Assembly: GCA_965203905.1 (NCBI GenBank)
Contig: CBDBDQ010000005.1
Span: 6,400,001 to 6,464,000, forward strand
Length of the DNA stretch: 64,000 nt
Source of the DNA: Spirochaetia bacterium
Lineage (GTDB): Bacteria; Spirochaetota; Spirochaetia; SZUA-6; Bin103
Direction of reading: 5' to 3'
Shown here: one piece after another, positions 1 through 64,000 of the stretch
Numbering within the stretch: position 1 is the first letter of the stretch
Layout: each line of letters begins with the position of its first letter
Notes under the pieces: generated by a model
Seen by the model: the letters and a program-made list of their open reading frames with translations, nothing else
What the model was told of the DNA's origin: nothing
Databases searched by the model: none
Program-made: the position numbers and the translations under genes

Positions 1-1260
1 CACGACTCTCGGATCGGAGTGGACGCCCTCGATCCCGAAGATGATGCGCTTCTGGGTCAGATCCTGGGCCAGGTAGTCCAGCCACTGGATCGCCCGGTCG
101 GGGCGCTCGGCCTGGTTGGTGATCATCGTCACGCGGCCGCCGGTGCCGCCGCGCAGGTCATCGATCTCGTACTTCATGTGCGGCTCGATGGTGAATGCCG
201 GCAGCATGACGTAGCGCAGGCTCTCCACGCCGATCTTCTCGGCCAGCGGCGCCCGCGCCTCGATGAAGGTCGGGTTCTTGTGGATCCCGGCCGCGTTGTC
301 GGCGTCCTGGTTCAGCTCCGAGAAAATCTTGGTGAGCATGTTGCCCCAGAGCTGAGGCTGCTTCTCCGTGAACTCCGTGCGCGCGATGAGCTGCTCGTTG
401 TACAGGGTGTTGGCGAACTGCAGCACCTTCACGAAGTCTTCGTGCTCCCAGTACTTGTACCACACGCCATCGTCCCCCTTGAAGAAACGCTGGTTGAGGC
501 CGCCCAACGGCAGCGAGCGTTCCACCAGGCGGGGATTGCCGTCCTTGTCCGGCGACGGGCCGCGCAGCGACTGCACCGGCGTCAGCTCGGGGAACTCCTG
601 CTTCACCCGCCGCAACAGGTCGATGTAGTCGTCGGTGTTGTTGATCTCCGGCGCGCCGAGGTGCTCATACACTTCCTTGAGCACGGTCACGCCCTGCATC
701 GCCTTGAGCAGGAACGGGCTCTGGAGCTGCTTGTCGGTCACGTAGTAGGCGGGATGGCCGTAGAAGCCCATGGTGTCGAAGTGCATCCGGTAGTACAGGC
801 GGATGCGGCTGTCCCAGTGGTCCATGTACTTGGGCGCGAACTTCTGGCTCAGCGCCTCCAGGTCGTGCACCAGGCCGCGCTGGACGAGCTGGGTGGCCTG
901 CTGCAGGTTGTGGCTCAGCCACATCATGTCGGGCAGATCGCCGGAGGCGATCAGCACGTTGAGCATCGTCTGGTCGCTGTCGGGCGAGAAGGTCATGTCG
1001 AAGTCGACGCCCGTGTCCTCCACGAACACCTGGGTGATCTCGTCGTCGCCGTAGTGCTCGTTGAGATTGCTGTCGCTGCCCGCCATGCCGTCGAAGAAGA
1101 AGGTCAGCGTGATCGGGCTGGTGTCGGTGGTCCAGCTCGGATCGGCGATGACCATGTCCTCGGCGGCGGCGCCCTCTTCGGTGCCGGAGGCCCAGCCGGT
1201 CACGCTCAGCGCAAGCAGCAGGGCCAGTACGATGCCGGCGATGCCGGTCAGCTTTCTCAT
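1..1260 (-). CDS. Carbohydrate ABC transporter solute-binding protein (LplA-like), runs off the window start
   Basis: Not in the ORF track; translated by hand from ATG at 1260 (RBS AGAGGGGG): MRKLTGIAGIVLALLLALSVTGWASG..., a signal peptide, then 'LNVLIASGDLPD' and 'PDRAIQWLDYL', typical of family-1 sugar SBPs. The + strand ORF 19..1278 is its shadow. Confidence 0.85.
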   Translation of the reverse strand, partial: MRKLTGIAGIVLALLLALSVTGWASGTEEGAAAEDMVIADPSWTTDTSPITLTFFFDGMAGSDSNLNEHYGDDEITQVFVEDTGVDFDMTFSPDSDQTMLNVLIASGDLPDMMWLSHNLQQATQLVQRGLVHDLEALSQKFAPKYMDHWDSRIRLYYRMHFDTMGFYGHPAYYVTDKQLQSPFLLKAMQGVTVLKEVYEHLGAPEINNTDDYIDLLRRVKQEFPELTPVQSLRGPSPDKDGNPRLVERSLPLGGLNQRFFKGDDGVWYKYWEHEDFVKVLQFANTLYNEQLIARTEFTEKQPQLWGNMLTKIFSELNQDADNAAGIHKNPTFIEARAPLAEKIGVESLRYVMLPAFTIEPHMKYEIDDLRGGTGGRVTMITNQAERPDRAIQWLDYLAQDLTQKRIIFGIEGVHSDPRVV

Positions 1261-1408
1261 AGAATTCCCCCTCTATGAATGTGATAGTGCAGCCGGATCA
1301 TTGGCGATCCACGTTCCACGTGTCAAGAATGTCGGCCTGGTCGTTGACCTGGGGCGACGTGCGGGACACCCTGAGAGCGGTCGAGCGTTGCGGGAGAAAG
1401 GCAGTCAG

Positions 1409-1786
1409 ATGGGATTGAGGGATGAAATCAAGCGGCAGGTGAAGGTGTGCCTCGACGAGCTGCGGTGCCACGCGCTGCGCGAGGAAAGCCTGCGGCGCAT
1501 CGCGGAGCTGGCAGACGGGCTCGCGGGCGGCCGGCAGGACCTGCTCTACCTGCAGGCCGAGCAGACCTCGGTCACGAGCAGGGTGATCGGCATGAGCATG
1601 TTCGTCGGCGGCGAGTTCTCGGACGGCCCCGACGACCCGGACGACTGGCCGTATCAGACGGTCGCCGAGGCCATGGCCGACGGCTGGCGGATCGTCAAGT
1701 TCCCGGAGCTGGCGATCCTGCTCGACGACCGGCGTACCTACGGACTCGGCTGCGAGTTCATCCTGGAGCAGTGGAGGGGGACATGA
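1409..1786 (+). CDS. Hypothetical protein (125 aa), translationally coupled to the PhyH gene
   Basis: MGLRDEIKRQ...WPYQTVAEAMADGWRIVKFPE...CEFILEQW; high GC3 codon pattern; ATGA overlap with the next gene. Confidence 0.7.
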   Translation: MGLRDEIKRQVKVCLDELRCHALREESLRRIAELADGLAGGRQDLLYLQAEQTSVTSRVIGMSMFVGGEFSDGPDDPDDWPYQTVAEAMADGWRIVKFPELAILLDDRRTYGLGCEFILEQWRGT

Positions 1787-2634
1787 TGCTGCATGACTGC
1801 GATCCGACCATGACCGACACCCAGGTCCTGGAGTTCTGCAAGAAGGGTTTCCTGATGCTGGAAGGAGTCGTCGCCGACGACATCAACCGGCGCACCGTCG
1901 AGTTCGTGGAGACGAGAAGCAGGGAGCCGAGCGAGATCCTGGAGCAGGACTGGTTCATGGACCACGTAATCCTGCAGCCCGACGCGGCCGGAGCCGTGCG
2001 CTCGCTGCTCGGACGCGACTTCGGCCTGCCGGTCCTGGTGAGCAATCACCGGGTCACCTGCCCCTCGCCGCGGCAGTATTGGCACCGGGACGGCAACTCC
2101 CCTCACGGACCGGCGCTGAGGTACCTGCAGGTGTTCTACTACCCGGAGGATGTCCCGCGTGAGATGGGCCCGACGGAGGTGCTGCCCGGATCCCACTTTC
2201 TCTACACCAACGGACAGTCCCCACAGAATTACATGGGCCACTACGGCGCGATCCGCGGGTCGCACTACACCACCGCGCCGGCGGGGACGATCTTCCTGAC
2301 GGTCTACTCGATCTGGCATCGCCGCAGCGAGTCGACCGCCTCCGGGGTCCGCAACAACCTGAAGTACAACTACTTCCGCACGGCGCCGCCGGAGCGGGAC
2401 TGGATCCGCGAACGGGACTTCGACTTCGCCACCGCGGACTACGGCTTCGGCGAGCCCCTCACCTACCGCCAGCAGCACCGCGACACCGTCGACAACGCGG
2501 AGATGTTCTGCTGGCTGTGCGGCAAGACGGAGCAGTTCCGCACGCTGGGCGGCCAGGGGTGGCCGGTGCCCAACTCGGACGGCCACGCGCTCATCGCGCC
2601 GCCCTACGGCGTGCCCGAAGGGCTGGACCGGTAG
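1783..2634 (+). CDS. Phytanoyl-CoA dioxygenase (PhyH) family Fe(II)/2OG oxygenase
   Basis: WHRDG (HxD), 'MGPTEVLPGSH', distal His in IWHRR; RBS GGAGG. Confidence 0.85.
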   Translation: MMLHDCDPTMTDTQVLEFCKKGFLMLEGVVADDINRRTVEFVETRSREPSEILEQDWFMDHVILQPDAAGAVRSLLGRDFGLPVLVSNHRVTCPSPRQYWHRDGNSPHGPALRYLQVFYYPEDVPREMGPTEVLPGSHFLYTNGQSPQNYMGHYGAIRGSHYTTAPAGTIFLTVYSIWHRRSESTASGVRNNLKYNYFRTAPPERDWIRERDFDFATADYGFGEPLTYRQQHRDTVDNAEMFCWLCGKTEQFRTLGGQGWPVPNSDGHALIAPPYGVPEGLDR

Positions 2635-2726
2635 CGCCCTGGCAACCGCTCTGTGACAGTCAACCGGATCCTATCCGGGGAGCGGTCGCCGCGGATCACC
2701 GAGACATGCCTCATCGCGAGCCCATC

Positions 2727-2900
2727 TCACGCCGACCGGGAGGTCAATCTCGCGAAGAGCTCACGCTGTCCCCCTACGGATGCATAACTTGCGCACCGCG
2801 GGATTACCGGTCGTGGACACGCTCCCGCGTGCGCAAATTCATGTCGCCAGAACCTGTTTAATCGTTCTTGTGGCTCCTCGGCCTTCACGATTTGTTTCAT
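2727..2900 (-). pseudogene. Truncated PtuB/TIGR02646-like HNH endonuclease remnant (57 codons)
   Basis: ATG overlaps the ATPase stop (ATGA); starts MKQIVKAEEPQE like PtuB-type HNH N-termini, then diverges with no CxYC or HNH motif. Confidence 0.5.
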
Positions 2901-4144
2901 GTGCCGAGGACCTCTTTGCGGCGGATCAGGATATCTGCCTTCACCAAGTCCGGGTCGCGTCCGATCGTTCGCCCCATATCATTTAGCAGGAGCTTGGCAT
3001 CCTCCAACCTCCCACGTTCAATAGCATCGAATAACTTGATGAGTTGATTCTTGGTTTCTTGGGGCCGTTCCGGGACGCCCATGATGTCCTCAAGTATCCG
3101 GCTAGCGGTCTGCCCATATGAGTCCTCGGGCCTCTTGGCGGTAACCTGAGTTCCGACTCGCTCTAGAAGCCAAATGCACGTCCGATCCAGGTGACCGAGT
3201 ACCTGCGGGGAGTGGGTTGACAACAGAAACTGACAGTTGGGAAATGCTTCCCTTAGTGCCGTAACGATGTGGCGCTGCCATCCTGGGTGCAGGTGGAGAT
3301 CTATTTCATCAATTAAGACGACAGCTTCGCCGTTCAGGGGATCCTCAGCATTTGGATTGGCGATGGCCATACGTCGGGCGAGATCGCCCGCCATTGCGAG
3401 TGTGCACTTCTCGCCATCGGAGAGTTGGCTGACGATGAGTTCCCTCCCGTCCTTTTCTACTACCATGCGTAGTGGCGACCGTCTGACCTTCAATCCCTTG
3501 AACCCGGGAAGGAACTTCTCGGCTGCTTTTCGTACCGCTCGAAGATGCGGATCTCGGTATCTTGGTCTGTCCAGGCGTCGTTCGTTCTCAAGATCTTCTC
3601 GTTCCCTAAACCATTCGAAGAATATTCGAAAACTGCTCCACTTTCCCGACAGTGCTTGATCATATGCCGCAAGTCGGTCAAACTGATGTCTCGTCCTGAT
3701 GCGCAGAGGTATATCTAAGACGGCACGGTTCACAGGGTAATACACAGCAATCGGAAGGCTAACAGACTCATCTACTTCCAGTCTTGTGCGGAACACATCT
3801 ATGTGTTTCTTCAGGTCACCGAGCCCTGTGATTGTCTGTCCTCTGCTTCCGCGTCGGGCCTTGGTAACGCTCCATTGGACGACTTCCCCTTGGAAAAAGA
3901 TCTCTATTTCATTCCTTGTCTCCGATTTGCCATTTGTGATATCGGCATCGACAAAGAACCGTCCGGTCCCGGCCGACGACCGTATCCTACCGATTAGACG
4001 AGAAAGCATGATAGCTGCGCAATCGAGTATCGCAGACTTTCCGGCGCCATTGACTCCGACTAGTACATTCACGCCGTCGTCAAACTCCAGCTCAAGGCCG
4101 GGGATGCCTCTGAAATGCTCAACTCTCAGGTGTTTCAGCTTCAA
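2897..4144 (-). CDS. ABC/AAA_21-type ATPase, PtuA-like (Septu or retron effector type)
   Basis: Walker A GVNGAGKS, signature LSDGEK, Walker B VLIDEIDLHLHP, STHSP; C-terminal 'ILEDIMGVPERP...DPDLVKADILIRR'; GC well below the flanks. Confidence 0.8.
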   Translation of the reverse strand: MKLKHLRVEHFRGIPGLELEFDDGVNVLVGVNGAGKSAILDCAAIMLSRLIGRIRSSAGTGRFFVDADITNGKSETRNEIEIFFQGEVVQWSVTKARRGSRGQTITGLGDLKKHIDVFRTRLEVDESVSLPIAVYYPVNRAVLDIPLRIRTRHQFDRLAAYDQALSGKWSSFRIFFEWFREREDLENERRLDRPRYRDPHLRAVRKAAEKFLPGFKGLKVRRSPLRMVVEKDGRELIVSQLSDGEKCTLAMAGDLARRMAIANPNAEDPLNGEAVVLIDEIDLHLHPGWQRHIVTALREAFPNCQFLLSTHSPQVLGHLDRTCIWLLERVGTQVTAKRPEDSYGQTASRILEDIMGVPERPQETKNQLIKLFDAIERGRLEDAKLLLNDMGRTIGRDPDLVKADILIRRKEVLGT

Positions 4145-4298
4145 TTTGGCTCAGCTCCCGTGGTCCACATCGTCACAGAATCGCATCGTTGGAAGCGCCG
4201 AGACTCCTGTGTGAGCGAGGACTCGATTCCACGGAGACGTGCTGCATGGTCAGCGGACGTAGGATACTATCAGGTATCGACCTTGCTCTATGGGTGTG

Positions 4299-4328
4299 AT
4301 TGTTTCACCGGAATTAGGCTTCTGTCAA
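4299..4328 (-). promoter_or_regulatory. Putative sigma70 promoter of the PtuA-like gene
   Basis: TTGACA-18 nt-AACAAT with TG just upstream of the -10. Confidence 0.45.
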
Positions 4329-4505
4329 GTTCTTGGGCCAGCCCATTGCCGTGTGAATGTACTATGTTGGGTGCGGCGGGAGGTAGCCTTGCACAGGCCA
4401 TTTGTGCACGGCGTGAGGCTCCCAGTACAGTACACTATCAGCGGTACAACGGTGGCGACCCCTTGACGCGCGGGGATGGTCGCGCTTAGTTGTCGCCACG
4501 TGCCA

Positions 4506-5218
4506 TGCGGGTAACCATACTGGCCGCCATACAGGAAGAGGTGGACGCCTTCCGCAGCGCCTACGAGCTGCTGCCGGCCGCCGGTCCGGCGCCGTTCGCC
4601 GGCCACCGCTTTCGGCATGGCGCCATCGAGGTCCTGCTGCTGCGTGCCGGCGTGGGCAAAGCGTCTGCCGCCATGGTGGCGCAGTACGCCGTCGACCGAG
4701 AGCGTCCCGACTGCCTGCTGGTCACCGGCATCGCGGGCAGCATCCGGCCCGGGCTGGCGCTGGGCGACGTGGTGGTGAGCCGCGACTGCGTGCAGCACGA
4801 CCTGGACGCCACCGCCCTGGGAATCCCCCTGGGACAGGTTCCGTTCACCGACCACCGCTTCCTGGCGGCCGATCCAAGGCTGGTGGCGCTGGCCCTGGCC
4901 ACGCCGGTGGCAGGGCAGCGGGTGGTGGCGGGACGGATCCTCACCGGGGACCAGTTCATCACCGCCGCCGACGCGGCGCAGCAGCGTCGGCTGCGCTCGC
5001 TGGAAGGCGACGTCGTGGAGATGGAGGGCGCCGCGATCGCCCTGGTGGCGACGGTAAACCGGGTCCCGTTCGTGATCATCCGCTCGGTGTCCGACCGCGC
5101 CGACGCCGCCGCTCCGGCCGACTTCGGCGCCTGGCTGCGCCGGGCGGCAGCCAACTCCTACACGGTATGCGCCGGCATCCTCGCGGGGTTGGCAGCCCGG
5201 CCTCGCCCCAGAAACTGA
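4506..5218 (+). CDS. mtnN: 5'-methylthioadenosine/S-adenosylhomocysteine nucleosidase
   Basis: GVGKASAA, TGIAG, QHDLD, ILTGDQFI, VEMEGAAIA, IIRSVSDRAD. Confidence 0.9.
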
Positions 5219-6207
5219 TCGCGGCCGGCGACCAGCGCCCGCAGCTTGCCGTCGGCCACCGGCCGCGGCAGCATGCGCAGGCCGCAGTCGGGGTGCAGGT
5301 AGCCGATCCGCTCCCCTCCCACGGTCCGTGCCAGCGCCTCGATGCGGCGCGCCACCTGGTCGGCTGTCTCGATCTGCAGGTCCTTGACGTCGATCACCCC
5401 GAGGCCCAGCCGGAGGTCGTCGCGCAACTCGCGCAGCCGGGTCAGTTCCGCCGCCGGCCGGCGCGTGGTCTCCAGCACCAGGTGCTGGCACTGCAGGGCG
5501 TTCATGAAGCCGAGCAGGCGGCCGTAGTCGCCGCGCTGGATCATCTGACCGCCGTAGTTGCCGAAGCACAGGTGCACCGCCCGCTCCACGCCGCGCTCGG
5601 CACCCGCCAGCACCCGGTTCACGGCGGCAGCGGCCAGCGCCGCGTCCTGCGGCGAGCCGGGCAGGTTCGGCTCGTCCACCTGCACCACCGCGGCGTCGAT
5701 GCCGGCGAGCTGTCCGGCGAGCAGCTCGGCGAACGCCAGCGCCAGGCTCTCCAGGTCGCCGTAGTGCGCGTCGGCCACGGTCTTGGCGATCAGGTAGGGG
5801 CTGCTGACGGTGAACTTGAGCGGCACGCCGGTGCGGCCCCGGGCCAGTTCCCAATCGCGCCGCAGGTCGAGCCGGCCGTCGCCCAGCGGTGCGACCACCA
5901 CGCCGGGCGGCGCGCTGCGATAGGTCAACTCGCCGCGCGCACGCCAAGCGGCGAGTTGACCGCGGGTCAGCTCCGCGCGTACCCCCTCCAACGGGCGCAC
6001 GAAGCGCTCCACCATGCCCCCCGGGGCACGCCGCTGCAGGTCCCAGCGGCCCAGCTCGCCGTCGGAGATCAGCTCGATGCCGGCTCGCCGCTGGGCCTCC
6101 ATCACCACCGTGAGGGCATCCTGCAGCGCCTCCTCGTCGGAGCAGCGCCGCAGCCACTCGGGGATGGGGTAGCTGCCGACGACGGTGGTCTTCACCGCGT
6201 GAGGCAC
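5158..6207 (-). CDS. Cobalamin-independent methionine synthase II family protein (single-barrel MetE-like)
   Basis: TTVVGSYP, ISDGE, QVDEP, Zn ligands HLC..E..PDCG; overlaps mtnN convergently by 61 bp. Confidence 0.85.
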   Translation of the reverse strand: MPHAVKTTVVGSYPIPEWLRRCSDEEALQDALTVVMEAQRRAGIELISDGELGRWDLQRRAPGGMVERFVRPLEGVRAELTRGQLAAWRARGELTYRSAPPGVVVAPLGDGRLDLRRDWELARGRTGVPLKFTVSSPYLIAKTVADAHYGDLESLALAFAELLAGQLAGIDAAVVQVDEPNLPGSPQDAALAAAAVNRVLAGAERGVERAVHLCFGNYGGQMIQRGDYGRLLGFMNALQCQHLVLETTRRPAAELTRLRELRDDLRLGLGVIDVKDLQIETADQVARRIEALARTVGGERIGYLHPDCGLRMLPRPVADGKLRALVAGRDQFLGRGRAANPARMPAHTV

Positions 6208-6253
6208 CCCGGCGCGACGGCCCCGGCCGCCGCCACGGTCGCCGTCCGAGCGC

Positions 6254-7180
6254 CTACTCCCGCACGCCGCACTGCGCCGCCTCCCAGGCGCGGGCGCGGG
6301 CCGCGGTCACGGCGCCGTCGTAGGCAACCACGCGCAGCGCAGCCTCCCAGGTCTCCCCCTCCGCGACCACCACCTCGTCGTGCATGGTCGCGTTGAACAT
6401 CGCCATACCGTAGTCACGGACGAACCACGGACCGGTGCGGCAGTGGCCGGCGCTGTTGCTCAGGACCTGCAGGCACACGCCGAACCGGCCCAGGCCCGCC
6501 GGCTGCGCCTCGTACGCCACGAAATCGCGCTCCTTGCCGAACGCCACCTCGTCGGCACCGCCGCGCCAGATCTCGTCCCCCCTTCCGGCGACGACCTCGC
6601 CACCGAACGGCGGCAGGAGTTGCGGCTGCACGCGCACGCCCAGGGAGCCGTGCTTGTTGGCCTCGAAGCGCAGCGTGCCGTAGGCCGCGGTCTTGCGCGA
6701 GGTCACGTCGCAGATGGTGGCGTCCGGCGCTGCATGGAGGTCGAAGTGGCGCACCTCGTCCAGCACCGGGCGGTCGTCGCAGCCGTGCCAGGTGGTGCGG
6801 TAGGTGAAACGGTAGCCGCGGGGCAGCGGCGCAATGGCGGCCCGCTCCCGATAGCGAAGCTGCCCCAGGTGGTTGTAGACGTGCGCATCCGGGGAACGCC
6901 AGTCGGGATGCACCACCCAGTAGTTGGACAGCACCCCGCCGCACACGACCCGCGCCTGGGCCACGAACACCCCGGTGTGGAAGGAATGGTCGAACGGGTA
7001 CTCCTGGGCCACGCCCAGGCCGCGCGGTGTGTTCAGCGGATAGCACCACGCACGCAGGTCATTGTGGCCCACCCCGCCGAGCAGCCGACCGCTGGCCGTC
7101 TCCAGCACCATGTTGCCGAGCGCGTCGCCGTCGCCCGCGCGCCTGATCTCGTAGCCGTTTCCCTGCCCCATCGGCGCCAT
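6254..7180 (-). CDS. DUF6807 (PmoA-like annotated) family protein
   Basis: 'YPLNTPRG...PFDHSFHTGVF', 'GSLGVRV', 'WFVRDYG' pattern; start uncertain (7180 or 7171). Confidence 0.6.
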   Translation of the reverse strand: MAPMGQGNGYEIRRAGDGDALGNMVLETASGRLLGGVGHNDLRAWCYPLNTPRGLGVAQEYPFDHSFHTGVFVAQARVVCGGVLSNYWVVHPDWRSPDAHVYNHLGQLRYRERAAIAPLPRGYRFTYRTTWHGCDDRPVLDEVRHFDLHAAPDATICDVTSRKTAAYGTLRFEANKHGSLGVRVQPQLLPPFGGEVVAGRGDEIWRGGADEVAFGKERDFVAYEAQPAGLGRFGVCLQVLSNSAGHCRTGPWFVRDYGMAMFNATMHDEVVVAEGETWEAALRVVAYDGAVTAARARAWEAAQCGVRE

Positions 7181-7232
7181 GGTGCCCGAGGCCGCCGGCT
7201 GCGTCCACCGCGCCTGACCGGTGGGACGTGAT

Positions 7233-7670
7233 CTACGGCCCGGTGAGCTCCTCCGCGCCGGAGCCGGAATCGACGCTTGTCGGCCCGGCACCGACTTGAA
7301 ATCCAAGCGCCGACGCCACTCCATGTTGCCGACAGTCGAGGGTTACGAAGCCGATCTCCGCCGGTTTCGGAGCGACGTAGAGCGCAGTAGCGACATGCCA
7401 CAGATCCGCGCCACGCAGGTAGCCTGCCTCCAGCGCTCGCGCCAACTCGCCGGCGAGCGGCCGATCCGGCAGGATCCAATCGATCCTGGCGAGCACGTCC
7501 ACCTCGAACTCCTGCTGCTCGCGGGCGAACGCCGCGCGTAGTTCTGCCTCCAAGAGATTCGATGACAACAGCCGCGAAAAGCCGTCCAGGCGTTCGCCGG
7601 TCTCCTCGCCACAAGGCTCGTCGAACGCGATGGCGACGAGCGCTGACGTATCGACGTATGCGATGCTCAC
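7233..7670 (-). CDS. vapC: PIN-domain VapC toxin
   Basis: AYVDTSAL, LLEAE, LRGADLWHVATAL, FVTLD; GTGA overlap with the antitoxin. Confidence 0.85.
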   Translation of the reverse strand: MSIAYVDTSALVAIAFDEPCGEETGERLDGFSRLLSSNLLEAELRAAFAREQQEFEVDVLARIDWILPDRPLAGELARALEAGYLRGADLWHVATALYVAPKPAEIGFVTLDCRQHGVASALGFQVGAGPTSVDSGSGAEELTGP

Positions 7671-7942
7671 GTGTCACGCTCGGCAAGAAACCGATCCAGC
7701 GCACCTACTTTGCGCGCCGCGGCCGTGAGCGGTTTGCGCGGTTTGCGTGAGCGCACCAGGATGCCTCGCCGCTCCAACTCCTCGAGCCGCTCGGTGATGG
7801 TCTGAGGCTGCTGCTCGATGGGACGAATCTCTGCTACCGGCTCGCCACGATGAGAAACGGTGACCGGCGTGCCCGAGCGCACCAGCCGCAGCACTTCGGA
7901 GAAGCGCGCCTTGGCCTCGTATGTCGAGTAGATGATGCTCAC
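7667..7942 (-). CDS. Phd/YefM family antitoxin
   Basis: YSTYEAKARFSEVLRLVRSG...VTVSHRGEPVAEIRP; GTG at 7942 preferred because TTG at 7951 overlaps the -10. Confidence 0.85.
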   Translation of the reverse strand: MSIIYSTYEAKARFSEVLRLVRSGTPVTVSHRGEPVAEIRPIEQQPQTITERLEELERRGILVRSRKPRKPLTAAARKVGALDRFLAERDT

Positions 7943-7950
7943 CGTTTTCA

Positions 7951-7979
7951 ATTTTAACTAGTCAGACTATCCATGACAA
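7951..7979 (-). promoter_or_regulatory. TA operon promoter with a palindromic operator
   Basis: TTGTCA-17 nt-TAAAAT; inverted repeat TAGTC-n-GACTA (7959-7969) within the spacer. Confidence 0.7.
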
Positions 7980-8091
7980 TTCCGCGAACTCCACGCCCCT
8001 CTACCCCTTGACGCGCGGCATGCCTGCCTCTGCATGCTTGGGTAGCGGGATGCTCGCGGAGCTGCCGTGTCACGACACAAAGGAGACCACC

Positions 8092-11000
8092 ATGGAACAC
8101 CTGCCGCTGATCGACGTCGCCGAGCCGGAGCGCATTGCGGCCCTGTTGGAGGATCCCGACACGTTCAGCTTCCGCGCCGACGCCGCCGAGAACCTGGACG
8201 GCCTGGTGCCGGACATCGGCCTGACCGGCAAGTATCCCTACCGCAGCGTGTACCGGCCGCGCAGCTTCGTCCGCGCCGGCCTCCCGGCCACCCTCACCCA
8301 CCGCTTCTGGGACACCCTCGACGGCTCCGGCGACCACACCGGCCGGCGCTGGATCGGCGTGCTGATGTACGACGAGCACGGCTTCGACTGCCGCCTGGAG
8401 GTCACGCTCGGCGCCGATCCCATCGGCTGCATGGTGCCGTTCCGCCACGACAACCGCCGTCACCTTTACGTGCTCGATCGCCCGGTGCAGTTCATGGGTG
8501 GGATGGAGGTGCTGCGGATCTCGGGGACCGGAGACGCCGGGTACCGCCTGGAGCACGTGGTGCTGCTCAAGGAGCGCCCCGCCGCCACCAGCTACCAGCC
8601 GCGCATCGAGCGCTTGACCGCGCGCCTGCGACGGCGGCCGGACGGTGGGTTCGCGGTAGCGGTCGACGCGGTCTCGCGACCCGCCACGCGCTGCAGCGTA
8701 ACCCTGTTGCACGGCGCCACCGGGGCTGCCGTGGCCAGCACGCAGGAAGGTGAGCATCTGAGCCTGCACGCCGTCGACCTGGAGCCGGTGCCGGTGCCGC
8801 CGGCGGCCGGGTATCGGGCCCGCATCGTCGCCACCGAAGCCGGCGGCAGGCAGGAGACGGCGGAAGTCGCCGTGGCAGGCCAGCCGGACGCCGCCGCGGC
8901 CGCGCTGTCCATTCCCATGGAGATCACCAACCTGGCCGGCGTCGCGCTCTCCGGTCTTCCGGCCACCTTCGGCCTGCCGGTGCCGCCCGGGCACCTGTTC
9001 GGGCCCACCACGGGCCGCTGGGAAGTGGGACACGCGACCACGCCGGTGCAGTGCCGCCCGCACGGCTTCCGCCCCGATGGCTCGGCAAGCTGGGTCCTGG
9101 TCGACGGCTGTCCGCCGGTGGCACTGGAGCCGGACGCAAGCCGCACCGGGACGGTGGTCCTGAGCCCCTCCACGCCGGCCTCGCCTCCGCCCGACGGCCT
9201 GCACTGCTCGGTCGACGACCACGCGGTGACGGTCACCGGGGAGGGCCTCCGGGTGCGGATGACCGCGGGCGACGGGCCACCGCTGCCGGTGGTCGAGACC
9301 CGGACCGGCGCTGGTGGATGGCGGCCGGTGTACCGCCGGAGCAGTGCCGCGCTGACGCTGGGCCACGGCGAGGAGCTGCGCCGGGGACCGATTCACGACC
9401 TGGTGCTGGAGGAGGCAGGCTGGCAGCGCGCCGTGATCCGCTATCGCTTCGCGCACCTCGACGCCGACGGAACCCCGCACCTGCGCAGCACCATCCGGGT
9501 CCACGTCTACCGTGGCCGGCAGGCGCTGCGCATCGTGCACCGGCTGGAAGTGAGCTCGCCGCACCTGCCGCCGGCCGCCGGCGGCACCGCGGCTGCGATA
9601 CCGGAACACGCCCGCACCATCCGCCGGGCGATCGCCGGCAGCGACGGCGAGCAGGCGACCCTGCTGACGCTACGCAGCGCGACGCTGGGCATCAGCCGCG
9701 GCCCCAATGGCACCAATGGCGCGGTGTACTGGCCCGGCGGAGCACCCGAGGGCACGGCGCTGGCGGAGGGAAGCGAGGTGCGTCTGGTCCACGACCACGA
9801 TCAAGGCCACCGGGTCGAGACCGGGGACGCGGTACGGGAGGTGGCGCGGCGGATCCCCGGCCACGTTACCGTGACGGGCGACGTGGCGCGCGGACAAGGT
9901 GGAGAGCCGCTCAGCGTCGCGCTGCGCCGCTTCTGGCAGACCTATCCGCGCGCGGTGCGGGTCAGCAACGACGAGATCGTGGTCGAGCTGCTGCCACTCC
10001 CGGCGCCCGGCGGCTCCCCCCGCCCGGGCGACGAAGAGAGCTGGCACCGTATCTACTTCTGGCTCGGGCAGCAGGGCTACCTGCTCAAGGCCGGGATGGC
10101 GCTCAGCAGCGAGATTCTGCTGACGTGGGGGCCGCGCGACGAGGCGTTGCTTGCCTGGTTCGAGGAGCCGCCGGCGGTACGGCCGGCGCTGGAGTGGCTC
10201 AACGCCTGCAACGCGCTCGCCCCGCTGGCGGCCAAGGACACCGGGGTGCTGGATCGCTACGAACGGACGCTGGGAGGCGGTTACGAGCAGTGGATCGCCG
10301 ACCGCGAGATCCGGCGCCAGTACGGCTGGCTCAACTTCGGCGACTGGTACGGCGAAAGCGCCTGGTCGTGGGGCAACAACGAATACGATCCACCGTTCGC
10401 CCACTACTGCGAGTTTCTGCGCGGCGGCGATCCCCGCTGGTTCACCCTCGGCGCCGAGGCCGCGCGCCATCTGACCGACGTCGATACCATCAACTTCTCC
10501 ACCGATTCGACGCAGGTGGGCGCCCAGTACACCCACATGCCGGGACACGCCGGCGGCTACCTGCCCCCTTACTTCCGCAGCAAGATGGGCGGCTCCAGCA
10601 GCGTGCCGTCGCACACGTGGGTGGAGGGTTCGGTGCTGCACTACCTGCTGACCGGGGACGAGAACCTGCGCGAGTCGCTCGACCGAACCGCGCAGTGGCT
10701 GATCGCGAGCGGGCTGAAGGACTACGCCGGCGGCATCCAGCACTACGACTTCGCCAACTGCCGCGAGTGCGGCTGGCACCTGATCCACCTCACCGCCCTG
10801 GCGCGCATGAGCACCACGCCGCGCTACCTCAACGCCGCCGCCCTGATCGTGGAGCGGGTGCTGGAGCGGCAGGAGCCCGGTGGCGGCTGGGAGCGCGTGC
10901 TGAAGGAGGGACACTGTGGCTGCGAACCACCGCGCGAGCGGGGCGAGGCGGGGTTCATGGTGGGGGTGCTGCTGTCGGGCCTGCGCCGCTACCACGAGCT

Positions 11001-11346
11001 GACCGGCGACGAGCGCGTGCGGGACGCGATCCTGGGCGGGGCCGACTGGTTGTTGCGCCGCACCTACGATGCCGCCAGCGGACACTTCCGGTATACCCCG
11101 TGCCTGCACCGCGGCGGCGGTCCGCAACCGGTGTACACGAGCCAGGTGATCGAGGGCCTCGCCTACGCTCACGCCCTCACCGGGCGCAGCGATCTGCGCG
11201 ACCTGGTACAGCGCGGTCTGGGCGACGTGGGCGCCCTGCCAGAGGCCTCGCCGGAGCCGGACCACGCCGGCTTCGGCAAGGATTGGGCCAGCCAGACCCG
11301 CTACGTGCCCAGCCTGCTGGCGTACCTCACCCGGCGGCCGGACTGA
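8092..11346 (+). CDS. Large PcRGLX/YetA-like (PL26-related) lyase or hydrolase with a RIFT-like barrel and an (alpha/alpha) toroid
   Basis: RBS AAGGAG; 'PATFGLPVPPG', 'PVQC...PDGSASW', 'YGWLNFGDW...WGNNEYD'. Confidence 0.65.
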   Translation: MEHLPLIDVAEPERIAALLEDPDTFSFRADAAENLDGLVPDIGLTGKYPYRSVYRPRSFVRAGLPATLTHRFWDTLDGSGDHTGRRWIGVLMYDEHGFDCRLEVTLGADPIGCMVPFRHDNRRHLYVLDRPVQFMGGMEVLRISGTGDAGYRLEHVVLLKERPAATSYQPRIERLTARLRRRPDGGFAVAVDAVSRPATRCSVTLLHGATGAAVASTQEGEHLSLHAVDLEPVPVPPAAGYRARIVATEAGGRQETAEVAVAGQPDAAAAALSIPMEITNLAGVALSGLPATFGLPVPPGHLFGPTTGRWEVGHATTPVQCRPHGFRPDGSASWVLVDGCPPVALEPDASRTGTVVLSPSTPASPPPDGLHCSVDDHAVTVTGEGLRVRMTAGDGPPLPVVETRTGAGGWRPVYRRSSAALTLGHGEELRRGPIHDLVLEEAGWQRAVIRYRFAHLDADGTPHLRSTIRVHVYRGRQALRIVHRLEVSSPHLPPAAGGTAAAIPEHARTIRRAIAGSDGEQATLLTLRSATLGISRGPNGTNGAVYWPGGAPEGTALAEGSEVRLVHDHDQGHRVETGDAVREVARRIPGHVTVTGDVARGQGGEPLSVALRRFWQTYPRAVRVSNDEIVVELLPLPAPGGSPRPGDEESWHRIYFWLGQQGYLLKAGMALSSEILLTWGPRDEALLAWFEEPPAVRPALEWLNACNALAPLAAKDTGVLDRYERTLGGGYEQWIADREIRRQYGWLNFGDWYGESAWSWGNNEYDPPFAHYCEFLRGGDPRWFTLGAEAARHLTDVDTINFSTDSTQVGAQYTHMPGHAGGYLPPYFRSKMGGSSSVPSHTWVEGSVLHYLLTGDENLRESLDRTAQWLIASGLKDYAGGIQHYDFANCRECGWHLIHLTALARMSTTPRYLNAAALIVERVLERQEPGGGWERVLKEGHCGCEPPRERGEAGFMVGVLLSGLRRYHELTGDERVRDAILGGADWLLRRTYDAASGHFRYTPCLHRGGGPQPVYTSQVIEGLAYAHALTGRSDLRDLVQRGLGDVGALPEASPEPDHAGFGKDWASQTRYVPSLLAYLTRRPD

Positions 11347-12433
11347 CGCTGCCGCCCGAGGTCGGCGGGGTCGCCCACGGGCCGGGGTGGCGGAACGCCG
11401 CGGCGTAGCGCTCGCCGCCCGCGACCTCCACCCAGCCGCCGGCGGCGATGGAGTCGATGGCGGCGCTGAGCAGGGCGAACACCTTGAGGTTGTTGCGACC
11501 GCTCCAGGGCGGCTCGGCGCCGCCGCCCAGGTACTGGTGCCAGACGTCGAAGAACTGCTCGAACGGATCTCCCGTGCCGAGGCCGGCGTCCAGGTCCTCG
11601 CGCCGTTCGAACTTCCCGCCACGGGCCGCGAACTCGTACTCCATGTAGTCGTTGCTCATGTGGATTCCGCGACAGCGCAGCACGCCGCGGGTCCCCTCGA
11701 TGCGCAGCTCGTAGTGGTCGCTCTGGGACGAGAAGCCGCCGTGATAGAGCACGTGCAGACCGCCCGCGCACTCGATCAGGGCGTTCACCATGCACGGTCC
11801 GGCATACACCGACCAGGAAGGGCGGAAGCCGTCGCAGCAGAGGCGCAGCGGCACGGCGGCCGGGAAGATCGCCATCAGGCTGTCGAAATGGTGGCACGCC
11901 ATTTCGTACAGCGCCGGCTGGTCGAGATCGGTCAGGTTGAGCGCCCGGTGGCGCGGCTTGGAGTTGAGCAGGGTCACGCTCTCCGGCGTGCCCAGCTCGC
12001 CGGAGGCCACGAATCTCGCCACGGCGCGGTAGTGGCGGTTGTAGCGCACCTGCTGCCCCACGGCGAGGGAGCGTCCGGCCGCCTCGGCCTGCTCCACCAG
12101 GCGCACCGCGTCGGCGAAGCTGTTGCTGATCGGCTTGGCCACGAGCACGTCGAGACCCGCCTCGAGGCTGCTGCGACACTGTTCGTAGTGCCACTCCGAC
12201 GGGGTGTTGACCAGCGCGGTATCCGCGTCGAGAGCGGCCAGCGCGGCCTCCAGGTCGGTGAACAGGGCACCGTCCGGCACTCCCAGCAGCCGCCGGCCCA
12301 GCTCCAGGGCATCGCGCCGTACGTCGACGACACCCGCGATGGTAGCCCACGGCCGGCGCGCCAGCGCCGGCACCACGACGCGGGCGATGCCGCCCATGCC
12401 GACCGCGATGCACCTGCGCGGTGCATGACTCAT
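11327..12433 (-). CDS. Gfo/Idh/MocA family oxidoreductase
   Basis: VGMGGIA, NTPSEWH, VLVAKP, EMACHHFD. Confidence 0.85.
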   Translation of the reverse strand: MSHAPRRCIAVGMGGIARVVVPALARRPWATIAGVVDVRRDALELGRRLLGVPDGALFTDLEAALAALDADTALVNTPSEWHYEQCRSSLEAGLDVLVAKPISNSFADAVRLVEQAEAAGRSLAVGQQVRYNRHYRAVARFVASGELGTPESVTLLNSKPRHRALNLTDLDQPALYEMACHHFDSLMAIFPAAVPLRLCCDGFRPSWSVYAGPCMVNALIECAGGLHVLYHGGFSSQSDHYELRIEGTRGVLRCRGIHMSNDYMEYEFAARGGKFERREDLDAGLGTGDPFEQFFDVWHQYLGGGAEPPWSGRNNLKVFALLSAAIDSIAAGGWVEVAGGERYAAAFRHPGPWATPPTSGGSVSPAAG

Positions 12434-12476
12434 CGGGCGCCTCCGCTGCCGTGGCGCCGCACTTCGCGCTTGCGTC

Positions 12477-14516
12477 TCATGCTGCCGATTCTCCTTTGCC
12501 GAGCAATTCGTACAGCCGGTGATAGAGACCGCCGGCGGCGAGCAGCTCGGCATGGGTGCCACGTTCCACCACCCTGCCACGATCCAGCACCAGGATCATG
12601 TCGGCGGCCAGGATCGTGCTCAGGCGGTGGGCGATGATGATCGCCGTGCGGCCGGCGATCACCCGCAGCAGGGCCTCCTGGATCAGGGCCTCGGAGTGGG
12701 TATCGAGATGGCTGGTCGCCTCGTCCAGGATCAGGATGCGCGGATCCTTGAGGATCACCCGGGCGATCGCCAGGCGCTGCTTCTCGCCGCCGCTGAGACG
12801 GTAGCCGCGCTCCCCTACCACGGTCTCGTAACCGGCGGGCAGAGCGGCGATGAAGTCATGAATGTTGGCCGCGCGGCAGGCGTCGTGGATGCGGGCGTCC
12901 TCTGCGGTCGGGTCCGCGTACTGCAGATTGGCACGCACCGTGTCGTGAAACAGGTAGGGCTCCTGGAGGACCATCCCGACCTGCGCCGCGAGCGAGTCCA
13001 GGGTCAACGCCCAGATGTCGTGGCCGTCCACCAGGATGCGGCCGCGGGTAGCGTCGTAGAGCCGCGGCACCAGGTAGGTGAGCGTGGTCTTGCCGGAGCC
13101 GCTCGGACCCACCAGGGCCACCGTCTGTCCCGGCTCCACGACGAAGCTCACCTCGTCCAGCGCCCAGGCGCGGGCCTGGTGCCGTGCCGGCAGCCCGCGG
13201 CCGGAGCCCGGCGTGGCGGGTGCTGCCGCGGCCCCGGCCGGCCGCGCCGCTCTTCCGCCACCACCGGCGGCGCGAGCGGCAGCGTTGCGCCGCCCGCCCC
13301 AGGCCGCGCCGTTGCCGTCCGCGCGCCCCGCGGTGAACGCCATGTCCTCGGCCCGCGCCGCGCGCTTCGCCTCACTCAGCAGCAGGCGGCGGTCCGGCGC
13401 GTAGCGAAAGCTCACGCCCCGGAACTCGAGCCTCCCGGTGGCGTCCAGCAGCGGCCTGGCGTCCACCGCCTCCTCGATGTCCACGGGCAGGTCGAGCACC
13501 TCGAACACCCGCTCGAAGCTCACCAGCGACTGGGCCACCACCACGGGCACGTTGCTGAGGGAACGCAGCGGGCCGTACAGCTGCGTGAGGTAGCTGCTGA
13601 ACGCCACCACCGTACCGATGGTCAGCGCCCCGCGGATCACCAGGTGGCCGCCCACCAGGTAGATCGCCGCGGTGCCGACCGCCGTGGCGATGCCCATGAA
13701 GATGAAGAAGCGGCTGCCCACCACCGCCTGCCGAATGCTCCCTTCGCGCACCTCCCGTGCCTGGTCGCGGAATCGCCGCTGCTCCTCCTGGCGCCTCCCG
13801 AACAGCTTGACCAGCAACATGCCGCTGATGTTGAGGGTCTCGTTCATGATCGCCCCCAGGCGCGCGTTGCGCTCCATCAACTGGCGCGAGACCTGGCGCA
13901 GGGTCTTCCCGAAGCGCCGTCCGAGGAACGCGAATGCCGGCAGCACCAGCAGTCCGAGCACGGTCAGGCGCCACTCCAGCGCCAGCATCACCGCCACCGT
14001 GGCCGACACCGAGATGACGTTGGTGGTGACGTCGACCATGGTGTTGGTGACCGCGTTCTGGGCGCCGACGACGTCGTTGTTGAGCCGGCTCACCAGCTCG
14101 CCGCTCTTGTTGGCGGTGTAGAAGCGCAGCGACATGCGCTGCAGATGCGCGTACAGGGCGCAACGGAGGTCGAAGATGATGCCGGAGCCGATGGCCGCGT
14201 CCAGCGTCCGCTGCAATATGCGCAACACCGCGCCGACCACGGGGATGGCGACCAGCGCCGCGGCCAGCAGGTTGAGCCGCACCAGGTCACCCGCCGGCAG
14301 GGTGCGGTCGATCAGGTCGCGGAAGATCAGCGGCGTGAGCAGCCCCAGGCCGATGGTCGCCAGGATGCACAGCAACAGCAGGACGATTCTCCCCCGGTAC
14401 GGCCGGGCGTAGCCCAGCACCCGCCGCAGCAGCTCCCGGCTCACCGTGGGCCGCGCGCCCTCGTCGCCATACCGCATCAGGTAGCCCATGCCGCCGCCTC
14501 GGTACATGGCGACCAT
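12477..14516 (-). CDS. ABC exporter, fused permease/ATPase (MsbA-like)
   Basis: TM domain; GPSGSGKT, LSGGEKQR, ILDEATS, IAHRLST; low-complexity insert in the NBD. Confidence 0.9.
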   Translation of the reverse strand: MVAMYRGGGMGYLMRYGDEGARPTVSRELLRRVLGYARPYRGRIVLLLLCILATIGLGLLTPLIFRDLIDRTLPAGDLVRLNLLAAALVAIPVVGAVLRILQRTLDAAIGSGIIFDLRCALYAHLQRMSLRFYTANKSGELVSRLNNDVVGAQNAVTNTMVDVTTNVISVSATVAVMLALEWRLTVLGLLVLPAFAFLGRRFGKTLRQVSRQLMERNARLGAIMNETLNISGMLLVKLFGRRQEEQRRFRDQAREVREGSIRQAVVGSRFFIFMGIATAVGTAAIYLVGGHLVIRGALTIGTVVAFSSYLTQLYGPLRSLSNVPVVVAQSLVSFERVFEVLDLPVDIEEAVDARPLLDATGRLEFRGVSFRYAPDRRLLLSEAKRAARAEDMAFTAGRADGNGAAWGGRRNAAARAAGGGGRAARPAGAAAAPATPGSGRGLPARHQARAWALDEVSFVVEPGQTVALVGPSGSGKTTLTYLVPRLYDATRGRILVDGHDIWALTLDSLAAQVGMVLQEPYLFHDTVRANLQYADPTAEDARIHDACRAANIHDFIAALPAGYETVVGERGYRLSGGEKQRLAIARVILKDPRILILDEATSHLDTHSEALIQEALLRVIAGRTAIIIAHRLSTILAADMILVLDRGRVVERGTHAELLAAGGLYHRLYELLGKGESAA

Positions 14517-14590
14517 GATAGGGTGCAGCGGGCGGTACCGTCACGCTGCGGCGCAGCGCTGGCCCGGCGGTGCGTCCCGGAGGTGACGTG

Positions 14591-15343
14591 ATGGCCGAGA
14601 GCGCGCCGCGGGTGGCGCTGGTGACCGGTGCGGGATCAGGGATCGGCCGCGCCTGCGCGCTGGAGCTGGCGGCTGCCGGTGCGGCGGTAGTGGTTGCGGA
14701 CAGCGATGCCGAGGGCGGCGCGGATACGGTAGCTCAGGTCACGGCTGCCGGCGGCCGCGCCCGTTTCGCCCGCTGCGACGTGCGCGAACCCGACCAGGTG
14801 GAGCGCGCGGTGAGCGCGGCGGTGACCGCCTACGGCGAGTTGAGCTGCGCGGTGAACAGTGCCGGGGTAGGCCGCAGCGGCGGCACCCTGGAGGGCGAAC
14901 CCGGCGACTGGCAGCTCACCCTGGCGGTGAACCTGACCGGGGTGTGGCACGCGATGCGCGCCGAGCTGCGGCCGATGCTGCGCCAGCGGCGGGGGGCGAT
15001 CGTCAACGTGGCGTCGATCTACGGACTGGTGGGGTCGGCCGCCAATGCCGCCTACACCGCAAGCAAGCACGGGGTGGTGGGTCTGACCCGTTCCGCCGCC
15101 CTGCAGTACGCCGAACATCACATCAGGGTCAACGCGGTGTGCCCCGGCCACAGCCTGACGCCGATGACCGCGCCGCTGCTGCGCGATGCCGCCTGGCACC
15201 GTGATCGCCTCGCCCGCTACCCCCTGGGGCGGTTCGCGGAGCCCGAGGAGACGGCGCGGCTGGTGAGCTGGCTGTGTTCCGGCGCGGCGTCCTTCGTGAC
15301 CGGCCAGGCGATTCCGGTGGATGGCGGCTACACGGCGCAATGA
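14591..15343 (+). CDS. SDR family oxidoreductase
   Basis: TGAGSGIG, NSAG, YTASK, IRVNAVCPG, VDGG. Confidence 0.9.
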   Translation: MAESAPRVALVTGAGSGIGRACALELAAAGAAVVVADSDAEGGADTVAQVTAAGGRARFARCDVREPDQVERAVSAAVTAYGELSCAVNSAGVGRSGGTLEGEPGDWQLTLAVNLTGVWHAMRAELRPMLRQRRGAIVNVASIYGLVGSAANAAYTASKHGVVGLTRSAALQYAEHHIRVNAVCPGHSLTPMTAPLLRDAAWHRDRLARYPLGRFAEPEETARLVSWLCSGAASFVTGQAIPVDGGYTAQ

Positions 15344-15421
15344 GCGCAATGAGCGCCGCTACGTCGCCGATGCGCTGGCGGTGGAGTATACTTGTCCCGC
15401 CTCGTGGCGCGACCCGCGGAT

Positions 15422-15507
15422 GCCGGAGTGGTGGAATTGGTAGACACTGGGGACTTAAAATCCCTTGGTCCTGACCGACCGTGCCGGTTCGAGTCCGGTC
15501 TCCGGCA
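15422..15507 (+). tRNA. tRNA-Leu(TAA)
   Basis: Acceptor stem GCCGGAG/CTCCGGC, D-loop TGGTAGAC, anticodon loop CT-TAA-AA, long variable arm, GGTTCGAGTCC; CCA not encoded; TATACT -10 at 15387-15392. Confidence 0.95.
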
Positions 15508-15838
15508 ACCTGGCGCCCGCTGCTGCCCCTGAGCACTTGAGCTGGTAGTCGATCGCAGCGCGAAAGCGGGCGTCGGCATCGAGAAACTCCAGGCCGAAGC
15601 CGCTCGCGGTCAGCCCGCGACTGGCGGCAAACGACCGCACCGAGCGCACCGCCCGCGCCCGCGCCGTGGCGAACGGTCCGCCGGCCGTGCCCAGCAGCAC
15701 TTCCACTTCTTCGTCCAGATCGATCAGGGCCAGATCGTCGGCGGCAATGGATACTCCGGCGGTGGACAGGTCGCGGCCCCGGAACTCCAACAGCAGCGTG
15801 CTGCCATCCACCTGGGTCTTGCGCAGGTAGACGGTCAC
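15455..15838 (-). CDS. PilZ-like domain protein
   Basis: DLSTAG (DxSxxG), ARAVRSVR, GFGLEF; 3' end overlaps the tRNA in antisense. Confidence 0.65.
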   Translation of the reverse strand: MTVYLRKTQVDGSTLLLEFRGRDLSTAGVSIAADDLALIDLDEEVEVLLGTAGGPFATARARAVRSVRSFAASRGLTASGFGLEFLDADARFRAAIDYQLKCSGAAAGARLPETGLEPARSVRTKGF

Positions 15839-15854
15839 GCGCCGACGGCACCCG

Positions 15855-16136
15855 CTACTTCGGACGCTGCCAGAAACGGAACTTCTCCACGTAACCGCAG
15901 TCGTCGGGCAGGTAGCGGGAGAACAGGGCGTGGAACAGGGTTACCTGGCGGCACTCGGCGCACTCCTTGAAGCGCGACGTGTACACGGTGCAGAGGTTGC
16001 TGTCCGTGTCCAGAAACCGGCACGGCTGGTCCTTCTTGATGACCAGCTCCCCCGCCACCCGTTCCCGGCGGTAGCAGCAGGCACCGCATTGGGTACAGAT
16101 ATCGTCCCACCAATCGCGCACCGTGGCGTTCGCCAT
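15855..16136 (-). CDS. YkgJ/YcgN family CxxCxxCC Cys-cluster protein
   Basis: WDDICTQCGACC, PCRFLD, CTVY, LPDDCGY. Confidence 0.8.
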   Translation of the reverse strand: MANATVRDWWDDICTQCGACCYRRERVAGELVIKKDQPCRFLDTDSNLCTVYTSRFKECAECRQVTLFHALFSRYLPDDCGYVEKFRFWQRPK

Positions 16137-16217
16137 CGACGCGACTATAACCGATGCGGCGCGCTCGATCCAGCGCGCGCAGCGCCAGGGCCGGCGGTGC
16201 CGCTATAATCGGCCCCG

Positions 16218-17840
16218 ATGCGCGCGCGCGGCATGCCACTGGCGGTCAGCTCGGCACTGCTCCTGGCCCTGGCACTGCCGAACGACCTGTTTCCGCTCGG
16301 CAGCCCGCTGTTTGGCGTGGCCTGTCTGGCGCCCCTGCTGGTCGCGCTCTATCGCAGCCGCAGCTATGGCCATGCCGCGTGGCTGGGGGCGCTCTTCGGC
16401 ACCTGTTCGAGCGTCCTGAGCAACTTCTGGCTGGTGTTCTTTCAAAGCTTCTCGGTGTGGACGCTTGGTGGGGTCACTCTCGCCTACCTTGGCTACCACG
16501 CGCTGCTGGCTCCGATCCTGCGCTACGCGGCCGGCGTGCCGCGCGCCTGGCGGCCGTTCGCGGTGGCCGCGGTGTGGGCCGTGTACGAATACCTCAAGTC
16601 CTCCGGCTACCTGGGCTACCCGTGGGGCCTGGTGGCGTACCCGGTGCACGCCATCACCCCGCTGGTGCAGTTCGTCGAGATCACCGGCGTCTGGGGGCTG
16701 TGCCTGCTGATGGCGATGGTGAACGGCGTGGCGGCGGAGTGGCTGGAGCAGCTCATGCTGGCAGCGCGGCGGGTGCCGGCGCGGCTGTGGCGTGGCAGCG
16801 CGGTGGTCGCCCTCCTGGCGGCGGCCGCCCTCGGCTACGGTGCCGTAGCGCTGCAACGGGAAATCCCCGCCACGGGCGTTGCCGACCTGGTGCTGGTACA
16901 GCACAACGCAAATCCGTGGCTGAGCGGCGACGACGAGGGTACGCTACGGACCCTGGAGGCGCTTACCGCCGAGGGCATCGCCGCCGCGCCGGAAGCCCCC
17001 GACCTGGTGGTGTGGAGCGAGACCGCGGTGCGCTACTGGATGGTGGCACCGCAAGACCCGGACACCGTGGCGCTGGCACCGACGCCCCTGCCGCGGCTCC
17101 AGGTTCCGCTCCTCACCGGCGTGCCGTGGGTGGTGACTCTCGATCCCTTCGCGGCCATGAACGCCGCGATGCTGGTGGAACCGGGCGGCGCAGTGCTCGA
17201 CCACTACGGCAAGCAGCACCTGGTGCCGTTCGCGGAGAGCGTGCCGTTCTGGGAGCTGCCGGCCATCCGCCACTTCTTCAGTCAGGTGATCGGGCTGCAC
17301 GCCGTGTGGGTGCCGGGCGGCAAGGCCACCATTTTCTCGCTGCCCCTGCGCAGTGGCGGCCGGGTGCGCTTCGCGACGCCGATCTGTTTCGAGGATGCGT
17401 TCCCGGACCTGAACCGGCGCTTCATCCGCGCCGGGGCGGACCTGCTCATCAACCTCACCAACGACGCCTGGTCGCAGACCGTGTCGGCGGAGACCCAGCA
17501 CTTCGTCGCCGCCAAGCTGCGCGCCGTCGAGAACCGGCGGGTGCTGATCCGCGCCACCAACGGGGGGGTGACCGCCGCCATCGATCCCTGGGGACGGGTC
17601 ATCGGCGAGGTCGCGCCGCTGTTCACCGCCACCTGGTTGCGCCTGCAGGTGCCCGTGTACCGGCCGTCCACGGACAGTCCCTACACCCGCTTCGGCGACT
17701 ACCTGCCGTGGCTCCTCGGCCTGCTCCTGGTAGCGTTGTTCGCGGTCAGGTGGCGGCGGGACCGGGTACGAAGCGGATGGCGTAGCGGTCGCCATGTCGG
17801 TGCAGGCGACAGCGTGGACCGAACACCGCCTGCAGCGTGA
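16218..17840 (+). CDS. lnt: Apolipoprotein N-acyltransferase (copy 1)
   Basis: GYPW, WSET, KQHLVPFAE, ICFED, NLTNDAW, RAVENRR. Confidence 0.9.
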   Translation: MRARGMPLAVSSALLLALALPNDLFPLGSPLFGVACLAPLLVALYRSRSYGHAAWLGALFGTCSSVLSNFWLVFFQSFSVWTLGGVTLAYLGYHALLAPILRYAAGVPRAWRPFAVAAVWAVYEYLKSSGYLGYPWGLVAYPVHAITPLVQFVEITGVWGLCLLMAMVNGVAAEWLEQLMLAARRVPARLWRGSAVVALLAAAALGYGAVALQREIPATGVADLVLVQHNANPWLSGDDEGTLRTLEALTAEGIAAAPEAPDLVVWSETAVRYWMVAPQDPDTVALAPTPLPRLQVPLLTGVPWVVTLDPFAAMNAAMLVEPGGAVLDHYGKQHLVPFAESVPFWELPAIRHFFSQVIGLHAVWVPGGKATIFSLPLRSGGRVRFATPICFEDAFPDLNRRFIRAGADLLINLTNDAWSQTVSAETQHFVAAKLRAVENRRVLIRATNGGVTAAIDPWGRVIGEVAPLFTATWLRLQVPVYRPSTDSPYTRFGDYLPWLLGLLLVALFAVRWRRDRVRSGWRSGRHVGAGDSVDRTPPAA

Positions 17841-18543
17841 CCTGGGTCAGCGCCTGCGCCGGAGTCCCGCGGGCCACCGTCCGCCCGCGATCCAGCACCA
17901 GCACCCCGTCGTATCCGGCGGTGACCTCGGCGATGTCGTGGGTCACGTACACCACGGTGAGCTCGGGGCGGCGCCGGAACAGTGCCGCCAGGTCCTCCAG
18001 GAAGCGCTCCCTTGCCGCGGGATCCAGTCCGATGGCGGGCTCATCGAGCAGCAGCAGCTCCACGTCCGGCGCCAGTGCCCGGGCGATCAGCACCCGCTGC
18101 CGCTCGCCGGTGGAGAGCGTGGCAAAGCGGCGCTCGGCCAGGTGCTCCACGGCCACCAGCTCCAGTTGACGGACGGCCTGGGCCCGGGCCTCCGCCGGCA
18201 CCTGGCCGTAGAGCACCAGTCCGCCGCGAGCCCGTGACATCACTACCTCGGCGGCGCTCATGAACGGGGGGATCTGGTAGCGCACGTCGCTGTGCACCCA
18301 GCCGATGCGCGCCCGCAGCAGGCGCAGGTCGGTGCGCCCGAAGCGCTCCCCCAGCACCTGCAGGGTCCCCTCGGAAGGATAGGCGTAGCCGGAAAACAAC
18401 CGTACCAGCGATGTCTTGCCGCTGCCGTTGGGACCCAACACGACCCAGCGCTCGCCGCCGCGGAGGGAGATGCTGATGTCGTCGAGTATCCGCGCACCAT
18501 CGACCACCAACGCGATGCCGCTGGCCGCGATCGTGGGTTGCAT
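17746..18543 (-). CDS. ABC transporter ATP-binding protein (ModF/YlmA-like)
   Basis: GPNGSGKT, LSTGERQR, LLDEP, VTH. Confidence 0.85.
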   Translation of the reverse strand: MQPTIAASGIALVVDGARILDDISISLRGGERWVVLGPNGSGKTSLVRLFSGYAYPSEGTLQVLGERFGRTDLRLLRARIGWVHSDVRYQIPPFMSAAEVVMSRARGGLVLYGQVPAEARAQAVRQLELVAVEHLAERRFATLSTGERQRVLIARALAPDVELLLLDEPAIGLDPAARERFLEDLAALFRRRPELTVVYVTHDIAEVTAGYDGVLVLDRGRTVARGTPAQALTQVTLQAVFGPRCRLHRHGDRYAIRFVPGPAAT

Positions 18544-18574
18544 GGCCTACGGCGCCACGGGGTGGCCTTGCGTG

Positions 18575-20281
18575 CTAATCGGCAACCGCGGTGGTGTTCA
18601 TCGAACGCAGGAATGCCTCGTTGTTCTTGCTCAGGCGCATGCGCTCCAGCAACAGCTCGATCACGGCTACTTCGTCCATCGGCCCGATCACCTTGCGCAG
18701 CACCCACATCTTGGCCAGCACCTCCTCGGACAGGAGCAGCTCTTCCTTGCGCGTGGCGGAGGCGTTGATGTTCAGCGCCGGATACAGGCGCCGGTCGGCC
18801 AGCCGCCGATCCAGCTTGATCTCCATGTTGCCGGTGCCCTTGAACTCCTCGAAGATCACCTCGTCCATGCGGCTGCCGGTCTCGATCAGGGCGGTTGCCA
18901 CGATGGTCAGGCTGCCGCCGTTCTCCACATTGCGCGCCGCGCCGAAGAACCGCTTGGGCTTGTGCAGGGCGTTCGAGTCCACACCGCCGGAGAGGATCTT
19001 GCCGGACGTCGGCACGGTCTGGTTGTAGGCCCGTGCCAGCCGGGTGATGGAGTCAAGCAGGATCACCACGTCCTTGCCGTGCTCCACCAGGCGCTTGGCC
19101 TTCTCGATCACCATCTCGGCCACCTGCACGTGCCGGGTGGCCTGCTCGTCGAAGGTCGACGACACCACCTCGCCCTGCACGTTGCGCTGCATGTCGGTGA
19201 CCTCCTCGGGGCGTTCGTCGATCAGCAGCACGATGAGGAAGATCTCCGGTTCGTTTTCGGTGATGGCGTTGGCGATACGCTGCATGATCACCGTCTTTCC
19301 CGCGCGCGGCGGCGACACGATCAGACCGCGCTGTCCCTTGCCGATGGGACAGAACAGGTTGATCATGCGGGTGGCCGGCTCGCCGTTCTTGGTCTCCATG
19401 TTGATCCGCTCATCCGGATAGAGCGGCGTCAGGCTCTCGAACGGGATCCGTGCCTGCGCCACCGCCGGCTCGTCGAAGTTCACGGTCTCCACCCGCAGCA
19501 TGGCGAAGAACCGCTCCTGCTCCTTGGGCGAACGGATCTGACCCGATACCGTATCTCCCGTCTTGAGGTTGAACAGACGGATCTGCGACGGGGAGATGTA
19601 GATGTCGTCGGGGCCCGGCAGGTAGCTGTAGTTGGGCGAGCGCAGGAATCCGTACCCGTCGGGCAGGATCTCCAGGGCGCCGTGGGCATAGATCACGCCG
19701 TTGCGTTCGGTGTGCTGCTTGAGAATGGTGAAGATGATCTCCTGCTTCTTCATCGACACCAGCGATTCCTGGTTGCCGCCCAGGGAGAGCGCCATCTCGC
19801 GCAGCTCGGTAATGGTCTTCACCGACAGTTCGTTGATGTGCAGCTTCTCTTCGTTGCCGGTGGGAACGGGCTCTCTGACGTAGTTGTTGTTGCTCGGCAG
19901 GTTGCGCCCTCGGGAACGGCCGCGCCGACGTCCCGGACCGGGACCGTCCCCGTAGTTGCCGTCGGCGTCGCGCCGGCCGCGGCCGCGCTCCGGACGCTCG
20001 CGTTCATATTCCGGGCGCTCGCTGGTACCCGTCGGCGCCCCGCCCTCGCCGGGCTCCTTGATCAACTCCACCCGCAGGCGCCGCTTGCGGCCGCGCCGGG
20101 TCGGCCGCTCGCCGTTGTTGACCTCGCTGCGGCGCGGCGGCGGCGCGTCCTGCTCGACCGGCGGTGCCGGCGGTGGCGCCTCGGGCGGCGTAGCTGGGGC
20201 CGGTGCCGCGGCGGACGGCACCGCGGCGGACGGTGGTGCCGACTCTTCTACTTGGGAATTCGAATCTTGGTCATCTGACAT
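18575..20281 (-). CDS. rho: Transcription termination factor Rho with a long N-terminal extension
   Basis: [56 protein letters not shown]. Confidence 0.97.
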
Positions 20282-20505
20282 GCGAGGACTCCAGGGTCAG
20301 GATGCACATCGTGCGAAACGCAGGCGGAAACAGCGCCGCCCGTACGTCGTTTGTCTAATGAAAAGATGTGTTCGCGACTGGACTCACCGAACCTTTCCGA
20401 TGGGCAACAATTCTGCGACGAACTTACTCCCGTGGAATCCTGTCCCACCGGTGCAGCGTCGTCCGGCAAGCCGTAATCCGGGCGCGTGCGCCCACTGTTG
20501 AGCTA

Positions 20506-20535
20506 ACTTTACGCCCATTGCCACGGCGGCGTCAA
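20506..20535 (-). promoter_or_regulatory. Putative sigma70 promoter of rho (leader of about 220 nt)
   Basis: TTGACG-18 nt-TAAAGT. Confidence 0.55.
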
Positions 20536-20589
20536 CGGGGCCGCCGGAAGAAACCGGTATGCCGGGCGGGGGAAATGAACGGTCCCGAT

Positions 20590-21336
20590 TCACCGGTTGC
20601 CGACGGGCTGGTCGCCACGACCGCTCAGCCGGTCATGAATCAGGGTCTGCAGCTCCTCGAGGCTGAGGTCTCCCTCCTTCAGGCGATCTCCCTGACCGCG
20701 TACCAGAGTGATCTGCTCCTCGAGTTCGCTCAGCGTCGTCAGCACCGCCTGTGACTGCTCGGCCACCGTCGCCGCGAACGCCCGCAACGCATCGGCGTCG
20801 CCCTCCTGCTGCAGCCACTCGACCCGGCGCACCTGCTCCTCCAGGGGTCGCCGCACGTGCTCGGAAAAGAAGATCAGCGACTCGTTGAGCGCCTCGATGA
20901 TCCCGAGCCGGTGCTCGCGCCGGGCGAGTTGCCGGGTCAGCTCGTGGCGATGCAGAACGGCCCGGATCCGCGCCAGCACCTCGGAGAAATTGAACGGCTT
21001 GGTGATGTAGTCGTCCACCCCCAACTCCAGGCCCTCGATGCGATCGGCTATCTCATCCATGGCCGAGAACATGATGATGGGCACGTGGCGGTACTGGGCA
21101 TACTCGGGAGCGTTCTTGATCCTCCGCGTCACCTCCCAGCCGGACAACCCCGGCATCAGGTTGTCGAGCACGATGAGATCGGGAGCCACCGCCGCCAACT
21201 GCTCGAGCGCCTGGCGGCCGTCTGCGGCCTTGGAGACTTCGAAACCGAGGCGCGACAGCATCACCTCGAACAGATCGAGATTGATCGGTTCGTCGTCGAC
21301 GATGAGAATCCTGGCGTGTGTGGTGCTGTCCGACAT
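20590..21336 (-). CDS. Response regulator: REC domain with a helical/coiled-coil C-terminus
   Basis: ILIVDDE, PDLIVLDNLMPGLSG, DDYITKPFN; no HTH output domain. Confidence 0.85.
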   Translation of the reverse strand: MSDSTTHARILIVDDEPINLDLFEVMLSRLGFEVSKAADGRQALEQLAAVAPDLIVLDNLMPGLSGWEVTRRIKNAPEYAQYRHVPIIMFSAMDEIADRIEGLELGVDDYITKPFNFSEVLARIRAVLHRHELTRQLARREHRLGIIEALNESLIFFSEHVRRPLEEQVRRVEWLQQEGDADALRAFAATVAEQSQAVLTTLSELEEQITLVRGQGDRLKEGDLSLEELQTLIHDRLSGRGDQPVGNR

Positions 21337-21386
21337 GGCTGCGAGCGTGGAACGGATGGTGATCTTCCTACAGCGCGATGGGCGTG

Positions 21387-23078
21387 TCAACGGCGGGGGC
21401 GGTGCTGCCCCGCGGCCAGTCGCATGCCGCTGACGGCGAGCAGTGCCAGCCCCGCCACCAGCGCCGCCACCCCGAACCAGTCCCCCCAACGGGTGTAGAG
21501 GGTCCGGGGGCCATCCACCACCGGCACGGTGCCGATCAGGTAGGCGTCGGTGAACGGCTCCAGCACCTGCAGCAGGCGGCCGTCCGGATCGACGGTCACG
21601 GTCATCCCGCCATTGGTGGAGCGCACCACCGAACGCCGGTTCTCCACCGCTCGGAATATCCCTATCATCATGTGCTGCATCTCGGCCGGCACCGAGGCCG
21701 ACCACGAGTCGTTGCTCATGTTCACCAGTACCTGCGCCCCCTCGCGAACGAATTCCCGACCGAGATAGCCGAAGGTGTCCTCGAAGCAGATCAGGATGGA
21801 GAACCGCACCCCCGGGTGACCGCTGCCGGCGCCGGAGTCGAACACGACGAACTCCGTGCCCTGCTTCCAGAAGTGGGTGTCGGCTTCCTTCAGCCACTGG
21901 TAGATCCCCGGCAGCTGGCGCTTGAACGGAAAGCTCTCCGTGAAGGGCACCAGGTGGATCTTGCGGTAGGTCTGCACGATCTCGCCCTCGTGGAACATGA
22001 TCGCCGCGTTGTAGTCCACCCGCACCTCACCGTCGGCGGTGCGCTCCAGTTGCCCGTCGTCGTTGCCCACCACGAATGGCACGCTCTGCCGGTCCAGGTA
22101 GGCGCGCAGCCGCTGTACCAGGGCGTAGCGGCGCGAGTCGGTGCGGTGCCGCGTATGCCAGTCGATCCCGGGCACGAACGAGGTCTCCGACCAGATCACG
22201 ATGTCGGGATCCTCACGCAGTGCCGCCTCGCTGAGCCGCAGCAGGATCTCCAGCGACCGCTCGTAGGCGTAGAATCCGCCGCGCCAGGGATCGATATTCT
22301 GCTGCACCAGGGCCACGCGCCACTGGCGCACCGCCTGGTAGTCGGCCCGCGCAGTCGCCCCGTACACCACGTTGGCCGCCAGCAGCAGCACCAGACAGAG
22401 CAGTGGAATCCGGTGCCGCGCCCAGAACCGCGCCAGCAATGCGCGCCGCCACGGAGCCGACCGTGCTTCCAGCGCCTCCAGCGCCCACCGGGCCAGCAGC
22501 GCCGACGGGGCGATCACCAGCAGGGACACCCCCCACACCCCGGTGACGCCGGCGATCTGAATGAAGTCGGTCCACAGATACTGGGTGTAGCCGAGGATGC
22601 CGTAGCTGTAGCCGAGGAAGCCGAGGCTCTTGACAAACTCGTAACCGACCCAGACCAGGATCTGCACCAGGTAGCCGTAGCGGGGAAAGAGCTGATCGGC
22701 CAGCTTCAGGAGCAGGAACAGGACCAGCAGATAGCCCATGTAGACAACCGGCACGATGATGATGGCCAGCGGGTGAAACGTAGCCAGCCAGTAGTTGTAG
22801 AGGGCGTAGCTGACGTAGCCGTACAGCACGCCGTAGAGCACCACCCGCAGCCACCCGGCGCGCCGCAGCACCAGGAACACCGGTGCCAGCGCAACGAACG
22901 CCAACGGCCCCACGCCCCAACGCGAGAGCAGGCTGGGGTGGGCCAGGGCGAACAGCAGCGCGGACAGCAGCAGCAGCCCGATCTCGCCGGTGGTGGTACG
23001 GAGCAGTGCGGCGGCCGCGCCCAGCAGGCCGGGCCGCTCCGGGGTGCGCGTCTCGTCGGTAAGGGATATGTCGGTCAC
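21387..23078 (-). CDS. lnt: Apolipoprotein N-acyltransferase (copy 2)
   Basis: WSETS, YRKIHLVPFTE, ICFED, NDSW, RAVENRRS. Confidence 0.9.
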   Translation of the reverse strand: MTDISLTDETRTPERPGLLGAAAALLRTTTGEIGLLLLSALLFALAHPSLLSRWGVGPLAFVALAPVFLVLRRAGWLRVVLYGVLYGYVSYALYNYWLATFHPLAIIIVPVVYMGYLLVLFLLLKLADQLFPRYGYLVQILVWVGYEFVKSLGFLGYSYGILGYTQYLWTDFIQIAGVTGVWGVSLLVIAPSALLARWALEALEARSAPWRRALLARFWARHRIPLLCLVLLLAANVVYGATARADYQAVRQWRVALVQQNIDPWRGGFYAYERSLEILLRLSEAALREDPDIVIWSETSFVPGIDWHTRHRTDSRRYALVQRLRAYLDRQSVPFVVGNDDGQLERTADGEVRVDYNAAIMFHEGEIVQTYRKIHLVPFTESFPFKRQLPGIYQWLKEADTHFWKQGTEFVVFDSGAGSGHPGVRFSILICFEDTFGYLGREFVREGAQVLVNMSNDSWSASVPAEMQHMMIGIFRAVENRRSVVRSTNGGMTVTVDPDGRLLQVLEPFTDAYLIGTVPVVDGPRTLYTRWGDWFGVAALVAGLALLAVSGMRLAAGQHRPRR

Positions 23079-23156
23079 GTCACGACCCGGCGCGTCTGCG
23101 CCGGCAGCGGGCCGCGGAGGGTCACGACCGTGAACCGCCGCCGCGCGCCCGTCGGG

Positions 23157-23459
23157 TCAGCGGCGAAGTTGCCAGGCGCGCCGTTTCAGCTCCCGGCCCG
23201 GTCGGAAGGTGACCACGCCGTGGTCTTCGACTTCCACTGCCTCTCCGGTCTTCGGATTGCGCGCTTTGCGCCCCTTGCGGGTCCGTATCTCGAAGGTCCC
23301 GAAGCCACGCAGCTCTATGGTGTGCTCGTCGAGCAGGCCGTCCTTCACCGCATCGAAGAACAGGCCGAGGACCTTGTGGATGCCCTTCTTGCTTACGTCG
23401 ACCTCGGGATAGATGATCTCGATGATTTCCGCTTTGGTCAGCTTCCGGTCCCCAGCCAC
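23157..23459 (-). CDS. HU/IHF family DNA-binding protein (Hbb-like)
   Basis: LTKAEI, IELRGFGTFE, ARNPKTGE, FRPGRELK. Confidence 0.9.
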   Translation of the reverse strand: MAGDRKLTKAEIIEIIYPEVDVSKKGIHKVLGLFFDAVKDGLLDEHTIELRGFGTFEIRTRKGRKARNPKTGEAVEVEDHGVVTFRPGRELKRRAWQLRR

Positions 23460-23565
23460 CTTCGCTCTCCACACGCAGCGCCACGGGGCGCATGAATCTC
23501 TCTCACTTCGTTCCGCGGGCGTGGGACGCGGAGCCCGCCACCGGAAGCCCGCTGCCCGCGGTTTC

Positions 23566-23586
23566 GCTTGCCGGTAGCCGGCAAGC
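23566..23586. terminator. Perfect 9-bp hairpin just after the rpsT stop
   Basis: GCTTGCCGG-TAG-CCGGCAAGC; no U-tract, so its role is uncertain. Confidence 0.4.
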
Positions 23587-23589
23587 CCT

Positions 23590-23844
23590 CTACAGGTTCG
23601 ACCGGCTGGCGGCGAGCCGACGCTTGCGACGCGCGGCGGTGTTGCGCTTCAGCACGCCCTTCGACACGGCGCGGTCCAACTGGCCCGTGACCGCCGCGAA
23701 CTGCTCGTCGGTTACGCTGCCGTCCGCCATCGCCTCCCGCACCTTGCGCATGGCGGTTCGCACACGGCTCATCACCGCGCGGTTGCGCAGGCGTCGCTTT
23801 TCGTTCTGTCGCTGCCGTTTGGCAGCCGAACGCTTGCTCGGCAA
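23590..23844 (-). CDS. rpsT: 30S ribosomal protein S20
   Basis: SAAKRQRQNEKRRLRNR...LDRAVSKGVLKRNTAARRK; [10 protein letters not shown]. Confidence 0.95.
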   Translation of the reverse strand: MPSKRSAAKRQRQNEKRRLRNRAVMSRVRTAMRKVREAMADGSVTDEQFAAVTGQLDRAVSKGVLKRNTAARRKRRLAASRSNL

Positions 23845-23898
23845 AGCTACCTCCTCGTGGACCGGGCGCCGGATCTGGAGTGACGCCGTATGAGCGTT

Positions 23899-23928
23899 AA
23901 CCTAAACAACTAACCGTGACCGAGTCAA
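23899..23928 (-). promoter_or_regulatory. Putative sigma70 promoter of rpsT
   Basis: TTGACT-18 nt-TAGGTT. Confidence 0.5.
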
Positions 23929-23943
23929 CGTGGGGAGCGGGCG

Positions 23944-25188
23944 TCACGGTCCGCGGGTCAACCGCTCCGGCCGGGGCAGAAAGCGAAAAAACCGTTTCTT
24001 GCCGGCACGCAGCACCAACTCGTCCCCGCCGGTCAGGCTGATCTCCTCGTAGACATCGGTGCGCACCTTGCCGTTGAGCCACGCTCCACCCTGCTCGATG
24101 AGGCGGCGAGCCTCGCTCTTGGAGGAGCACAGGGCGCTGCTGGCGAACAGCTCCACCAGGGGAGCGGAGGTTCCCACCCCGGCGGGCAGCTCGGCACTCG
24201 GCATGGCGGAGGTATCGCCGCCGCCGCCGGTGAACAGCGCCCTGCTGGCGTCGCGGGCACGGTCCGCCTCCTCCTGGCCGTGCACCATGCCGGTAAGCTC
24301 CACCGCCAGGCGCTCCTTGGCCTTCCCGAGCGCACGGTCGCGGAGCGCGCTCAGCTCCGCCAACTCCGCATCGGGCAGCAGGGTGAGCAGCGCCAACAGC
24401 TTGGGGACGTCGGCGTCCGGTACGTTGATCCAGTACTGGTAGAACTGGTAGGGACTGACCCGCGCGGGATCGAGGAATAGCGCACCCGCCGCCGTCTTGC
24501 CCATCTTGTTGCCGTCCGCGGTGGTCACCAGCGGCCAGGTCAGGGCGTGCGCCTCCACCCGCTCTACCCGGCGGATCAGGTCGACGCCGGCCAGGATGTT
24601 GGCCCATTGATCGTCGCCGCCGATCTGCAGCAGGCAGCCGTGGCGCCGCTGCAGCACCAGGAAGTCGTAGGCCTGCAGCAGCAGGTAGTTGAACTCCAGG
24701 AAGCTCAGTCCGGTCTCGAGACGGCGCCGATAGGTCTCGAAGCCAAGCATGCGGTTCACCGAGAAGTGGCGGCCGATCTCGCGCAGGAAATCCAGGTAGC
24801 CGAGATCGGCGAGCCACTCGGCGTTGTTCACCACGGTGGTGCGCTCCAGGTCGATGAAACGGCCGACCTGGCGCTGCATCAACTCGGCGTTGCGGGCCAC
24901 GGTCTCCAGCGGCAGCAGCGGGCGCATCTCGTCCTTGTCCGACGGATCGCCCACGCGCGCGGTGGCACCGCCGATCAGCAGCACTGGCCGGTGACCCGCG
25001 CGCTGCAAGTGGGCCATGGCCAGCAGCCCGACCAGGTGGCCCGCGTGCAGACTCGGTCCCGTGGGATCGATGCCGAGGTAGAAGGCAACCGGACCCTCGT
25101 CGAGCAGCCGGTTCAGCGCCTCGCCATCGGTGGTCTGCTTGACGAACCCGCGCCGTGAAAGGGTCGCGAACGCATCCATGCCGGTCAC
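23944..25188 (-). CDS. tyrS: Tyrosine--tRNA ligase
   Basis: GIDPTGPSLHAGH, QAYDF, QIGGDDQW, KMGKT, S4-like C-terminus. Confidence 0.95.
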   Translation of the reverse strand: MTGMDAFATLSRRGFVKQTTDGEALNRLLDEGPVAFYLGIDPTGPSLHAGHLVGLLAMAHLQRAGHRPVLLIGGATARVGDPSDKDEMRPLLPLETVARNAELMQRQVGRFIDLERTTVVNNAEWLADLGYLDFLREIGRHFSVNRMLGFETYRRRLETGLSFLEFNYLLLQAYDFLVLQRRHGCLLQIGGDDQWANILAGVDLIRRVERVEAHALTWPLVTTADGNKMGKTAAGALFLDPARVSPYQFYQYWINVPDADVPKLLALLTLLPDAELAELSALRDRALGKAKERLAVELTGMVHGQEEADRARDASRALFTGGGGDTSAMPSAELPAGVGTSAPLVELFASSALCSSKSEARRLIEQGGAWLNGKVRTDVYEEISLTGGDELVLRAGKKRFFRFLPRPERLTRGP

Positions 25189-26513
25189 GGCACGGCCGCG
25201 CGCCGGTAGCTGCGGATCGCCTCCTGCAGGTGCACGGTCAGCTCGCGGCGGGCCACGCGTTCCTGTGCGGTGGAGTCGCGGAAGCGCACGGTTACCGTGT
25301 CGTCATCCATGCTCTGGTAATCCACCGTCACGCAGAAGGGAGTGCCGATCTCGTCCTGGCGCCGGTAGCGGCGGCCGATCGCGCCACCCTGGTCGTAAAA
25401 GGTGGCGAACGATTCGCGCAACTCCATCTCGATCTCGCGCGCCCGTTCCGCCAGGCCATCCTTCTTCACCAGGGGGAACACCCCTACCGTGATCGGCGCC
25501 ACACGCGGATGGAAGCGCAGCAGCACGCGGCGCTCGCCACCGACCTCGTCCTCGGCGTAGGCGTCCGCCAGCGCCATCAGCACCGAACGGGTCAGGCCCA
25601 CCGCGGTCTCGATGATGAACGGCACGTAGCGCTCGCGGCTGGTCTCGTCCAGGTAGCTCAGGTCCTTGCCGGCAAACTCCATGTGGCGCTTCAGATCGTA
25701 GTCGGTGCGGTTGTGGATCCCTTCCAGCTCCTGCCAGCCGAACGGAAACCGGTACTGGATGTCGTACGCGTCGCGCGCGTAGTGGGCCAGCTCGTCGGGG
25801 CCGTGCTGGTGAAAGCGCAGGTTGTCCGGGTCGATACCGAGATCGAGGTAGTACTGGAAACGGCGCTCCTTCCAGTGCTCGAACCAGCGCACGTCCTCGC
25901 CGGGATGCACGAAATACTGCATCTCCATCTGCTCGAACTCGCAGGTGCGGAAGATGAAGCTCTTGGTGGTGATCTCGTTGCGGAACGCCTTCCCCACCTG
26001 GGCGATGCCGAAGGGAACCTTGAGCCGGCTCGACTGCAGCACGTTCTTGAAGTTGACGTAGCTGCCCTGCGCCGTCTCGGGACGCAGATACACCACGCTG
26101 CCCGCGTCCTGCACCGGTCCCAGGTGGGTCCGGAACATCAGATTGAACTGGCGTGCCGCGGTCAGCTCCGGCTTGCCGCATTGCGGACAGGGACCCGCAG
26201 GATCCTGGATCTGGTCGGCGCGAAAGCGGGCCTTGCAGGTGCGACAGTCCACCAGCGGGTCGGTGAAGTTCTCGACGTGGCCGGACGCCTCCCACACCCG
26301 CGGGTGCATCAGGATGGCGGCGTCGATGCCGACGATGTTGTCGTGGAGCTGGGTCATCTCCCGCCACCAGATGTCGCGCAGCCGGTTCTTGAGCGCGGCA
26401 CCGAGGGGGCCGTAGTCCCACGCCGACGCGAGGCCGCCGTACACGTCGCTGGAGGGGAAGATGAAGCCGCGCCGCTTGCACAGCGCGACCAGAGTGTCCA
26501 TGGCTACCGCCAC
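25185..26513 (-). CDS. glyQS: Glycine--tRNA ligase (alpha2 type)
   Basis: LCKRRGF, YLRPETAQG, GKAFRNEI, FRTCEFEQME, IGRRYRRQDEIGTP. Confidence 0.95.
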   Translation of the reverse strand: MAVAMDTLVALCKRRGFIFPSSDVYGGLASAWDYGPLGAALKNRLRDIWWREMTQLHDNIVGIDAAILMHPRVWEASGHVENFTDPLVDCRTCKARFRADQIQDPAGPCPQCGKPELTAARQFNLMFRTHLGPVQDAGSVVYLRPETAQGSYVNFKNVLQSSRLKVPFGIAQVGKAFRNEITTKSFIFRTCEFEQMEMQYFVHPGEDVRWFEHWKERRFQYYLDLGIDPDNLRFHQHGPDELAHYARDAYDIQYRFPFGWQELEGIHNRTDYDLKRHMEFAGKDLSYLDETSRERYVPFIIETAVGLTRSVLMALADAYAEDEVGGERRVLLRFHPRVAPITVGVFPLVKKDGLAERAREIEMELRESFATFYDQGGAIGRRYRRQDEIGTPFCVTVDYQSMDDDTVTVRFRDSTAQERVARRELTVHLQEAIRSYRRAAVP

Positions 26514-26515
26514 CG

Positions 26516-27985
26516 CTAGCTCCCGACCTCGTCCAGCGTGTTCAGGGCCTGCGCCAGGCGGCGCCGCACCCGCTCCGCGCCGAGCAGGCGCAGGGAACCG
26601 AACAGCGGCGGCGACACCCGGCTACCGGTAGCCGCCAGTCGAATCGTCATCATCAGATCTCCAAACTTCACGCCCTGGGCCGTGGCCAGCTCCCGGAGCC
26701 GTTCCTCCAGCAGATGATCGCCGGCTTCCGGCGTCGTATCGCCGGTTTCCGGCGTCAGCTCCTGCAACAGCGGTACGGCCGCGCGCAGCAGAGCCGCCGC
26801 CTGCGCCGCCGTCAGCCGCTTGGGCAGCAGCTCCGCGGCACTCAGCTTCCGGTCCGCCGCCAGGAACGCGGCCCGCTCGCCCACCTCGTCGAGCACCGAC
26901 AGGCGCTCGCGCAACAGCGCGGCCAGGACCGGCGTCCGGTCGTCCGCCAGCTCGATTCCTGCCGCCCGCAGGTACGGCGCCATGGCCGCCGCGAGACGTG
27001 CCGGCGATAACATACGGATGTACTGGCCGTTGAACCACTCCAGCTTGCGATGATCGAACACCGCGCCGGCGCGTCCGAGCCGCTCCAGGCTGAAGGCGCG
27101 CTCCAGCTCGTCGAGGCGGAACAGCTCGCGGTCGTCGCCCGGCGACCAGCCAAGCAGGGCCAGATAGTTGACCAGAGCCTGCGGCAGGAAGCCACGGCGC
27201 CGGAACTCGCCGATGCCGGTGGCCCCGTGGCGCTTGCCCAGCTTCCTGCCGTCGGGACCGTTCACCGCCGGCAGGTGGGCGTAGCGGGGCGGCTGCCAGC
27301 CGCACGCCTCGAAGATCAACACGTGCAGCGGCGCCGAGGAGACCCATTCCTGCGCACGCAGCACGTGGCTGATGCGCATCTCGTGGTCGTCGACGATCGC
27401 CGCCAGGTGATAGGTCGGGAATCCGTCCGACTTCAGCAACACCGGATCGGGGTTGATGTCGCGGTTGGCGCGCTCGATGGGCCCCAGCAGGAGATCCTCG
27501 TAGCGCGTGGCGCCCTGCAACGGCACCTTGAATCGAATCACCGAGGGCGACCCGAGGCGCTCCTGTGCCGCCCGTGCGTCCGGCGTCAGGTCGCGGCAGT
27601 GGCGGTCGTAGCCGTGGCCGGCGGCGCGGACCCGCTCCAGGCGCTCGGCGGAGCAGTAGCAGCGGTAGGCGCGACCCGCCGCCACCATCCGCTCCGCTGC
27701 CGCCCGATGGAGGTCGACGCGCTGCGACTGCACGTACGGCGCATAGGGGCCGCCGACGTCCGGACCCTCGTCCCAGCGCAGTCCGAGCCAGGTCAGCGTG
27801 TCGTACACATCGGCCAGCGCGTCCGGATCGTAGCGCCGGCGATCGGTGTCCTCGATGCGCAGCACGAAGGTGCCGCCGGTAGCGCGCGCCAGCAGATAGT
27901 CGAACAGCGCCGTGCGTACGTTGCCCACGTGCTGGCGCCCGGTCGGTGATGGAGCGTAGCGAACCCTGACTTCCATGTTTTCCAA
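26516..27985 (-). CDS. gltX: Glutamate--tRNA ligase
   Basis: RYAPSPTGRQHVGN, LRIEDTD, PTYHLA..VDD, KLGKRH. Confidence 0.95.
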   Translation of the reverse strand: MENMEVRVRYAPSPTGRQHVGNVRTALFDYLLARATGGTFVLRIEDTDRRRYDPDALADVYDTLTWLGLRWDEGPDVGGPYAPYVQSQRVDLHRAAAERMVAAGRAYRCYCSAERLERVRAAGHGYDRHCRDLTPDARAAQERLGSPSVIRFKVPLQGATRYEDLLLGPIERANRDINPDPVLLKSDGFPTYHLAAIVDDHEMRISHVLRAQEWVSSAPLHVLIFEACGWQPPRYAHLPAVNGPDGRKLGKRHGATGIGEFRRRGFLPQALVNYLALLGWSPGDDRELFRLDELERAFSLERLGRAGAVFDHRKLEWFNGQYIRMLSPARLAAAMAPYLRAAGIELADDRTPVLAALLRERLSVLDEVGERAAFLAADRKLSAAELLPKRLTAAQAAALLRAAVPLLQELTPETGDTTPEAGDHLLEERLRELATAQGVKFGDLMMTIRLAATGSRVSPPLFGSLRLLGAERVRRRLAQALNTLDEVGS

Positions 27986-28026
27986 TGTGGCTACGTGTAG
28001 CTACTGCAAATTCGGGTGCCTGAAAG

Positions 28027-28080
28027 CCCGTGGTGGAACCCGGCGCTGCACCTCAAGTGCAGCCGGTGTTTCGCCACGGG
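28027..28080 (-). terminator. Long hairpin directly after the EF-G II-like gene
   Basis: CCCGTGG...GCTGCAC-CTCAA-GTGCAGC...CCACGGG, followed by CTTTC on the minus strand. Confidence 0.5.
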
Positions 28081-28083
28081 CCG

Positions 28084-30132
28084 CTAGCGGCCGGCGGCCG
28101 CGGCCTCGGCGGCCTGCGAGCGCTTGATCACGTCCTCGGCCAGCCGTCCGGTGATCGGCGCGTAGTGGTCGAATTGCATCTCGAACGACGCGGTCCCGGA
28201 GGTCATCGACTTGAGGTCGATGGCGTAGCGCAGCAGCTCCGCCTGCGGCACCAGCGCCTTGATCTCGAGGATGCCGGCGCCGATCGGCTCCTGCCCCTGA
28301 ATGCGCCCGCGACGACCGCTCAGATCCGACAGCACGTCGCCCAGGTACTGTTCCTCGGCATACACCGTCAGGTCGCACACCGGCTCCAGGAGCACCGGCT
28401 TCGCCTGCTGCACCGCGTCACGCAGCGCGCCGCGAGCCGCCAGTGCGAACGCCAGCTCCGAGGAGTCCACCGAGTGCTCCTTGCCGTCCACCAGCGTCGC
28501 CTCGATGCCCATCACGGGAAAGCCGGCCAGCACGCCGCCGGCCATCCCTTCGCGCAGGCCCTTCTCCACGCCGGGAATATAGCCCCGCGAGATGGCGCCG
28601 CCGACGATCTGGTTGACGAACTCGAACTCCTCGCCGTTGGGCAGCGGCTTGATCTTGATCTCCACCTTGGCGTACTGGCCGTGGCCGCCGGTCTGCTTCT
28701 TGTGCTGATACTCGGCCGCTGCCGATCCGGTGATGGTCTCGCGGTAGGCGATGCGCGGGACGTTGGTCGCCACCTCCACCTTGGCGTTGTTCTTGAGCCG
28801 TTCCAGCGCGATGGAGAGCTGCAACTCGCCCATGGTGGATACCACCGTCTCCCTGGTCTCGCCGTTGTAGCGGACGCGGAAGGTCGGATCTTCCTCCGCT
28901 GCCCGGCTCAGGAATTGCCCCAGCTTGTCCTCGTCCTTCTTGGACTCCGCCGCCACCGTCACCGCGTGCACCGGCTGCGGCAAGTCCAGCGGCGGGTAGT
29001 TCAGCTCCCGATCCTGCGCCAGCGTGTCACCGGTGGCCGCGCTGGCGAGCTTGGTGAGCACGCCCAGGTCACCAGCGGCCAGCGCCGGAACATCCTTCAG
29101 GTCGGCGCCTTGCAGCAGGAACAGCTTGGTGATCCGCTCCTTCTTGCCGTCGCGGGTCGTGACCAGGTCCGCGTCCGGGGTCAGCCGGCCGCTCATCACC
29201 TTGATCCAGGACAGCTTGCCGGAGTACTGGTCCAGACTGGTCTTGAACACGAATGCCGACGGCTCCCCGTCGGCACTCACCTGCGGCTCTCCGGCCGCCT
29301 CCAGCGGCGACGGTGCCGCCAACCGGATCAGGTCCAGCAGGCTGGCGACCCCGGCATTGAGCGTGGCGGCGCCGGCCACCACCGGAACCACCACGTTCTC
29401 CTTGAGCGACGCCGCCAGACCGGACCGCACTTCCTCCTCGCTCAAGGTCTCCTCTTCGAGATACTTCTCCATCAGCGCGTCATCGCCTTCGGCCGCGCCC
29501 TCGATCAGACCCTGCCGGTACTCCTCGACGGCGTCCGCGGCCGCGTCCGGCACGGCGCCGGCAGACTCCTTGCCACCGGTGTGCGACAACGCCTTGCCGC
29601 TGATCAGATCCACCACGCCGGCAAACCCGTCGCCGGCGCCGATCGGCACCACCACCGGCACGAAGTTGCCTGCCAGCTTTTCCCGCAGATCCGCGATCAC
29701 GCTGGCGAAGTCGGCGTGCTCCTTGTCCATCTGGTTGACGAACACGGCGCGCGGCATGCCGGCCGCCTCCAGGCGCCGCCACAGCTTGGCGGTCTCGATC
29801 TGCACGCCCACGTCGGCGCCTACCGTGACCACCGCCAGCTCGGCCACGTGCAACGCCGCCACCACGTCGCCGACGAAGTCCGCCGACCCCGGGGTGTCAA
29901 GCAGATTGATCTTGGTACCCTTCCACTGCAGGTGGCCCATCGCGGTGTGCACGGAGATGCCGCGTGCGATCTCCTCGGGCGCGTGATCGCTCACCGACTT
30001 GCCGCCGTCGACCGGAGCGAACTTGGCTACTTCGCCGGCCTGCACCAGGGCCTGCTCCAGCAGGGAGGTCTTTCCGGTTCCGCCGTGTCCGATGATCGCG
30101 ACGTTGCGGATGTCGGAAGATGACGTGCTCAT
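28084..30132 (-). CDS. Elongation factor G-like protein (EFG II subfamily)
   Basis: Divergent G1 GHGGTGKT and switch I RGISV, DTPG, NQMD; domain IV HKKQTGGHGQY and HSVDSSE intact. Confidence 0.85.
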   Translation of the reverse strand: MSTSSSDIRNVAIIGHGGTGKTSLLEQALVQAGEVAKFAPVDGGKSVSDHAPEEIARGISVHTAMGHLQWKGTKINLLDTPGSADFVGDVVAALHVAELAVVTVGADVGVQIETAKLWRRLEAAGMPRAVFVNQMDKEHADFASVIADLREKLAGNFVPVVVPIGAGDGFAGVVDLISGKALSHTGGKESAGAVPDAAADAVEEYRQGLIEGAAEGDDALMEKYLEEETLSEEEVRSGLAASLKENVVVPVVAGAATLNAGVASLLDLIRLAAPSPLEAAGEPQVSADGEPSAFVFKTSLDQYSGKLSWIKVMSGRLTPDADLVTTRDGKKERITKLFLLQGADLKDVPALAAGDLGVLTKLASAATGDTLAQDRELNYPPLDLPQPVHAVTVAAESKKDEDKLGQFLSRAAEEDPTFRVRYNGETRETVVSTMGELQLSIALERLKNNAKVEVATNVPRIAYRETITGSAAAEYQHKKQTGGHGQYAKVEIKIKPLPNGEEFEFVNQIVGGAISRGYIPGVEKGLREGMAGGVLAGFPVMGIEATLVDGKEHSVDSSELAFALAARGALRDAVQQAKPVLLEPVCDLTVYAEEQYLGDVLSDLSGRRGRIQGQEPIGAGILEIKALVPQAELLRYAIDLKSMTSGTASFEMQFDHYAPITGRLAEDVIKRSQAAEAAAAGR

Positions 30133-30221
30133 GGCTGTGAGACTCCTTGTCGGGGAAGTGGCAGGCGCATCATGAGCCGCTCAGGGGGACGATTGCGGGA
30201 GACGGCACCGTACCGTCAGGC

Positions 30222-30250
30222 ATAGTAGGTCCGCGCACTCTTCTTGTCAA
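30222..30250 (-). promoter_or_regulatory. Putative sigma70 promoter of the EFG II-like gene
   Basis: TTGACA-17 nt-TACTAT. Confidence 0.6.
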
Positions 30251-30294
30251 CGTTGCGCATTGCCTCGCGGTGCTCGCTGCGGGCCCGCTCAGGC

Positions 30295-32322
<2,028 letters not shown>

Positions 32323-32364
32323 GACGGCGATGGGCAATATAGCCGGTTCGTGATACGGTCCGCC

Positions 32365-33360
32365 ATGGCTCCGCGACGGCTCAGGGTGCTGTTTCTGCCG
32401 CAACCCGGGGTGCCGGTGAGCGACAGCCGCAACGCCCGCCACCTGGCGGCGGTCAGCGCGCGCCACGACACCGCGGTGTACGACCCGAGCCGTCCCGCGG
32501 CGCCGCAGTTCCGCGATGTCGAGGCGGTGGTCGACATGGGCGGCAATGCCAGCCGTGACCTGATCGACCACGCCGCCGACGCCGGCGTGCGCTATTTCCA
32601 GGCACAGACCAACGGGCTCGACCACGTGGAGGTCGAGCACATTCTGAGCCGTGGCATCACCCTGGCGCACTGCCCCGGTCATCTGAGCGCCGAGGCCCTG
32701 GCACAGAGTGCGATGATGTACCTGCTGCTACTGGCCGGACGCTACAAGGAGGCGGTCGCCAACTTCGCCGGCGGCGCCTACTACGAGCCCGAGGGCAAAC
32801 GCCTGCACGGCAAGCTGCTGGCGATCATCGGCTACGGCACCAGCGGCTTCCAGCTCGCGCGCCGGGCGCAGCCCTTCGGCATGCGCCTCGCCGCCATCGA
32901 CGTACGCCGCATCCCGCAGGAGACGCTGGCAGAGGTGCCGCTGGAGTTCTGTGGCGGCCCCGAAGAGATGGACGACCTCCTCGCCGAGTGTGACGCGGTC
33001 TCGCTCCATCTGCACCTGCATCCGGGTACCCGCCACATCATCGACCGGCGACGTATCGGTCTGCTCAAGCCCACCGCGTGGGTGATCAACGTCGCGCGCG
33101 GCGCTCTGATCGATGAACCAGCGCTGTATCGCGCCTTGCTCGCGGGCGAAGTGGGCGGCGCCGGTCTGGACGTCTTCGAACGGGAGCCGCCCGATCACCG
33201 CCATCCGGTGTACGCGCTGCCGAACGTCTACGCGACCCCGCATACCGCCGGCGGCACCGAGGCCACCATGGGCAATCGGGCACGCTTCGCAGCGCAGAAC
33301 CTGGACCGCATCGCCCGTGACGAGGAACCACTCGGCATCGTCACCGGCCGTATCAGATAG
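32365..33360 (+). CDS. D-isomer specific 2-hydroxyacid dehydrogenase
   Basis: [29 protein letters not shown]. Confidence 0.9.
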
Positions 33361-34183
33361 GGCGCGCGAGGGGTACCAGCAGTACCGCCATCAGGCGGCA
33401 GCGGAGGCCGCCGCCGTCACGCCGCGAGGAGTGCAGACGGCGGCTGCAGGAGGTGCACTCGGCGACCGCGCGAATGTCGCGTACGCCGAGGCGGCGCAGC
33501 AGGATTGCGTTGGCCGCGTGCAGGTCGAGGTAGAGTCCGGTGCCGTGCTCGCGGCGCACCGCGCTTTCGCGGCGCACCGCGGCGCTGCCGTAGCGGTCGC
33601 GGAACCGCCGGTAGCGAGCCGCGTCGACCTGGTAGCAGCAGGCCCCGATGGCGGGCCCGAGCACCACGCTCAGGGAACTCGGGGCCACGGCGAAGTGCTG
33701 CCGCAGACCGTCCACCGCCGCGGCGACGATCCCGGTGCCGCGCCAGCCGGAATGCAGCAACGCGTAGGCACCTCCCGGCGCCGTGATGAGGATCGGCACG
33801 CAGTCCGCGGCGGTCACCATCAGGGTCACGCCGGCGGCCGCGCTGTGAGGTCCGGCGATCAACCCGTCCGCCGGCTCCGGCGCCCATTCCGTAGCCGGAA
33901 CCTGCTGCCGGCGCCCGGCCGGTGGCGACAGGCGGCCGCGGGTGACATCCGCGACCACCTGTCGCGAGTGAACCTGCAGCACGCGGCGTAGCCGTGCGGG
34001 TGCGATACCGACTCGTCCGAGAAAATCGCGCAGCGAACCGGGTGCGCGCATGTCGCCCGCGGTGCGCAACGATACCAGGCCGGTGAAGGCCTCGTGCACC
34101 GGCATGGCCAGCACACCGGCGGTGAACGGCCGCATCGTCACCGGTTCGATCATGCGCCGTTCCCCGAATGCGGCGGCACGCAA
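33353..34183 (-). CDS. pgeF: YfiH/PgeF family (polyphenol oxidase-like) protein
   Basis: QVHS, ADG, ADCVPI, HSGWRG, GPAIGACCY, CT..HSSRR. Confidence 0.85.
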   Translation of the reverse strand: MRAAAFGERRMIEPVTMRPFTAGVLAMPVHEAFTGLVSLRTAGDMRAPGSLRDFLGRVGIAPARLRRVLQVHSRQVVADVTRGRLSPPAGRRQQVPATEWAPEPADGLIAGPHSAAAGVTLMVTAADCVPILITAPGGAYALLHSGWRGTGIVAAAVDGLRQHFAVAPSSLSVVLGPAIGACCYQVDAARYRRFRDRYGSAAVRRESAVRREHGTGLYLDLHAANAILLRRLGVRDIRAVAECTSCSRRLHSSRRDGGGLRCRLMAVLLVPLARPI

Positions 34184-34193
34184 CCGGAGTTGC

Positions 34194-34787
34194 TCAGCGC
34201 TCGGCGCGGCGCTCCGCCCTGCCGTTGGCCGGCGCCAGGATCAGCGCCGCGGTCAACTTGATGGCATCTCCAATCAGGAACGGGGTCATTCCCAGCATCA
34301 CCGCGGCCCCCAGCCCGCCATCGACGAAGCGTGCCAGCCACGGCACGCCGCAAAGGTAGATCACGAGGTTACCGGCAACCATCGCCAGTGCCAGGCGCAC
34401 CCGGCTGCCGCGACTGTGCTCGGCCAGGACCGCTATCACGACCGCGGCCAGCAGGAATCCCAACAGGTAGCCACCCGTGGGTCCGGCCAGCGCCGCCGCT
34501 CCCGCGGCGCCGCCGGCGAAGAACGGCAGGCCGAGGACCCCCTGCGCAAGGTACGCGGCGACCGCCGCCGGACCGCGCCAGCCGCCGAGCATGACCGGCA
34601 GCAACAGGACCGCGAACGTCTGCCCGGTAATCGGCACCGGCGTGAAGGGCAGTGGAATGCGAACCTGCGCACACAGGGCCAGCAACAGGGCCCCCCCGAG
34701 CACGGCTGCGATATCGACCATGCCGCGGCTGACCCGCGACGCTGCCGGGGCGCCCTCGGAGAACCTGATTGGTGGAGCATCAAGCAT
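34194..34787 (-). CDS. bioY: Biotin transporter BioY
   Basis: PFTPVPITGQTFAV, GLPFFAGG, GPTGGYLLGF, PFLIGDAIK; true start may be further downstream. Confidence 0.9.
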   Translation of the reverse strand: MLDAPPIRFSEGAPAASRVSRGMVDIAAVLGGALLLALCAQVRIPLPFTPVPITGQTFAVLLLPVMLGGWRGPAAVAAYLAQGVLGLPFFAGGAAGAAALAGPTGGYLLGFLLAAVVIAVLAEHSRGSRVRLALAMVAGNLVIYLCGVPWLARFVDGGLGAAVMLGMTPFLIGDAIKLTAALILAPANGRAERRAER

Positions 34788-34844
34788 GCCCTTATGGTGT
34801 CAATTTCAGGCCCACGAAGCAAGCAGAAAGGACATTAACTGGCA

Positions 34845-35038
34845 ACCGAAACGGGCCCCGGACTTGATCCGTTTACGGCGCTGGAACCAGCACCCATTGT
34901 GGTTCTGAAACGGGCCCTTTGCGGCACCTTGCGAGTACCAACATCCGCGCCAGCAGAGCGCAGCAGGTTGTTTGCCGTTCGCCGCCACCCAAGGATCAAA
35001 GATCGGTCCTGGCGCAGACTTGGGAGTTCCTTCTCGGT
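34845..35038 (-). ncRNA. Candidate structured non-coding RNA of unknown family
   Basis: Nested stems ACCGAGA/TTTCGGT, GGAC/GTCC, TTGATCC/GGATCAA, CGGCG/CGCCG enclosing three hairpins, one GCAA-capped; G-U pairs favour the minus strand. Confidence 0.5.
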
Positions 35039-35086
35039 CGGTATCGGGGCGTCGCGGAGCCATCGTGGCACGGTCCCGCGGTACCG

Positions 35087-35548
35087 TTACAGCAACACCG
35101 CTCCGGGGAACAGGAAGTGCAGCACCGCTACCGCCATTCCCGCCAGGCCGACCGGCACGCGGTAACCGAGGGCGAGATGCGCGGTTTTTTCCACCGGTCC
35201 GTCCGCCGGAATCACGTGGTCGGATTCCTCGTTGCCAGCCGCCTCGGGGTCGACTGCGTCTTCTTCCGCGGGACGGAGAGCGGTAACCACCAGCGATCCG
35301 CCGAGCACAATGCCGGCAACGGCGGGGAGCAGATCACCCACCACGACGATCTGCAACGGGTTGGCGTACACCAGCAGCTTCAGGATGCCCACGGCGGCCG
35401 TAATACTGCCGATGGTCAGCCGTGCGGTGCGCTGGTTGAGTCCCGGGAGCAGCGACTGTAAGCCGGGAAACCGCGTCGCCAGATAATCGCCGGCCAGAGT
35501 CACACCGGCCAGGAGGTTGGTCACGATAGACAGGAAGTAGAACTGCAT
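35087..35548 (-). CDS. Hypothetical membrane protein
   Basis: MQFYFLSIVTNLLAG..., about 4 hydrophobic segments, 'VVGDLLPA', 'LHFLFPGAVLL'; RBS GGAGG. Confidence 0.75.
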   Translation of the reverse strand: MQFYFLSIVTNLLAGVTLAGDYLATRFPGLQSLLPGLNQRTARLTIGSITAAVGILKLLVYANPLQIVVVGDLLPAVAGIVLGGSLVVTALRPAEEDAVDPEAAGNEESDHVIPADGPVEKTAHLALGYRVPVGLAGMAVAVLHFLFPGAVLL

Positions 35549-35623
35549 GGGGTTCCTCCAGGCCACCGTATCATACTCTGCTTTCCGGCCGGCGGTCAAT
35601 TCACCGCTGAACCCGGCACAGTC

Positions 35624-37222
35624 TCAACTTGGCGTCGATTCTGCCCTGGCGCCGGGCCAGGCGGCGCGGCCGAGATGGGGCAGCAGGTCCTCCGCAAGGA
35701 ACCAGCCGCCGGCGCCCAACGCCAGTCGTGCCGCCTCCGCATGCACCAGGACCCCGGCCCGCGCGGCGGCGGCAGGCGCCAGTCCACGGCTGAGCAGTCC
35801 GGCGACCACTCCCGCCAGCACGTCACCCGAGCCGCCGGTGCCGAGGGCGGCGTTGGCGCCATCCAACAACGCCAGCGGCGTGCTTGCGGAAACTGCTGCG
35901 GGCGCGGCGCAGGCCACGTAACTGACGTGGCTCTTGAGGATCACCGTTGCCTGCCAGCGCTCCGCGGCCGCGGTAGCCGCTTCTGCCGGGTCGGCCAGCA
36001 CCTCCGCGGTGGGGATGTCCAGCAGACGCCCCATTTCTCCGGGGTGCGGCGTCAGCACCCAGCGCCCGTGGAGCCGCCGCGGCTGCCCCTCCTCGGCCGC
36101 GAGCCGGGCCAGCAGGGTAAGTCCGTCCGCGTCCAACACACCGGGCAGCGGCGCCTCCAGCAGTTCCCCGAGCACTGCCAGCCGGGCGCCGCCGAGGCCC
36201 CACCCCGGCCCCACCAGCAGGGCCTCGTGACGCGCCAGCAGGGCCTTCAGATCAGGCCCTCCGGTTACCTCTAGGCGGCGGCACATGGTGGAACGCGCCG
36301 CCGGCGCCACCAGTTCGTAGGTGCGTGCATCGACGTACAGGGTAACCAGTCCCGCACCGACCCGCCCCGCGGCCGCAGCGGCGAGGTGTCCGGCACCGGT
36401 GGTACCGGGCGAGGCGGCGAGTACGGCGACGTGTCCGCGGGTACCCTTGTGCGCGTCGATCGCAGCGGCTGGCAGCAGATCGGACAGCAGATCGGCGGTG
36501 AGCAGGTCGCAGCCGGCGCCGGGATCGGTGAGCAGAGCGCGCGGAAAGCCCGCCGCCACCACCAGTATCTCCCCGGCCGCCGTGCGCGCGGCCGGCAGAT
36601 AGAGGCACCGTTTCGGCAGCCCGACGGTGACGGTGGCGTCGGCGCGCACCAGTGGACCGCCCCGGTATCCGTCGCGCAGACCACTGGGCACGTCGATGGC
36701 AACCACCTTGCCGGAAGCGGCGTTGATCCGTTCCACGATCGCCGCCGCCGGTGGCGCCAGCTCGGCGCGCAGCCCGGTACCGGTGATCCCGTCGAAGATC
36801 CACCTGGCCGCCGCGATGGCAGCCTCCGCGTCCGGTCCCACCGCGACCGGGATACCCAGCGCGCGGCATGCGGCCAGGTTGTCGGCGGGAGCCCCACCCG
36901 GCCGCGGCTCCCCCGCGGCCAGAACCACGACCACCTCATCGGCACCGCCGTTGCAGGCGTGACGTGCCATCACCAGGGCATCGCCGCCGTTGTTGCCACG
37001 CCCGGCCACGAACACCAGCCGCCCCGGTGCGTCGGAGCCTGCCCACAGATGGGCGCGCACCGCGGCATAGGCGTTGGCACCGGCATTCTCCATCAGCACG
37101 CTGCCGGGCAGCGCCCATTCGCTCTGGGCACGCCGGTCGATCGCCGCCATCCTGGCACCGGTCACCACCCGCAGCGGACGCAGGTTGCGCCATGCTGCCG
37201 GACCCACTTGCCTGGTCCTCAT
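35624..37222 (-). CDS. nnr: Bifunctional NAD(P)H-hydrate epimerase/dehydratase
   Basis: LMENAG, GRGNNGGD, DVPSG, HKG, DADGL, LTPHPGEM, GGSGDVLAG. Confidence 0.92.
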   Translation of the reverse strand: MRTRQVGPAAWRNLRPLRVVTGARMAAIDRRAQSEWALPGSVLMENAGANAYAAVRAHLWAGSDAPGRLVFVAGRGNNGGDALVMARHACNGGADEVVVVLAAGEPRPGGAPADNLAACRALGIPVAVGPDAEAAIAAARWIFDGITGTGLRAELAPPAAAIVERINAASGKVVAIDVPSGLRDGYRGGPLVRADATVTVGLPKRCLYLPAARTAAGEILVVAAGFPRALLTDPGAGCDLLTADLLSDLLPAAAIDAHKGTRGHVAVLAASPGTTGAGHLAAAAAGRVGAGLVTLYVDARTYELVAPAARSTMCRRLEVTGGPDLKALLARHEALLVGPGWGLGGARLAVLGELLEAPLPGVLDADGLTLLARLAAEEGQPRRLHGRWVLTPHPGEMGRLLDIPTAEVLADPAEAATAAAERWQATVILKSHVSYVACAAPAAVSASTPLALLDGANAALGTGGSGDVLAGVVAGLLSRGLAPAAAARAGVLVHAEAARLALGAGGWFLAEDLLPHLGRAAWPGARAESTPS

Positions 37223-38415
37223 CGCCCGCTCCCCGCTACCTCCGCCACCAGCAGGTCACTGCGCCACCACACGACTCGCGCCCGCTCGTCCTCGGCCAGC
37301 AGCGCGTACAGTACGCCGCCGGCGCTCATTCCGAGGGACGCGAACTGCAGCCCTGCCTCGTCGATTCCGAACCGGCGGCGGGTCACTACCCTGCCGCCGC
37401 GCCCCAATACGACCAGCGAGTGCATCTGCTCGTTCTCCCGCCGGGTCAAAAACAGCAGTCCGTCCGTCGTCACGCCGAGCGGGTGATACGCCGGCGCCGC
37501 CTGCTCTTCCCCGCCGCCGGCCCCGGCGCCGCGCCGCGATCCGCCGGCGGGCAGCGCAAACGCCCCGACCACGCTGTTCGTAGCCAGATCATATACCCGT
37601 ACTCCCGGTGCGTCCCGGACCCCGGCGGGATCCGGCGCACCGCTCTCCGTGGGCGCCGCGTCGACGAACAACAGCAGCCGGCGCTCCGTCAACTGGGGTA
37701 TCACCTCCCAGACCACCAGAGCCTCTTCGTCGTCGAGCGCTCCGACGTAGGGCAGCTCCACCTGCGCCTGGAGCCGGCCAGCCGCGTCGTACCAGTATCC
37801 GAGCCACCGCCGCGGCGTGCGCGCGACCACCACCAGGAGATCATCCGCGGTCACCGCAAGGCGCTGAATGTGTGGAAACGGCGTCCCGCCAATCCCCTCC
37901 CGGCCGATCGCGCCGAGGTGTCGCCCACCGGAGGCGAACCGCTGCACCAACTGGCCCTGGCCGCCGCCGGCCCCGCCTGGCACCGTGTCTGCGACGAAGA
38001 TCCGCTGCGAGCTGTCCACCGCCAGGTAGCTCGGCTCGTGCAACGCGTGGGGCACCGCCAACCGGGTGGCCGCTGCCGCCGCCAGCCCCACCGGCGCCGG
38101 GTTGCTGCGCGGGTTGTATATGATCAGCAGCAGGTCGCCGTAGGACGAGAGCTGCAGCACCTTCCGCGCATTGCCGTTGGCGATATAGAACAGCCCGTCG
38201 CGCATGCTGATCCGCGTTGCATCGCGCACCGCCGAGCCGCCAATGCGGAACAGGTCAAGCTGCTCGTCCAGGGGCCCGAGGCTCAGACTGAACAGCTCGT
38301 CACGGGCCAACTCCGGCGCCGGTTGTCGGGTGCATGCAGCCGGCAACAGACAGGCGACGACCGCCAGGCTGGCGAGCGTCACCCGAACTGCAATGCGGCA
38401 GCTCACAGCCGCCAT
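37219..38415 (-). CDS. Spirochete-type beta-propeller lipoprotein (LIC_12708-like)
   Basis: Lipobox-like PAAC; 'MRDGLFYIANG..KVLQLSSYGDLL', 'IGREGIGGTPFP', 'WWRSD'. Confidence 0.6.
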   Translation of the reverse strand: MAAVSCRIAVRVTLASLAVVACLLPAACTRQPAPELARDELFSLSLGPLDEQLDLFRIGGSAVRDATRISMRDGLFYIANGNARKVLQLSSYGDLLLIIYNPRSNPAPVGLAAAAATRLAVPHALHEPSYLAVDSSQRIFVADTVPGGAGGGQGQLVQRFASGGRHLGAIGREGIGGTPFPHIQRLAVTADDLLVVVARTPRRWLGYWYDAAGRLQAQVELPYVGALDDEEALVVWEVIPQLTERRLLLFVDAAPTESGAPDPAGVRDAPGVRVYDLATNSVVGAFALPAGGSRRGAGAGGGEEQAAPAYHPLGVTTDGLLFLTRRENEQMHSLVVLGRGGRVVTRRRFGIDEAGLQFASLGMSAGGVLYALLAEDERARVVWWRSDLLVAEVAGSGR

Positions 38416-38516
38416 CCTAGCAGCTCGGCGCGCCCGGGCACAAGCCGCGATCGGCTCCCCACTGCGCCCGCCCGGCCGCGTAGACCGGTGCCGCCTCAGT
38501 AGCTACATTGGGAACC

Positions 38517-41336
<2,820 letters not shown>

Positions 41337-41374
41337 CCTGACCTGACACGGCGCCGGTGGCCCTACCGGGCGGG

Positions 41375-42454
41375 TTAGCGAAGACCGGGAATAAACTGCG
41401 CCGGGTTGAGCTGAATGTTGCCGCGGCGAATCTCGAAGTGGAGATGGGGGCCGGTAGAGCGGCCGGTCGATCCGATACGGCCCACGGTCTCGCCGCGACG
41501 TACCGTCTGGCCGCGACTCACGTAGATCCGGTCCAAGTGCCCATACAGCGATGAGTAGCCGGCCAGGAAATGGGACACGATGATGTAGTTGCCCAGCACC
41601 GCGCCGCGGCCGACCGCGGCCACCCGACCACCCTGCGTGGCGCGCACCGGCGTGCCGCGCGCTGCGGCAATGTCGATTCCGCGGTGGAAACTGCGGCGGC
41701 CGGTGAACGGATCGATACGCGGACCGAAGCGGGAGCTGACCCAACCGTTGGCGGGTCGGTCAAAGGCTGCGCCGATCGCCAGGGTCAACTCACGCCCCGA
41801 GTGCTGCACGCCCGGGAAGAACAACTCCATGGAGGGCCGCAGGAGGTCGCGGGTCACCCGGTTGGTGCTCAGCACCGTTTCCGGGAGCACTCCGTGGCGC
41901 AGGCTCAGTGCATCCAGATCGTTGCCGACGGGCAGAAAGATGCCGTCCTGGTTGGGAATCTGGATCAACTCGCCGACCGCCAGAAAGTGGACGCCAACCC
42001 CGGCGGTGCGATTCAGCGAAGCCACGGTATCGAGGGTGAGCCCGAAACGCTGTGCAATGACGCTGAAGTTGTCGCCGGCCTTGACCCGGTATTGCTTGAC
42101 GTCGAGCGGCAGTGGCTCCAGTTCCATGCCCCCGCGGAGGTCGCCATCGTTCGCGCTCACCGCCTGCGCTGAAGGGGCTGGCTCCAGGCGCGAAAACTCG
42201 ATCTGGATCGTGTCCAACCAGTCGCTCGGATAGTACAGGTACTCCTGCTCGTCATAGAGCGCCGCGCGCGTGGACCCGATGACGGCGACCTGCACGGCGA
42301 ACACGGTCAAGCCGCACGCCACCGCTGCCACCAGCCACCGGTGCACTCGTCGCCCCGTGCGCCGGCCACGGCGGCGGCGCCTGGTCACGTGCGGCTCTCC
42401 AACCTGCGCGGACATCCGCAACAGATTACTGCAGGTGCTCGGACGGGTCGACAT
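41375..42454 (-). CDS. LysM and M23 peptidoglycan endopeptidase
   Basis: YRVKAGD LysM, HRGID, YGH, STGPHLHFE. Confidence 0.9.
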   Translation of the reverse strand: MSTRPSTCSNLLRMSAQVGEPHVTRRRRRGRRTGRRVHRWLVAAVACGLTVFAVQVAVIGSTRAALYDEQEYLYYPSDWLDTIQIEFSRLEPAPSAQAVSANDGDLRGGMELEPLPLDVKQYRVKAGDNFSVIAQRFGLTLDTVASLNRTAGVGVHFLAVGELIQIPNQDGIFLPVGNDLDALSLRHGVLPETVLSTNRVTRDLLRPSMELFFPGVQHSGRELTLAIGAAFDRPANGWVSSRFGPRIDPFTGRRSFHRGIDIAAARGTPVRATQGGRVAAVGRGAVLGNYIIVSHFLAGYSSLYGHLDRIYVSRGQTVRRGETVGRIGSTGRSTGPHLHFEIRRGNIQLNPAQFIPGLR

Positions 42455-43745
42455 GCGCTCCGTTCAGAAAGATCGAAAAGTGCAGATGGTCCTCGCTACT
42501 GTACCCGGTGTTCCCCATCTCGCCTACCTGCTGCCCCTGCCGGATGCGATCGCCGACCGTCACCAGTGCCTTGTCCAGGTGGGCGTACAACGTCTGGAAG
42601 CCTTCGGCATGACGCAGAATGAGGTAGCGGCCGTAGTTGCCGTTGTACCCCGCCTTTGCCACGGTGCCGCTCATCGCCGCGACCACGGAAGTTCCGCGCT
42701 GGTTGGCGATGTCGATGCCGTTGTGGAACTTGCGCAAGCCGGTAAAGGGGTCGTTGCGATAGCCGTACCCGGATGTTATGGGTCCGCGGGCGGGCCTGAC
42801 GAACAGTTGGCCGAGCACGCGGTTGCGGGCGTTCTCACTGAGCCCCACGCCCGGTATCAACAGGCTCTGTCCGGGAGTGATCGGCGAGCTCTCCACTTCG
42901 TTGATGTCGAGCAGAGCTGCCAGGCTCACCCCGTGACGCATCGCAATGCGGCTCGGGTTGTCGCCACGCCGCACCACGTAGCGGATTCCCGACCGGTTCG
43001 GAATGATCAGTTCCCGTCCCGGCTTCAGATCACGCTCACGCTTGATGTCGTTGAAACTGATAATCGTGTCCAGAGTGATGCCGAACCGGTCCGCCAGTGC
43101 GGCCAGAGTGTCCCCGGCGCCTACCTGGTAGCGCTCGTAGCGCACCCCCGGCTGGGCGCCTGGCGGAGTGTCCGCGCCGTCGGCGTCGGCAACCGACCTT
43201 GCGGTGGCAGCGGCGCCGATACTCCTCAGGTTGTCGAGCAGCGCCTTCTGCAGCCCGCCGTCGCCCGGTCGCAGCACTGCCCGCGTGCCGGCGCTGCCCA
43301 GGCCGGCCACCGCAGGAGCGACGAACTGGACCACCGCCGTGGCGCTGAAGGCGGCCGCTACCAGCAGCAGCCCCACCGCGACGGGAACGGGTCGGATCCA
43401 ACGCCGGGCCAGCAGGCCGCAACTCGCGCGCACACGGTTGAGGGTCTCGAACACTGCCGACCACGGGATGGCACGCCACAGGCGGTCCGTCTGGCCGCGG
43501 GACCGCGGCGGGTCGAGCAAGGCCGGCAGCCCGGAACGCAGCGGCGGCAGCGGAATCGCCGCCGTTGCACTCACGCTGAGATCCTCCATCCGGACGCCGG
43601 CGCGCTTATGACGGCTCGGCTGCTGCCTGATGCGGCTCGGTTGTTGGTTGTGCAGTGCCGAACGGGTGCCGTGCCGGTGGCGACGCCCGACTCTGCGCCG
43701 TCCGACGCGCTGGCCCCGCAAACCGGCGTAGGTGGCGTCACGCAT
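42426..43745 (-). CDS. LysM (x2) and M23 peptidoglycan endopeptidase
   Basis: YQVGAGDTL, YVVRRGD, HNGID, YAH, HLHF; start uncertain. Confidence 0.88.
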   Translation of the reverse strand: MRDATYAGLRGQRVGRRRVGRRHRHGTRSALHNQQPSRIRQQPSRHKRAGVRMEDLSVSATAAIPLPPLRSGLPALLDPPRSRGQTDRLWRAIPWSAVFETLNRVRASCGLLARRWIRPVPVAVGLLLVAAAFSATAVVQFVAPAVAGLGSAGTRAVLRPGDGGLQKALLDNLRSIGAAATARSVADADGADTPPGAQPGVRYERYQVGAGDTLAALADRFGITLDTIISFNDIKRERDLKPGRELIIPNRSGIRYVVRRGDNPSRIAMRHGVSLAALLDINEVESSPITPGQSLLIPGVGLSENARNRVLGQLFVRPARGPITSGYGYRNDPFTGLRKFHNGIDIANQRGTSVVAAMSGTVAKAGYNGNYGRYLILRHAEGFQTLYAHLDKALVTVGDRIRQGQQVGEMGNTGYSSEDHLHFSIFLNGAHVDPSEHLQ

Positions 43746-43754
43746 TCATTCTGC

Positions 43755-43782
43755 ATATCGACAACTCGTGCGCCGGTCATTA
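43755..43782 (-). promoter_or_regulatory. Putative sigma28 (FliA) promoter upstream of the M23 peptidases
   Basis: TAAT-16 nt-GTCGATAT compared with consensus TAAA-N15/16-GCCGATAT; the -35 overlaps an upstream stop codon. Confidence 0.4.
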
Positions 43783-44250
43783 CGTCCGAGTGGCTGGCTT
43801 GGTCGCCGTGCCGGGATCGGGCCGGTGCGGCACCAGACCGCGGTCGGCCGCCAGGTTGAGGATCAGCTCCACCTCGCCCGGGCTGGTAGCGAGGCGGTCA
43901 GCGATCACGGCGCTGGAGAATCCGAGGCCCCGTAGCCGCATCACCTGAGCCTCCCGCTCCCCGGCGCCACCGCAAAGGGCAGGCGCCGCCGCATGGCGCT
44001 GTTCCGGAACACTCCGCGACGCCCGTCGATCGGCCTCGCGCAGCGATTCGTCCAGACGCCGGATTCGATCTTCCAGCAGGGTGACGTTACGCTCCGCGGT
44101 GGCGTTCATCTCGGCTGTCAATTCGGCCACCCGAGAGCACAGCGCAGGCGCTTGGTCGAACCCGCGAAGTCTACGATCGAGATATCGTCGCAGCACCAGA
44201 AACAACACCGCAAGCCCGACAAGCTGCACCGCAACGAGGGCTAAGACCAC
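43780..44250 (-). CDS. Hypothetical protein: N-terminal TM helix, coiled coil, C-terminal HTH-like segment
   Basis: 'EMNATAERNVTLLEDRI', 'GFSSAVIADRLATSPGEVELIL'. Confidence 0.65.
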   Translation of the reverse strand: MVLALVAVQLVGLAVLFLVLRRYLDRRLRGFDQAPALCSRVAELTAEMNATAERNVTLLEDRIRRLDESLREADRRASRSVPEQRHAAAPALCGGAGEREAQVMRLRGLGFSSAVIADRLATSPGEVELILNLAADRGLVPHRPDPGTATKPATRT

Positions 44251-44260
44251 GCGCTAGCGC

Positions 44261-45073
44261 TCAAGTGATGCCACGTTTGAGGTTGGTCAGCTTGGCTCGC
44301 AGCCGGATGATCGCCTTGGTGTGAAGCTGCGACACGCGGGACTCGGTGACCTCCAGCACCTCGCCAATCTCGCGCAGTGTCAGCTCCTCGTAGTAATACA
44401 GCACGAGCACCCGTTGTTCCTTTTCCGGAAGCTCCTTGAGGGCCTCCAACATGACCCGCTTGATCTCATCCTTCTCTACGATGGTGTCGGGATTCAAGCT
44501 CGCCGGAGACTCCACGCTCTCCGCGATCGAGATGCGATCACTGTCATCGCCGCTGTGCCACAAGTCATTCAACGACATCACCGCGGTGCTGCTGATCTTC
44601 AGCAGCAACTGCTGAAATTCCTTCAGCGGCAGATTCATCTCGCGGGCCAGCTCGGCATCGGTCGCAGCGCGTCCCAGAGTAGCCTCCAGCTGGCGGACGG
44701 TATCCTCCACTTCGCGGGCTTTCTGGCGAACCGAGCGGGGCACCCAGTCATTGCTGCGCAGTTCGTCGAAAATCGCCCCGCGAATACGGGTCACGGCGTA
44801 GGTCTTGAACTTGACGTGCTTGGTGGGGTCGAACTTCTCGATGGCGTCGAACAGTCCGAACACGCCATATCCGACCAGGTCATCGAACTCCACGCTGCCG
44901 GGCATGCCCACCGCTACCTTTCCGGCCACGTACTTGACCAGCGGGGCATACTGTCGCACGAAGTAGTCACGGATTGCTATATCTTTATTAGCCCTATAAT
45001 TGTTCCACATTTCCTGTTCTTCGTCCTGGCTCAGCGGAGCGGTCGTCCTGCGCTCTTGGATACTAGTCGACAT
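44261..45073 (-). CDS. fliA: RNA polymerase sigma factor FliA/WhiG (sigma28)
   Basis: YAPLVKYVA, FKTYAVTRIRGAIFDELRSNDWVPRS, LTLREIGEVLEVTESRVSQLH. Confidence 0.95.
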   Translation of the reverse strand: MSTSIQERRTTAPLSQDEEQEMWNNYRANKDIAIRDYFVRQYAPLVKYVAGKVAVGMPGSVEFDDLVGYGVFGLFDAIEKFDPTKHVKFKTYAVTRIRGAIFDELRSNDWVPRSVRQKAREVEDTVRQLEATLGRAATDAELAREMNLPLKEFQQLLLKISSTAVMSLNDLWHSGDDSDRISIAESVESPASLNPDTIVEKDEIKRVMLEALKELPEKEQRVLVLYYYEELTLREIGEVLEVTESRVSQLHTKAIIRLRAKLTNLKRGIT

Positions 45074-45254
45074 GGCGCACTTCTACCTGCCTCGCAGCGG
45101 CGTCAACCAGCGGCGTCCAGCCGTGGCAAAGCGACCACCGAACCGAGGGCCGAGGATATGCCCCTGCTCCGAAGCGCCTCCGGACCATAACGAATTGTGA
45201 CACATGGCAGTGAACATGATGTTGCAACACTTGGTGCCCAACCTTACCGCAAAC

Positions 45255-45284
45255 AGGGTAGATGACATTTCCCCGCAAGGTCAA
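45255..45284 (-). promoter_or_regulatory. Putative sigma70 promoter of fliA
   Basis: TTGACC-18 nt-TACCCT in the flhF-fliA gap. Confidence 0.45.
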
Positions 45285-45328
45285 CATCCTGGCCCTCCTT
45301 GGCTGCAAAATTCTGAGCGAAATTGGCG

Positions 45329-46597
45329 TCATGCGGTCACCCGAGAGGCTTCCTCGGAACGCCACGAGGAAGCGGCCACCGAATTCTGTGTGGCTCCGGT
45401 ACTGGCGCCGAATTGCTCCTCCAGCAACCTGCGATCGAGACGAAACCCATCCAGGCTCAGGAGCAAACGCAGGGCCGATGCCGGCGCGATGTCCTGCGGT
45501 ACCACTTGCCCATCGCAACAGTAGGAAAGCGGTTTCCGGACGGCTCCGAGGACCGACAGCAGATTTCCAATGGTGGCCGTCTCGTCGAGCTTGGTAACGA
45601 TTACACCATCGTACGCAAACGGCTCGAATTGACGCATGATCTCCTCCAGGTCGGCGTACTTCGTGGTCGCGCTTACCACCAGCTGAGTGGTGCCGTGGCG
45701 GCCCACGGCGTCGAGCAACGAACGTATCTCTGCCAAGTGCGTATAGTTGCCTGGACTGCGCCCCACGGTGTCAACGAAAATCACCTCGGCGTCCTGCCCC
45801 AGCGCGATGGCCTTCTTCAGCTCGTCGGCAGTTTCCGCCGCCGTAACCGGGATTCGCATGATCTCGCCGTAGGTCTCGATCTGCTGGCGTGCGCCGATGC
45901 GGTAGTTGTCGATGGTCACGATGCGCACCCGGCAATCCGGCGACTCGGCGCTGCCGCCGATCGCGTGCAGTGCCGCCAGCTTGGCGATGGTCGTCGTCTT
46001 GCCCACGCCGGTGGGTCCAACCACGGTGCAGATGCGCGGTCCGGCGGCAGCGCCGACAGCCTCCGCCAGCGGGGCGGCCAGCCGCACCTCGCGGCCGATC
46101 TGGCACGCCACGTACTGATGCACCGCGGGCAGATCATCCAGTTTCGACAACGGGAACTCCGCCCGCACCTGCTCGATCAGCCGCCGCCGCACGTGCGCGG
46201 CGAAGTCGTTGCGCAGCAGCAACGCGTCGAGAGCGTCCAGTTGCGGATGCCCGGTCTGGCGGGGGGCGATCGCGGCTCCTTCGGGGAGCGACTCATCCAG
46301 ACGGGAGCGCAGTGCGGCGACCTCGTCCGCCAGCCGTTGCAGCCCGGTGCCGGACGCCGCACGATGCAGGATCTTGCGCTTTTCGCCGTCCAGGTCGGTC
46401 ACTTCGGGAGTTCCGTGCTCCGGCGTCGACGGTTCCACGAAACCGGTGATCTCCACACCGTCGCGGGCGAACAGCCCCAGCACACCACCCATCCGTACCG
46501 GACGATGGGAGTGAATACGGGCCTCGGGTCCATACAACCGCTTCATGGTCGCCAGGGCTTCGCGGGGTGTCGCACCCTGAATCGTGAAGTACTCCAT
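45329..46597 (-). CDS. flhF: SRP-type GTPase FlhF
   Basis: MEYFTIQG...[43 protein letters not shown]. Confidence 0.93.
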   Translation of the reverse strand: MEYFTIQGATPREALATMKRLYGPEARIHSHRPVRMGGVLGLFARDGVEITGFVEPSTPEHGTPEVTDLDGEKRKILHRAASGTGLQRLADEVAALRSRLDESLPEGAAIAPRQTGHPQLDALDALLLRNDFAAHVRRRLIEQVRAEFPLSKLDDLPAVHQYVACQIGREVRLAAPLAEAVGAAAGPRICTVVGPTGVGKTTTIAKLAALHAIGGSAESPDCRVRIVTIDNYRIGARQQIETYGEIMRIPVTAAETADELKKAIALGQDAEVIFVDTVGRSPGNYTHLAEIRSLLDAVGRHGTTQLVVSATTKYADLEEIMRQFEPFAYDGVIVTKLDETATIGNLLSVLGAVRKPLSYCCDGQVVPQDIAPASALRLLLSLDGFRLDRRLLEEQFGASTGATQNSVAASSWRSEEASRVTA

Positions 46598-46605
46598 CGG
46601 CAACC

Positions 46606-48591
46606 TCAGCGGCCGTCTCCCAGCCGCACCTCGGCAACCGACTGCAAGGCGACCTCAGGCGCCACCTCGGTAGTTGCCAGACACACCAGATGGGGGAGCT
46701 CCCGGCGGGTGGTTGCGCGTACCCGGACGCGGGCCTCGGAGGAACTCAGTACCGCGGGCCGGACTCCCTGTCGCGAGGCCCGCGCGAGGGTCCCGGACAG
46801 CGCCTCGATCCAGCGCCGCCGCGCCCCCGCTTCCATGCCGTGCGCCGCGTCAGCGCCGGCCAGAAGCTGCCGTTCGCACTCCGGTGCGAGGGTGATCACG
46901 CGCAGCACTCCGTCGCTGCCGGCATGCTGCAGGCTGATCTGGCGGGCCAGGGTGCGCCGTACCTGTTGCACCAGGAAGGCTGGGTCGCGGTTTGCGGACG
47001 CCCAATCTGCCAGCGTCTCCAGAATCGCCGGCAAGTCACGGATCGCTACCTGCTCCGCCAGCAGTCCCTGCAGCACGCGCCGGATTTCGCCGATCGACAA
47101 CACAGCGGTCACTTCTTCCACGGTAGTGGGATAATCCGCGCGCAGGCGGTCCAGCAGCGACCGCACCTGGTCGCGTCCCAACAGCTCCGCGGCGTGTCCA
47201 CGCAACAGCGCGCCGAGCCGGGCAACCAGAGCGTCGTTACTTCCGATCCGCCCGCGGCCCCGGCCCGCCTCGATGCCACGGATCTTCAGCAGATACTCCG
47301 ACGGCGCCAACTGCAGGTTGTCGCAAACCCGAACGTGCGGCACCGGGACGCCCCACTCCTGAGCCATCTGCGCGCGCAGGCGGGCGATGCGATCGAGCAA
47401 GTCGCCACCTGACTGGCCCTCGGCCATCGGCACCAGGGCGAGGCCCAGCTCCAGGCGCAGCGGCTCCGGAGGCGCCCCCGCCGCGGCGCCGGCGCCGTCG
47501 GCGCGCGCGGCGTACGCCGTGGCGGCCGCGCCCGCCACGGCGTACGGTTCGCCGGCGCCGGAATCCGCCTCACCTCCGGCGGCAGCCTGGGTCGCGCGCT
47601 CACCGGGTCGCGCCCGAGCCACGGCGTAGCCCAGCGCCGCGACTGCCGCCGCCAGCGGCAGCAACAGCAGCGGCGGGAACCCCGGCAGCAGCGCCAACAC
47701 CGCCAGGAACGCTCCGGTGATGTAGAAGGGGCGATCGTAGAACGAGAACTGGCGGGCCAGGTCGCGGCCGAACGAAACGCCGGAGATCGCTCGTGTGACG
47801 ACGATGCCGGTAGCGGTTGAGATCAGCAGCGCCGGAAGCTGGGTCACCAGACCGTCGCCGATGGTGAGGGTGGCATAGGTCTGCGCCGCCGCGGCCAGGG
47901 ACTCGCCATGTACGCTCACCCCCATGATCAGGCCGCCCGCGAGATTGACCAGGGTGATGATGATGGCGACGCGGACGCTGCCCGAGACGAACTTGGAAGC
48001 ACCATCCATGGCGCCGTAGAAGTTGCTCTGCCGCTGCAGCTCCTGCTTGCGCTGCTGAGCCTGAACCTCGGTGAGCAGGCCGGCGTGATACTCCGCGTCG
48101 ATCGCCATCTGCCGGCCCGGCAGGGCATCCAGGGTGAATCGGGCCGCTACCTCCGCCACCCGCGTCGAGCCCTTGGTAATGACGACGAACTGTACCGCGA
48201 TGATTATGGTGAAGATGACGAGACCGATCAGGTAGCCGGCGACGCCGGACGCCCCTACCACGAAACTGCCGAATGCACGCACCACGCGCCCGTCGAAGGC
48301 CGCTCCCTGCGCCAGGATGAGGCGGGTCGAGGACACGTTGAGGGCCAGGCCGAAGACCGTGGCCAGCAGCAGCAGGGTGGGAAACACCGTGAACTCCAGG
48401 GTGTCGCGGGCGTACAGCACGATGAGAATCACCAGCAGGCTGAGGCAGATGTTGAGCAGCATGAACAGATCGAGCAGCACCCCCGGCAAGGGGATGAGCA
48501 GCATCAGGATCGCCACGCACACGAACACCGCCACCAGAACGTCGCCGCGCTGGCGCCACCGCTCCCCGACACCGTGCCTCACGTCGGCCAT
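46606..48591 (-). CDS. flhA: Export apparatus protein FlhA with an internally deleted cytoplasmic domain
   Basis: FPTLLL, LNVSSTRLIL, RVAEVAARFTLDALPG, FYGAMDGASKF, IGDGLV, IRDL..ILE; RBS GGAGG. Confidence 0.93.
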   Translation of the reverse strand: MADVRHGVGERWRQRGDVLVAVFVCVAILMLLIPLPGVLLDLFMLLNICLSLLVILIVLYARDTLEFTVFPTLLLLATVFGLALNVSSTRLILAQGAAFDGRVVRAFGSFVVGASGVAGYLIGLVIFTIIIAVQFVVITKGSTRVAEVAARFTLDALPGRQMAIDAEYHAGLLTEVQAQQRKQELQRQSNFYGAMDGASKFVSGSVRVAIIITLVNLAGGLIMGVSVHGESLAAAAQTYATLTIGDGLVTQLPALLISTATGIVVTRAISGVSFGRDLARQFSFYDRPFYITGAFLAVLALLPGFPPLLLLPLAAAVAALGYAVARARPGERATQAAAGGEADSGAGEPYAVAGAAATAYAARADGAGAAAGAPPEPLRLELGLALVPMAEGQSGGDLLDRIARLRAQMAQEWGVPVPHVRVCDNLQLAPSEYLLKIRGIEAGRGRGRIGSNDALVARLGALLRGHAAELLGRDQVRSLLDRLRADYPTTVEEVTAVLSIGEIRRVLQGLLAEQVAIRDLPAILETLADWASANRDPAFLVQQVRRTLARQISLQHAGSDGVLRVITLAPECERQLLAGADAAHGMEAGARRRWIEALSGTLARASRQGVRPAVLSSSEARVRVRATTRRELPHLVCLATTEVAPEVALQSVAEVRLGDGR

Positions 48592-49727
48592 GCAGCCTCC
48601 GTGCCACCGGTGTGGCGCACTGCCGCCAGAAGCCTGGCCGCCGGCTGGTAGAACGGTTCCGGAATCGGATCCCCGACGGCGACCTCCCGCCACACCGCTT
48701 CCGCCAGCGTTCGGTCCTCCACCACGGCTACGCCGTTGGCCGCGGCCAGCGCTCCGATCCGCTGCGCGGCGGTCGCCATCCCCTTGGCTACCACCACCGG
48801 TGCGCGCATGGTCGTGCCGTCCCAGCGCAGCGCCACCGCGCGTCGTTCACCGTGGGCAATCACCACGTCGGCCGCCGCCACCTGAGCGCCCATGGTGCGG
48901 CGCAGCAGCTCGCGCATGCGGCCCCGCAGCCGATCCCGGACCGCCGGGTCGCCCTCCTGGCGGCGGCGTTCGTCGCGTACCTCCCGCGGTGACATCCGCA
49001 ACCGCAGCCGATGCCGATAGCGCCGGAACAGGTAGTCGACCAGGGCCAGCGCCAGCAGCGCGACCGCCGTCTGGGCGCCGCAACGCAGGGCCGCGCGTGC
49101 CAGCACGGCGCCGGCCACGGCCAGCGACGTGCCGGCCAGCGTCTCCAGCACGGTGCCGATGGTGGACACGGCAGCGGCGCCGACGACCACTACCTTGAGC
49201 AGTTCCTTGACCAGGCTGAAGACCGCCTCTGCCGAGAGCGCGCGCTGCCGCAAGCGCCTCCAGCGCGGCACGATACGGCTCAGGTCGGGCACCACGGGGC
49301 GCACGGCGACTCGCCGTCCACCCTGCACCAGGTTTCCCAACAAGGCGCCCGCCACGCCGACCGCCGCCACCGGCAGCGACAGCCGGGCGACATAGCTGAA
49401 CGCCGCCGGCGCAATCGCGGCCGGCTCCGGAACCTGCGCGGTTCCGATTGCGGCCAGGAAGTGGCGTACCATCGCGCCGGTGCTGGCGATCAGCGAGGAG
49501 CCGAGCAGCGCCAGGGCGGTGACTCCGCAGAGCAGCACGAGCGCTGCCGTCAGCTCGGGAGAGTGGAACCCCTGTCCGGTCTCCCGCGCCGTGCGCATGC
49601 GCAGTGCGCTGGGTGGCTCGGTGCGGATCTCGTCAGCCTCCGCGAACCATTGCAGGTGCACATGGGCATAGCCCGCGGCGAACGCGCCCGCAACGGCCGT
49701 TGCGGCGGTGGAGCAGCCGGCGCTCAC
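48579..49727 (-). CDS. flhB: Export apparatus protein FlhB lacking the NPTH motif
   Basis: HLQWFA..RTEPPS, LRMSPREVRDERRRQEGDP, ADVVIAHGERRAVAL, APVVVAKG; GTG overlaps the fliR stop. Confidence 0.9.
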   Translation of the reverse strand: MSAGCSTAATAVAGAFAAGYAHVHLQWFAEADEIRTEPPSALRMRTARETGQGFHSPELTAALVLLCGVTALALLGSSLIASTGAMVRHFLAAIGTAQVPEPAAIAPAAFSYVARLSLPVAAVGVAGALLGNLVQGGRRVAVRPVVPDLSRIVPRWRRLRQRALSAEAVFSLVKELLKVVVVGAAAVSTIGTVLETLAGTSLAVAGAVLARAALRCGAQTAVALLALALVDYLFRRYRHRLRLRMSPREVRDERRRQEGDPAVRDRLRGRMRELLRRTMGAQVAAADVVIAHGERRAVALRWDGTTMRAPVVVAKGMATAAQRIGALAAANGVAVVEDRTLAEAVWREVAVGDPIPEPFYQPAARLLAAVRHTGGTEAAWPT

Positions 49728-50581
49728 GGTGCCCCCACCTGCGGCACCGAGCCGCCCGGCGGCAGTGTCCGCGCTGCGGCGCCCAACTCCGCGAGGAGCC
49801 GGCGCAGTTCCACGAAGGCGCCATCGATCACCGCCGCCGCCGCATCGAGCAGCAGCGGCAGGGTGAGCAGCAGGAGCACCAGTCCTGCACCCAGCGAGAC
49901 GGGCAGCCCCAGCATCAGCAGATTCATCTGCGGCGCTGCCTTGGCCAGCAGGGCGAGCGCGATCGATACCAGCAGCAAGGCGCCGAAGATCGGCAGCGCG
50001 ATGGTCAGGGCGGTGCTGAACAGCCGGGCCAGACTGCCGGCTGCGCGCTGCAGCAGCAGCCCTGCGCCGCGCAGGGCACCGGCCTCCAGGCTGATCACCA
50101 GATCGGCCGCGCGCAAGGCTTGAAACGAGCCCGCGACGCCCACCAGCAGCAGCCGGTGCAGCCCGCCGACCGAGAGGAACACCAGTACCGCCAGCAGTGA
50201 GAACACCTGGCTCAACAGGGGTGACCGATGGCCTGACAGCGGATCGAACAGCTCCGCGACGCCGAAGCCGACCGACAGCGATATGAACTGCCCGGCCAGG
50301 CGCAGCGCGGCGAAAGCCAGATACACCAGAAAGCCGAGCAGGGCACCGAGCAGAGCCTCGCCCAGCAGCAACAACCCGTACTGCATGCCCGATGGCGGCA
50401 GCGGATAGCCCGCGGCCGCTACGCCGGGCAGCGCGATCAGAGCGATGAACACGGCCAGACCGATCTTTCCCACCTGCGGAATCGCGCGCGACGAGAGCAG
50501 CGGAGCTACCTGGATCATGGCCAGCACCCGCGCCAGCACCAGGAGTCCCACCCCCAGGTCGTCGAGCAGGCCGCGGATCAC
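49724..50581 (-). CDS. fliR: Export gate protein FliR
   Basis: AGQFIS..GFG..FDP, KAAPQMN. Confidence 0.92.
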   Translation of the reverse strand: MIRGLLDDLGVGLLVLARVLAMIQVAPLLSSRAIPQVGKIGLAVFIALIALPGVAAAGYPLPPSGMQYGLLLLGEALLGALLGFLVYLAFAALRLAGQFISLSVGFGVAELFDPLSGHRSPLLSQVFSLLAVLVFLSVGGLHRLLLVGVAGSFQALRAADLVISLEAGALRGAGLLLQRAAGSLARLFSTALTIALPIFGALLLVSIALALLAKAAPQMNLLMLGLPVSLGAGLVLLLLTLPLLLDAAAAVIDGAFVELRRLLAELGAAARTLPPGGSVPQVGAP

Positions 50582-50624
50582 GCCACCCCACCGTTGGTGC
50601 CTCTGGCAATAGCAGCCGCGGCCG

Positions 50625-50894
50625 TCATCGCGCCATCCCCGGTATGCTCTCGAACAGGCGCCGGGTGAAGTCCAGCATGGAGCCGCCGAGCCAGGGGCCC
50701 AGCAGCAGTGCGGTTCCGAGGACGGCGAAGATCTTCGGCACGAACGTGAGCGTCTGCTCCTGGATCGACGTGGTGGCCTGCAGAACCGAGATCACGAGTC
50801 CCACCAGCACACTGATCAGCAGCATCGGACCCGCCATCAACAGTAGTTGCAGCACGGCGTCCCGTGCCAGGCCGGCTACCGCGCCCAGCGTCAC
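50625..50894 (-). CDS. fliQ: Export gate protein FliQ
   Basis: VGLVISVLQATTSIQEQTLTFVPKI; GTG start with RBS GGAGG. Confidence 0.93.
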   Translation of the reverse strand: MTLGAVAGLARDAVLQLLLMAGPMLLISVLVGLVISVLQATTSIQEQTLTFVPKIFAVLGTALLLGPWLGGSMLDFTRRLFESIPGMAR

Positions 50895-50961
50895 GAACGG
50901 CCTCCGCGCAGCCGCCGGCGGCCACCGTGCACTGCCCCGGGTGCCGTTTTGCCGTGGCACC

Positions 50962-51750
50962 TCACCGGAAGCTCCCTATCACCTGCATGGTGAGCAGGTC
51001 CCAGCCGTCCACCAGGACGAACAGGATCAGTTTGAACGGCAGCGAGATGAGCACCGGGGGCAACACGATGATGCCCATCGAGATCAGGGTCGTCGCCACC
51101 ACCATGTCGATGATGACGAACGGGATGAAGATGAGAACGCCGATCTTGAACGCCACCGTCAGCTCATGGAGGATGAACGCAGGGATGAGAATGTAGGTCG
51201 GCACGTCGGCCCGGGTGTTCGGCTTGGGCAGCTCACGCATGCGCATGAACAGACGGATGTTGTCGGCGTCGTCGCCAAGCTGGCGGAACATGAATTCGCG
51301 CACCGGCACTTCCGCGCGCTGCAGCAGCTGGGTGCTGCTCAGCTCGCCGCGGGTAAACGGCTGCAGCGCGTCGCGATTGATCGCCTCGAACGTCGGCCAC
51401 ATGATGAACGCGGTAAGGAACAGGGCGACGCCCATCAGCACCTGGTTGGGCGGCATCTCCTGCAGCGACAACGCTCGCTTGACGAAGTGGAACACGATCG
51501 CCAGGCGCAGAAACGAGGTGGTCAGGATCATGATCGAGGGTGCCAGGGAAAGCACGGCCAGGAGCACCAGGAGCTGCAGGGACAGCGCCAGTTCCTGATT
51601 CGACTGCGCGTCGCGCAGAGTCAGATCCAGAAACGGAATGCCGGGCGCGGAGACGGCCTCCGGCGCCACCGACTGAGCCGCGGCCGGCAGCGGTCCGCAC
51701 AGCGCTGCGGCCAGCAGCGCCGTGGCGATCAACAGGCTAGTCCGCGGCAC
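50962..51750 (-). CDS. fliP: Export gate protein FliP
   Basis: Signal peptide, TSFLR, PPNQVL, PAFILHEL, SLPFKLILFVLVDGW. Confidence 0.95.
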   Translation of the reverse strand: MPRTSLLIATALLAAALCGPLPAAAQSVAPEAVSAPGIPFLDLTLRDAQSNQELALSLQLLVLLAVLSLAPSIMILTTSFLRLAIVFHFVKRALSLQEMPPNQVLMGVALFLTAFIMWPTFEAINRDALQPFTRGELSSTQLLQRAEVPVREFMFRQLGDDADNIRLFMRMRELPKPNTRADVPTYILIPAFILHELTVAFKIGVLIFIPFVIIDMVVATTLISMGIIVLPPVLISLPFKLILFVLVDGWDLLTMQVIGSFR

Positions 51751-52465
51751 CGACTTCCCCCGGTTGCCGCCGGCGGCGGAGGCGCTGCAGCCGCTCCTGC
51801 TGGCGCTGCAGGAAGTCGGCGGCAGCCGCGGTTGCGGCCGCCGCGCCCGATGCCGCGCCCGGTGCCGCGCCGGGTGCGGGACCGATGTCGGCCAGCAGAT
51901 CGGCAAAGCGGCCTCCCGCTGCGCGCGGCTGCGCGTGATTCGGTGTCAGCGCTTGGATGCTGTCCTGATCGGTTATCTGCGCGATGAGGTTGAGGGTCTG
52001 GTCCGTAGCACCGATCAGGTACACGCCGCCTCCCACCTGCACCAGGTGCAGGTGGCGGCTGCCACCGAGCGACCGGGAACCGAGCAGGGCGATGCGGTCA
52101 GCGTTGCCGACGCTGGCCCGGGAGCTGCGCCTGATGAGCCGGAACAGCAGGTAGATGGCGCCGAGCACCGCCGCGAGCACCGCGACCATACGCACGAAGT
52201 CACCGGTGGAGACCGCCGCCGGCACGGCCGGCACCGCACGGTTCTCCGCCGCCCGCGACAGTGGCGTCAGGTCCGCCGCCGTGCCGGACGCATCGGCTTC
52301 CTGGGCAGACGCGGCACCCACCACGCCCAGCCACGCCACGGCCAACAGCAGCGCCGTCGCAACAGGTAGGTATGTCCGCCGTGCACGCGTACGACGCGCG
52401 CCACGGTGTGCTGCAGTGTACAGGTTGTTCCCCTCCCAGGAACGTAGCCGAACCACGCTCATCAC
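51737..52465 (-). CDS. fliO: FliO/FliZ family protein
   Basis: TM helix then 'LGSRSLGGSRHLHLVQVGGGVYLIGA...LIAQI'; located between fliN and fliP; start uncertain. Confidence 0.8.
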   Translation of the reverse strand: MMSVVRLRSWEGNNLYTAAHRGARRTRARRTYLPVATALLLAVAWLGVVGAASAQEADASGTAADLTPLSRAAENRAVPAVPAAVSTGDFVRMVAVLAAVLGAIYLLFRLIRRSSRASVGNADRIALLGSRSLGGSRHLHLVQVGGGVYLIGATDQTLNLIAQITDQDSIQALTPNHAQPRAAGGRFADLLADIGPAPGAAPGAASGAAAATAAAADFLQRQQERLQRLRRRRQPGEVGAAD

Positions 52466-52626
52466 CGTCTTGGCCCGTTGCGGTCCAATGGGCCGCCGGA
52501 CCGTCCGAACTTCCTGGCGCCGCGAACCGCCGCCTGCGGCGCCGCTTTTCGCTCAGCCTCTCCTTCCGCCGGGAGCACCGCCTGGCACCCAGGCTCTCCC
52601 CGCGCTGCGCTGCCCGACGCGTCGCA

Positions 52627-53004
52627 TCACGTTCCCCCGTCCTCGCGGAGTGCCATTGCAGGCTCCGCGCGGCCGACGATCTCCGTCACGCGCACGCCGA
52701 AGTTGTTGTCGATCACCACCACCTCGCCACGTGCTATCGGCTTGTGGTTCACCAGGATTGCGACCGGCTCGCCGGCGAGCTGGTCGAGTTCGATCACCGC
52801 CCCCGCGTTGATGTCGAGCACCTCGCGGATGGTTCGCGTGGTGCTGCCGAGCTCGACCGTCATGCGCAGATCCACGTCCATCAGCAGGCCGATGTCCGCC
52901 TGCTCCGAGGTTGCTGCCGAAGCCTGTTCGAAGTCGGGAAGCTGCACCGGCCGCACCTCGGTCGCGGCGGCGCCGGCGTCATGCAGGGCCCGGTCGGCGC
53001 TCAC
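52627..53004 (-). CDS. fliN: C-ring protein FliN (SpoA only, no FliY phosphatase domain)
   Basis: LLMDVDLRMTVELG...LDQLAGEPV...GEVVVIDNNFGVRVTEI; GTGA overlap with fliM. Confidence 0.9.
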   Translation of the reverse strand: MSADRALHDAGAAATEVRPVQLPDFEQASAATSEQADIGLLMDVDLRMTVELGSTTRTIREVLDINAGAVIELDQLAGEPVAILVNHKPIARGEVVVIDNNFGVRVTEIVGRAEPAMALREDGGT

Positions 53005-54002
53005 GATACCGCCTCCGCCGGTTTCTCCAGCGGCTTCACCACCTGTACCGCGAAGCGCTTGCCGACCACTCCGGGAAGGCAGCGGAACTTGGGTTTGCCC
53101 GCCACCTTCAGGTATAGCTCGTCGCCCGGGCCACGGTCGTCGAGACGAATGAGGTCTCCCTTCTTCAGCCCCAGGACACGCGGCAACGGCAGCAGCGCGC
53201 TGCCGATCTCGGCGCTGATGGAGACCGGCACGCCCTGCAGCGCCTGGCGCACCGTCGCGTGACGCCCGGCCGCTCTCCGCGGCTCGCTTCCGAACGGGTG
53301 GTGAGGCGCGCCGCGGTCGCCAATCGACTTCAGGGTGAGGCAGGAGACGGCGAGCTGCAGCTCCCCCTCCACGCCGCCGATCCGGGTGCCGAACGCGACC
53401 CGCACCAGCATTCCTGCGGGAATCGACGCCGCCGCCGTCCGGTCGCGGCGCCGGCAGTACTCCAGCCGCGGCCGAATCGGGACCAGTGGCTGCCACGCCG
53501 ACTGCAGATCAGGAAGCAGGCTGGAGATACGGTTCTGCAACACCGACGCTTCGATCTCGCTCAGTTCGCGAGACGGCACGGTGGGCACGCCCTGGCCTCC
53601 GAGCAGGCGGTCGATCAGGGAATAGGCGAAGCGATGGTCGAGCGCAAGCACGGCGACGCCCGCCAGCGGGTCCAGCGCCACTGCGGCCAGCACCACGGCG
53701 CGCGCCAGCGCAGTGCGGAACTCCTCACCGCTGATCTGTGCCACGGAGTGAGGGACGATCTCGACCCGGGTGCGGGTCTGATTGGCGAGGGACTCGGCGG
53801 CCAGTGCGGCAAACGTCTCGTGCACGGTGGCGAGGGCGCCGACCTGGCGCTCGGAGAGACGGCCGGCGAACCCGAAGTCGTATGCGTCTGGCGTCATGCC
53901 ACTGACCGGCGACCCGGTACTTGCCGATAGCACGGCACTGCTGCTGGAGGCGGCGCAATCCAGCAGCGAGACATGACCGCGACGCGGGCCTGCATCAGCC
54001 AC
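53001..54002 (-). CDS. fliM: C-ring protein FliM with a degenerate N-terminus
   Basis: YDF...HETFA, IDRLLGGQG, RELSEIE, C-terminal SpoA (LKKGDLIRL); RBS GGGAGG. Confidence 0.88.
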   Translation of the reverse strand: MADAGPRRGHVSLLDCAASSSSAVLSASTGSPVSGMTPDAYDFGFAGRLSERQVGALATVHETFAALAAESLANQTRTRVEIVPHSVAQISGEEFRTALARAVVLAAVALDPLAGVAVLALDHRFAYSLIDRLLGGQGVPTVPSRELSEIEASVLQNRISSLLPDLQSAWQPLVPIRPRLEYCRRRDRTAAASIPAGMLVRVAFGTRIGGVEGELQLAVSCLTLKSIGDRGAPHHPFGSEPRRAAGRHATVRQALQGVPVSISAEIGSALLPLPRVLGLKKGDLIRLDDRGPGDELYLKVAGKPKFRCLPGVVGKRFAVQVVKPLEKPAEAVS

Positions 54003-54119
54003 GCGCTCCCTCCCATGTGACGACCGGGAATTCGCACCGCTCCAAGGGTGGGGAGCATGCGCGCCCGGTTCTCACCCCCGTCGCCCGCCGCGTGGGACGG
54101 GACGTCGGGGAAGACTCGC

Positions 54120-54148
54120 AGGTTACGGCAAAGCGAAAAAAGGTGCAA
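54120..54148 (-). promoter_or_regulatory. Putative sigma70 promoter of the fliM-flhF block
   Basis: TTGCAC-17 nt-TAACCT with a T-rich spacer. Confidence 0.6.
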
Positions 54149-54221
54149 CCGCTACGCCGCAACGGCGCACGGCGGCACCGGGAAGCCCACGGCGCGTGCC
54201 GACCGTAGCGTGGGCCGTCAG

Positions 54222-55898
54222 TTACTTCTCGACCAGCCACGAGCGCAGCGTTCGCGCAGCATCCGCAGGCCGCTCGCGTGCCAGCCTGGCCGCGTTCTGT
54301 TGCATCTGCGCCTTGCTTCGCAAATTGGGGGGTGAAGCCGCCCAGCCGCCGCGGGCGGCGGCGCTCAACCGTGCGGGATGCATGCCGGAGCGCTGCGCGG
54401 CGTGCGACCGCCGGTGCCGCGCCCACAACCAGGAACCGAACGCCGTCAACAACAGCGCCGCCGCCCCGGCAACCGCCAGCGGCAGCATCCGCAACAGCTC
54501 CGCCTCGCGCCGCAGCACGGCGTCCTCCTGCTGGAACTGCCGCATGCGGTCGAACTGCAGGTGCTCGACGGTAACCGAGTCGCCACGCTGCGGGTCCCAG
54601 CCGATGGCGTCCTGGATCAGCAGCGTAGCCTTGCGCAAATCGTCCTCGGAAACCGGCGTGTACTCGCGCTGCACGCTGCCGTCGGCATGCAGCTGGATCT
54701 GGCCGTCGGGCCGGAACGTGGTCCGCCACACGCCATCGAGTGCGACACTTACGGTGATCCGGTTGATCGCCCATGGGCTCTTCTCCGTAACCGTGTTGCG
54801 GCGGTTGACCACCTCGTTGCGGGACACCGAGCTGCGCTGGTACGCGCCCGCGCCGGGACCACTGCCGGCACCGGCCGCCACCGGCGCAGACTCCTGAGCG
54901 GTCACCGGCCGCGTCTCCTCCTCGCGTTGTTCCGAAATCGTAATGGAGGGGACCTTGACCGACTCGTCGCTCTCCGTGTGCGGATTGTCGGCCCGCATGG
55001 CGATTGGAAAGTGCTCTTCGGTCTGGGTGGTTTCGGCCGACAGATCGAGATCGATGTCGAGCCGTACGATCTGCACTCGATCGAGCGTGAAGATCTTGCC
55101 CAGAGCGGTAAGGATCTCTCGCTTGTAGCGTTGCTCCAGGTCGAACTTGGTATTGAGCTGGCGCTCCACCAGAGCCGCGCGGCCCTGTCCGGCAAGGTCT
55201 CCGACGTCATTCACCTGGACCCCGCGGGGATCCAGGATCACGATGTTTTCCGCCCGCAGGCCGGCGACGGCAAACTGCACCAGGCGCTGGATGCCGGCGA
55301 CCTTCTTACGATCCTCGAGGATATCGGAGCCCAGTCGCGGGGTGATGATGATCGACGCCGTAGTCGGGTTCTGATCCTCCGCGAACAGCTCGGTCTCGGG
55401 CACCACCAGGGTGACGTTGGCGGCCACGACGTCGTCCAGGGCGGTAATGTGCTGCTCCAGGTTGCGGGTCAGGGCGCGCTGCAGGTTGACGTTGCGCTCG
55501 AAGTCCGTCATCGAGAAACGGTCCACCTCGAAGACGGAAAAGGGATCGGTATGCGGCGGCATCAGGTCCTCACGAATCAGGATTGCGCGCAGCCGCCGCG
55601 CGTTCTCCTGATCGGCCACCAGGATGCGGTTGTCGGAGGCGATCTGGTATTCGGCGCTCTCCTGATCAAGCCGTGCCGCGATCCGCAGGAGGTCCTGCTG
55701 ATCGCCGATTGGGGCACCGATAAGGGCAACCATGTGCCTGCCGGCGGCGATGGGCCCATCGCCGCGAGAGGCGCCGAGCAGTGTCAATGCGATGATCGAA
55801 GTGACGACCAGCGCGCTCAGCGACAGTTTCTGAAGCTGACTCCAACGACCCCAGAGGCCGGCCGCCCGCTGCCTCAGGCGTGCCAGGAGTTCGTTCAT
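54222..55898 (-). CDS. fliF: MS-ring protein FliF
   Basis: 'MTDFERNVNLQRAL', 'VQFAVAGL', 'ITVSVALDG', 'AIGWDPQRGDSVTV', C-terminal 'ARERPADAARTLRSWL'; RBS GGGAGG. Confidence 0.9.
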   Translation of the reverse strand: MNELLARLRQRAAGLWGRWSQLQKLSLSALVVTSIIALTLLGASRGDGPIAAGRHMVALIGAPIGDQQDLLRIAARLDQESAEYQIASDNRILVADQENARRLRAILIREDLMPPHTDPFSVFEVDRFSMTDFERNVNLQRALTRNLEQHITALDDVVAANVTLVVPETELFAEDQNPTTASIIITPRLGSDILEDRKKVAGIQRLVQFAVAGLRAENIVILDPRGVQVNDVGDLAGQGRAALVERQLNTKFDLEQRYKREILTALGKIFTLDRVQIVRLDIDLDLSAETTQTEEHFPIAMRADNPHTESDESVKVPSITISEQREEETRPVTAQESAPVAAGAGSGPGAGAYQRSSVSRNEVVNRRNTVTEKSPWAINRITVSVALDGVWRTTFRPDGQIQLHADGSVQREYTPVSEDDLRKATLLIQDAIGWDPQRGDSVTVEHLQFDRMRQFQQEDAVLRREAELLRMLPLAVAGAAALLLTAFGSWLWARHRRSHAAQRSGMHPARLSAAARGGWAASPPNLRSKAQMQQNAARLARERPADAARTLRSWLVEK

Positions 55899-55980
55899 GT
55901 TCCCCCTCCCAAGCTGCACGACGGCGCCGCGAGACCCGGCGGGTAACCGGCTCCCGTTGCGCCTGATTCGCGCATCGTCT

Positions 55981-56030
55981 GTTATGTCCGTGGAGGTCGC
56001 TCTTTGTCAACACGCAACGGAAAAAAATAA
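55981..56030 (-). promoter_or_regulatory. Putative sigma70 promoter with an UP-like T-tract upstream of fliF
   Basis: TTATTTTTTT...TTGACA-18 nt-CATAAC. Confidence 0.55.
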
Positions 56031-56144
56031 TTGGACCCTGTGTCGCATTTGCCGAAATCCCGGGCCCTTGTCGTGATCTCCATGCGGGCGCGGTGGACGA
56101 CCTCCTGCCGCCACCGCGACGGCGCCCCGGTACGACCGCGGATG

Positions 56145-57539
56145 CTACAGGATGTAGCGGGTAAGGTCGCGGTCTTCGATGATCTTGGTGAGCCGCTCGT
56201 TCACGTAGTCGGGAGTGATGGTGACGCTCTGTCCCTGCAAATCCGGTGCGCTGAAGGAGAGCTCCTCCAACAGCAGCTCCATGATCGTGTGCAGGCGTCG
56301 GGCGCCGATATTCTCGGTGCTGCGATTCACCTCGGAGGCCAGCTCCGAGATCCGGTCAACTGCAGCCTCGGTGAACTTCAGCGTTACCTCCTCCGTGGCC
56401 AACAGCGCCGTGTACTGGGTGATCAATGCATTCCGCGGCTGCGTCAGGATGCGCTTGAAGTCGTCGCTTCCCAGGGCCGCGAGCTCCACTCGGATCGGGA
56501 AGCGCCCCTGCAGCTCGGGGATCAGATCCGCGGGCTTGCTCATGTGAAAGGCACCCGCGGCGATGAACAGGATGTGGGCCGTGTCGACGGTGCCCCACTT
56601 GGTGGTAACGGTGCTCCCCTCCACGATTGGCAGGATGTCGCGCTGCACCCCCTCGCGCGACACGTCGGCGCCGCCACGGCTGTCCTTCGCCGCTACCTTG
56701 TCGATCTCGTCGAGGAATATGATGCCCATCTGTTCGACCCGCTCGATGGCCAGTTCCGAAACCCGGTCCTTGTCCACCAGGCGATCGATCTCGTCCGCCA
56801 TCAACACCTGCCGCGCGCGCCGCACCGGCACCTTCTTCTTCTTCTTGCGACCGCCGAACAGGTTGCCGAGGTTGCCCAGGTTGATATCCATCTCCTCGAA
56901 GCTCTGTCCCGAGAAGATCTCGATCGCCGGACCGCTGCTGTCGGACACGTTCACCTCCACCAGCTTGTCATCGAGCTGTCCCGCGCGCAGCCGCTCGCGA
57001 AACTTGGTCACGGTCCCGGTCTCCGGCGCGATCGCCGCCGATTCGGCTCGCTTCACCACGGACGCCTCGGGCGCCGGTGGCGCCGGCGGCGGCTTCGGTT
57101 TTGGCTGGCGCAGGCCCGGCAGCAGCAACTCGAGCAGCTGTTCTTCGACGCGGGTCTCGGCCTCCTCCTGCACCCCGGCCTGCAACTCCCCCTTGACCAT
57201 GGAGATGGCCACCGAGGTCAGGTCCCGCACCATGGACTCGACGTCACGACCCACATAGCCCACCTCGGTGTACTTGGTGGCCTCCACCTTGACGAAGGGA
57301 GCCCGGCACAGTTTCGCCAAGCGGCGCGCGATCTCGGTCTTGCCCACCCCCGTGGGGCCGATCAGAATGATGTTCTTCGGCGCTACCTCGTCGCGCAGAT
57401 CGGGCGGCAGCTTGCGCCGCCGCAGGCGATTGCGCAGCGCAATCGCGACCGCTTTCTTGGCCTTCTCCTGCCCGACGATGTAGCGATCCAGTTCCTGCAC
57501 GATCTCCTTGGGACTGAGCTGGTCCAGATCGACGCTCAT
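56145..57539 (-). CDS. hslU: ATP-dependent protease ATPase subunit HslU
   Basis: [45 protein letters not shown]. Confidence 0.97.
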
Positions 57540-58075
57540 GACAGCTCCTCGACGACGATTTCCGAATTGGTATAGACGCAGATGTCGGCGGCGATCCGCA
57601 TCGAGCGCATCGCGATGTCGCGCGCGCTCAGTGCGGAACTCTCCAGATACGCACGCGCCGCGGCCAATGCGTAGTTGCCCCCGGAGCCGATGGCAATGAC
57701 CCCGTGGTCCGGCTCCAGCACATCACCGTTGCCGGAGATGAGCAAGGTCTGGCGCCGGTCCGCTGCCAGCAGCAGCGCCTCCAGCCGGCGCAGAATGCGG
57801 TCCGAACGCCAATCGCGAGCCAGCTCCACGCAGGCGCGGGTCAGGTCACCGCCGTATTCCTTGACCTTGCCCTCGAAGCGGTCGAACAGGGTGAACGCGT
57901 CGGCCGTACCGCCGGCGAAGCCGACGAGGATGGAGCCGTCGGCAACGGTGCGTACCTTGCGGGCGCTGCCCTTCAATATGGTGGCATCCAGGGTCACCTG
58001 GCCATCACCGGCCATTGCCACCGCCGCGTCGCGGCGAACGGCTACGATAGTGGTTCCGTGCATGCTGCTGTTCAT
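57536..58075 (-). CDS. hslV: ATP-dependent protease subunit HslV
   Basis: HGTTIV, GDGQVT, GFAG, AIGSGG, ICVYTN. Confidence 0.97.
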
Positions 58076-59091
58076 GGCTGATCCTCGTTGCGCGGCGGCG
58101 GCGATTCGTGCGGCTGCGGCGCGCCTTCCCCGCCGGCACGCGGATGGGCCGCACGATGCACCTGCTGCAGTCGCGCCAGGCTGGTGTGGGTGTACACCTG
58201 GGTGGTGGCAATGCTGGCGTGACCGAGGAGCTCCTGCACCACCCTTACGTTGGCACCTCCGTCCAGCAGGTGGGTGGCAAAGGAGTGCCGCAGGCTGTGC
58301 GGGGTTACCCGCTTGTCGATGCCGGCCGCGGCGGCGGCCGCGGTGACGATGGCGCGCGCGCTGCGGTCGCCGAGGCGGCCACCGCGCCGGTTGTGGAACA
58401 GAGCGTACGCCGAGACGCGTGCACCCTCCGCGGGGGTCGCGCTCCACTCCCCCAGCTGCGCCGCGCGCCGCGGGAGGAACTCCCGCAGGAGAGAGCTGCA
58501 TACGCCGCCAAAAAACACCACCCGCTCCTTGCTGCCCTTTCCCATGACCCGGGCCCGGCCGCGCTCCGGCTCCACGTCGCCGATGTCGAGGCCCACCGCC
58601 TCCGAGATGCGGCACCCGCTGCCGTACAGAAACTCCAGCAGCACGCGGTCGCGCAGGGCCCAGAAATCGATGCCGTCCGCGGGCGCCGCGCCGTCGGCAG
58701 CGCCCAGCAACTGCTCCGCCTCCAGGGTGAACAGGAACTCGGGGAGCCGCTTGCCGGTTTTCAGACCGCGCTGGGCCTGCGCGGGGTTGCCGCCGGGCAG
58801 GTCCGAGACCGTAGCCAGGAACCGATACAGGCCGCGCACCGCCGACACCGTGCGGTTGACGCTCGCCGCGCTGCGACCGGAACGCGTCAGCTCGCCGACG
58901 AAGGCGCGCACCTGGCGCGACGTAGCTTGCTCCGCGGCTACACCCACGCGGTCGAGAAAGGCGAGGTAGCGGCAGATGTCTCCCCGGTAAGCCCGCACCG
59001 TCTGCGGTGAGTAGCCGCGCACCGCCCGCAGGTAGCGCAGGTAAGCCGCAGCCCGGGCATCAGGGGGATGTGGTTCCTGCAAATCCTGCAA
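58072..59091 (-). CDS. xerC: Tyrosine recombinase XerC-like
   Basis: [36 protein letters not shown]; located upstream of hslVU. Confidence 0.85.
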
Positions 59092-60211
59092 CCTCCGCTC
59101 GCCGGCACCCGGAATGGGCCCTGGGTTCGATCAACAACCGATGCTCCTCACCGTGACCCGATGCCACCCGGCGCTCCTGCTCCAGGGCGAACATGCGCGC
59201 CAGCCAGGCGCCGGTGGCGCGGTGGCGCGCCGGCGGCGTGGTGACCGGTCCAGCCGCCACCGGGTTGCGGCCGGTTCCCGGGGTGTGGCTGCCGCAGCCG
59301 TTCAGCAACCCGAACTCGTGCAGCAGCTCCTCCGCGTCGGCAACGGAGACCGCTCCACTCTCCGCCAGCTCGCGGCTGCCGGCGCCGCGCGGGCCGCCAA
59401 GCGCAGCAGCCGCCACCGCTACCTCGCGTCCCTCGTCGGCCGCGCAACACGCGGTGATCAGCGCCCCCGATCGGGCCGGAGCCTCCACCACCAGCACGCC
59501 GCGACTGAGCCCCGCGATGATGCGGTTGCGCAGGGGGAAGTGATGCGCAAACGGAGCGGTGCCGGGTGGAAACTCGCTCACCAGCCAGCCCCGGCGCAAC
59601 ACTTCCCGCGCCACCGGGCGACTGCTGTAGGGATAGATGCGATCGACCCCGCAGCCGAGCACGGCAACGGTGGCGCAGCCGTCTCCGCGCCATCCTGCCA
59701 GGCTGCCGCGGTGTGTCTCCAGGTCGATCCCGCGCGCCAGGCCCGAGACCGTGGGCACGCCCGTCAGTGCCAACTCCAAACCAAACCTGAATGCCGCACC
59801 GCGCCCGGCTCCCGTGGGTTGCCGCGTGCCCACCACCGCAACCGGCGTCACCGAGGCCGGTAGTGGTCGCGCACCGCGCCAGAACAGCACGCCGGGCGGA
59901 TCGTGAATCTCTCTCAGGATCCACGGATAGTCCGGCTCCCACAGAAAGGTGCATCCCCGTCGGCCCCCGGTCAAGCGATCCTGGTCCGCCCTTGCCCGCT
60001 CCAGCCACTCGGCCGGCGGCGGCAGCCGCCGGCGCAGACCCAGCCGGCGCCGCAGCAGCAGCGCGAGTTGGACTATGGAGTAGCCCGCGAATTCCGCCAG
60101 TCGACAGCGCCCCAGGATCTGGCACCGTTCTTGCGGCTTGAGGAACGACATGCGAGCCAGCGCCAAGGCGAGGAGCTGGCGCGCGCCGAGGTCCGGCTCC
60201 GCCCACGTCAC
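59060..60211 (-). CDS. dprA: DNA-processing protein DprA/Smf
   Basis: IHDPP, AVVGTR, VSGLARGID, FPLRNRIIAGLS, SGALIT. Confidence 0.92.
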   Translation of the reverse strand: MTWAEPDLGARQLLALALARMSFLKPQERCQILGRCRLAEFAGYSIVQLALLLRRRLGLRRRLPPPAEWLERARADQDRLTGGRRGCTFLWEPDYPWILREIHDPPGVLFWRGARPLPASVTPVAVVGTRQPTGAGRGAAFRFGLELALTGVPTVSGLARGIDLETHRGSLAGWRGDGCATVAVLGCGVDRIYPYSSRPVAREVLRRGWLVSEFPPGTAPFAHHFPLRNRIIAGLSRGVLVVEAPARSGALITACCAADEGREVAVAAAALGGPRGAGSRELAESGAVSVADAEELLHEFGLLNGCGSHTPGTGRNPVAAGPVTTPPARHRATGAWLARMFALEQERRVASGHGEEHRLLIEPRAHSGCRRAEVAGFAGTTSP

Positions 60212-60265
60212 GTTATACTCAACGGCGCCGCGACCGGCGTGCTTTCAAGCAGTGCAAAGCGGACG

Positions 60266-61204
60266 TCAGCCGCGCGGATGGAAGCGGCGATGCTGCTGTC
60301 TGAGGTCCTCCCGCTCCACGTGGGTGTAAATCTGGGTGGTGGTGATGTCGGCGTGGCCCAGCAGCTCCTGCACCGAGCGCAGGTCGGCGCCGCCCGCCAG
60401 CAGGTGGGTGGCGAAGGAGTGGCGCAGCGTGTGCACCTTGGCCTGCAGACCGGCGGCGAGACTGACGGCGTGAAATCGCTTCCAGATGCCCTTACGCGAG
60501 AGGCGCCCGCCCCGCTGATTGAGAAACACCGCGTCGGTGGCGGGAACCGCGGCCGTGGAGCTCCGGCGCAGCCGCGGCCGGGCCTCGCCGAGATAGCGAC
60601 CCAGCCAGGCGACCGCCGGTTCGCCCAGCGGTACGATGCGTTCCCGGGAGCCCTTGCCCAGGAGCCGTACGCAGGCCTGCTCCAGGTAGAGCCGGGACCG
60701 GTCCAGCGCTACCGCCTCGCTGACCCGCAGGCCGCTGGAGTACACCAGCTCGAACAGCGCGCGATCGCGGATGCCGGCCGGCGTGGTGACGTCGATGGCC
60801 GCCAGAAACCGCTCCACCTCCGCCACCGACAGCACCCGCGGAATGCGGCGCGGCGCCCGCGGCGGGGCCACGTCCGCGGCCGGGTTGGCCTGCTGCGGCG
60901 TTGCGCCGTGTGCTGCGCCGGCAGGCGCGACCTCCGCCTCGACGAAGCGGTACCAGGCCCGCAGCGCACTGATCGCCTTGGCCAGGGTGGGGCTGCCGGC
61001 TCCGTCCGCCTGCCGCGCCACCAGGTAGCCGACGACCGCACCGGCCGCCGCCGCCGGCGGCTCGTGGCCGGCGGACCGGCCGTGTTCCAGGAACCGGATG
61101 AAGCGACGCGCTTCTCCGGCGTAGGTGGCTATGGTCAGCTCGGACAGTCCCTCCACCGAGCGCAGGAAGTCCGCGAACTGGAGGGTGAGCTGCTCAGCCT
61201 GCAA
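60266..61204 (-). CDS. xerD: Tyrosine recombinase XerD-like
   Basis: [52 protein letters not shown]. Confidence 0.88.
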
Positions 61205-61210
61205 GCAGCG

Positions 61211-62413
61211 TCAGGAGCTGGCGGCCTGGGTGTTGCGCCCGCTGCCTTCGCTCTGCTGGCGGCGCCGCAACACCGTGGGGACGCTCAGATCTTCCATCGA
61301 CTCGGCGGCCGCATTCTCGCCGCTCTTGAGCAAGCCCGGACTCTTGCCCAGCCCCTTGTTCAGGTTCACCCACTCGTCGTAGGAGATGATCTCGGCGCCG
61401 TTGTTCGACTGCTGCACCGCCGCCGAAGCCGCTTCCCGGTTGAACCCGGTGGCGATCACGGTGACCCGTATTTCATCGTTGAGAGAACCATTGGTGGCGG
61501 TGCCGGAGATGATCAGGGCGTCGTGGGATGCGTTGGCCGTGATGATCTTGAGCACTTCCTCGTACTCGGTGAGGCCCAGGTCGTCGTCGCCGGTGACATT
61601 CACCAGAATGCCCTGGGCGCCTTCGATGCGCGCGTCCTCCAGCAGCGGATTGTTGATGGCGTTGGTGGCGGCGTCCACGGCGCGGTTGTCGCCGCTGCCG
61701 ACGCCGATCCCCATCAGCGCGTCACCTTGCCCCTGCATGATCGTGCGCACGTCGGCGAAGTCGATGTTGATGTCGCCCGGGACGGTGATCAGATCGGAAA
61801 TGCCCTGCACGCCCTGCCGCAACACATCGTCGGCCAGCACGAACGCCTCCTTGATGGGCGTGCGGCGCTCGACGATCTTCAGCAGATGCTGATTGGGAAT
61901 CACGATCAGGGTGTCGACCTCCTTGCGCAGGCTGTCGATTCCCTCTTCCGCCAGGGTCATCTTGCGCCGTCCCTCGAACTCGAACGGCTTGGTGACCACG
62001 GCCACGGTGAGGATGTCGTGCTCGCGTGCCGTGCGCGCGATCACCGGCGCCGCCCCGGTGCCCGTGCCGCCGCCCAGTCCGGCGGTGATGAACACCATGT
62101 CGGCTCCTTGCAGTGCGGCTTCCAGTGCCGCCTGATCTTCCATCGCCGCCTTCTCTCCCACCTCGGGGATACCGCCGGCACCCAGCCCGGAGGTCAGCTT
62201 GCTGCCGATGGGCACCTTGGTCTCGGCCTGGCACAGCTCCAGGGCCTGCAGGTCGGTGTTGACGGCAATGAAGTGCACGTTGGTCAGACCCGACGCGATC
62301 ATCCTGTTGGTGGCGTTGTTGCCGCCGCCCCCTACCCCGATCACCTTTATGTCGGTGAGGCTCGACGGCATCTCCTCGTGTAGCTCGAACGTCATGATTC
62401 CCCTCTCATTCAT
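61211..62413 (-). CDS. ftsZ: Cell division protein FtsZ
   Basis: [25 protein letters not shown]-terminal DLSVPTVLR. Confidence 0.98.
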
Positions 62414-62471
62414 TCAGTCGATGGTATTCGCACGCAGCCGCTCCGCGGCTACCCCTCGGCTTGCAGCGGAG

Positions 62472-63710
62472 TCAAAAAAACTCCCCAAACCACTTTCTCA
62501 TGCGGGCCCACACGCTGGTGAAACCCGCCTCGCTCGTGTTCATGTTGAGTTGTTCCACGCCCTGGCGCGAGGCGCCGTACTGCACCAGACCGACGCCGGT
62601 GGCGAAGATCGGGCTGTGGTACTCGGGCACCAGTCCCCCGAGCCGCGCCGGATAGCCGATCCGGGCCGGCAGGCCGAAGATCTCGCTCGCCAGTTCTGCA
62701 GTGCCCGGCATCAACGCGCCGCCGCCGGTCAGCACCACGCCGCCGCTGAGGCGAGCCAGGTAGCCGGCGGCTTCGATCTGGTTCTTGACGCTGCTGAGCA
62801 TCTCCGACATGCGGGGCTGGATGATCTCGGCCAGCTCGCGGCGGGTGACGATGTGAGGGGGGCGCCCGCCGACGCCGGGGATGCTGGTCTCGGCATCGGG
62901 TTCGTCCAGCGCCGGCAGGAAACAGCAGGCTGCCTCGCGCTTGATCTGCTCCGCCGCCTCGCTCGGGGTGCGCAGCATGATCGACAGGTCGCTGGTGACG
63001 TGGTCGCCCCCCAGGGCCAGCACCTCGGTGTGATACGGCACGCCCTCGTGGTATACCAGGACATCGGTGGTGCCGCCGCCGAGATCCACCAGCAACACGC
63101 CGAGTTCCTTTTCGTCGGTGGTCAGCACCGAGCGCGCGCCAGCGACCGGTTCCAGCACGATGTCGTTGACCTTGAAGCCGGCTCGGTTCACGCACCGGAT
63201 GATGTTCTGCGCCGACGAGACGGCGCCGGTAACGATGTGCACCTCGGCCTCCAGGCGCACGCCGATCATCCCCTGCGGGCTGCGGATCCCGCCCTGACCA
63301 TCGACGATGTACTCCTGCGGAATGACGTGCAGCACTTCGCGGTCCATGGGAATGACGATGGCACGGGCGGCGTCGATGACCCGATCGATGTCGTCCTTGT
63401 CTATCTCCCGCTTCTTTCCGGTAACGGCCACCACGCCGCGCGAGTTGACCCCCTCGATGTGACCGCCCGCGATACCCGCGTAGACGTTCTGCACCTCGCG
63501 GCCCGACATCATTTCCGCCTCTTCCATCGCCGAGGCGATCGCCTTCACGGTGGCGTCGATGTTGATCACCACCCCGCGCCGCAAGCCGCGCGACGGAGTG
63601 ATGCCGACACCGGTGATCTCCACGGTGCCCTGCTCTCCGATCTGGCCGATGATCACGCACACCTTGGTGGTGCCGATGTCAAGGCCGACGATCAGGTCTT
63701 CATTCGCCAT
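62472..63710 (-). CDS. ftsA: Cell division protein FtsA
   Basis: VGLDIGTTK, GVRLEA, DLGGGTTD, VLTGGG, C-terminal amphipathic helix. Confidence 0.97.
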   Translation of the reverse strand: MANEDLIVGLDIGTTKVCVIIGQIGEQGTVEITGVGITPSRGLRRGVVINIDATVKAIASAMEEAEMMSGREVQNVYAGIAGGHIEGVNSRGVVAVTGKKREIDKDDIDRVIDAARAIVIPMDREVLHVIPQEYIVDGQGGIRSPQGMIGVRLEAEVHIVTGAVSSAQNIIRCVNRAGFKVNDIVLEPVAGARSVLTTDEKELGVLLVDLGGGTTDVLVYHEGVPYHTEVLALGGDHVTSDLSIMLRTPSEAAEQIKREAACCFLPALDEPDAETSIPGVGGRPPHIVTRRELAEIIQPRMSEMLSSVKNQIEAAGYLARLSGGVVLTGGGALMPGTAELASEIFGLPARIGYPARLGGLVPEYHSPIFATGVGLVQYGASRQGVEQLNMNTSEAGFTSVWARMRKWFGEFF

Positions 63711-64000
63711 GCGAGACTCCCTGTGCCACGCGGGCGAAGCGTGGATCGTCGGATACCGCTATTGGCGTGCCGCTGCGCAGGTCCAGCTCGCCCACGGTGG
63801 GCGGCAGGTTGGCCGCGGCGCGCGACTGAATCAGGTCCAGCAGCACGAACGCCTCCGCCAGCTGATGAGCGGACAGCCGGGTCCCGAAGCGGAGCACCGT
63901 CTCGAATCCCAGCGGGTAGAGCAGCGTGTCGAAGCCGGACTGCACCGCTGCCAGGTCCAGCGGCGCGGCGGCTGCAGAGGCCCCCATCGGAACCAGGCGC
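63700..64000 (-). CDS. ftsQ: Probable FtsQ/DivIB C-terminus (partial, 5' end outside the window)
   Basis: Directly upstream of and overlapping ftsA; 'LDLRSG' motif. Confidence 0.55.
   Translation of the reverse strand, partial: RLVPMGASAAAAPLDLAAVQSGFDTLLYPLGFETVLRFGTRLSAHQLAEAFVLLDLIQSRAAANLPPTVGELDLRSGTPIAVSDDPRFARVAQGVSHGE

Follow-up and report, generated by a model that had tools for sequence, protein, structure and literature searches.

The window analysed here is a 64,000-nt stretch of Spirochaetia bacterium DNA (assembly GCA_965203905.1, contig CBDBDQ010000005.1, 6,400,001 to 6,464,000; GTDB lineage Bacteria; Spirochaetota; Spirochaetia; SZUA-6; Bin103). Its minus strand, on which all features with window coordinates below lie, reads dprA-xerC-hslV-hslU and then fliF-fliM-fliN-fliO-fliP-fliQ-fliR-flhB-flhA-flhF-fliA, with gene identities in the operon taken from Pfam matches. 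The hslU gene (56145-57539, Pfam AAA_2 and AAA) is an upstream syntenic anchor outside the system. Overlaps of 4 nt were found at fliM/fliN and fliR/flhB, and flhA and flhF are 2 nt apart. Of the three gaps of about 220-255 bp described in a sequence-only reading of this DNA, hslU-fliF measures 225 nt if the longest ORF is taken and 246 nt if fliF starts at the conserved ATG (55898), fliF-fliM measures 219 nt and flhF-fliA 255 nt; the 161-nt fliN-fliO gap is an additional one. The hslU-fliF gap holds a promoter-like element (55979-56011; TTGACA, 17-18 nt, ATAA-type -10 box), with GTTGACA invariant in the alignment of the 6/6 congener loci compared, followed by a GGGAGG-type ribosome site (55900-55910) that is conserved upstream of fliF in 6/6 loci. 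This TTGACA-type element probably acts as a promoter. At the other end lies a small DUF6115-like ORF (43780-44250; coiled-coil or membrane; Pfam DUF6115 19 bits, below cut-off), which the sequence-only reading covered yet left unnamed. A 185-aa ORF downstream of fliA in a flagellated member of the same order, G031, matches it at 32% and also has a weak DUF6115 match.

The G031 operon is syntenic with the window locus and reads flgB-flgC-fliE-fliF-fliG-fliH-fliI-fliJ-?-fliK-flgD-flgE-flbD, then motA-motB-fliL-fliM-fliN...flhF-flhG-fliA, with motB named from position and tblastn only. Its hslU precedes flgB, and the two HslU proteins are 66% identical. The three blocks earlier listed as absent are indeed missing, as in G031 the three junctions are occupied by flgB-flgC-fliE, by the genes from fliG to fliL and by flhG. 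An assembly break at these junctions is unlikely, because seven further assemblies with a locus extending across them repeat the layout, junctions included, and 53812-54674 is spanned, with one difference, by a contig from a different study's run. Three further congener loci are partial and consistent with the window layout. Counting the window locus, ten genus loci have an identical layout wherever readable.

Ring, switch and export gate proteins

The MS-ring gene fliF (54222-55919, likely true start ATG 55898; Pfam YscJ_FliF 125.6 and YscJ_FliF_C 91 bits) encodes a protein that passed NCBIfam TIGR00206 (265.9 bits, cut-off 129.75) and is 43% identical to the G031 FliF. The switch (C ring) gene fliM (53001-54002; Pfam FliM 121.3 bits, 280.2 in G031, plus FliMN_C) fell under the TIGR01397 cut-off (182.7 vs 219.6). 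An LSQDEIDQLL-type FliM N-terminus, the CheY-binding peptide, was present in 3/3 flagellated relatives and 0/5 genus sequences. The short fliN (52627-53004; Pfam FliMN_C 87.6 bits, 124 aa) encodes the C-terminal SpoA/FliN domain only, about 125 aa against 370 aa in the G031 homologue with its added CheX-like domain. In two congener loci checked by Pfam (L019, L043), one fliM-like gene is present and a distinct fliN is missing; loci L086 and L087 show the same match pattern. The sequence-only reading was right that the locus has no fliG, yet the genome does carry one: an intact three-domain FliG is encoded at C5:6224405-6225586, 175 kb from the operon. It occurs in 10/10 congeners with neighbours that are always identical, and it groups with operon-type FliG2 (support 100/100). 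The description of a partial C ring was thus mistaken.

The export gate is encoded by fliO (51737-52465; Pfam FliO 48.4 bits), fliP (50962-51732; Pfam FliP 240 bits), fliQ (50625-50960; Pfam Bac_export_3 96.6 bits), fliR (49724-50581; Pfam Bac_export_1 192.3 bits), flhB (48579-49727; Pfam Bac_export_2 267.3 bits) and flhA (46606-48693, likely start ATG 48591; Pfam FHIPEP). The likely fliQ start is GTG 50894, where its tblastn match begins. The FliP pore loop (51055-51075) reads G-M-I-M in 3/3 flagellated relatives and G-I-I-V in 12/12 reduced genomes, both the first and the last methionine being replaced. These loop methionines are described as 99% conserved across ~2500 homologues, and Salmonella function scales with their number (PMC8239009). 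FlhB scored under the TIGR00328 cut-off (243.8 vs 349.25), with unrelated residues in place of its NPTH autocleavage site (48840-48857). The aligned motif was found in 2/2 flagellated relatives and 0/6 genus sequences, and a seventh genus sequence also lacks it by pattern.

The FHIPEP match of FlhA is split (profile 2-402 and 455-656). Its membrane domain is intact and its cytoplasmic domain lacks about 50 residues, with the junction near 47215-47244; aligned to solved FlhA chains, it skips residues 438-488 of 12dv_B. In the account of PMC9431611, Ala-446, Phe-459 and Gln-477 belong to domain D2 and the substrate/chaperone docking dimple lies at the D1/D2 interface. The missing segment covers these three positions and so maps to D2. 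The predicted structure of the remaining cytoplasmic part matches FlhA-C structures with probability 1.00. Two congeners (L027, L042) have lost nearly the entire cytoplasmic domain by clean deletion.

Alignments of the genus against flagellated relatives bore out the motif losses alluded to earlier: the FliP methionine loop, FlhB NPTH, the FlhA D2 segment and the FliM CheY-binding peptide are lost lineage-wide. The gate has lost several hallmarks of export that is ordered and fast. The genes had been called full-length, and their frames are intact, but FliN is short, FliM has no N-terminal peptide, FlhA is missing some 50 residues and FlhB has no NPTH.

The remaining genes are flhF (SRP-type GTPase, places flagella; 45329-46603; Pfam SRP54 116.9 bits), whose best NCBIfam match is FlhF, under its cut-off, and fliA (sigma-28/WhiG-type; 44261-45073; NCBIfam NF004935 414.3 bits, cut-off 343). 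No flhG follows flhF in the window locus; elsewhere in the genome, the G031 FlhG query gave only ParA/MinD-like matches at 26-27%. FliA was found in 23/24 family genomes and in 13/13 of the sister genus, ten of them without a gate. Since sigma-28 and an FlgM-like gene persist throughout the sister genus, gate-less genomes included, their retention is independent of the gate, and sigma-28 should not be counted as a part of the machine.

Missing genes across the genome and its relatives

The source genome (8 Mb, metagenome-type assembly) is 98.71% complete with 7.9% estimated contamination, and the operon sits in a 7.79-Mb contig. Whole-genome Pfam/NCBIfam searches gave no Flg_bb_rod, Flg_bbr_C, FliE, Flagellin_N, MotB_plug, CheW or MCPsignal. 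When G031 operon proteins were searched against the genome by tblastn, flgB, flgC, fliE, fliH, fliJ, fliK, flgD, flgE, flbD, motA, motB and fliL had no match, and identity was 35-64% for the genes that are retained. A FliI-type ATPase was not found in the genome: all six fliI_yscN matches were below cut-off (best 230.9 vs 379.5 bits). Of the five that were scanned, one is Rho and four are catalytic subunits of the ATP-synthase alpha/beta type, lying as two adjacent pairs; none has the T3SS ATPase C-terminal domain. The claim of no rod, hook, motor or ATPase genes thus holds genome-wide, and the reduced set is real except that fliG is present.

FlhA is present in 9/10 congeners, 3/13 sister-genus genomes and 17/17 genomes from other families of the order. 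For rod and flagellin, the corresponding counts were 1/10, 0/13 and 17/17. The sole congener with rod and flagellin matches, G002, is 81% complete in 510 contigs and gave no FlhA, FliP or FliA matches; it is a mixed bin or else a genome of another kind. Congeners with a readable locus all keep the synteny, and the same losses occur in the single-contig chromosomes of four congeners (G001, G007, G009, G010). In a tree of FlhA membrane domains, the reduced lineages branch as a single clade from within the flagellated relatives (SH-aLRT 93). Three sister-genus gate-holders (G011, G012, G015) have about 8 genes, with only a shortened FliF, FliOPQR, FlhB and FlhA; FliG, FliM, FliN, FlhF and the FlhB C-domain are absent from them. 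The gate is absent from 10/13 sister-genus genomes, and in the two inspected (G013, G018) fliA directly follows hslU. One locus therefore shows a graded series from the full operon (G031) through 11 genes with fliG elsewhere and about 8 genes to hslU next to fliA. This stepwise loss to nothing makes the gate dispensable in close kin.

Selection and possible functions

Selection was measured as pairwise NG86 dN/dS at dS 0.3-1.4. Values were 0.12-0.25 for fliP, 0.14-0.38 for fliQ, 0.21-0.34 for fliR, 0.23-0.36 for flhA, 0.17-0.28 for flhF, 0.22-0.31 for fliF, 0.39-0.48 for fliO and 0.05-0.13 for fliA, and those of the comparison genes were 0.09-0.13 (hslU) and 0.24-0.33 (xerC). With 0.12-0.36 for fliP, flhA, flhF and fliF against 0.09-0.13 for hslU, this is not neutral decay; the set is conserved across the genus under purifying selection, and random decay had rightly been doubted. 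The membrane part of FlhA gave 0.12-0.24 and its cytoplasmic part 0.24-0.43, and the FlhB C-domain gave 0.30-0.43, so FlhA-C and FlhB-C are still constrained. Between subclades, flhB, fliM, fliN and fliO are weakly constrained, at up to 0.73-0.77. Within genus subclades, the FlhA and FlhB cytoplasmic domains, FliG, FliM and mostly FliN stay below 0.5. In the sister genus, fliP and fliQ gave 0.09-0.21. Support for expression is weak: the matching contigs, at 90-96% identity, come from one RNA library, a kind of sample in which DNA may also be present.

This genus of uncultured spirochaetes has lost the turning and protruding flagellar parts and has kept the membrane ring and export channel by selection. 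The best explanation of the operon is that it is neither a working flagellum nor a freshly broken one. The comparisons show a gene content that is conserved, is under purifying selection and has lost four export-related motifs throughout the lineage. Our preferred reading, with a probability of roughly 0.45, is a selected, lineage-wide, non-motile remnant of the spirochaete flgB-type operon that probably works as a simplified exporter, free of ATPase and opening into the periplasm. Deletions in the family ancestor would have removed from the operon the genes for FliE and the rod, the block running from fliH to fliL (ATPase complex, hook, stator, FliL) and flhG. Filament and chemotaxis genes, located elsewhere in spirochaete genomes, would also have been lost, and fliG would have moved to another site. 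The remaining inner-membrane complex would consist of the FliF ring with FliG/FliM/FliN underneath and the FliOPQR-FlhB-FlhA gate inside the ring, presumably placed by FlhF. We infer that this complex assembles and still exports, that without FliE or rod on top its gate opens into the periplasm, and that without the ATPase it runs on the proton-motive force. Its cargo would form a single class, unsorted and slowly moved, as FlhB has no cleavage site and FlhA no D2 docking pocket. ATPase-free export reportedly has precedents, cited in PMC8239009, in 2008 from Minamino and Namba and from Paul et al., and in 2014 from Erhardt et al. The features lost are the very ones that canonical export needs, which counts against an exporter. 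So do the near-complete loss of the FlhA cytoplasmic domain in L027 and L042, the lack of a separate fliN in some congeners, the weak constraint on flhB, fliM, fliN and fliO, the further losses in the sister genus and the weak support for expression. The label "repurposed non-motile secretion or conduit machine" given earlier therefore stands for a selected, non-motile and reduced complex, but its secretion can only be proposed.

A job other than export is rather unlikely. Selection would then see the membrane core (FliPQR, the FlhA/FlhB membrane parts and FliF), which might act as a membrane tube or vesicle platform (Bacillus "CORE"), an ion-conducting complex or a polar landmark. The membrane genes are the most constrained (fliP 0.12-0.25, fliQ 0.09-0.38, and FlhA as above), the sister-genus gate-holders retain little else and still constrain fliP and fliQ, two congeners have dropped the FlhA cytoplasmic domain, and all 12 reduced genomes lack the methionine loop that is linked to fast translocation. 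The minimal retained set also matches the CORE, described as kept alone in other taxa (PMC6456723). A membrane-only role leaves unexplained, however, the constraint below 0.5 on the FlhA/FlhB cytoplasmic domains, FliG, FliM and mostly FliN, and the link between CORE and nanotubes was shown in a monoderm. Also unlikely is a disappearing relic that does nothing useful, its frames kept intact and its dN/dS low through selection against harmful half-broken pores: leaky or jamming FliPQR/FlhA would be harmful and only clean whole-block deletion tolerated. The graded series down to hslU next to fliA, the loss of different peripheral pieces in different congeners and the reduced fitness reported for Salmonella with leaky pore mutants (PMC8239009) all fit such a relic. 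Against it, 10/10 readable genus species keep the set at a dS of about 0.9-1.0 between subclades, and constraint extends to non-pore genes (flhF, fliF), with the relocated fliG in every congener. The promoter-like element is also conserved; were the products a mere liability, silencing would be an easy escape.

That a flagellum is still built is highly improbable and largely refuted; the missing genes would have to be too diverged for recognition or absent from the assembly, or the locus a product of faulty binning or assembly. The contamination estimate of this metagenome-type assembly and the rod and flagellin matches of G002 speak for it. The locus nevertheless sits in a multi-megabase contig of a nearly complete genome, the losses recur in four single-contig chromosomes, and family models and same-order queries fail while retained genes are found easily. 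Chemotaxis genes and the FliM CheY-binding peptide are gone as well, and G002 is fragmented and itself without FlhA, FliP and FliA matches.

Comparison with known systems

The preferred reading of a selected remnant has partial parallels. OH11 is likewise non-motile and keeps flhA and flhB as well as fliP, fliQ and fliR, and its gate genes have been reported as expressed and used to export non-flagellar proteins. OH11 keeps FliI, the rod (flgC, flgG), hook (flgE), hook cap (flgD) and L/P rings and mainly lacks flagellin, whereas the genus is without ATPase, rod, hook and FliE, and its gate also lacks the methionine loop, NPTH and FlhA D2 segment. Buchnera, a tiny-genome insect endosymbiont, retains the rod, FliI and, in some strains, the hook. 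Buchnera aphidicola is described as host-restricted and non-motile, with basal-body and type III export genes kept and the filament absent (PMC8109811). In contrast, the genus has an 8 Mb genome, has lost axial parts and ATPase and retains sigma-28.

The CORE (FliO, FliP, FliQ, FliR, FlhB, FlhA) is a proposed bacterial-nanotube platform, described without the rest of the organelle in Myxococci, Chloracidobacterium thermophilum and Succinatimonas (PMC6456723); the CORE-only taxa that section 12 of that source names include no spirochaete. The irreducible set in the sister genus equals the CORE plus FliF, whereas the genus also keeps FliF, FliG, FliM, FliN and FlhF. The nanotube parallel drawn in the sequence-only reading holds as a match of gene sets only. 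The "Myxo" non-flagellar T3SS of Myxococcales is likewise described as flagellum-derived, without motility parts and outer-membrane channel, and its long-term conservation was the ground for arguing that it is functional (Abby & Rocha 2012, PMC3459982). It belongs to the injectisome branch, whereas the present FlhA nests in the flagellar FlhA of its own order; the reduction is therefore independent of the "Myxo" T3SS and much younger. The same source counts partial loci in 61 replicons, almost all of them derived from flagella, so a partial set is in itself nothing new. Among spirochaetes, Sphaerochaeta are described as non-motile, having given up flagellar motility and chemotaxis (PMC3372971), whereas the genus keeps 12 flagellar genes, sigma-28 and the FlgM-like gene.

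Locus organization and missing flagellar blocks

The genome examined (G000) comprises 7.99 Mb in five contigs, with a completeness of 98.71%, an estimated contamination of 7.9% and a main-contig G+C content of 66%. In the window, Pfam and NCBIfam models assigned the minus-strand order dprA, xerC, hslV, hslU, fliF, fliM, fliN, fliO, fliP, fliQ, fliR, flhB, flhA, flhF, fliA, with fliF through fliA in the region 43780-56144. The genes are closely packed, and the bigger gaps lie at hslU-fliF (225-246 nt), fliF-fliM (219 nt), flhF-fliA (255 nt) and fliN-fliO (161 nt). A TTGACA/-10-like element and a ribosome site were kept in the hslU-fliF gap of 6/6 loci. The fliF-fliM gap holds a terminator-like hairpin with a T-run (54144-54161, minus strand), which suggests that fliF and fliM-to-flhF may form separate transcription units. 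Terminator-like sites were scarcer here than in shuffled sequence in the same scan, and the hairpin may be a chance occurrence.

After fliA, the same models placed a small DUF6115-like ORF and then, also on the minus strand, a tandem pair of LysM-M23 peptidase genes (41375-43745, 3' of fliA). Synteny of this pair with fliA was held in both the host's genus and its sister genus, including two inspected genomes that have no gate (FliOPQR-FlhB-FlhA). In two flagellated relatives, a 10-kb neighbourhood showed no such pair.

G031, a flagellated member of the order, carries a full operon downstream of the same hslU: flgB-flgC-fliE-fliF-fliG-fliH-fliI-fliJ-?-fliK-flgD-flgE-flbD-motA-motB-fliL-fliM-fliN-fliO-P-Q-R-flhB-flhA-flhF-flhG-fliA, where the name motB rests on position and tblastn alone. 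Comparison with this operon showed that the three blocks described as absent by the sequence-only reading are missing exactly. When 37 G031 ORFs were searched against the genome by tblastn, the kept genes showed 35-64% identity to the G031 proteins; the flhB and fliA queries were not counted (wrong frame), and both genes are present in the window. No match was obtained for 13 queries: flgB, flgC, fliE, fliH, fliJ, an unnamed 203-aa ORF, fliK, flgD, flgE, flbD, motA, motB and fliL. A tblastn search of the hslU-fliF, fliF-fliM, flhF-fliA and fliN-fliO gaps with G031 proteins for remnants of deleted genes gave a best E of ~0.02 and none at the expected place, so the deletions were either clean or old.

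The losses extend beyond the locus. Searches of the whole genome with the family models Flg_bb_rod, Flg_bbr_C, FliE, Flagellin_N, MotB_plug, CheW and MCPsignal returned 0 matches, with control genomes positive each time. For the axial structure (FliE, FlgB/C/F/G rod, FlgE hook and flagellin), the 0 model matches were accompanied by no tblastn match for G031 FlgB, FlgC, FliE, FlgD, FlgE or FliK. For the stator, MotB_plug gave 0 matches, and G031 MotA and MotB found nothing at E<=1e-3.

The FliH-FliI-FliJ ATPase complex was likewise not found. Six matches to the fliI_yscN model were all far below its cut-off (best 230.9 vs 379.5 bits). Five of these were scanned with Pfam, yielding four ATP-synthase alpha/beta-type catalytic subunits in two adjacent pairs and one Rho, and none of the five contained the T3SS-ATPase C-terminal domain. 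The G031 FliI query matched those ATP-synthase-type subunits only, at ~30%, and the FliH and FliJ queries matched nothing. One catalytic pair (6213464-6216666 of the window's contig, C5) lies ~9 kb from an orphan fliG, and the other is at C5:6107017-6110612. By our own reading, the pair near fliG is of the V/A type; no tie between it and flagellar genes was found.

Retained ring, switch and remodelled gate

All four rotor and switch proteins, FliF, FliG, FliM and FliN, are present. The sequence-only reading had counted fliG among the lost genes; it is absent at the locus, yet a gene for a full three-domain FliG, flanked by an RRM-protein gene and a DUF1223 gene, lies at a distance of 175 kb. 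This FliG scored 360 bits on TIGR00207 (cut-off 226.7), and its neighbours are identical in 10/10 congeners. FliG of the genus clusters with the operon-type FliG2 of flagellated relatives (support 100/100), apart from their second paralogue, on a long stem branch (0.37 + 0.42). In the C-terminal helix, the residue at one of two adjacent acidic positions is non-acidic in 9/10 genus sequences; from work in E. coli, we take these two positions to be stator contacts. FliM did not reach its NCBIfam cut-off, and the CheY-P-binding peptide of LSQDEIDQLL type at the N-terminus is missing from it; this peptide was found in 0/5 genus sequences vs 3/3 relatives. FliN has lost its CheX-like N-terminal part.

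The export gate is complete by Pfam, with FliP, Bac_export_3, Bac_export_1, Bac_export_2, FHIPEP and FliO matches all above their cut-offs. The CORE gene set (FliO/P/Q/R-FlhB-FlhA), proposed as the platform of bacterial nanotubes (Bhattacharya et al. 2019), is thus present by the same models. Conserved motifs were kept in the FlhA membrane domain around the FHIPEP region, in the FliQ core and in the FliR plug region. FlhB and FliF scored higher on flagellar than on Sct models of NCBIfam, FlhA groups among its own order's flagellar FlhA proteins, and no SctN-type ATPase was found, which places the system outside the injectisomes.

Three features of the gate have been altered. The FliP pore loop, site of the methionine gasket, reads G-I-I-V in 12/12 reduced genomes vs G-M-I-M in 3/3 flagellated relatives; the change is common to all 12 genomes and is therefore one event, not twelve. 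According to PMC8239009, conservation of the loop's first and last methionines reaches 99% across ~2500 FliP homologues, and Salmonella export drops with methionine number. The NPTH autocleavage site of FlhB is present in 2/2 aligned flagellated relatives and replaced in 7/7 readable genus sequences. In FlhA, ~50 residues of the cytoplasmic domain that flagellated relatives have are missing from every genus protein examined that keeps this domain, as judged from four aligned sequences and from a split family match in eight genomes.

On a solved FlhA of 697 aa, chain residues 438-488 fall into the FlhA gap; with a 692-aa chain, the alignment picks up again at residue 487. By alignment, the missing segment maps to the D2 region; the exact domain limits are our assumption, and the assignment to D2 goes through individually named residues. 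These residues, Ala-446, Phe-459 and Gln-477, are assigned to D2 in PMC9431611, which also places the substrate/chaperone docking dimple at the D1/D2 interface. The rest of the cytoplasmic domain was predicted to be FlhA-C-like, with pLDDT mostly 75-90 over residues ~400-650 and a Foldseek probability of 1.00 to FlhA-C entries; the cytoplasmic part alone was used, as the model from a 14-row alignment is weak in the membrane part (mean pLDDT 64.7). FlhA of the sister genus has retained the D2-type segment.

Graded reduction and selection across two genera

The distribution of these parts was determined in 41 genomes: G000, 10 congeners, 13 sister-genus genomes and 17 genomes representing seven further families in the order. 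FlhA was found in G000, 9/10 congeners, 3/13 sister-genus genomes and 17/17 genomes of other families. Rod domains and flagellin were each absent from G000 and found in 1/10, 0/13 and 17/17, respectively. FliP (8/10 and 3/13), FliG (10/10 and 0/13) and FliA (9/10 and 13/13) are all present in G000, with the fractions referring to congeners and sister genus, respectively. Ten loci of the genus, including this one and three partial ones, share an identical order and the same missing blocks. In a quick tree, FlhA membrane domains from the two reduced genera grouped as a single clade among the order's flagellated members (SH-aLRT 93), which indicates that the reduction had one vertical origin.

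Reduction has gone further in some relatives. In two congeners (L027 and L042), FlhA is 493 and 523 aa long, respectively, its cytoplasmic domain is gone, and flhF starts 4-7 nt later. Two others (L019:5256-6128 and L043:5358-6212) have no fliN of their own; instead, one gene of 285-291 aa combines a FliM domain with a partial FliN-type C-terminus, which may be a natural FliM-FliN fusion through deletion. Loci L086 and L087 gave a match pattern like that of L019 and L043. The three sister-genus genomes that keep the gate have a shortened FliF and an FlhB ending at profile position 243 of 335; fliM, fliN and flhF are absent from their loci and FliG from their genomes. In two inspected genomes of the ten without a gate, dprA-xerC-hslV-hslU is followed by ~390 bp and then fliA. 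One syntenic locus thus presents a graded series, from full operon to ring, switch and gate, to gate and short ring, to nothing, with selection measurable at each step.

Rod (2) and flagellin (3) matches occurred in a single genome of the genus, G002, an assembly of 510 contigs with 81% completeness that gave no FlhA, FliP or FliA match. It represents either a flagellated lineage that branched off early or a mixed bin.

Selection was estimated by pairwise Nei-Gojobori comparison (NG86, not tree-based) between related genomes, with dS of 0.3-1.4 within the genus. Within the genus and among the sister gate-holders, respectively, dN/dS was 0.05-0.13 and 0.16-0.17 for fliA, 0.09-0.13 and 0.11-0.17 for hslU, 0.12-0.25 and 0.18-0.21 for fliP, 0.14-0.38 and 0.09-0.15 for fliQ, 0.21-0.34 and 0.23-0.34 for fliR, 0.22-0.31 and 0.31-0.35 for fliF, 0.23-0.36 and 0.32-0.40 for flhA, 0.24-0.33 and 0.23-0.27 for xerC, 0.39-0.48 and 0.36-0.41 for fliO, and 0.27-0.73 and 0.50-0.72 for flhB. 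For the genes absent from the sister gate-holders, the genus values were 0.17-0.28 (flhF), 0.31-0.76 (fliM) and 0.25-0.77 (fliN). Including the most divergent congener (L085) raised the upper dN/dS to 0.86 for fliM, 0.79 for flhB, 0.68 for fliO, 0.55 for fliR, 0.45 for flhA and 0.43 for flhF. The FlhA membrane domain (0.12-0.24) was held more tightly than the cytoplasmic domain (0.24-0.43), and the FlhB C-domain gave 0.30-0.43.

The proposal that the locus is not decaying at random had made dN/dS of fliPQR, flhA and fliF its check, and these pairwise NG86 values lay well below 1. Judged from such comparisons, twelve genes that stayed intact through synonymous change of this extent are not neutral relics. 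The values point to FliP, FliQ and FliR most clearly, followed by FlhA and FliF, as the last parts released by selection. Features supposed to be essential were lost while the genes stayed constrained: the ATPase, the methionine gasket, the NPTH switch and, in FlhA, D2 or even the whole of FlhA-C.

Partial flagellar sets in non-motile bacteria are already known, most of them with rod, hook or ATPase. Lysobacter enzymogenes OH11 (PMC7688988) and Buchnera (PMC8109811) are non-motile with flagellar export genes; the former has kept rod, hook, rings and FliI and the latter its basal bodies. CORE-only taxa are listed in PMC6456723, and Abby and Rocha (PMC3459982) gave a count of partial flagellar loci. 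Sphaerochaeta, known non-motile spirochaetes, differ in having none of these flagellar genes (PMC3372971). The genus described here adds a second type of non-motile spirochaete, distinct from Sphaerochaeta. No description of the reduced set in spirochaetes was found in the full-text literature within reach, which did not extend to subscription journals and supplementary tables. What stands out is the depth of reduction, the remodelling of the gate itself and the natural series. The case bears on how a secretion system emerges from, or outlives, a flagellum, and on a possible second function of the export core such as that claimed for nanotubes.

Possible functions and the sigma-28 genes

FliF, FliG, FliM/N, FlhF and the cytoplasmic domains of FlhA and FlhB are kept under selection in the genus, which suggests that assembly still takes place and that the complex retains a cytoplasmic face. 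Consistent with the losses, it would no longer rotate, be steered, or sort early from late substrates. The reading we favor, at a probability of about 0.45, is a simplified ATPase-free export gate driven by the proton-motive force; it would empty into the periplasm because nothing caps it. An alternative is a membrane-only role without export. Loss of the methionine loop, the two deletions of FlhA-C and the retention of the membrane core alone in the sister genus speak for this role, which we nevertheless regard as unlikely. Rated slightly below it is a relic that is harmful to break and harmless to delete, a reading in keeping with the graded series and with the genomes that have no gate. We rate a hidden flagellum or an artefact as very unlikely.

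Apart from the favored export gate, we consider, as a speculation ranked lower still than the relic, that the membrane core (FliPQR, FlhA, the membrane part of FlhB, and FliF) might have a function of its own without a flagellum or classical type III secretion. Candidate functions would be a platform for membrane tubes or vesicles and a gated pore for ions or small molecules. If true, the two genera would constitute a natural "CORE-only" experiment, with stepwise stripping down to the needs of the core function.

FliA is a sigma-28 factor by Pfam sigma-70 regions 2, 3 and 4, NF004935 (414.3 vs 343 bits) and TIGR02479 (294 vs 189.6). An FlgM-like protein (Pfam FlgM 23.8 bits, cut-off 25) occurs in 39/41 genomes of the order, including 13/13 of the sister genus, and in G000 its gene lies between rsmI-like and NIF3-like genes on the plus strand (L049:1372-1698 = G000:C5:1825621-1825944). 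FliA and the FlgM-like gene persist with or without the gate and would now act on a different regulon. Export of FlgM, a late substrate dependent on the FlhB switch, was ranked low as the job of the gate, both genes also being present in the 10 gate-less genomes and that switch missing in the genus. The motif GGGTAGCC is common to the genus regions upstream of the FlgM-like gene, and no tie of it to sigma-28 could be made. Sigma-28-like promoters were seen upstream of the FlgM-like gene in two other genomes, G030, which is flagellated, and the anomalous bin G002.

A genome scan with a sigma-28 consensus gave 8 strict matches vs 1 for a reversed control pattern, and looser patterns gave 3 and 22. 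All 8 strict matches, the genome's only ones, represent a single site, located where a 1.3-kb insertion sequence has its left end. Its 8 copies lie at G000:C5:345060-345086 and near C5:466257, 1397151, 2335303, 2393403, 4132531, 5867444 and 6846424, none in the window. This left end matches the consensus perfectly, ~40 nt upstream of a 406-aa transposase-like ORF.

Contigs of one RNA-library run labelled as sponge metagenome (X1, share of words 0.06) contained 90-96% identical pieces over fliF, fliM, fliP, flhA and fliA-orfX; the library may hold DNA, and these contigs cannot show transcription. One relative's record and this sole RNA library with related sequence are both labelled sponge-associated, which hints at a host-associated lifestyle.

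What the first reader, a model, noticed from the sequence alone, without database searches (positions are those of the whole stretch)
48830..48875. FlhB has lost its NPTH autocleavage motif (reads HGER)
Seen: 'ADVVIA-HGER-RAVALRWD' (HGER at 48843-48854), where FlhB/SctU proteins have 'ADVVIT-NPTH-xAVALxY'. The flanking alignment is ungapped. Established: Asn-Pro autocleavage (Salmonella N269/P270) is required for the switch from rod/hook to filament substrates. Inference: this gate cannot switch specificity, which fits a system that builds no filament.
Basis: partly seen in the sequence, partly recalled or inferred. Interest (0 to 1): 0.8.

Follow-up and report, generated by a model that had tools for sequence, protein, structure and literature searches.

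The report
Uncleavable FlhB in flagellum-less spirochaete
A large-genome, uncultured spirochaete that has no genes for a flagellar rod, hook or filament still keeps the flagellar membrane export gate, and its FlhB subunit has lost the self-cutting motif that normally switches export to filament proteins, a natural stripped-down version of a well-studied secretion machine.

Summary
flhB (window 48579-49727, minus strand) reads HGER (48843-48854) where Salmonella FlhB has N269-P270-T271-H272, in an ungapped alignment. It is not an error. All 10 of 10 genomes of the same genus that have flhB lack Asn-Pro at this site and show variable residues there. All 31 of 31 flhB loci from the seven flagellated sister families read NPTH.

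The genome (7.99 Mb, 98.7% complete) has one flhB and no FlhX-like gene. It has no flagellin, rod/hook, FliE, FliK, FliI or MotB genes.

It keeps hslVU-fliF-fliMNOPQR-flhBA-flhF-fliA in the ancestral spirochaete order, plus an orphan fliG. FlhA of the same genus has also lost domain D2, which forms half of the chaperone/late-substrate docking site.

The FlhB C-domain fold and its flanks are kept, and dN/dS is below 1. I read this as a switch-less, ATPase-less remnant of the flagellar export apparatus. What it exports, if anything, is unknown.

This is a new variant of a known kind, namely reduced flagellar systems.

The parts
48579..49727 (-). flhB (382 aa, GTG start overlapping the fliR stop by GTGA; equals protein P0002)
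   Evidence: PF01312 at 5.5e-80 over profile 3-335/335. It is the only match above the cut-off in the genome. Its position between fliR and flhA is conserved.
48843..48854 (-). Codons H-G-E-R at the position of the NPTH autocleavage motif (Salmonella N269-H272)
   Evidence: Sequence, translation, ungapped alignment to Salmonella and spirochaete FlhB chains. Covered by an X1 contig with 0 differences; a variant reading HGDR is seen in X2-X4.
48603..48890 (-). FlhB C-terminal cytoplasmic domain (residues about 280-375 of P0002), modelled as one continuous chain
   Evidence: AlphaFold2 gives block pLDDT 79-90 across residues 281-370 (most blocks 87-90), with strands 288-292 and 296-301 forming a hairpin through HGER. 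Foldseek gives TM 0.88-0.93 and rmsd 0.8-0.9 A to EscU/YscU C-domains.
46606..48693 (-). flhA (maximal ORF; the likely start is the ATG near 48591)
   Evidence: PF00771 at 7.3e-199, matched in two stretches. The profile matches as positions 2-402 and 455-656.
47224..47243 (-). Junction of a roughly 47-residue deletion in FlhA, equivalent to Salmonella FlhA 434-486 (domain D2 of FlhA_C)
   Evidence: phmmer: query 482 pairs with Salmonella 433, and query 488 with 487. The same gap is present in all 10 genus FlhA sequences. It is absent in the flagellated G035 and in G011 and G017 of genus g2.
49724..50581 (-). fliR
   Evidence: PF01311 at 1.3e-56
50625..50960 (-). fliQ
   Evidence: PF01313 at 7.9e-28
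50962..51906 (-). fliP
   Evidence: PF00813 at 2.5e-71
51737..52465 (-). fliO
   Evidence: PF04347 at 1e-12
52627..53496 (-). fliN (maximal ORF; the conserved FliMN_C part lies at about 52675-52956)
   Evidence: PF01052 at 2.6e-24; tblastn with G035 FliY matches the C-terminal part only.
53001..54002 (-). fliM
   Evidence: PF02154 at 6e-35 and PF01052
54222..56006 (-). fliF (MS ring). It directly follows hslU, where flagellated relatives have flgB-flgC-fliE.
   Evidence: PF01514 and PF08345; comparison with the G035 operon.
56145..58066 (-). hslU and hslV, the ancestral upstream neighbours of the spirochaete flagellar operon
   Evidence: Pfam AAA_2; tblastn with G035 HslV and HslU gives 66% identity.
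45329..46603 (-). flhF (SRP-type GTPase). No flhG follows it.
   Evidence: PF00448 at 1.1e-33; G035 FlhG has only weak ParA-like hits elsewhere in the genome.
44261..45073 (-). fliA (sigma-28-type sigma factor)
   Evidence: Sigma70 r2/r3/r4 domains. Orthologues of 70-96% identity occur in 23 of 24 family genomes. dN/dS is 0.03-0.13.
43780..44250 (-). Small conserved gene resembling the DUF6115 protein that lies in the same neighbourhood in flagellated relatives
   Evidence: Weak PF19610 match, E 0.002, below the cut-off. tblastn with the G035 DUF6115 protein gives 4.8e-9. Syntenic in the genus.

Best explanation
This flhB is the orthologue, by descent, of the spirochaete flagellar flhB. The lineage has deleted all genes for the rod, hook, filament, hook-length ruler (FliK), export ATPase (FliI; FliH/J-like genes not found) and stator. 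It has kept the MS ring (FliF), C ring (FliG, FliM, FliN), export gate (FliOPQR, FlhB, FlhA), FlhF and sigma-28. With no filament-type cargo left, selection on the early-to-late switch ended. The Asn-Pro cleavage site in the FlhB C-domain decayed into a variable, uncleavable loop. Domain D2 of FlhA_C, half of the docking site for chaperone-late-substrate complexes, was deleted. The rest of FlhB is still constrained: the transmembrane domain, the linker, the C-domain fold, and the residues I recall as forming the pocket that docks early substrates. FlhB therefore most likely still sits on FliPQR as a single uncleaved chain, in a gate that runs on proton-motive force alone and is fixed in one specificity state. 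Shown: the motif loss, its distribution among relatives, the gene losses, the retained fold, and dN/dS below 1. Inferred: absence of cleavage, absence of switching, and any present activity of the gate.
For: Motif. HGER replaces NPTH in an ungapped alignment. There is no Asn to form the succinimide needed for cleavage. The four positions vary within the genus (HGER, HGGR, DPAR, DAAR, AAAR, GGAR, DGRR), while the flanks AADVVI-A and AVALRWD are nearly invariant.

Distribution. 0 of 10 genus genomes with flhB keep Asn-Pro. 31 of 31 loci from families f2-f8 read NPTH.

No trans-complementing copy. The genome has one PF01312 match above the cut-off. No FlhX-like ORF was found in 9 of the 10 other genus genomes or in the window's genome, whereas one is common in the sister families.

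Missing partners in the window's genome. Flagellin_N 0, Flg_bb_rod 0, Flg_bbr_C 0, Flg_hook (FliK) 0, FliE 0, MotB_plug 0. The best fliI_yscN hit is 230.9 bits against a cut-off of 379.5, and it is the F-ATPase. tblastn with the proteins of a flagellated relative's operon finds no flgB, flgC, fliE, flgD, flgE, motA, motB, fliL or cheW.

In-situ reduction. hslVU-[flgBC-fliE lost]-fliF-[fliG moved; fliHIJ, flgDE, motAB, fliL lost]-fliMNOPQR-flhBA-flhF-[flhG lost]-fliA. This order is conserved in the 9 other flhB-bearing genus genomes over whatever each contig or fetched stretch covers.

Family pattern. Flagellin is present in 68 of 68 f2-f8 genomes and in 1 of 23 other genomes of the window's family.

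Second late-substrate feature lost. FlhA D2 is deleted in 10 of 10 genus FlhA sequences. The dimple between D1 and D2 binds FliJ and substrate-chaperone complexes (passage read in PMC7911332).

Constraint. dN/dS for FlhB is 0.27-0.49 and for FlhB_C 0.28-0.60 in five pairs. ORFs are intact in all 10 genomes.

Fold. The C-domain blocks across residues 281-370 have pLDDT 79-90 (most 87-90), and Foldseek gives TM 0.88-0.93 to EscU/YscU C-domains. A286, P287, A341 and L344 of Salmonella FlhB align to identical residues; their role as the pocket is recalled.

Genetics. Cleavage-site mutants export only rod/hook-type substrates (passages read in PMC4183434, PMC7911332, PMC13639345).
Against: Cleavage was not assayed, so 'uncleavable' rests on chemistry and on mutant data from other species.

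dN/dS of 0.27-0.6 for the apparatus is several-fold higher than for fliA (0.03-0.13) in the same pairs. Constraint is therefore weak and could reflect slow decay.

The sister genus has lost the apparatus in 10 of 13 genomes. In the other 3 the FlhB C-domain, fliM, fliN, fliG and flhF are gone. The machine is therefore dispensable in this family.

FlhA is truncated further in G007 and G009.

No cargo is known, so 'fixed in the early state' names a state without a substrate.

One genome labelled as the same genus (G004; 81% complete, 510 contigs) has flagellins, flgB/flgC, a canonical-type FliM and an FlhX-like ORF on high-GC contigs, but no recovered full-length flhB. The loss is therefore not shown for every member of the genus.
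Confidence: 0.75

Rival explanations
1. Pure relic. The whole cluster, flhB included, is non-functional and drifting toward loss. The NPTH loss is one of many neutral lesions, and the gate does nothing.
For: There is a graded series of loss within the family. Genus g1 keeps 11 genes. Three of 13 g2 genomes keep fliF-fliOPQR-flhB(TM only)-flhA. Ten of 13 keep none. Apparatus dN/dS (0.2-0.6) is well above fliA (0.03-0.13). FlhA_C is truncated in 2 of 10 genus genomes. Sigma-28 and the FlgM-like protein persist in 13 of 13 g2 genomes, including those without any gate, so they do not need it.
Against: All of the genes examined are open reading frames in all 10 genus genomes, despite divergence down to 45% FlhB identity. 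dN/dS is below 1 for every correctly extracted gene. Invariant columns cluster in the FlhB C-domain. FliP is up to 89% identical, over its C-terminal roughly 225 residues, between genomes whose FlhB is 45-48% identical. Gene order and the overlapping start/stop codons are kept.
Confidence: 0.2
2. FlhB still switches. Either it is cut by different chemistry at or near the HGER loop, or the switch is supplied in trans by another protein.
For: Some genus members read Asp-Pro at the site (G001 DPAR; P0032 DPNQ). Asp can also cyclise. I recall, but did not read here, that an Asn-to-Asp EscU mutant cleaves partially.
Against: The window's loop has neither Asn/Asp nor Pro. The four positions are not conserved in the genus, which argues against a new functional motif. 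There is no FlhX-like gene and no second flhB. There is no FliK. No late substrates were found: no flagellin, and no hook-filament junction or cap gene was searched for separately. FlhA's D2 is gone.
Confidence: 0.03
3. Artefact. The site reflects a sequencing or assembly error, or a contaminating contig, and the real gene reads NPTH.
For: The genome is a metagenome-type assembly with 7.9% estimated contamination.
Against: The gene lies on a 7.79-Mb contig. The codons are confirmed by contigs of four runs from two studies, one run exactly and three with the variant HGDR. Ten genomes of the genus agree on the loss.
Confidence: 0.01

Closest known systems
Salmonella FlhB cleavage-site mutants (N269A, P270A) and the equivalent EscU/YscU/Spa40 mutants
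   Same: They have an uncleaved single-chain C-domain with the same fold. The best Foldseek matches are exactly these mutant chains (EscU P263A, N262A, N262D; YscU N263A/D; CT091 inactive mutant), at TM 0.88-0.93. This is partly because uncleaved chains are deposited as one chain. The mutants export rod/hook-type substrates but not filament-type substrates (passages read in PMC4183434, PMC7911332).
   Different: Those are laboratory point mutants in complete flagella or injectisomes. Here all four motif residues are replaced in nature, across a genus, in a system that has no rod, hook, ruler, ATPase or filament.
Reduced flagellar systems of non-flagellated bacteria: Buchnera aphidicola basal bodies (PMC8109811) and the Lysobacter enzymogenes OH11 FT3SS-like genes (PMC7277350)
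   Same: Flagellin is lost while export-gate genes are kept. In Lysobacter, the abstract and passages I read report that the retained system is still export-competent and affects another function, twitching motility.
   Different: By the listing and abstract I saw, Buchnera keeps basal-body structural genes and the type III export machinery. Lysobacter keeps FliI and can export a heterologous flagellin, a late substrate. The present system lacks rod, hook and FliI, and has lost both late-substrate determinants. NPTH status is not discussed in the Lysobacter paper (0 occurrences of NPTH).
Non-motile coccoid spirochaetes (Sphaerochaeta, Parasphaerochaeta, Bullifex)
   Same: They are spirochaetes that lost motility.
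   Different: In passages read from PMC12236494, almost no motility-category gene remains in those genomes, and that preprint infers that the spiral shape was lost only once. Here an 11-gene core remains, in an uncultured high-GC (66%), 5-8 Mb lineage. Whether it is related to the Sphaerochaeta clade was not tested.
FlhX / FlhB C-domain-only proteins of spirochaetes and other bacteria
   Different: A short ORF matching only profile positions about 255-335 is common in the sister families (60 of 68 genomes have two or more PF01312 matches). It is absent from the window's genome and from 9 of the 10 other genus genomes.

Membership tests
FlhB/SctU protein family (Pfam PF01312), by homology | Full-length match to the family profile | tested here: met
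   269.5 bits, E 5.5e-80, profile 3-335 of 335. The best PDB sequence matches are FlhB chains, E 1.3e-38 to 1.5e-31.
FlhB/SctU protein family (Pfam PF01312), by homology | N-terminal helical membrane domain plus a C-terminal alpha/beta cytoplasmic domain | tested here: met
   The AlphaFold2 model has long helices at 57-244 (pLDDT 60-80) and a C-domain with strands 288-292, 296-301, 311-317 and 334-337 plus helices; block pLDDT across residues 281-370 is 79-90, most blocks 87-90. Foldseek matches SctU/FlhB C-domains and the FliPQR-FlhB complex 6s3l_K.
FlhB/SctU protein family (Pfam PF01312), by homology | Gene position between fliR and flhA in a flagellar operon (orthology by synteny) | tested here: met
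   fliPQR-flhB-flhA order in the window, in the 9 other flhB-bearing genus genomes and in the flagellated relative G035.
Autocleaving substrate-specificity switch (functional class of FlhB/SctU) | Asn-Pro at the NP(T/x)H loop between the first two strands of the C-domain | tested here: not met
   HGER at that position. 144 of 151 family representatives keep Asn-Pro.
Autocleaving substrate-specificity switch (functional class of FlhB/SctU) | Actual self-cleavage into CN and CC fragments | not testable with these tools
   This needs expression of the C-domain followed by SDS-PAGE or mass spectrometry.
Autocleaving substrate-specificity switch (functional class of FlhB/SctU) | A molecular ruler partner (FliK/SctP) and late substrates to switch to | tested here: not met
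   No Flg_hook (FliK) match and no Flagellin_N match in the genome. The FliK-like ORF of G035 has no tblastn hit.
Bacterial flagellum (complete organelle) | Axial proteins: FliE, rod, hook, filament | tested here: not met
   PF02049, PF00460, PF06429 and PF00669 all give 0 matches at E<=1 in a 98.7%-complete genome. tblastn is negative.
Bacterial flagellum (complete organelle) | Export ATPase FliI and stator MotA/MotB | tested here: not met
   The best fliI_yscN hit is 230.9 bits against a cut-off of 379.5, and all hits are F-type ATPase, V-type ATPase or Rho. MotB_plug gives 0. G035 MotA and MotB have no tblastn hit.
Bacterial flagellum (complete organelle) | MS ring, C ring and export gate | tested here: met
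   [quoted passage not shown] FliG is at G000:C5:6224405-6225583.

The most novel reading that the evidence does not exclude
The retained FliF-FliG-FliMN-FliOPQR-FlhB-FlhA-FlhF set is a working, naturally minimised type III exporter. It has no ATPase, no ruler, no switch and no rod. It runs on proton-motive force and releases non-flagellar cargo directly into the periplasm of a non-motile spirochaete. Candidate cargo includes the retained FlgM-like anti-sigma factor or proteins not yet recognised. The uncleavable FlhB C-domain would serve as a permanent single-state cargo dock.
Probability: 0.25. Interest if true: 0.8.

Novelty: new variant of a known kind. Interest (0 to 1): 0.58.

Why it matters
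FlhB/SctU autocleavage is treated as a near-universal feature of type III secretion. Here 144 of 151 diverse representatives keep Asn-Pro.

This genus is a natural experiment. Both components that admit late substrates, the FlhB cleavage loop and FlhA domain D2, were removed. The gate, MS ring and C ring stayed open-reading and constrained over long divergence.

This supports from comparative data the view that cleavage serves the switch and not basic gate assembly. It also shows which parts of FlhB_C are needed apart from switching.

It provides a defined, small gene set for asking what a flagellar export core does once there is nothing flagellar left to export.

The sister genus adds natural FlhB forms without any C-domain. 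Together the genomes give a stepwise series of flagellar dismantling within one family.

Tried and rejected
(1) Second FlhB or FlhX. The only other PF01312 hit in the genome (E 0.317, 12.2 bits, C5:2210958-2211110) is below the cut-off. It lies inside a 257-aa ORF that I did not characterise further. I treated it as chance.

(2) Sigma-28 promoters as a route to cargo. A scan of the genome for TAAA-N14-16-GCCGATA-type motifs (consensus recalled) gave 10 hits. Eight are the same site in eight copies of a 1.3-kb insertion sequence. No regulon could be read from this.

(3) Expression. No RNA holder was listed for the flhB stretch, so nothing can be said about transcription.

(4) Habitat. Runs with small shares of the words are labelled sponge, coral and marine metagenomes.

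(5) M23/LysM peptidases downstream of fliA as possible cargo. I only looked at the N-termini of the maximal ORFs. Start codons are uncertain and no signal-peptide tool was available, so this was left open.

(6) dN/dS. Rows for hslU (G002-G008, G001-G010), fliN (G007-G009) and fliF (G000-G009) showed 11-15% identity. These are extraction or frame artefacts of my script and were ignored. No housekeeping control besides fliA was obtained. Nei-Gojobori in a genome with about 85-90% GC3 probably underestimates dS, so the ratios are rough.

(7) Literature. Full-text searches returned no listed paper whose title or abstract describes a natural FlhB without the cleavage motif, or a spirochaete with a partial flagellar gene set. 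Most hits were seen only as listings. bioRxiv supplements and PDF supplements could not be read.

Full report
OBSERVATION

Bases 48843-48854 (plus strand tcgttcaccgtg) reverse-complement to CAC GGT GAA CGA, which reads His-Gly-Glu-Arg. The minus-strand translation reads ...AADVVIAHGERRAVALRWDG....

The ORF is flhB. It matches Pfam PF01312 at 5.5e-80 over profile positions 3-335 of 335. I place the gene at 48579-49727 (382 aa). Its GTG start overlaps the fliR stop codon.

phmmer against PDB chains aligns the site without a gap to Salmonella FlhB. By the printed numbering, N269, P270, T271 and H272 face H, G, E and R.

A contig of run X1 covers the site with no difference. Contigs of X2, X3 and X4 (two studies in all) carry three substitutions that I translate as HGDR. 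No run shows NPTH. X1 may be the source sample of the assembly.

HOW UNUSUAL IS IT

I scored the protein against 1.84 billion cluster representatives, which gave 8070 hits at E<=0.001. I aligned the query with the 150 best.

- 144 of 151 keep Asn-Pro. The third and fourth positions vary (NPTH 80, NPVH 13, NPIH 9, NPTE 9, NPEH 6 and others).
- Seven lack Asn-Pro. Four are this clade (HGER, HGRR, DQAG, DAAR).
- One (P0075) matches only the membrane part.
- Two (P0133 GASG, P0164 SPRE) are separate cases.
- A further distant protein from the word-based search also lacks the motif (P0058).

Natural loss therefore exists elsewhere but is rare.

WHO SHARES IT

The search for homologous proteins gave 57 hits, and I aligned 28 of them. 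All 18 with at least 45% identity lack the motif and carry variable residues there. Nine of the 10 more distant ones read NPTH, and P0058 does not.

Record titles name the close relatives as uncultured Spirochaetia or Spirochaetales MAGs.

In the held genomes of the same order (92 genomes, 8 families), families f2-f8 all have PF01312 matches (68 of 68). In 60 of 68 there are two or more matches, typically a full-length FlhB of about 380 bits plus a short ORF covering only profile positions about 255-335 (FlhX-like).

The window's family f1 is different.
- In genus g1, each of the 10 other genomes has one match. In nine it is a full-length FlhB of only 180-270 bits with no FlhX-like ORF. In G004 it is only an FlhX-like ORF.
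- In genus g2, 10 of 13 genomes have no match. Three (G011, G017, G021) match only profile positions 1 to about 240-249.

Reading the site directly gives the following.
- 31 of 31 loci from f2-f8 (the 30 loci fetched, plus G035) read NPTH.
- 10 of 10 g1 genomes with flhB lack it: G000 HGER, G003 HGGR, G001 DPAR, G002 DAAR, G005 AAAR, G006 GGAR, G007 DGRR, G008 DAAR, G009 HGER, G010 DAAR.

WHAT ELSE IS MISSING

The genome is 7.99 Mb in 5 contigs, 98.7% complete with 7.9% contamination by marker genes. It gives no match at E<=1 to any of the following:
- Flagellin_N
- Flg_bb_rod
- Flg_bbr_C
- Flg_hook/FliK
- FliE
- MotB_plug

The best fliI_yscN match is 230.9 bits against a cut-off of 379.5. All six matches fall in the F-type ATPase, V-type ATPase or Rho genes. 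The weak FliH match lies next to the F-ATPase genes.

I annotated the flagellar operon of a flagellated relative of the same order (G035). Its order is hslV-hslU-flgB-flgC-fliE-fliF-fliG-(fliH)-fliI-two ORFs-flgD-flgE-motA-motB-fliL-fliM-fliY-fliO-fliP-(fliQ, fliR)-flhB-flhA-flhF-flhG-...-DUF6115-cheW.

tblastn of 28 of its proteins against the window's genome finds hslV, hslU, fliF, fliG (at another locus), fliM, the C-terminal part of fliY/fliN, fliO, fliP, flhB, flhA, flhF and the DUF6115 protein. It finds nothing for flgB, flgC, fliE, the two ORFs after fliI, flgD, flgE, motA, motB, fliL or cheW. FliI hits only F- and V-type ATPase genes, and FlhG hits only weak ParA-like genes.

The window therefore holds the ancestral operon with three blocks cut out: hslVU-fliF-fliM-fliN-fliO-fliP-fliQ-fliR-flhB-flhA-flhF-fliA-DUF6115-like. 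fliG sits alone at G000:C5:6224405-6225583.

The same order is found in the other nine g1 genomes with flhB, as far as each contig or fetched stretch reaches. Flagellin is present in 68 of 68 f2-f8 genomes and in 1 of 23 other f1 genomes. Flg_bb_rod is absent from G001, G010, G011 and G016.

A SECOND LATE-SUBSTRATE FEATURE IS LOST: FlhA DOMAIN D2

The FHIPEP profile matches g1 FlhA in two pieces (2-402 and about 455-656). It matches g2 FlhA in one piece (2-656, over 700 bits).

Against Salmonella FlhA, the window's residue 482 pairs with 433 and residue 488 with 487. Salmonella residues 434-486 therefore have no counterpart.

A multiple alignment shows the same gap of about 47 residues in all 10 g1 FlhA sequences. 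It is not present in G035, G011 or G017.

I recall that domain D2 of FlhA_C spans about residues 435-483. That boundary was not confirmed in a paper here. A review states that a hydrophobic dimple between D1 and D2 binds FliJ and substrate-chaperone complexes (passage read in PMC7911332). FlhA_C also provides the binding sites for chaperones carrying filament-type substrates (passage read in PMC13639345).

G007 and G009 have FlhA truncated further, at 493 and 523 aa.

WHAT IS KEPT IN FlhB

Within the clade alignment of 18 sequences, invariant columns cluster in the linker and C-domain. Examples are D287, V289, I290, V298-D303, A309, P310, V313 and A314 in the numbering of the first sequence.

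AlphaFold2 on that alignment gives an overall pLDDT of 67. The 10-residue blocks across residues 281-370 score 79-90, most of them 87-90. Strands 288-292 and 296-301 form a hairpin joined by the HGER loop.

The best Foldseek PDB matches are EscU P263A, N262A and N262D, YscU N263D and N263A, and a cleavage-inactive chlamydial homologue. They score TM 0.88-0.93 normalised to the target, with rmsd 0.8-0.9 A over 91-93 columns. Mutants outrank wild types partly because cleaved wild types are deposited as two chains, so I draw no more from it than 'same fold, one chain'.

Salmonella A286, P287, A341 and L344 align to identical residues. I recall these as the hydrophobic pocket that docks the gate-recognition motif of early subunits. 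The review I read describes the pocket but not the residue numbers (PMC4183434).

Nei-Gojobori dN/dS in five genome pairs is 0.27-0.49 for FlhB, 0.28-0.60 for its C-domain, 0.22-0.40 for FliP, 0.23-0.36 for FlhA and 0.03-0.13 for FliA. Four rows were script artefacts and were dropped. The ratios are below 1 but high, and the method is rough at this GC content.

THE REST OF THE FAMILY

The three g2 genomes that keep a gate have fliF, fliO, fliP, fliQ, fliR, a roughly 265-aa FlhB, a canonical FlhA and fliA. Their FlhB ends shortly after the EGD(P/A) linker motif, keeps the terminal Trp-Pro-Thr/Lys tail and runs into flhA. These genomes have no fliM, fliN, fliG or flhF. The two genera therefore reduced the machine in different ways.

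A sigma-28 orthologue (70-96% identity) is present in 23 of 24 family genomes, including 13 of 13 g2. A 95-aa FlgM-like protein is also present in 23 of 24 family genomes, including 13 of 13 g2. Its PF04316 score is 24.3 bits, just under the cut-off of 25. This pair therefore outlives the gate and cannot be the sole reason the gate is kept.

G004 is labelled as the same genus. It carries flagellins, flgB/flgC, a FliM closer to G035 (46%) than to the window's FliM (30%), and an FlhX-like ORF, all on contigs of 65-68% GC. No full-length flhB was recovered from it (81% complete). It may be a flagellated early branch or a mixed bin.

INTERPRETATION

Established genetics says that cleavage-site mutants of FlhB export rod/hook-type but not filament-type substrates. 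Switching also needs FliK and FlhA_C (passages read in PMC7911332, PMC4183434, PMC13639345).

In this genus the ruler, the late substrates searched for (flagellin), the cleavage site and FlhA D2 are all gone. The gate, MS ring and C ring remain.

The simplest account is relaxed selection on the switch after the loss of its targets, within a core that is still under some constraint. I give this 0.75. The main rival, a wholly inert relic, gets 0.2.

What the core does is open. Export without FliH/FliI is known to be possible on proton-motive force (passage read in PMC7911332). Without FliE and rod proteins, any export would end in the periplasm. I rate a working minimal exporter at about 0.25.

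NOVELTY

Reduced flagellar sets are known: Buchnera (PMC8109811, listing and abstract) and Lysobacter (PMC7277350, abstract and passages). Flagellum-less spirochaetes are also known (Sphaerochaeta and relatives; PMC12236494, passages).

My five full-text searches listed no paper describing a natural FlhB without the motif, or this lineage's partial set. This is a bounded search and does not prove absence.

I file it as a new variant of a known kind.

Noticed in passing
window 47224-47243 (flhA), and L052-L057, L004, L007, L070: All 10 FlhA proteins of the genus share a roughly 47-residue deletion equivalent to Salmonella FlhA 434-486 (domain D2 of the cytoplasmic ring). FlhA of G007 and G009 is truncated further, to 493 and 523 aa.
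   Followed up: yes
L058 (G021), L059 (G011), L060 (G017): Three genomes of the sister genus carry a natural FlhB of about 265 aa. It lacks the whole C-terminal domain but keeps the last Trp-Pro-Thr/Lys residues and the overlap with flhA. These genomes also lack fliM, fliN, fliG and flhF, yet keep a canonical FlhA (over 700 bits) and FliF-FliOPQR.
   Followed up: partly
G000:C5:1825660-1825944 (L073:1411-1695, plus strand): A 95-aa FlgM-like anti-sigma-28 protein (PF04316, 24.3 bits, cut-off 25) is conserved in 23 of 24 genomes of the family. The sigma-28 orthologue is likewise in 23 of 24. Both are present even in the 10 genomes with no export gate.
   Followed up: partly
G000:C5, eight sites (e.g. 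345060-345086, 466257-466283, 4132531-4132557): A 1.3-kb insertion sequence is present in eight copies at 99.3-100% identity. Each carries, near one end, a sequence matching the recalled sigma-28 promoter consensus with one extra spacer base (TAAA-N16-GCCGATAA), just upstream of its transposase frame.
   Followed up: partly
G004 contigs C79, C183, C262, C390, C41 (L065-L069): One genome labelled as the same genus has flagellins, flgB/flgC, a canonical-type FliM and an FlhX-like ORF on 65-68% GC contigs. No full-length flhB or flhA was recovered. It is either a flagellated early branch or a mixed bin.
   Followed up: partly
window 41375-43745: Two tandem LysM-plus-M23 peptidase genes follow fliA and the DUF6115-like gene. 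They are syntenic in 9 of the 11 fetched loci of both genera: both copies in 8, one complete copy plus fragments of the other in L055. L004 ends within the first copy and L070 was not examined. Whether they are linked to the export gate is unknown.
   Followed up: no
window 58072-63758: Upstream of hslVU lie two tyrosine recombinase (Xer-like) genes flanking dprA, then ftsZ and ftsA. The reduced flagellar operon therefore sits next to the end of the division gene cluster.
   Followed up: no
G000:C5:6224405-6225583 (L003:652-1833): fliG has moved out of the operon. It stands alone between an RRM-domain gene and a DUF1223 gene, close to a V-type ATPase operon.
   Followed up: partly
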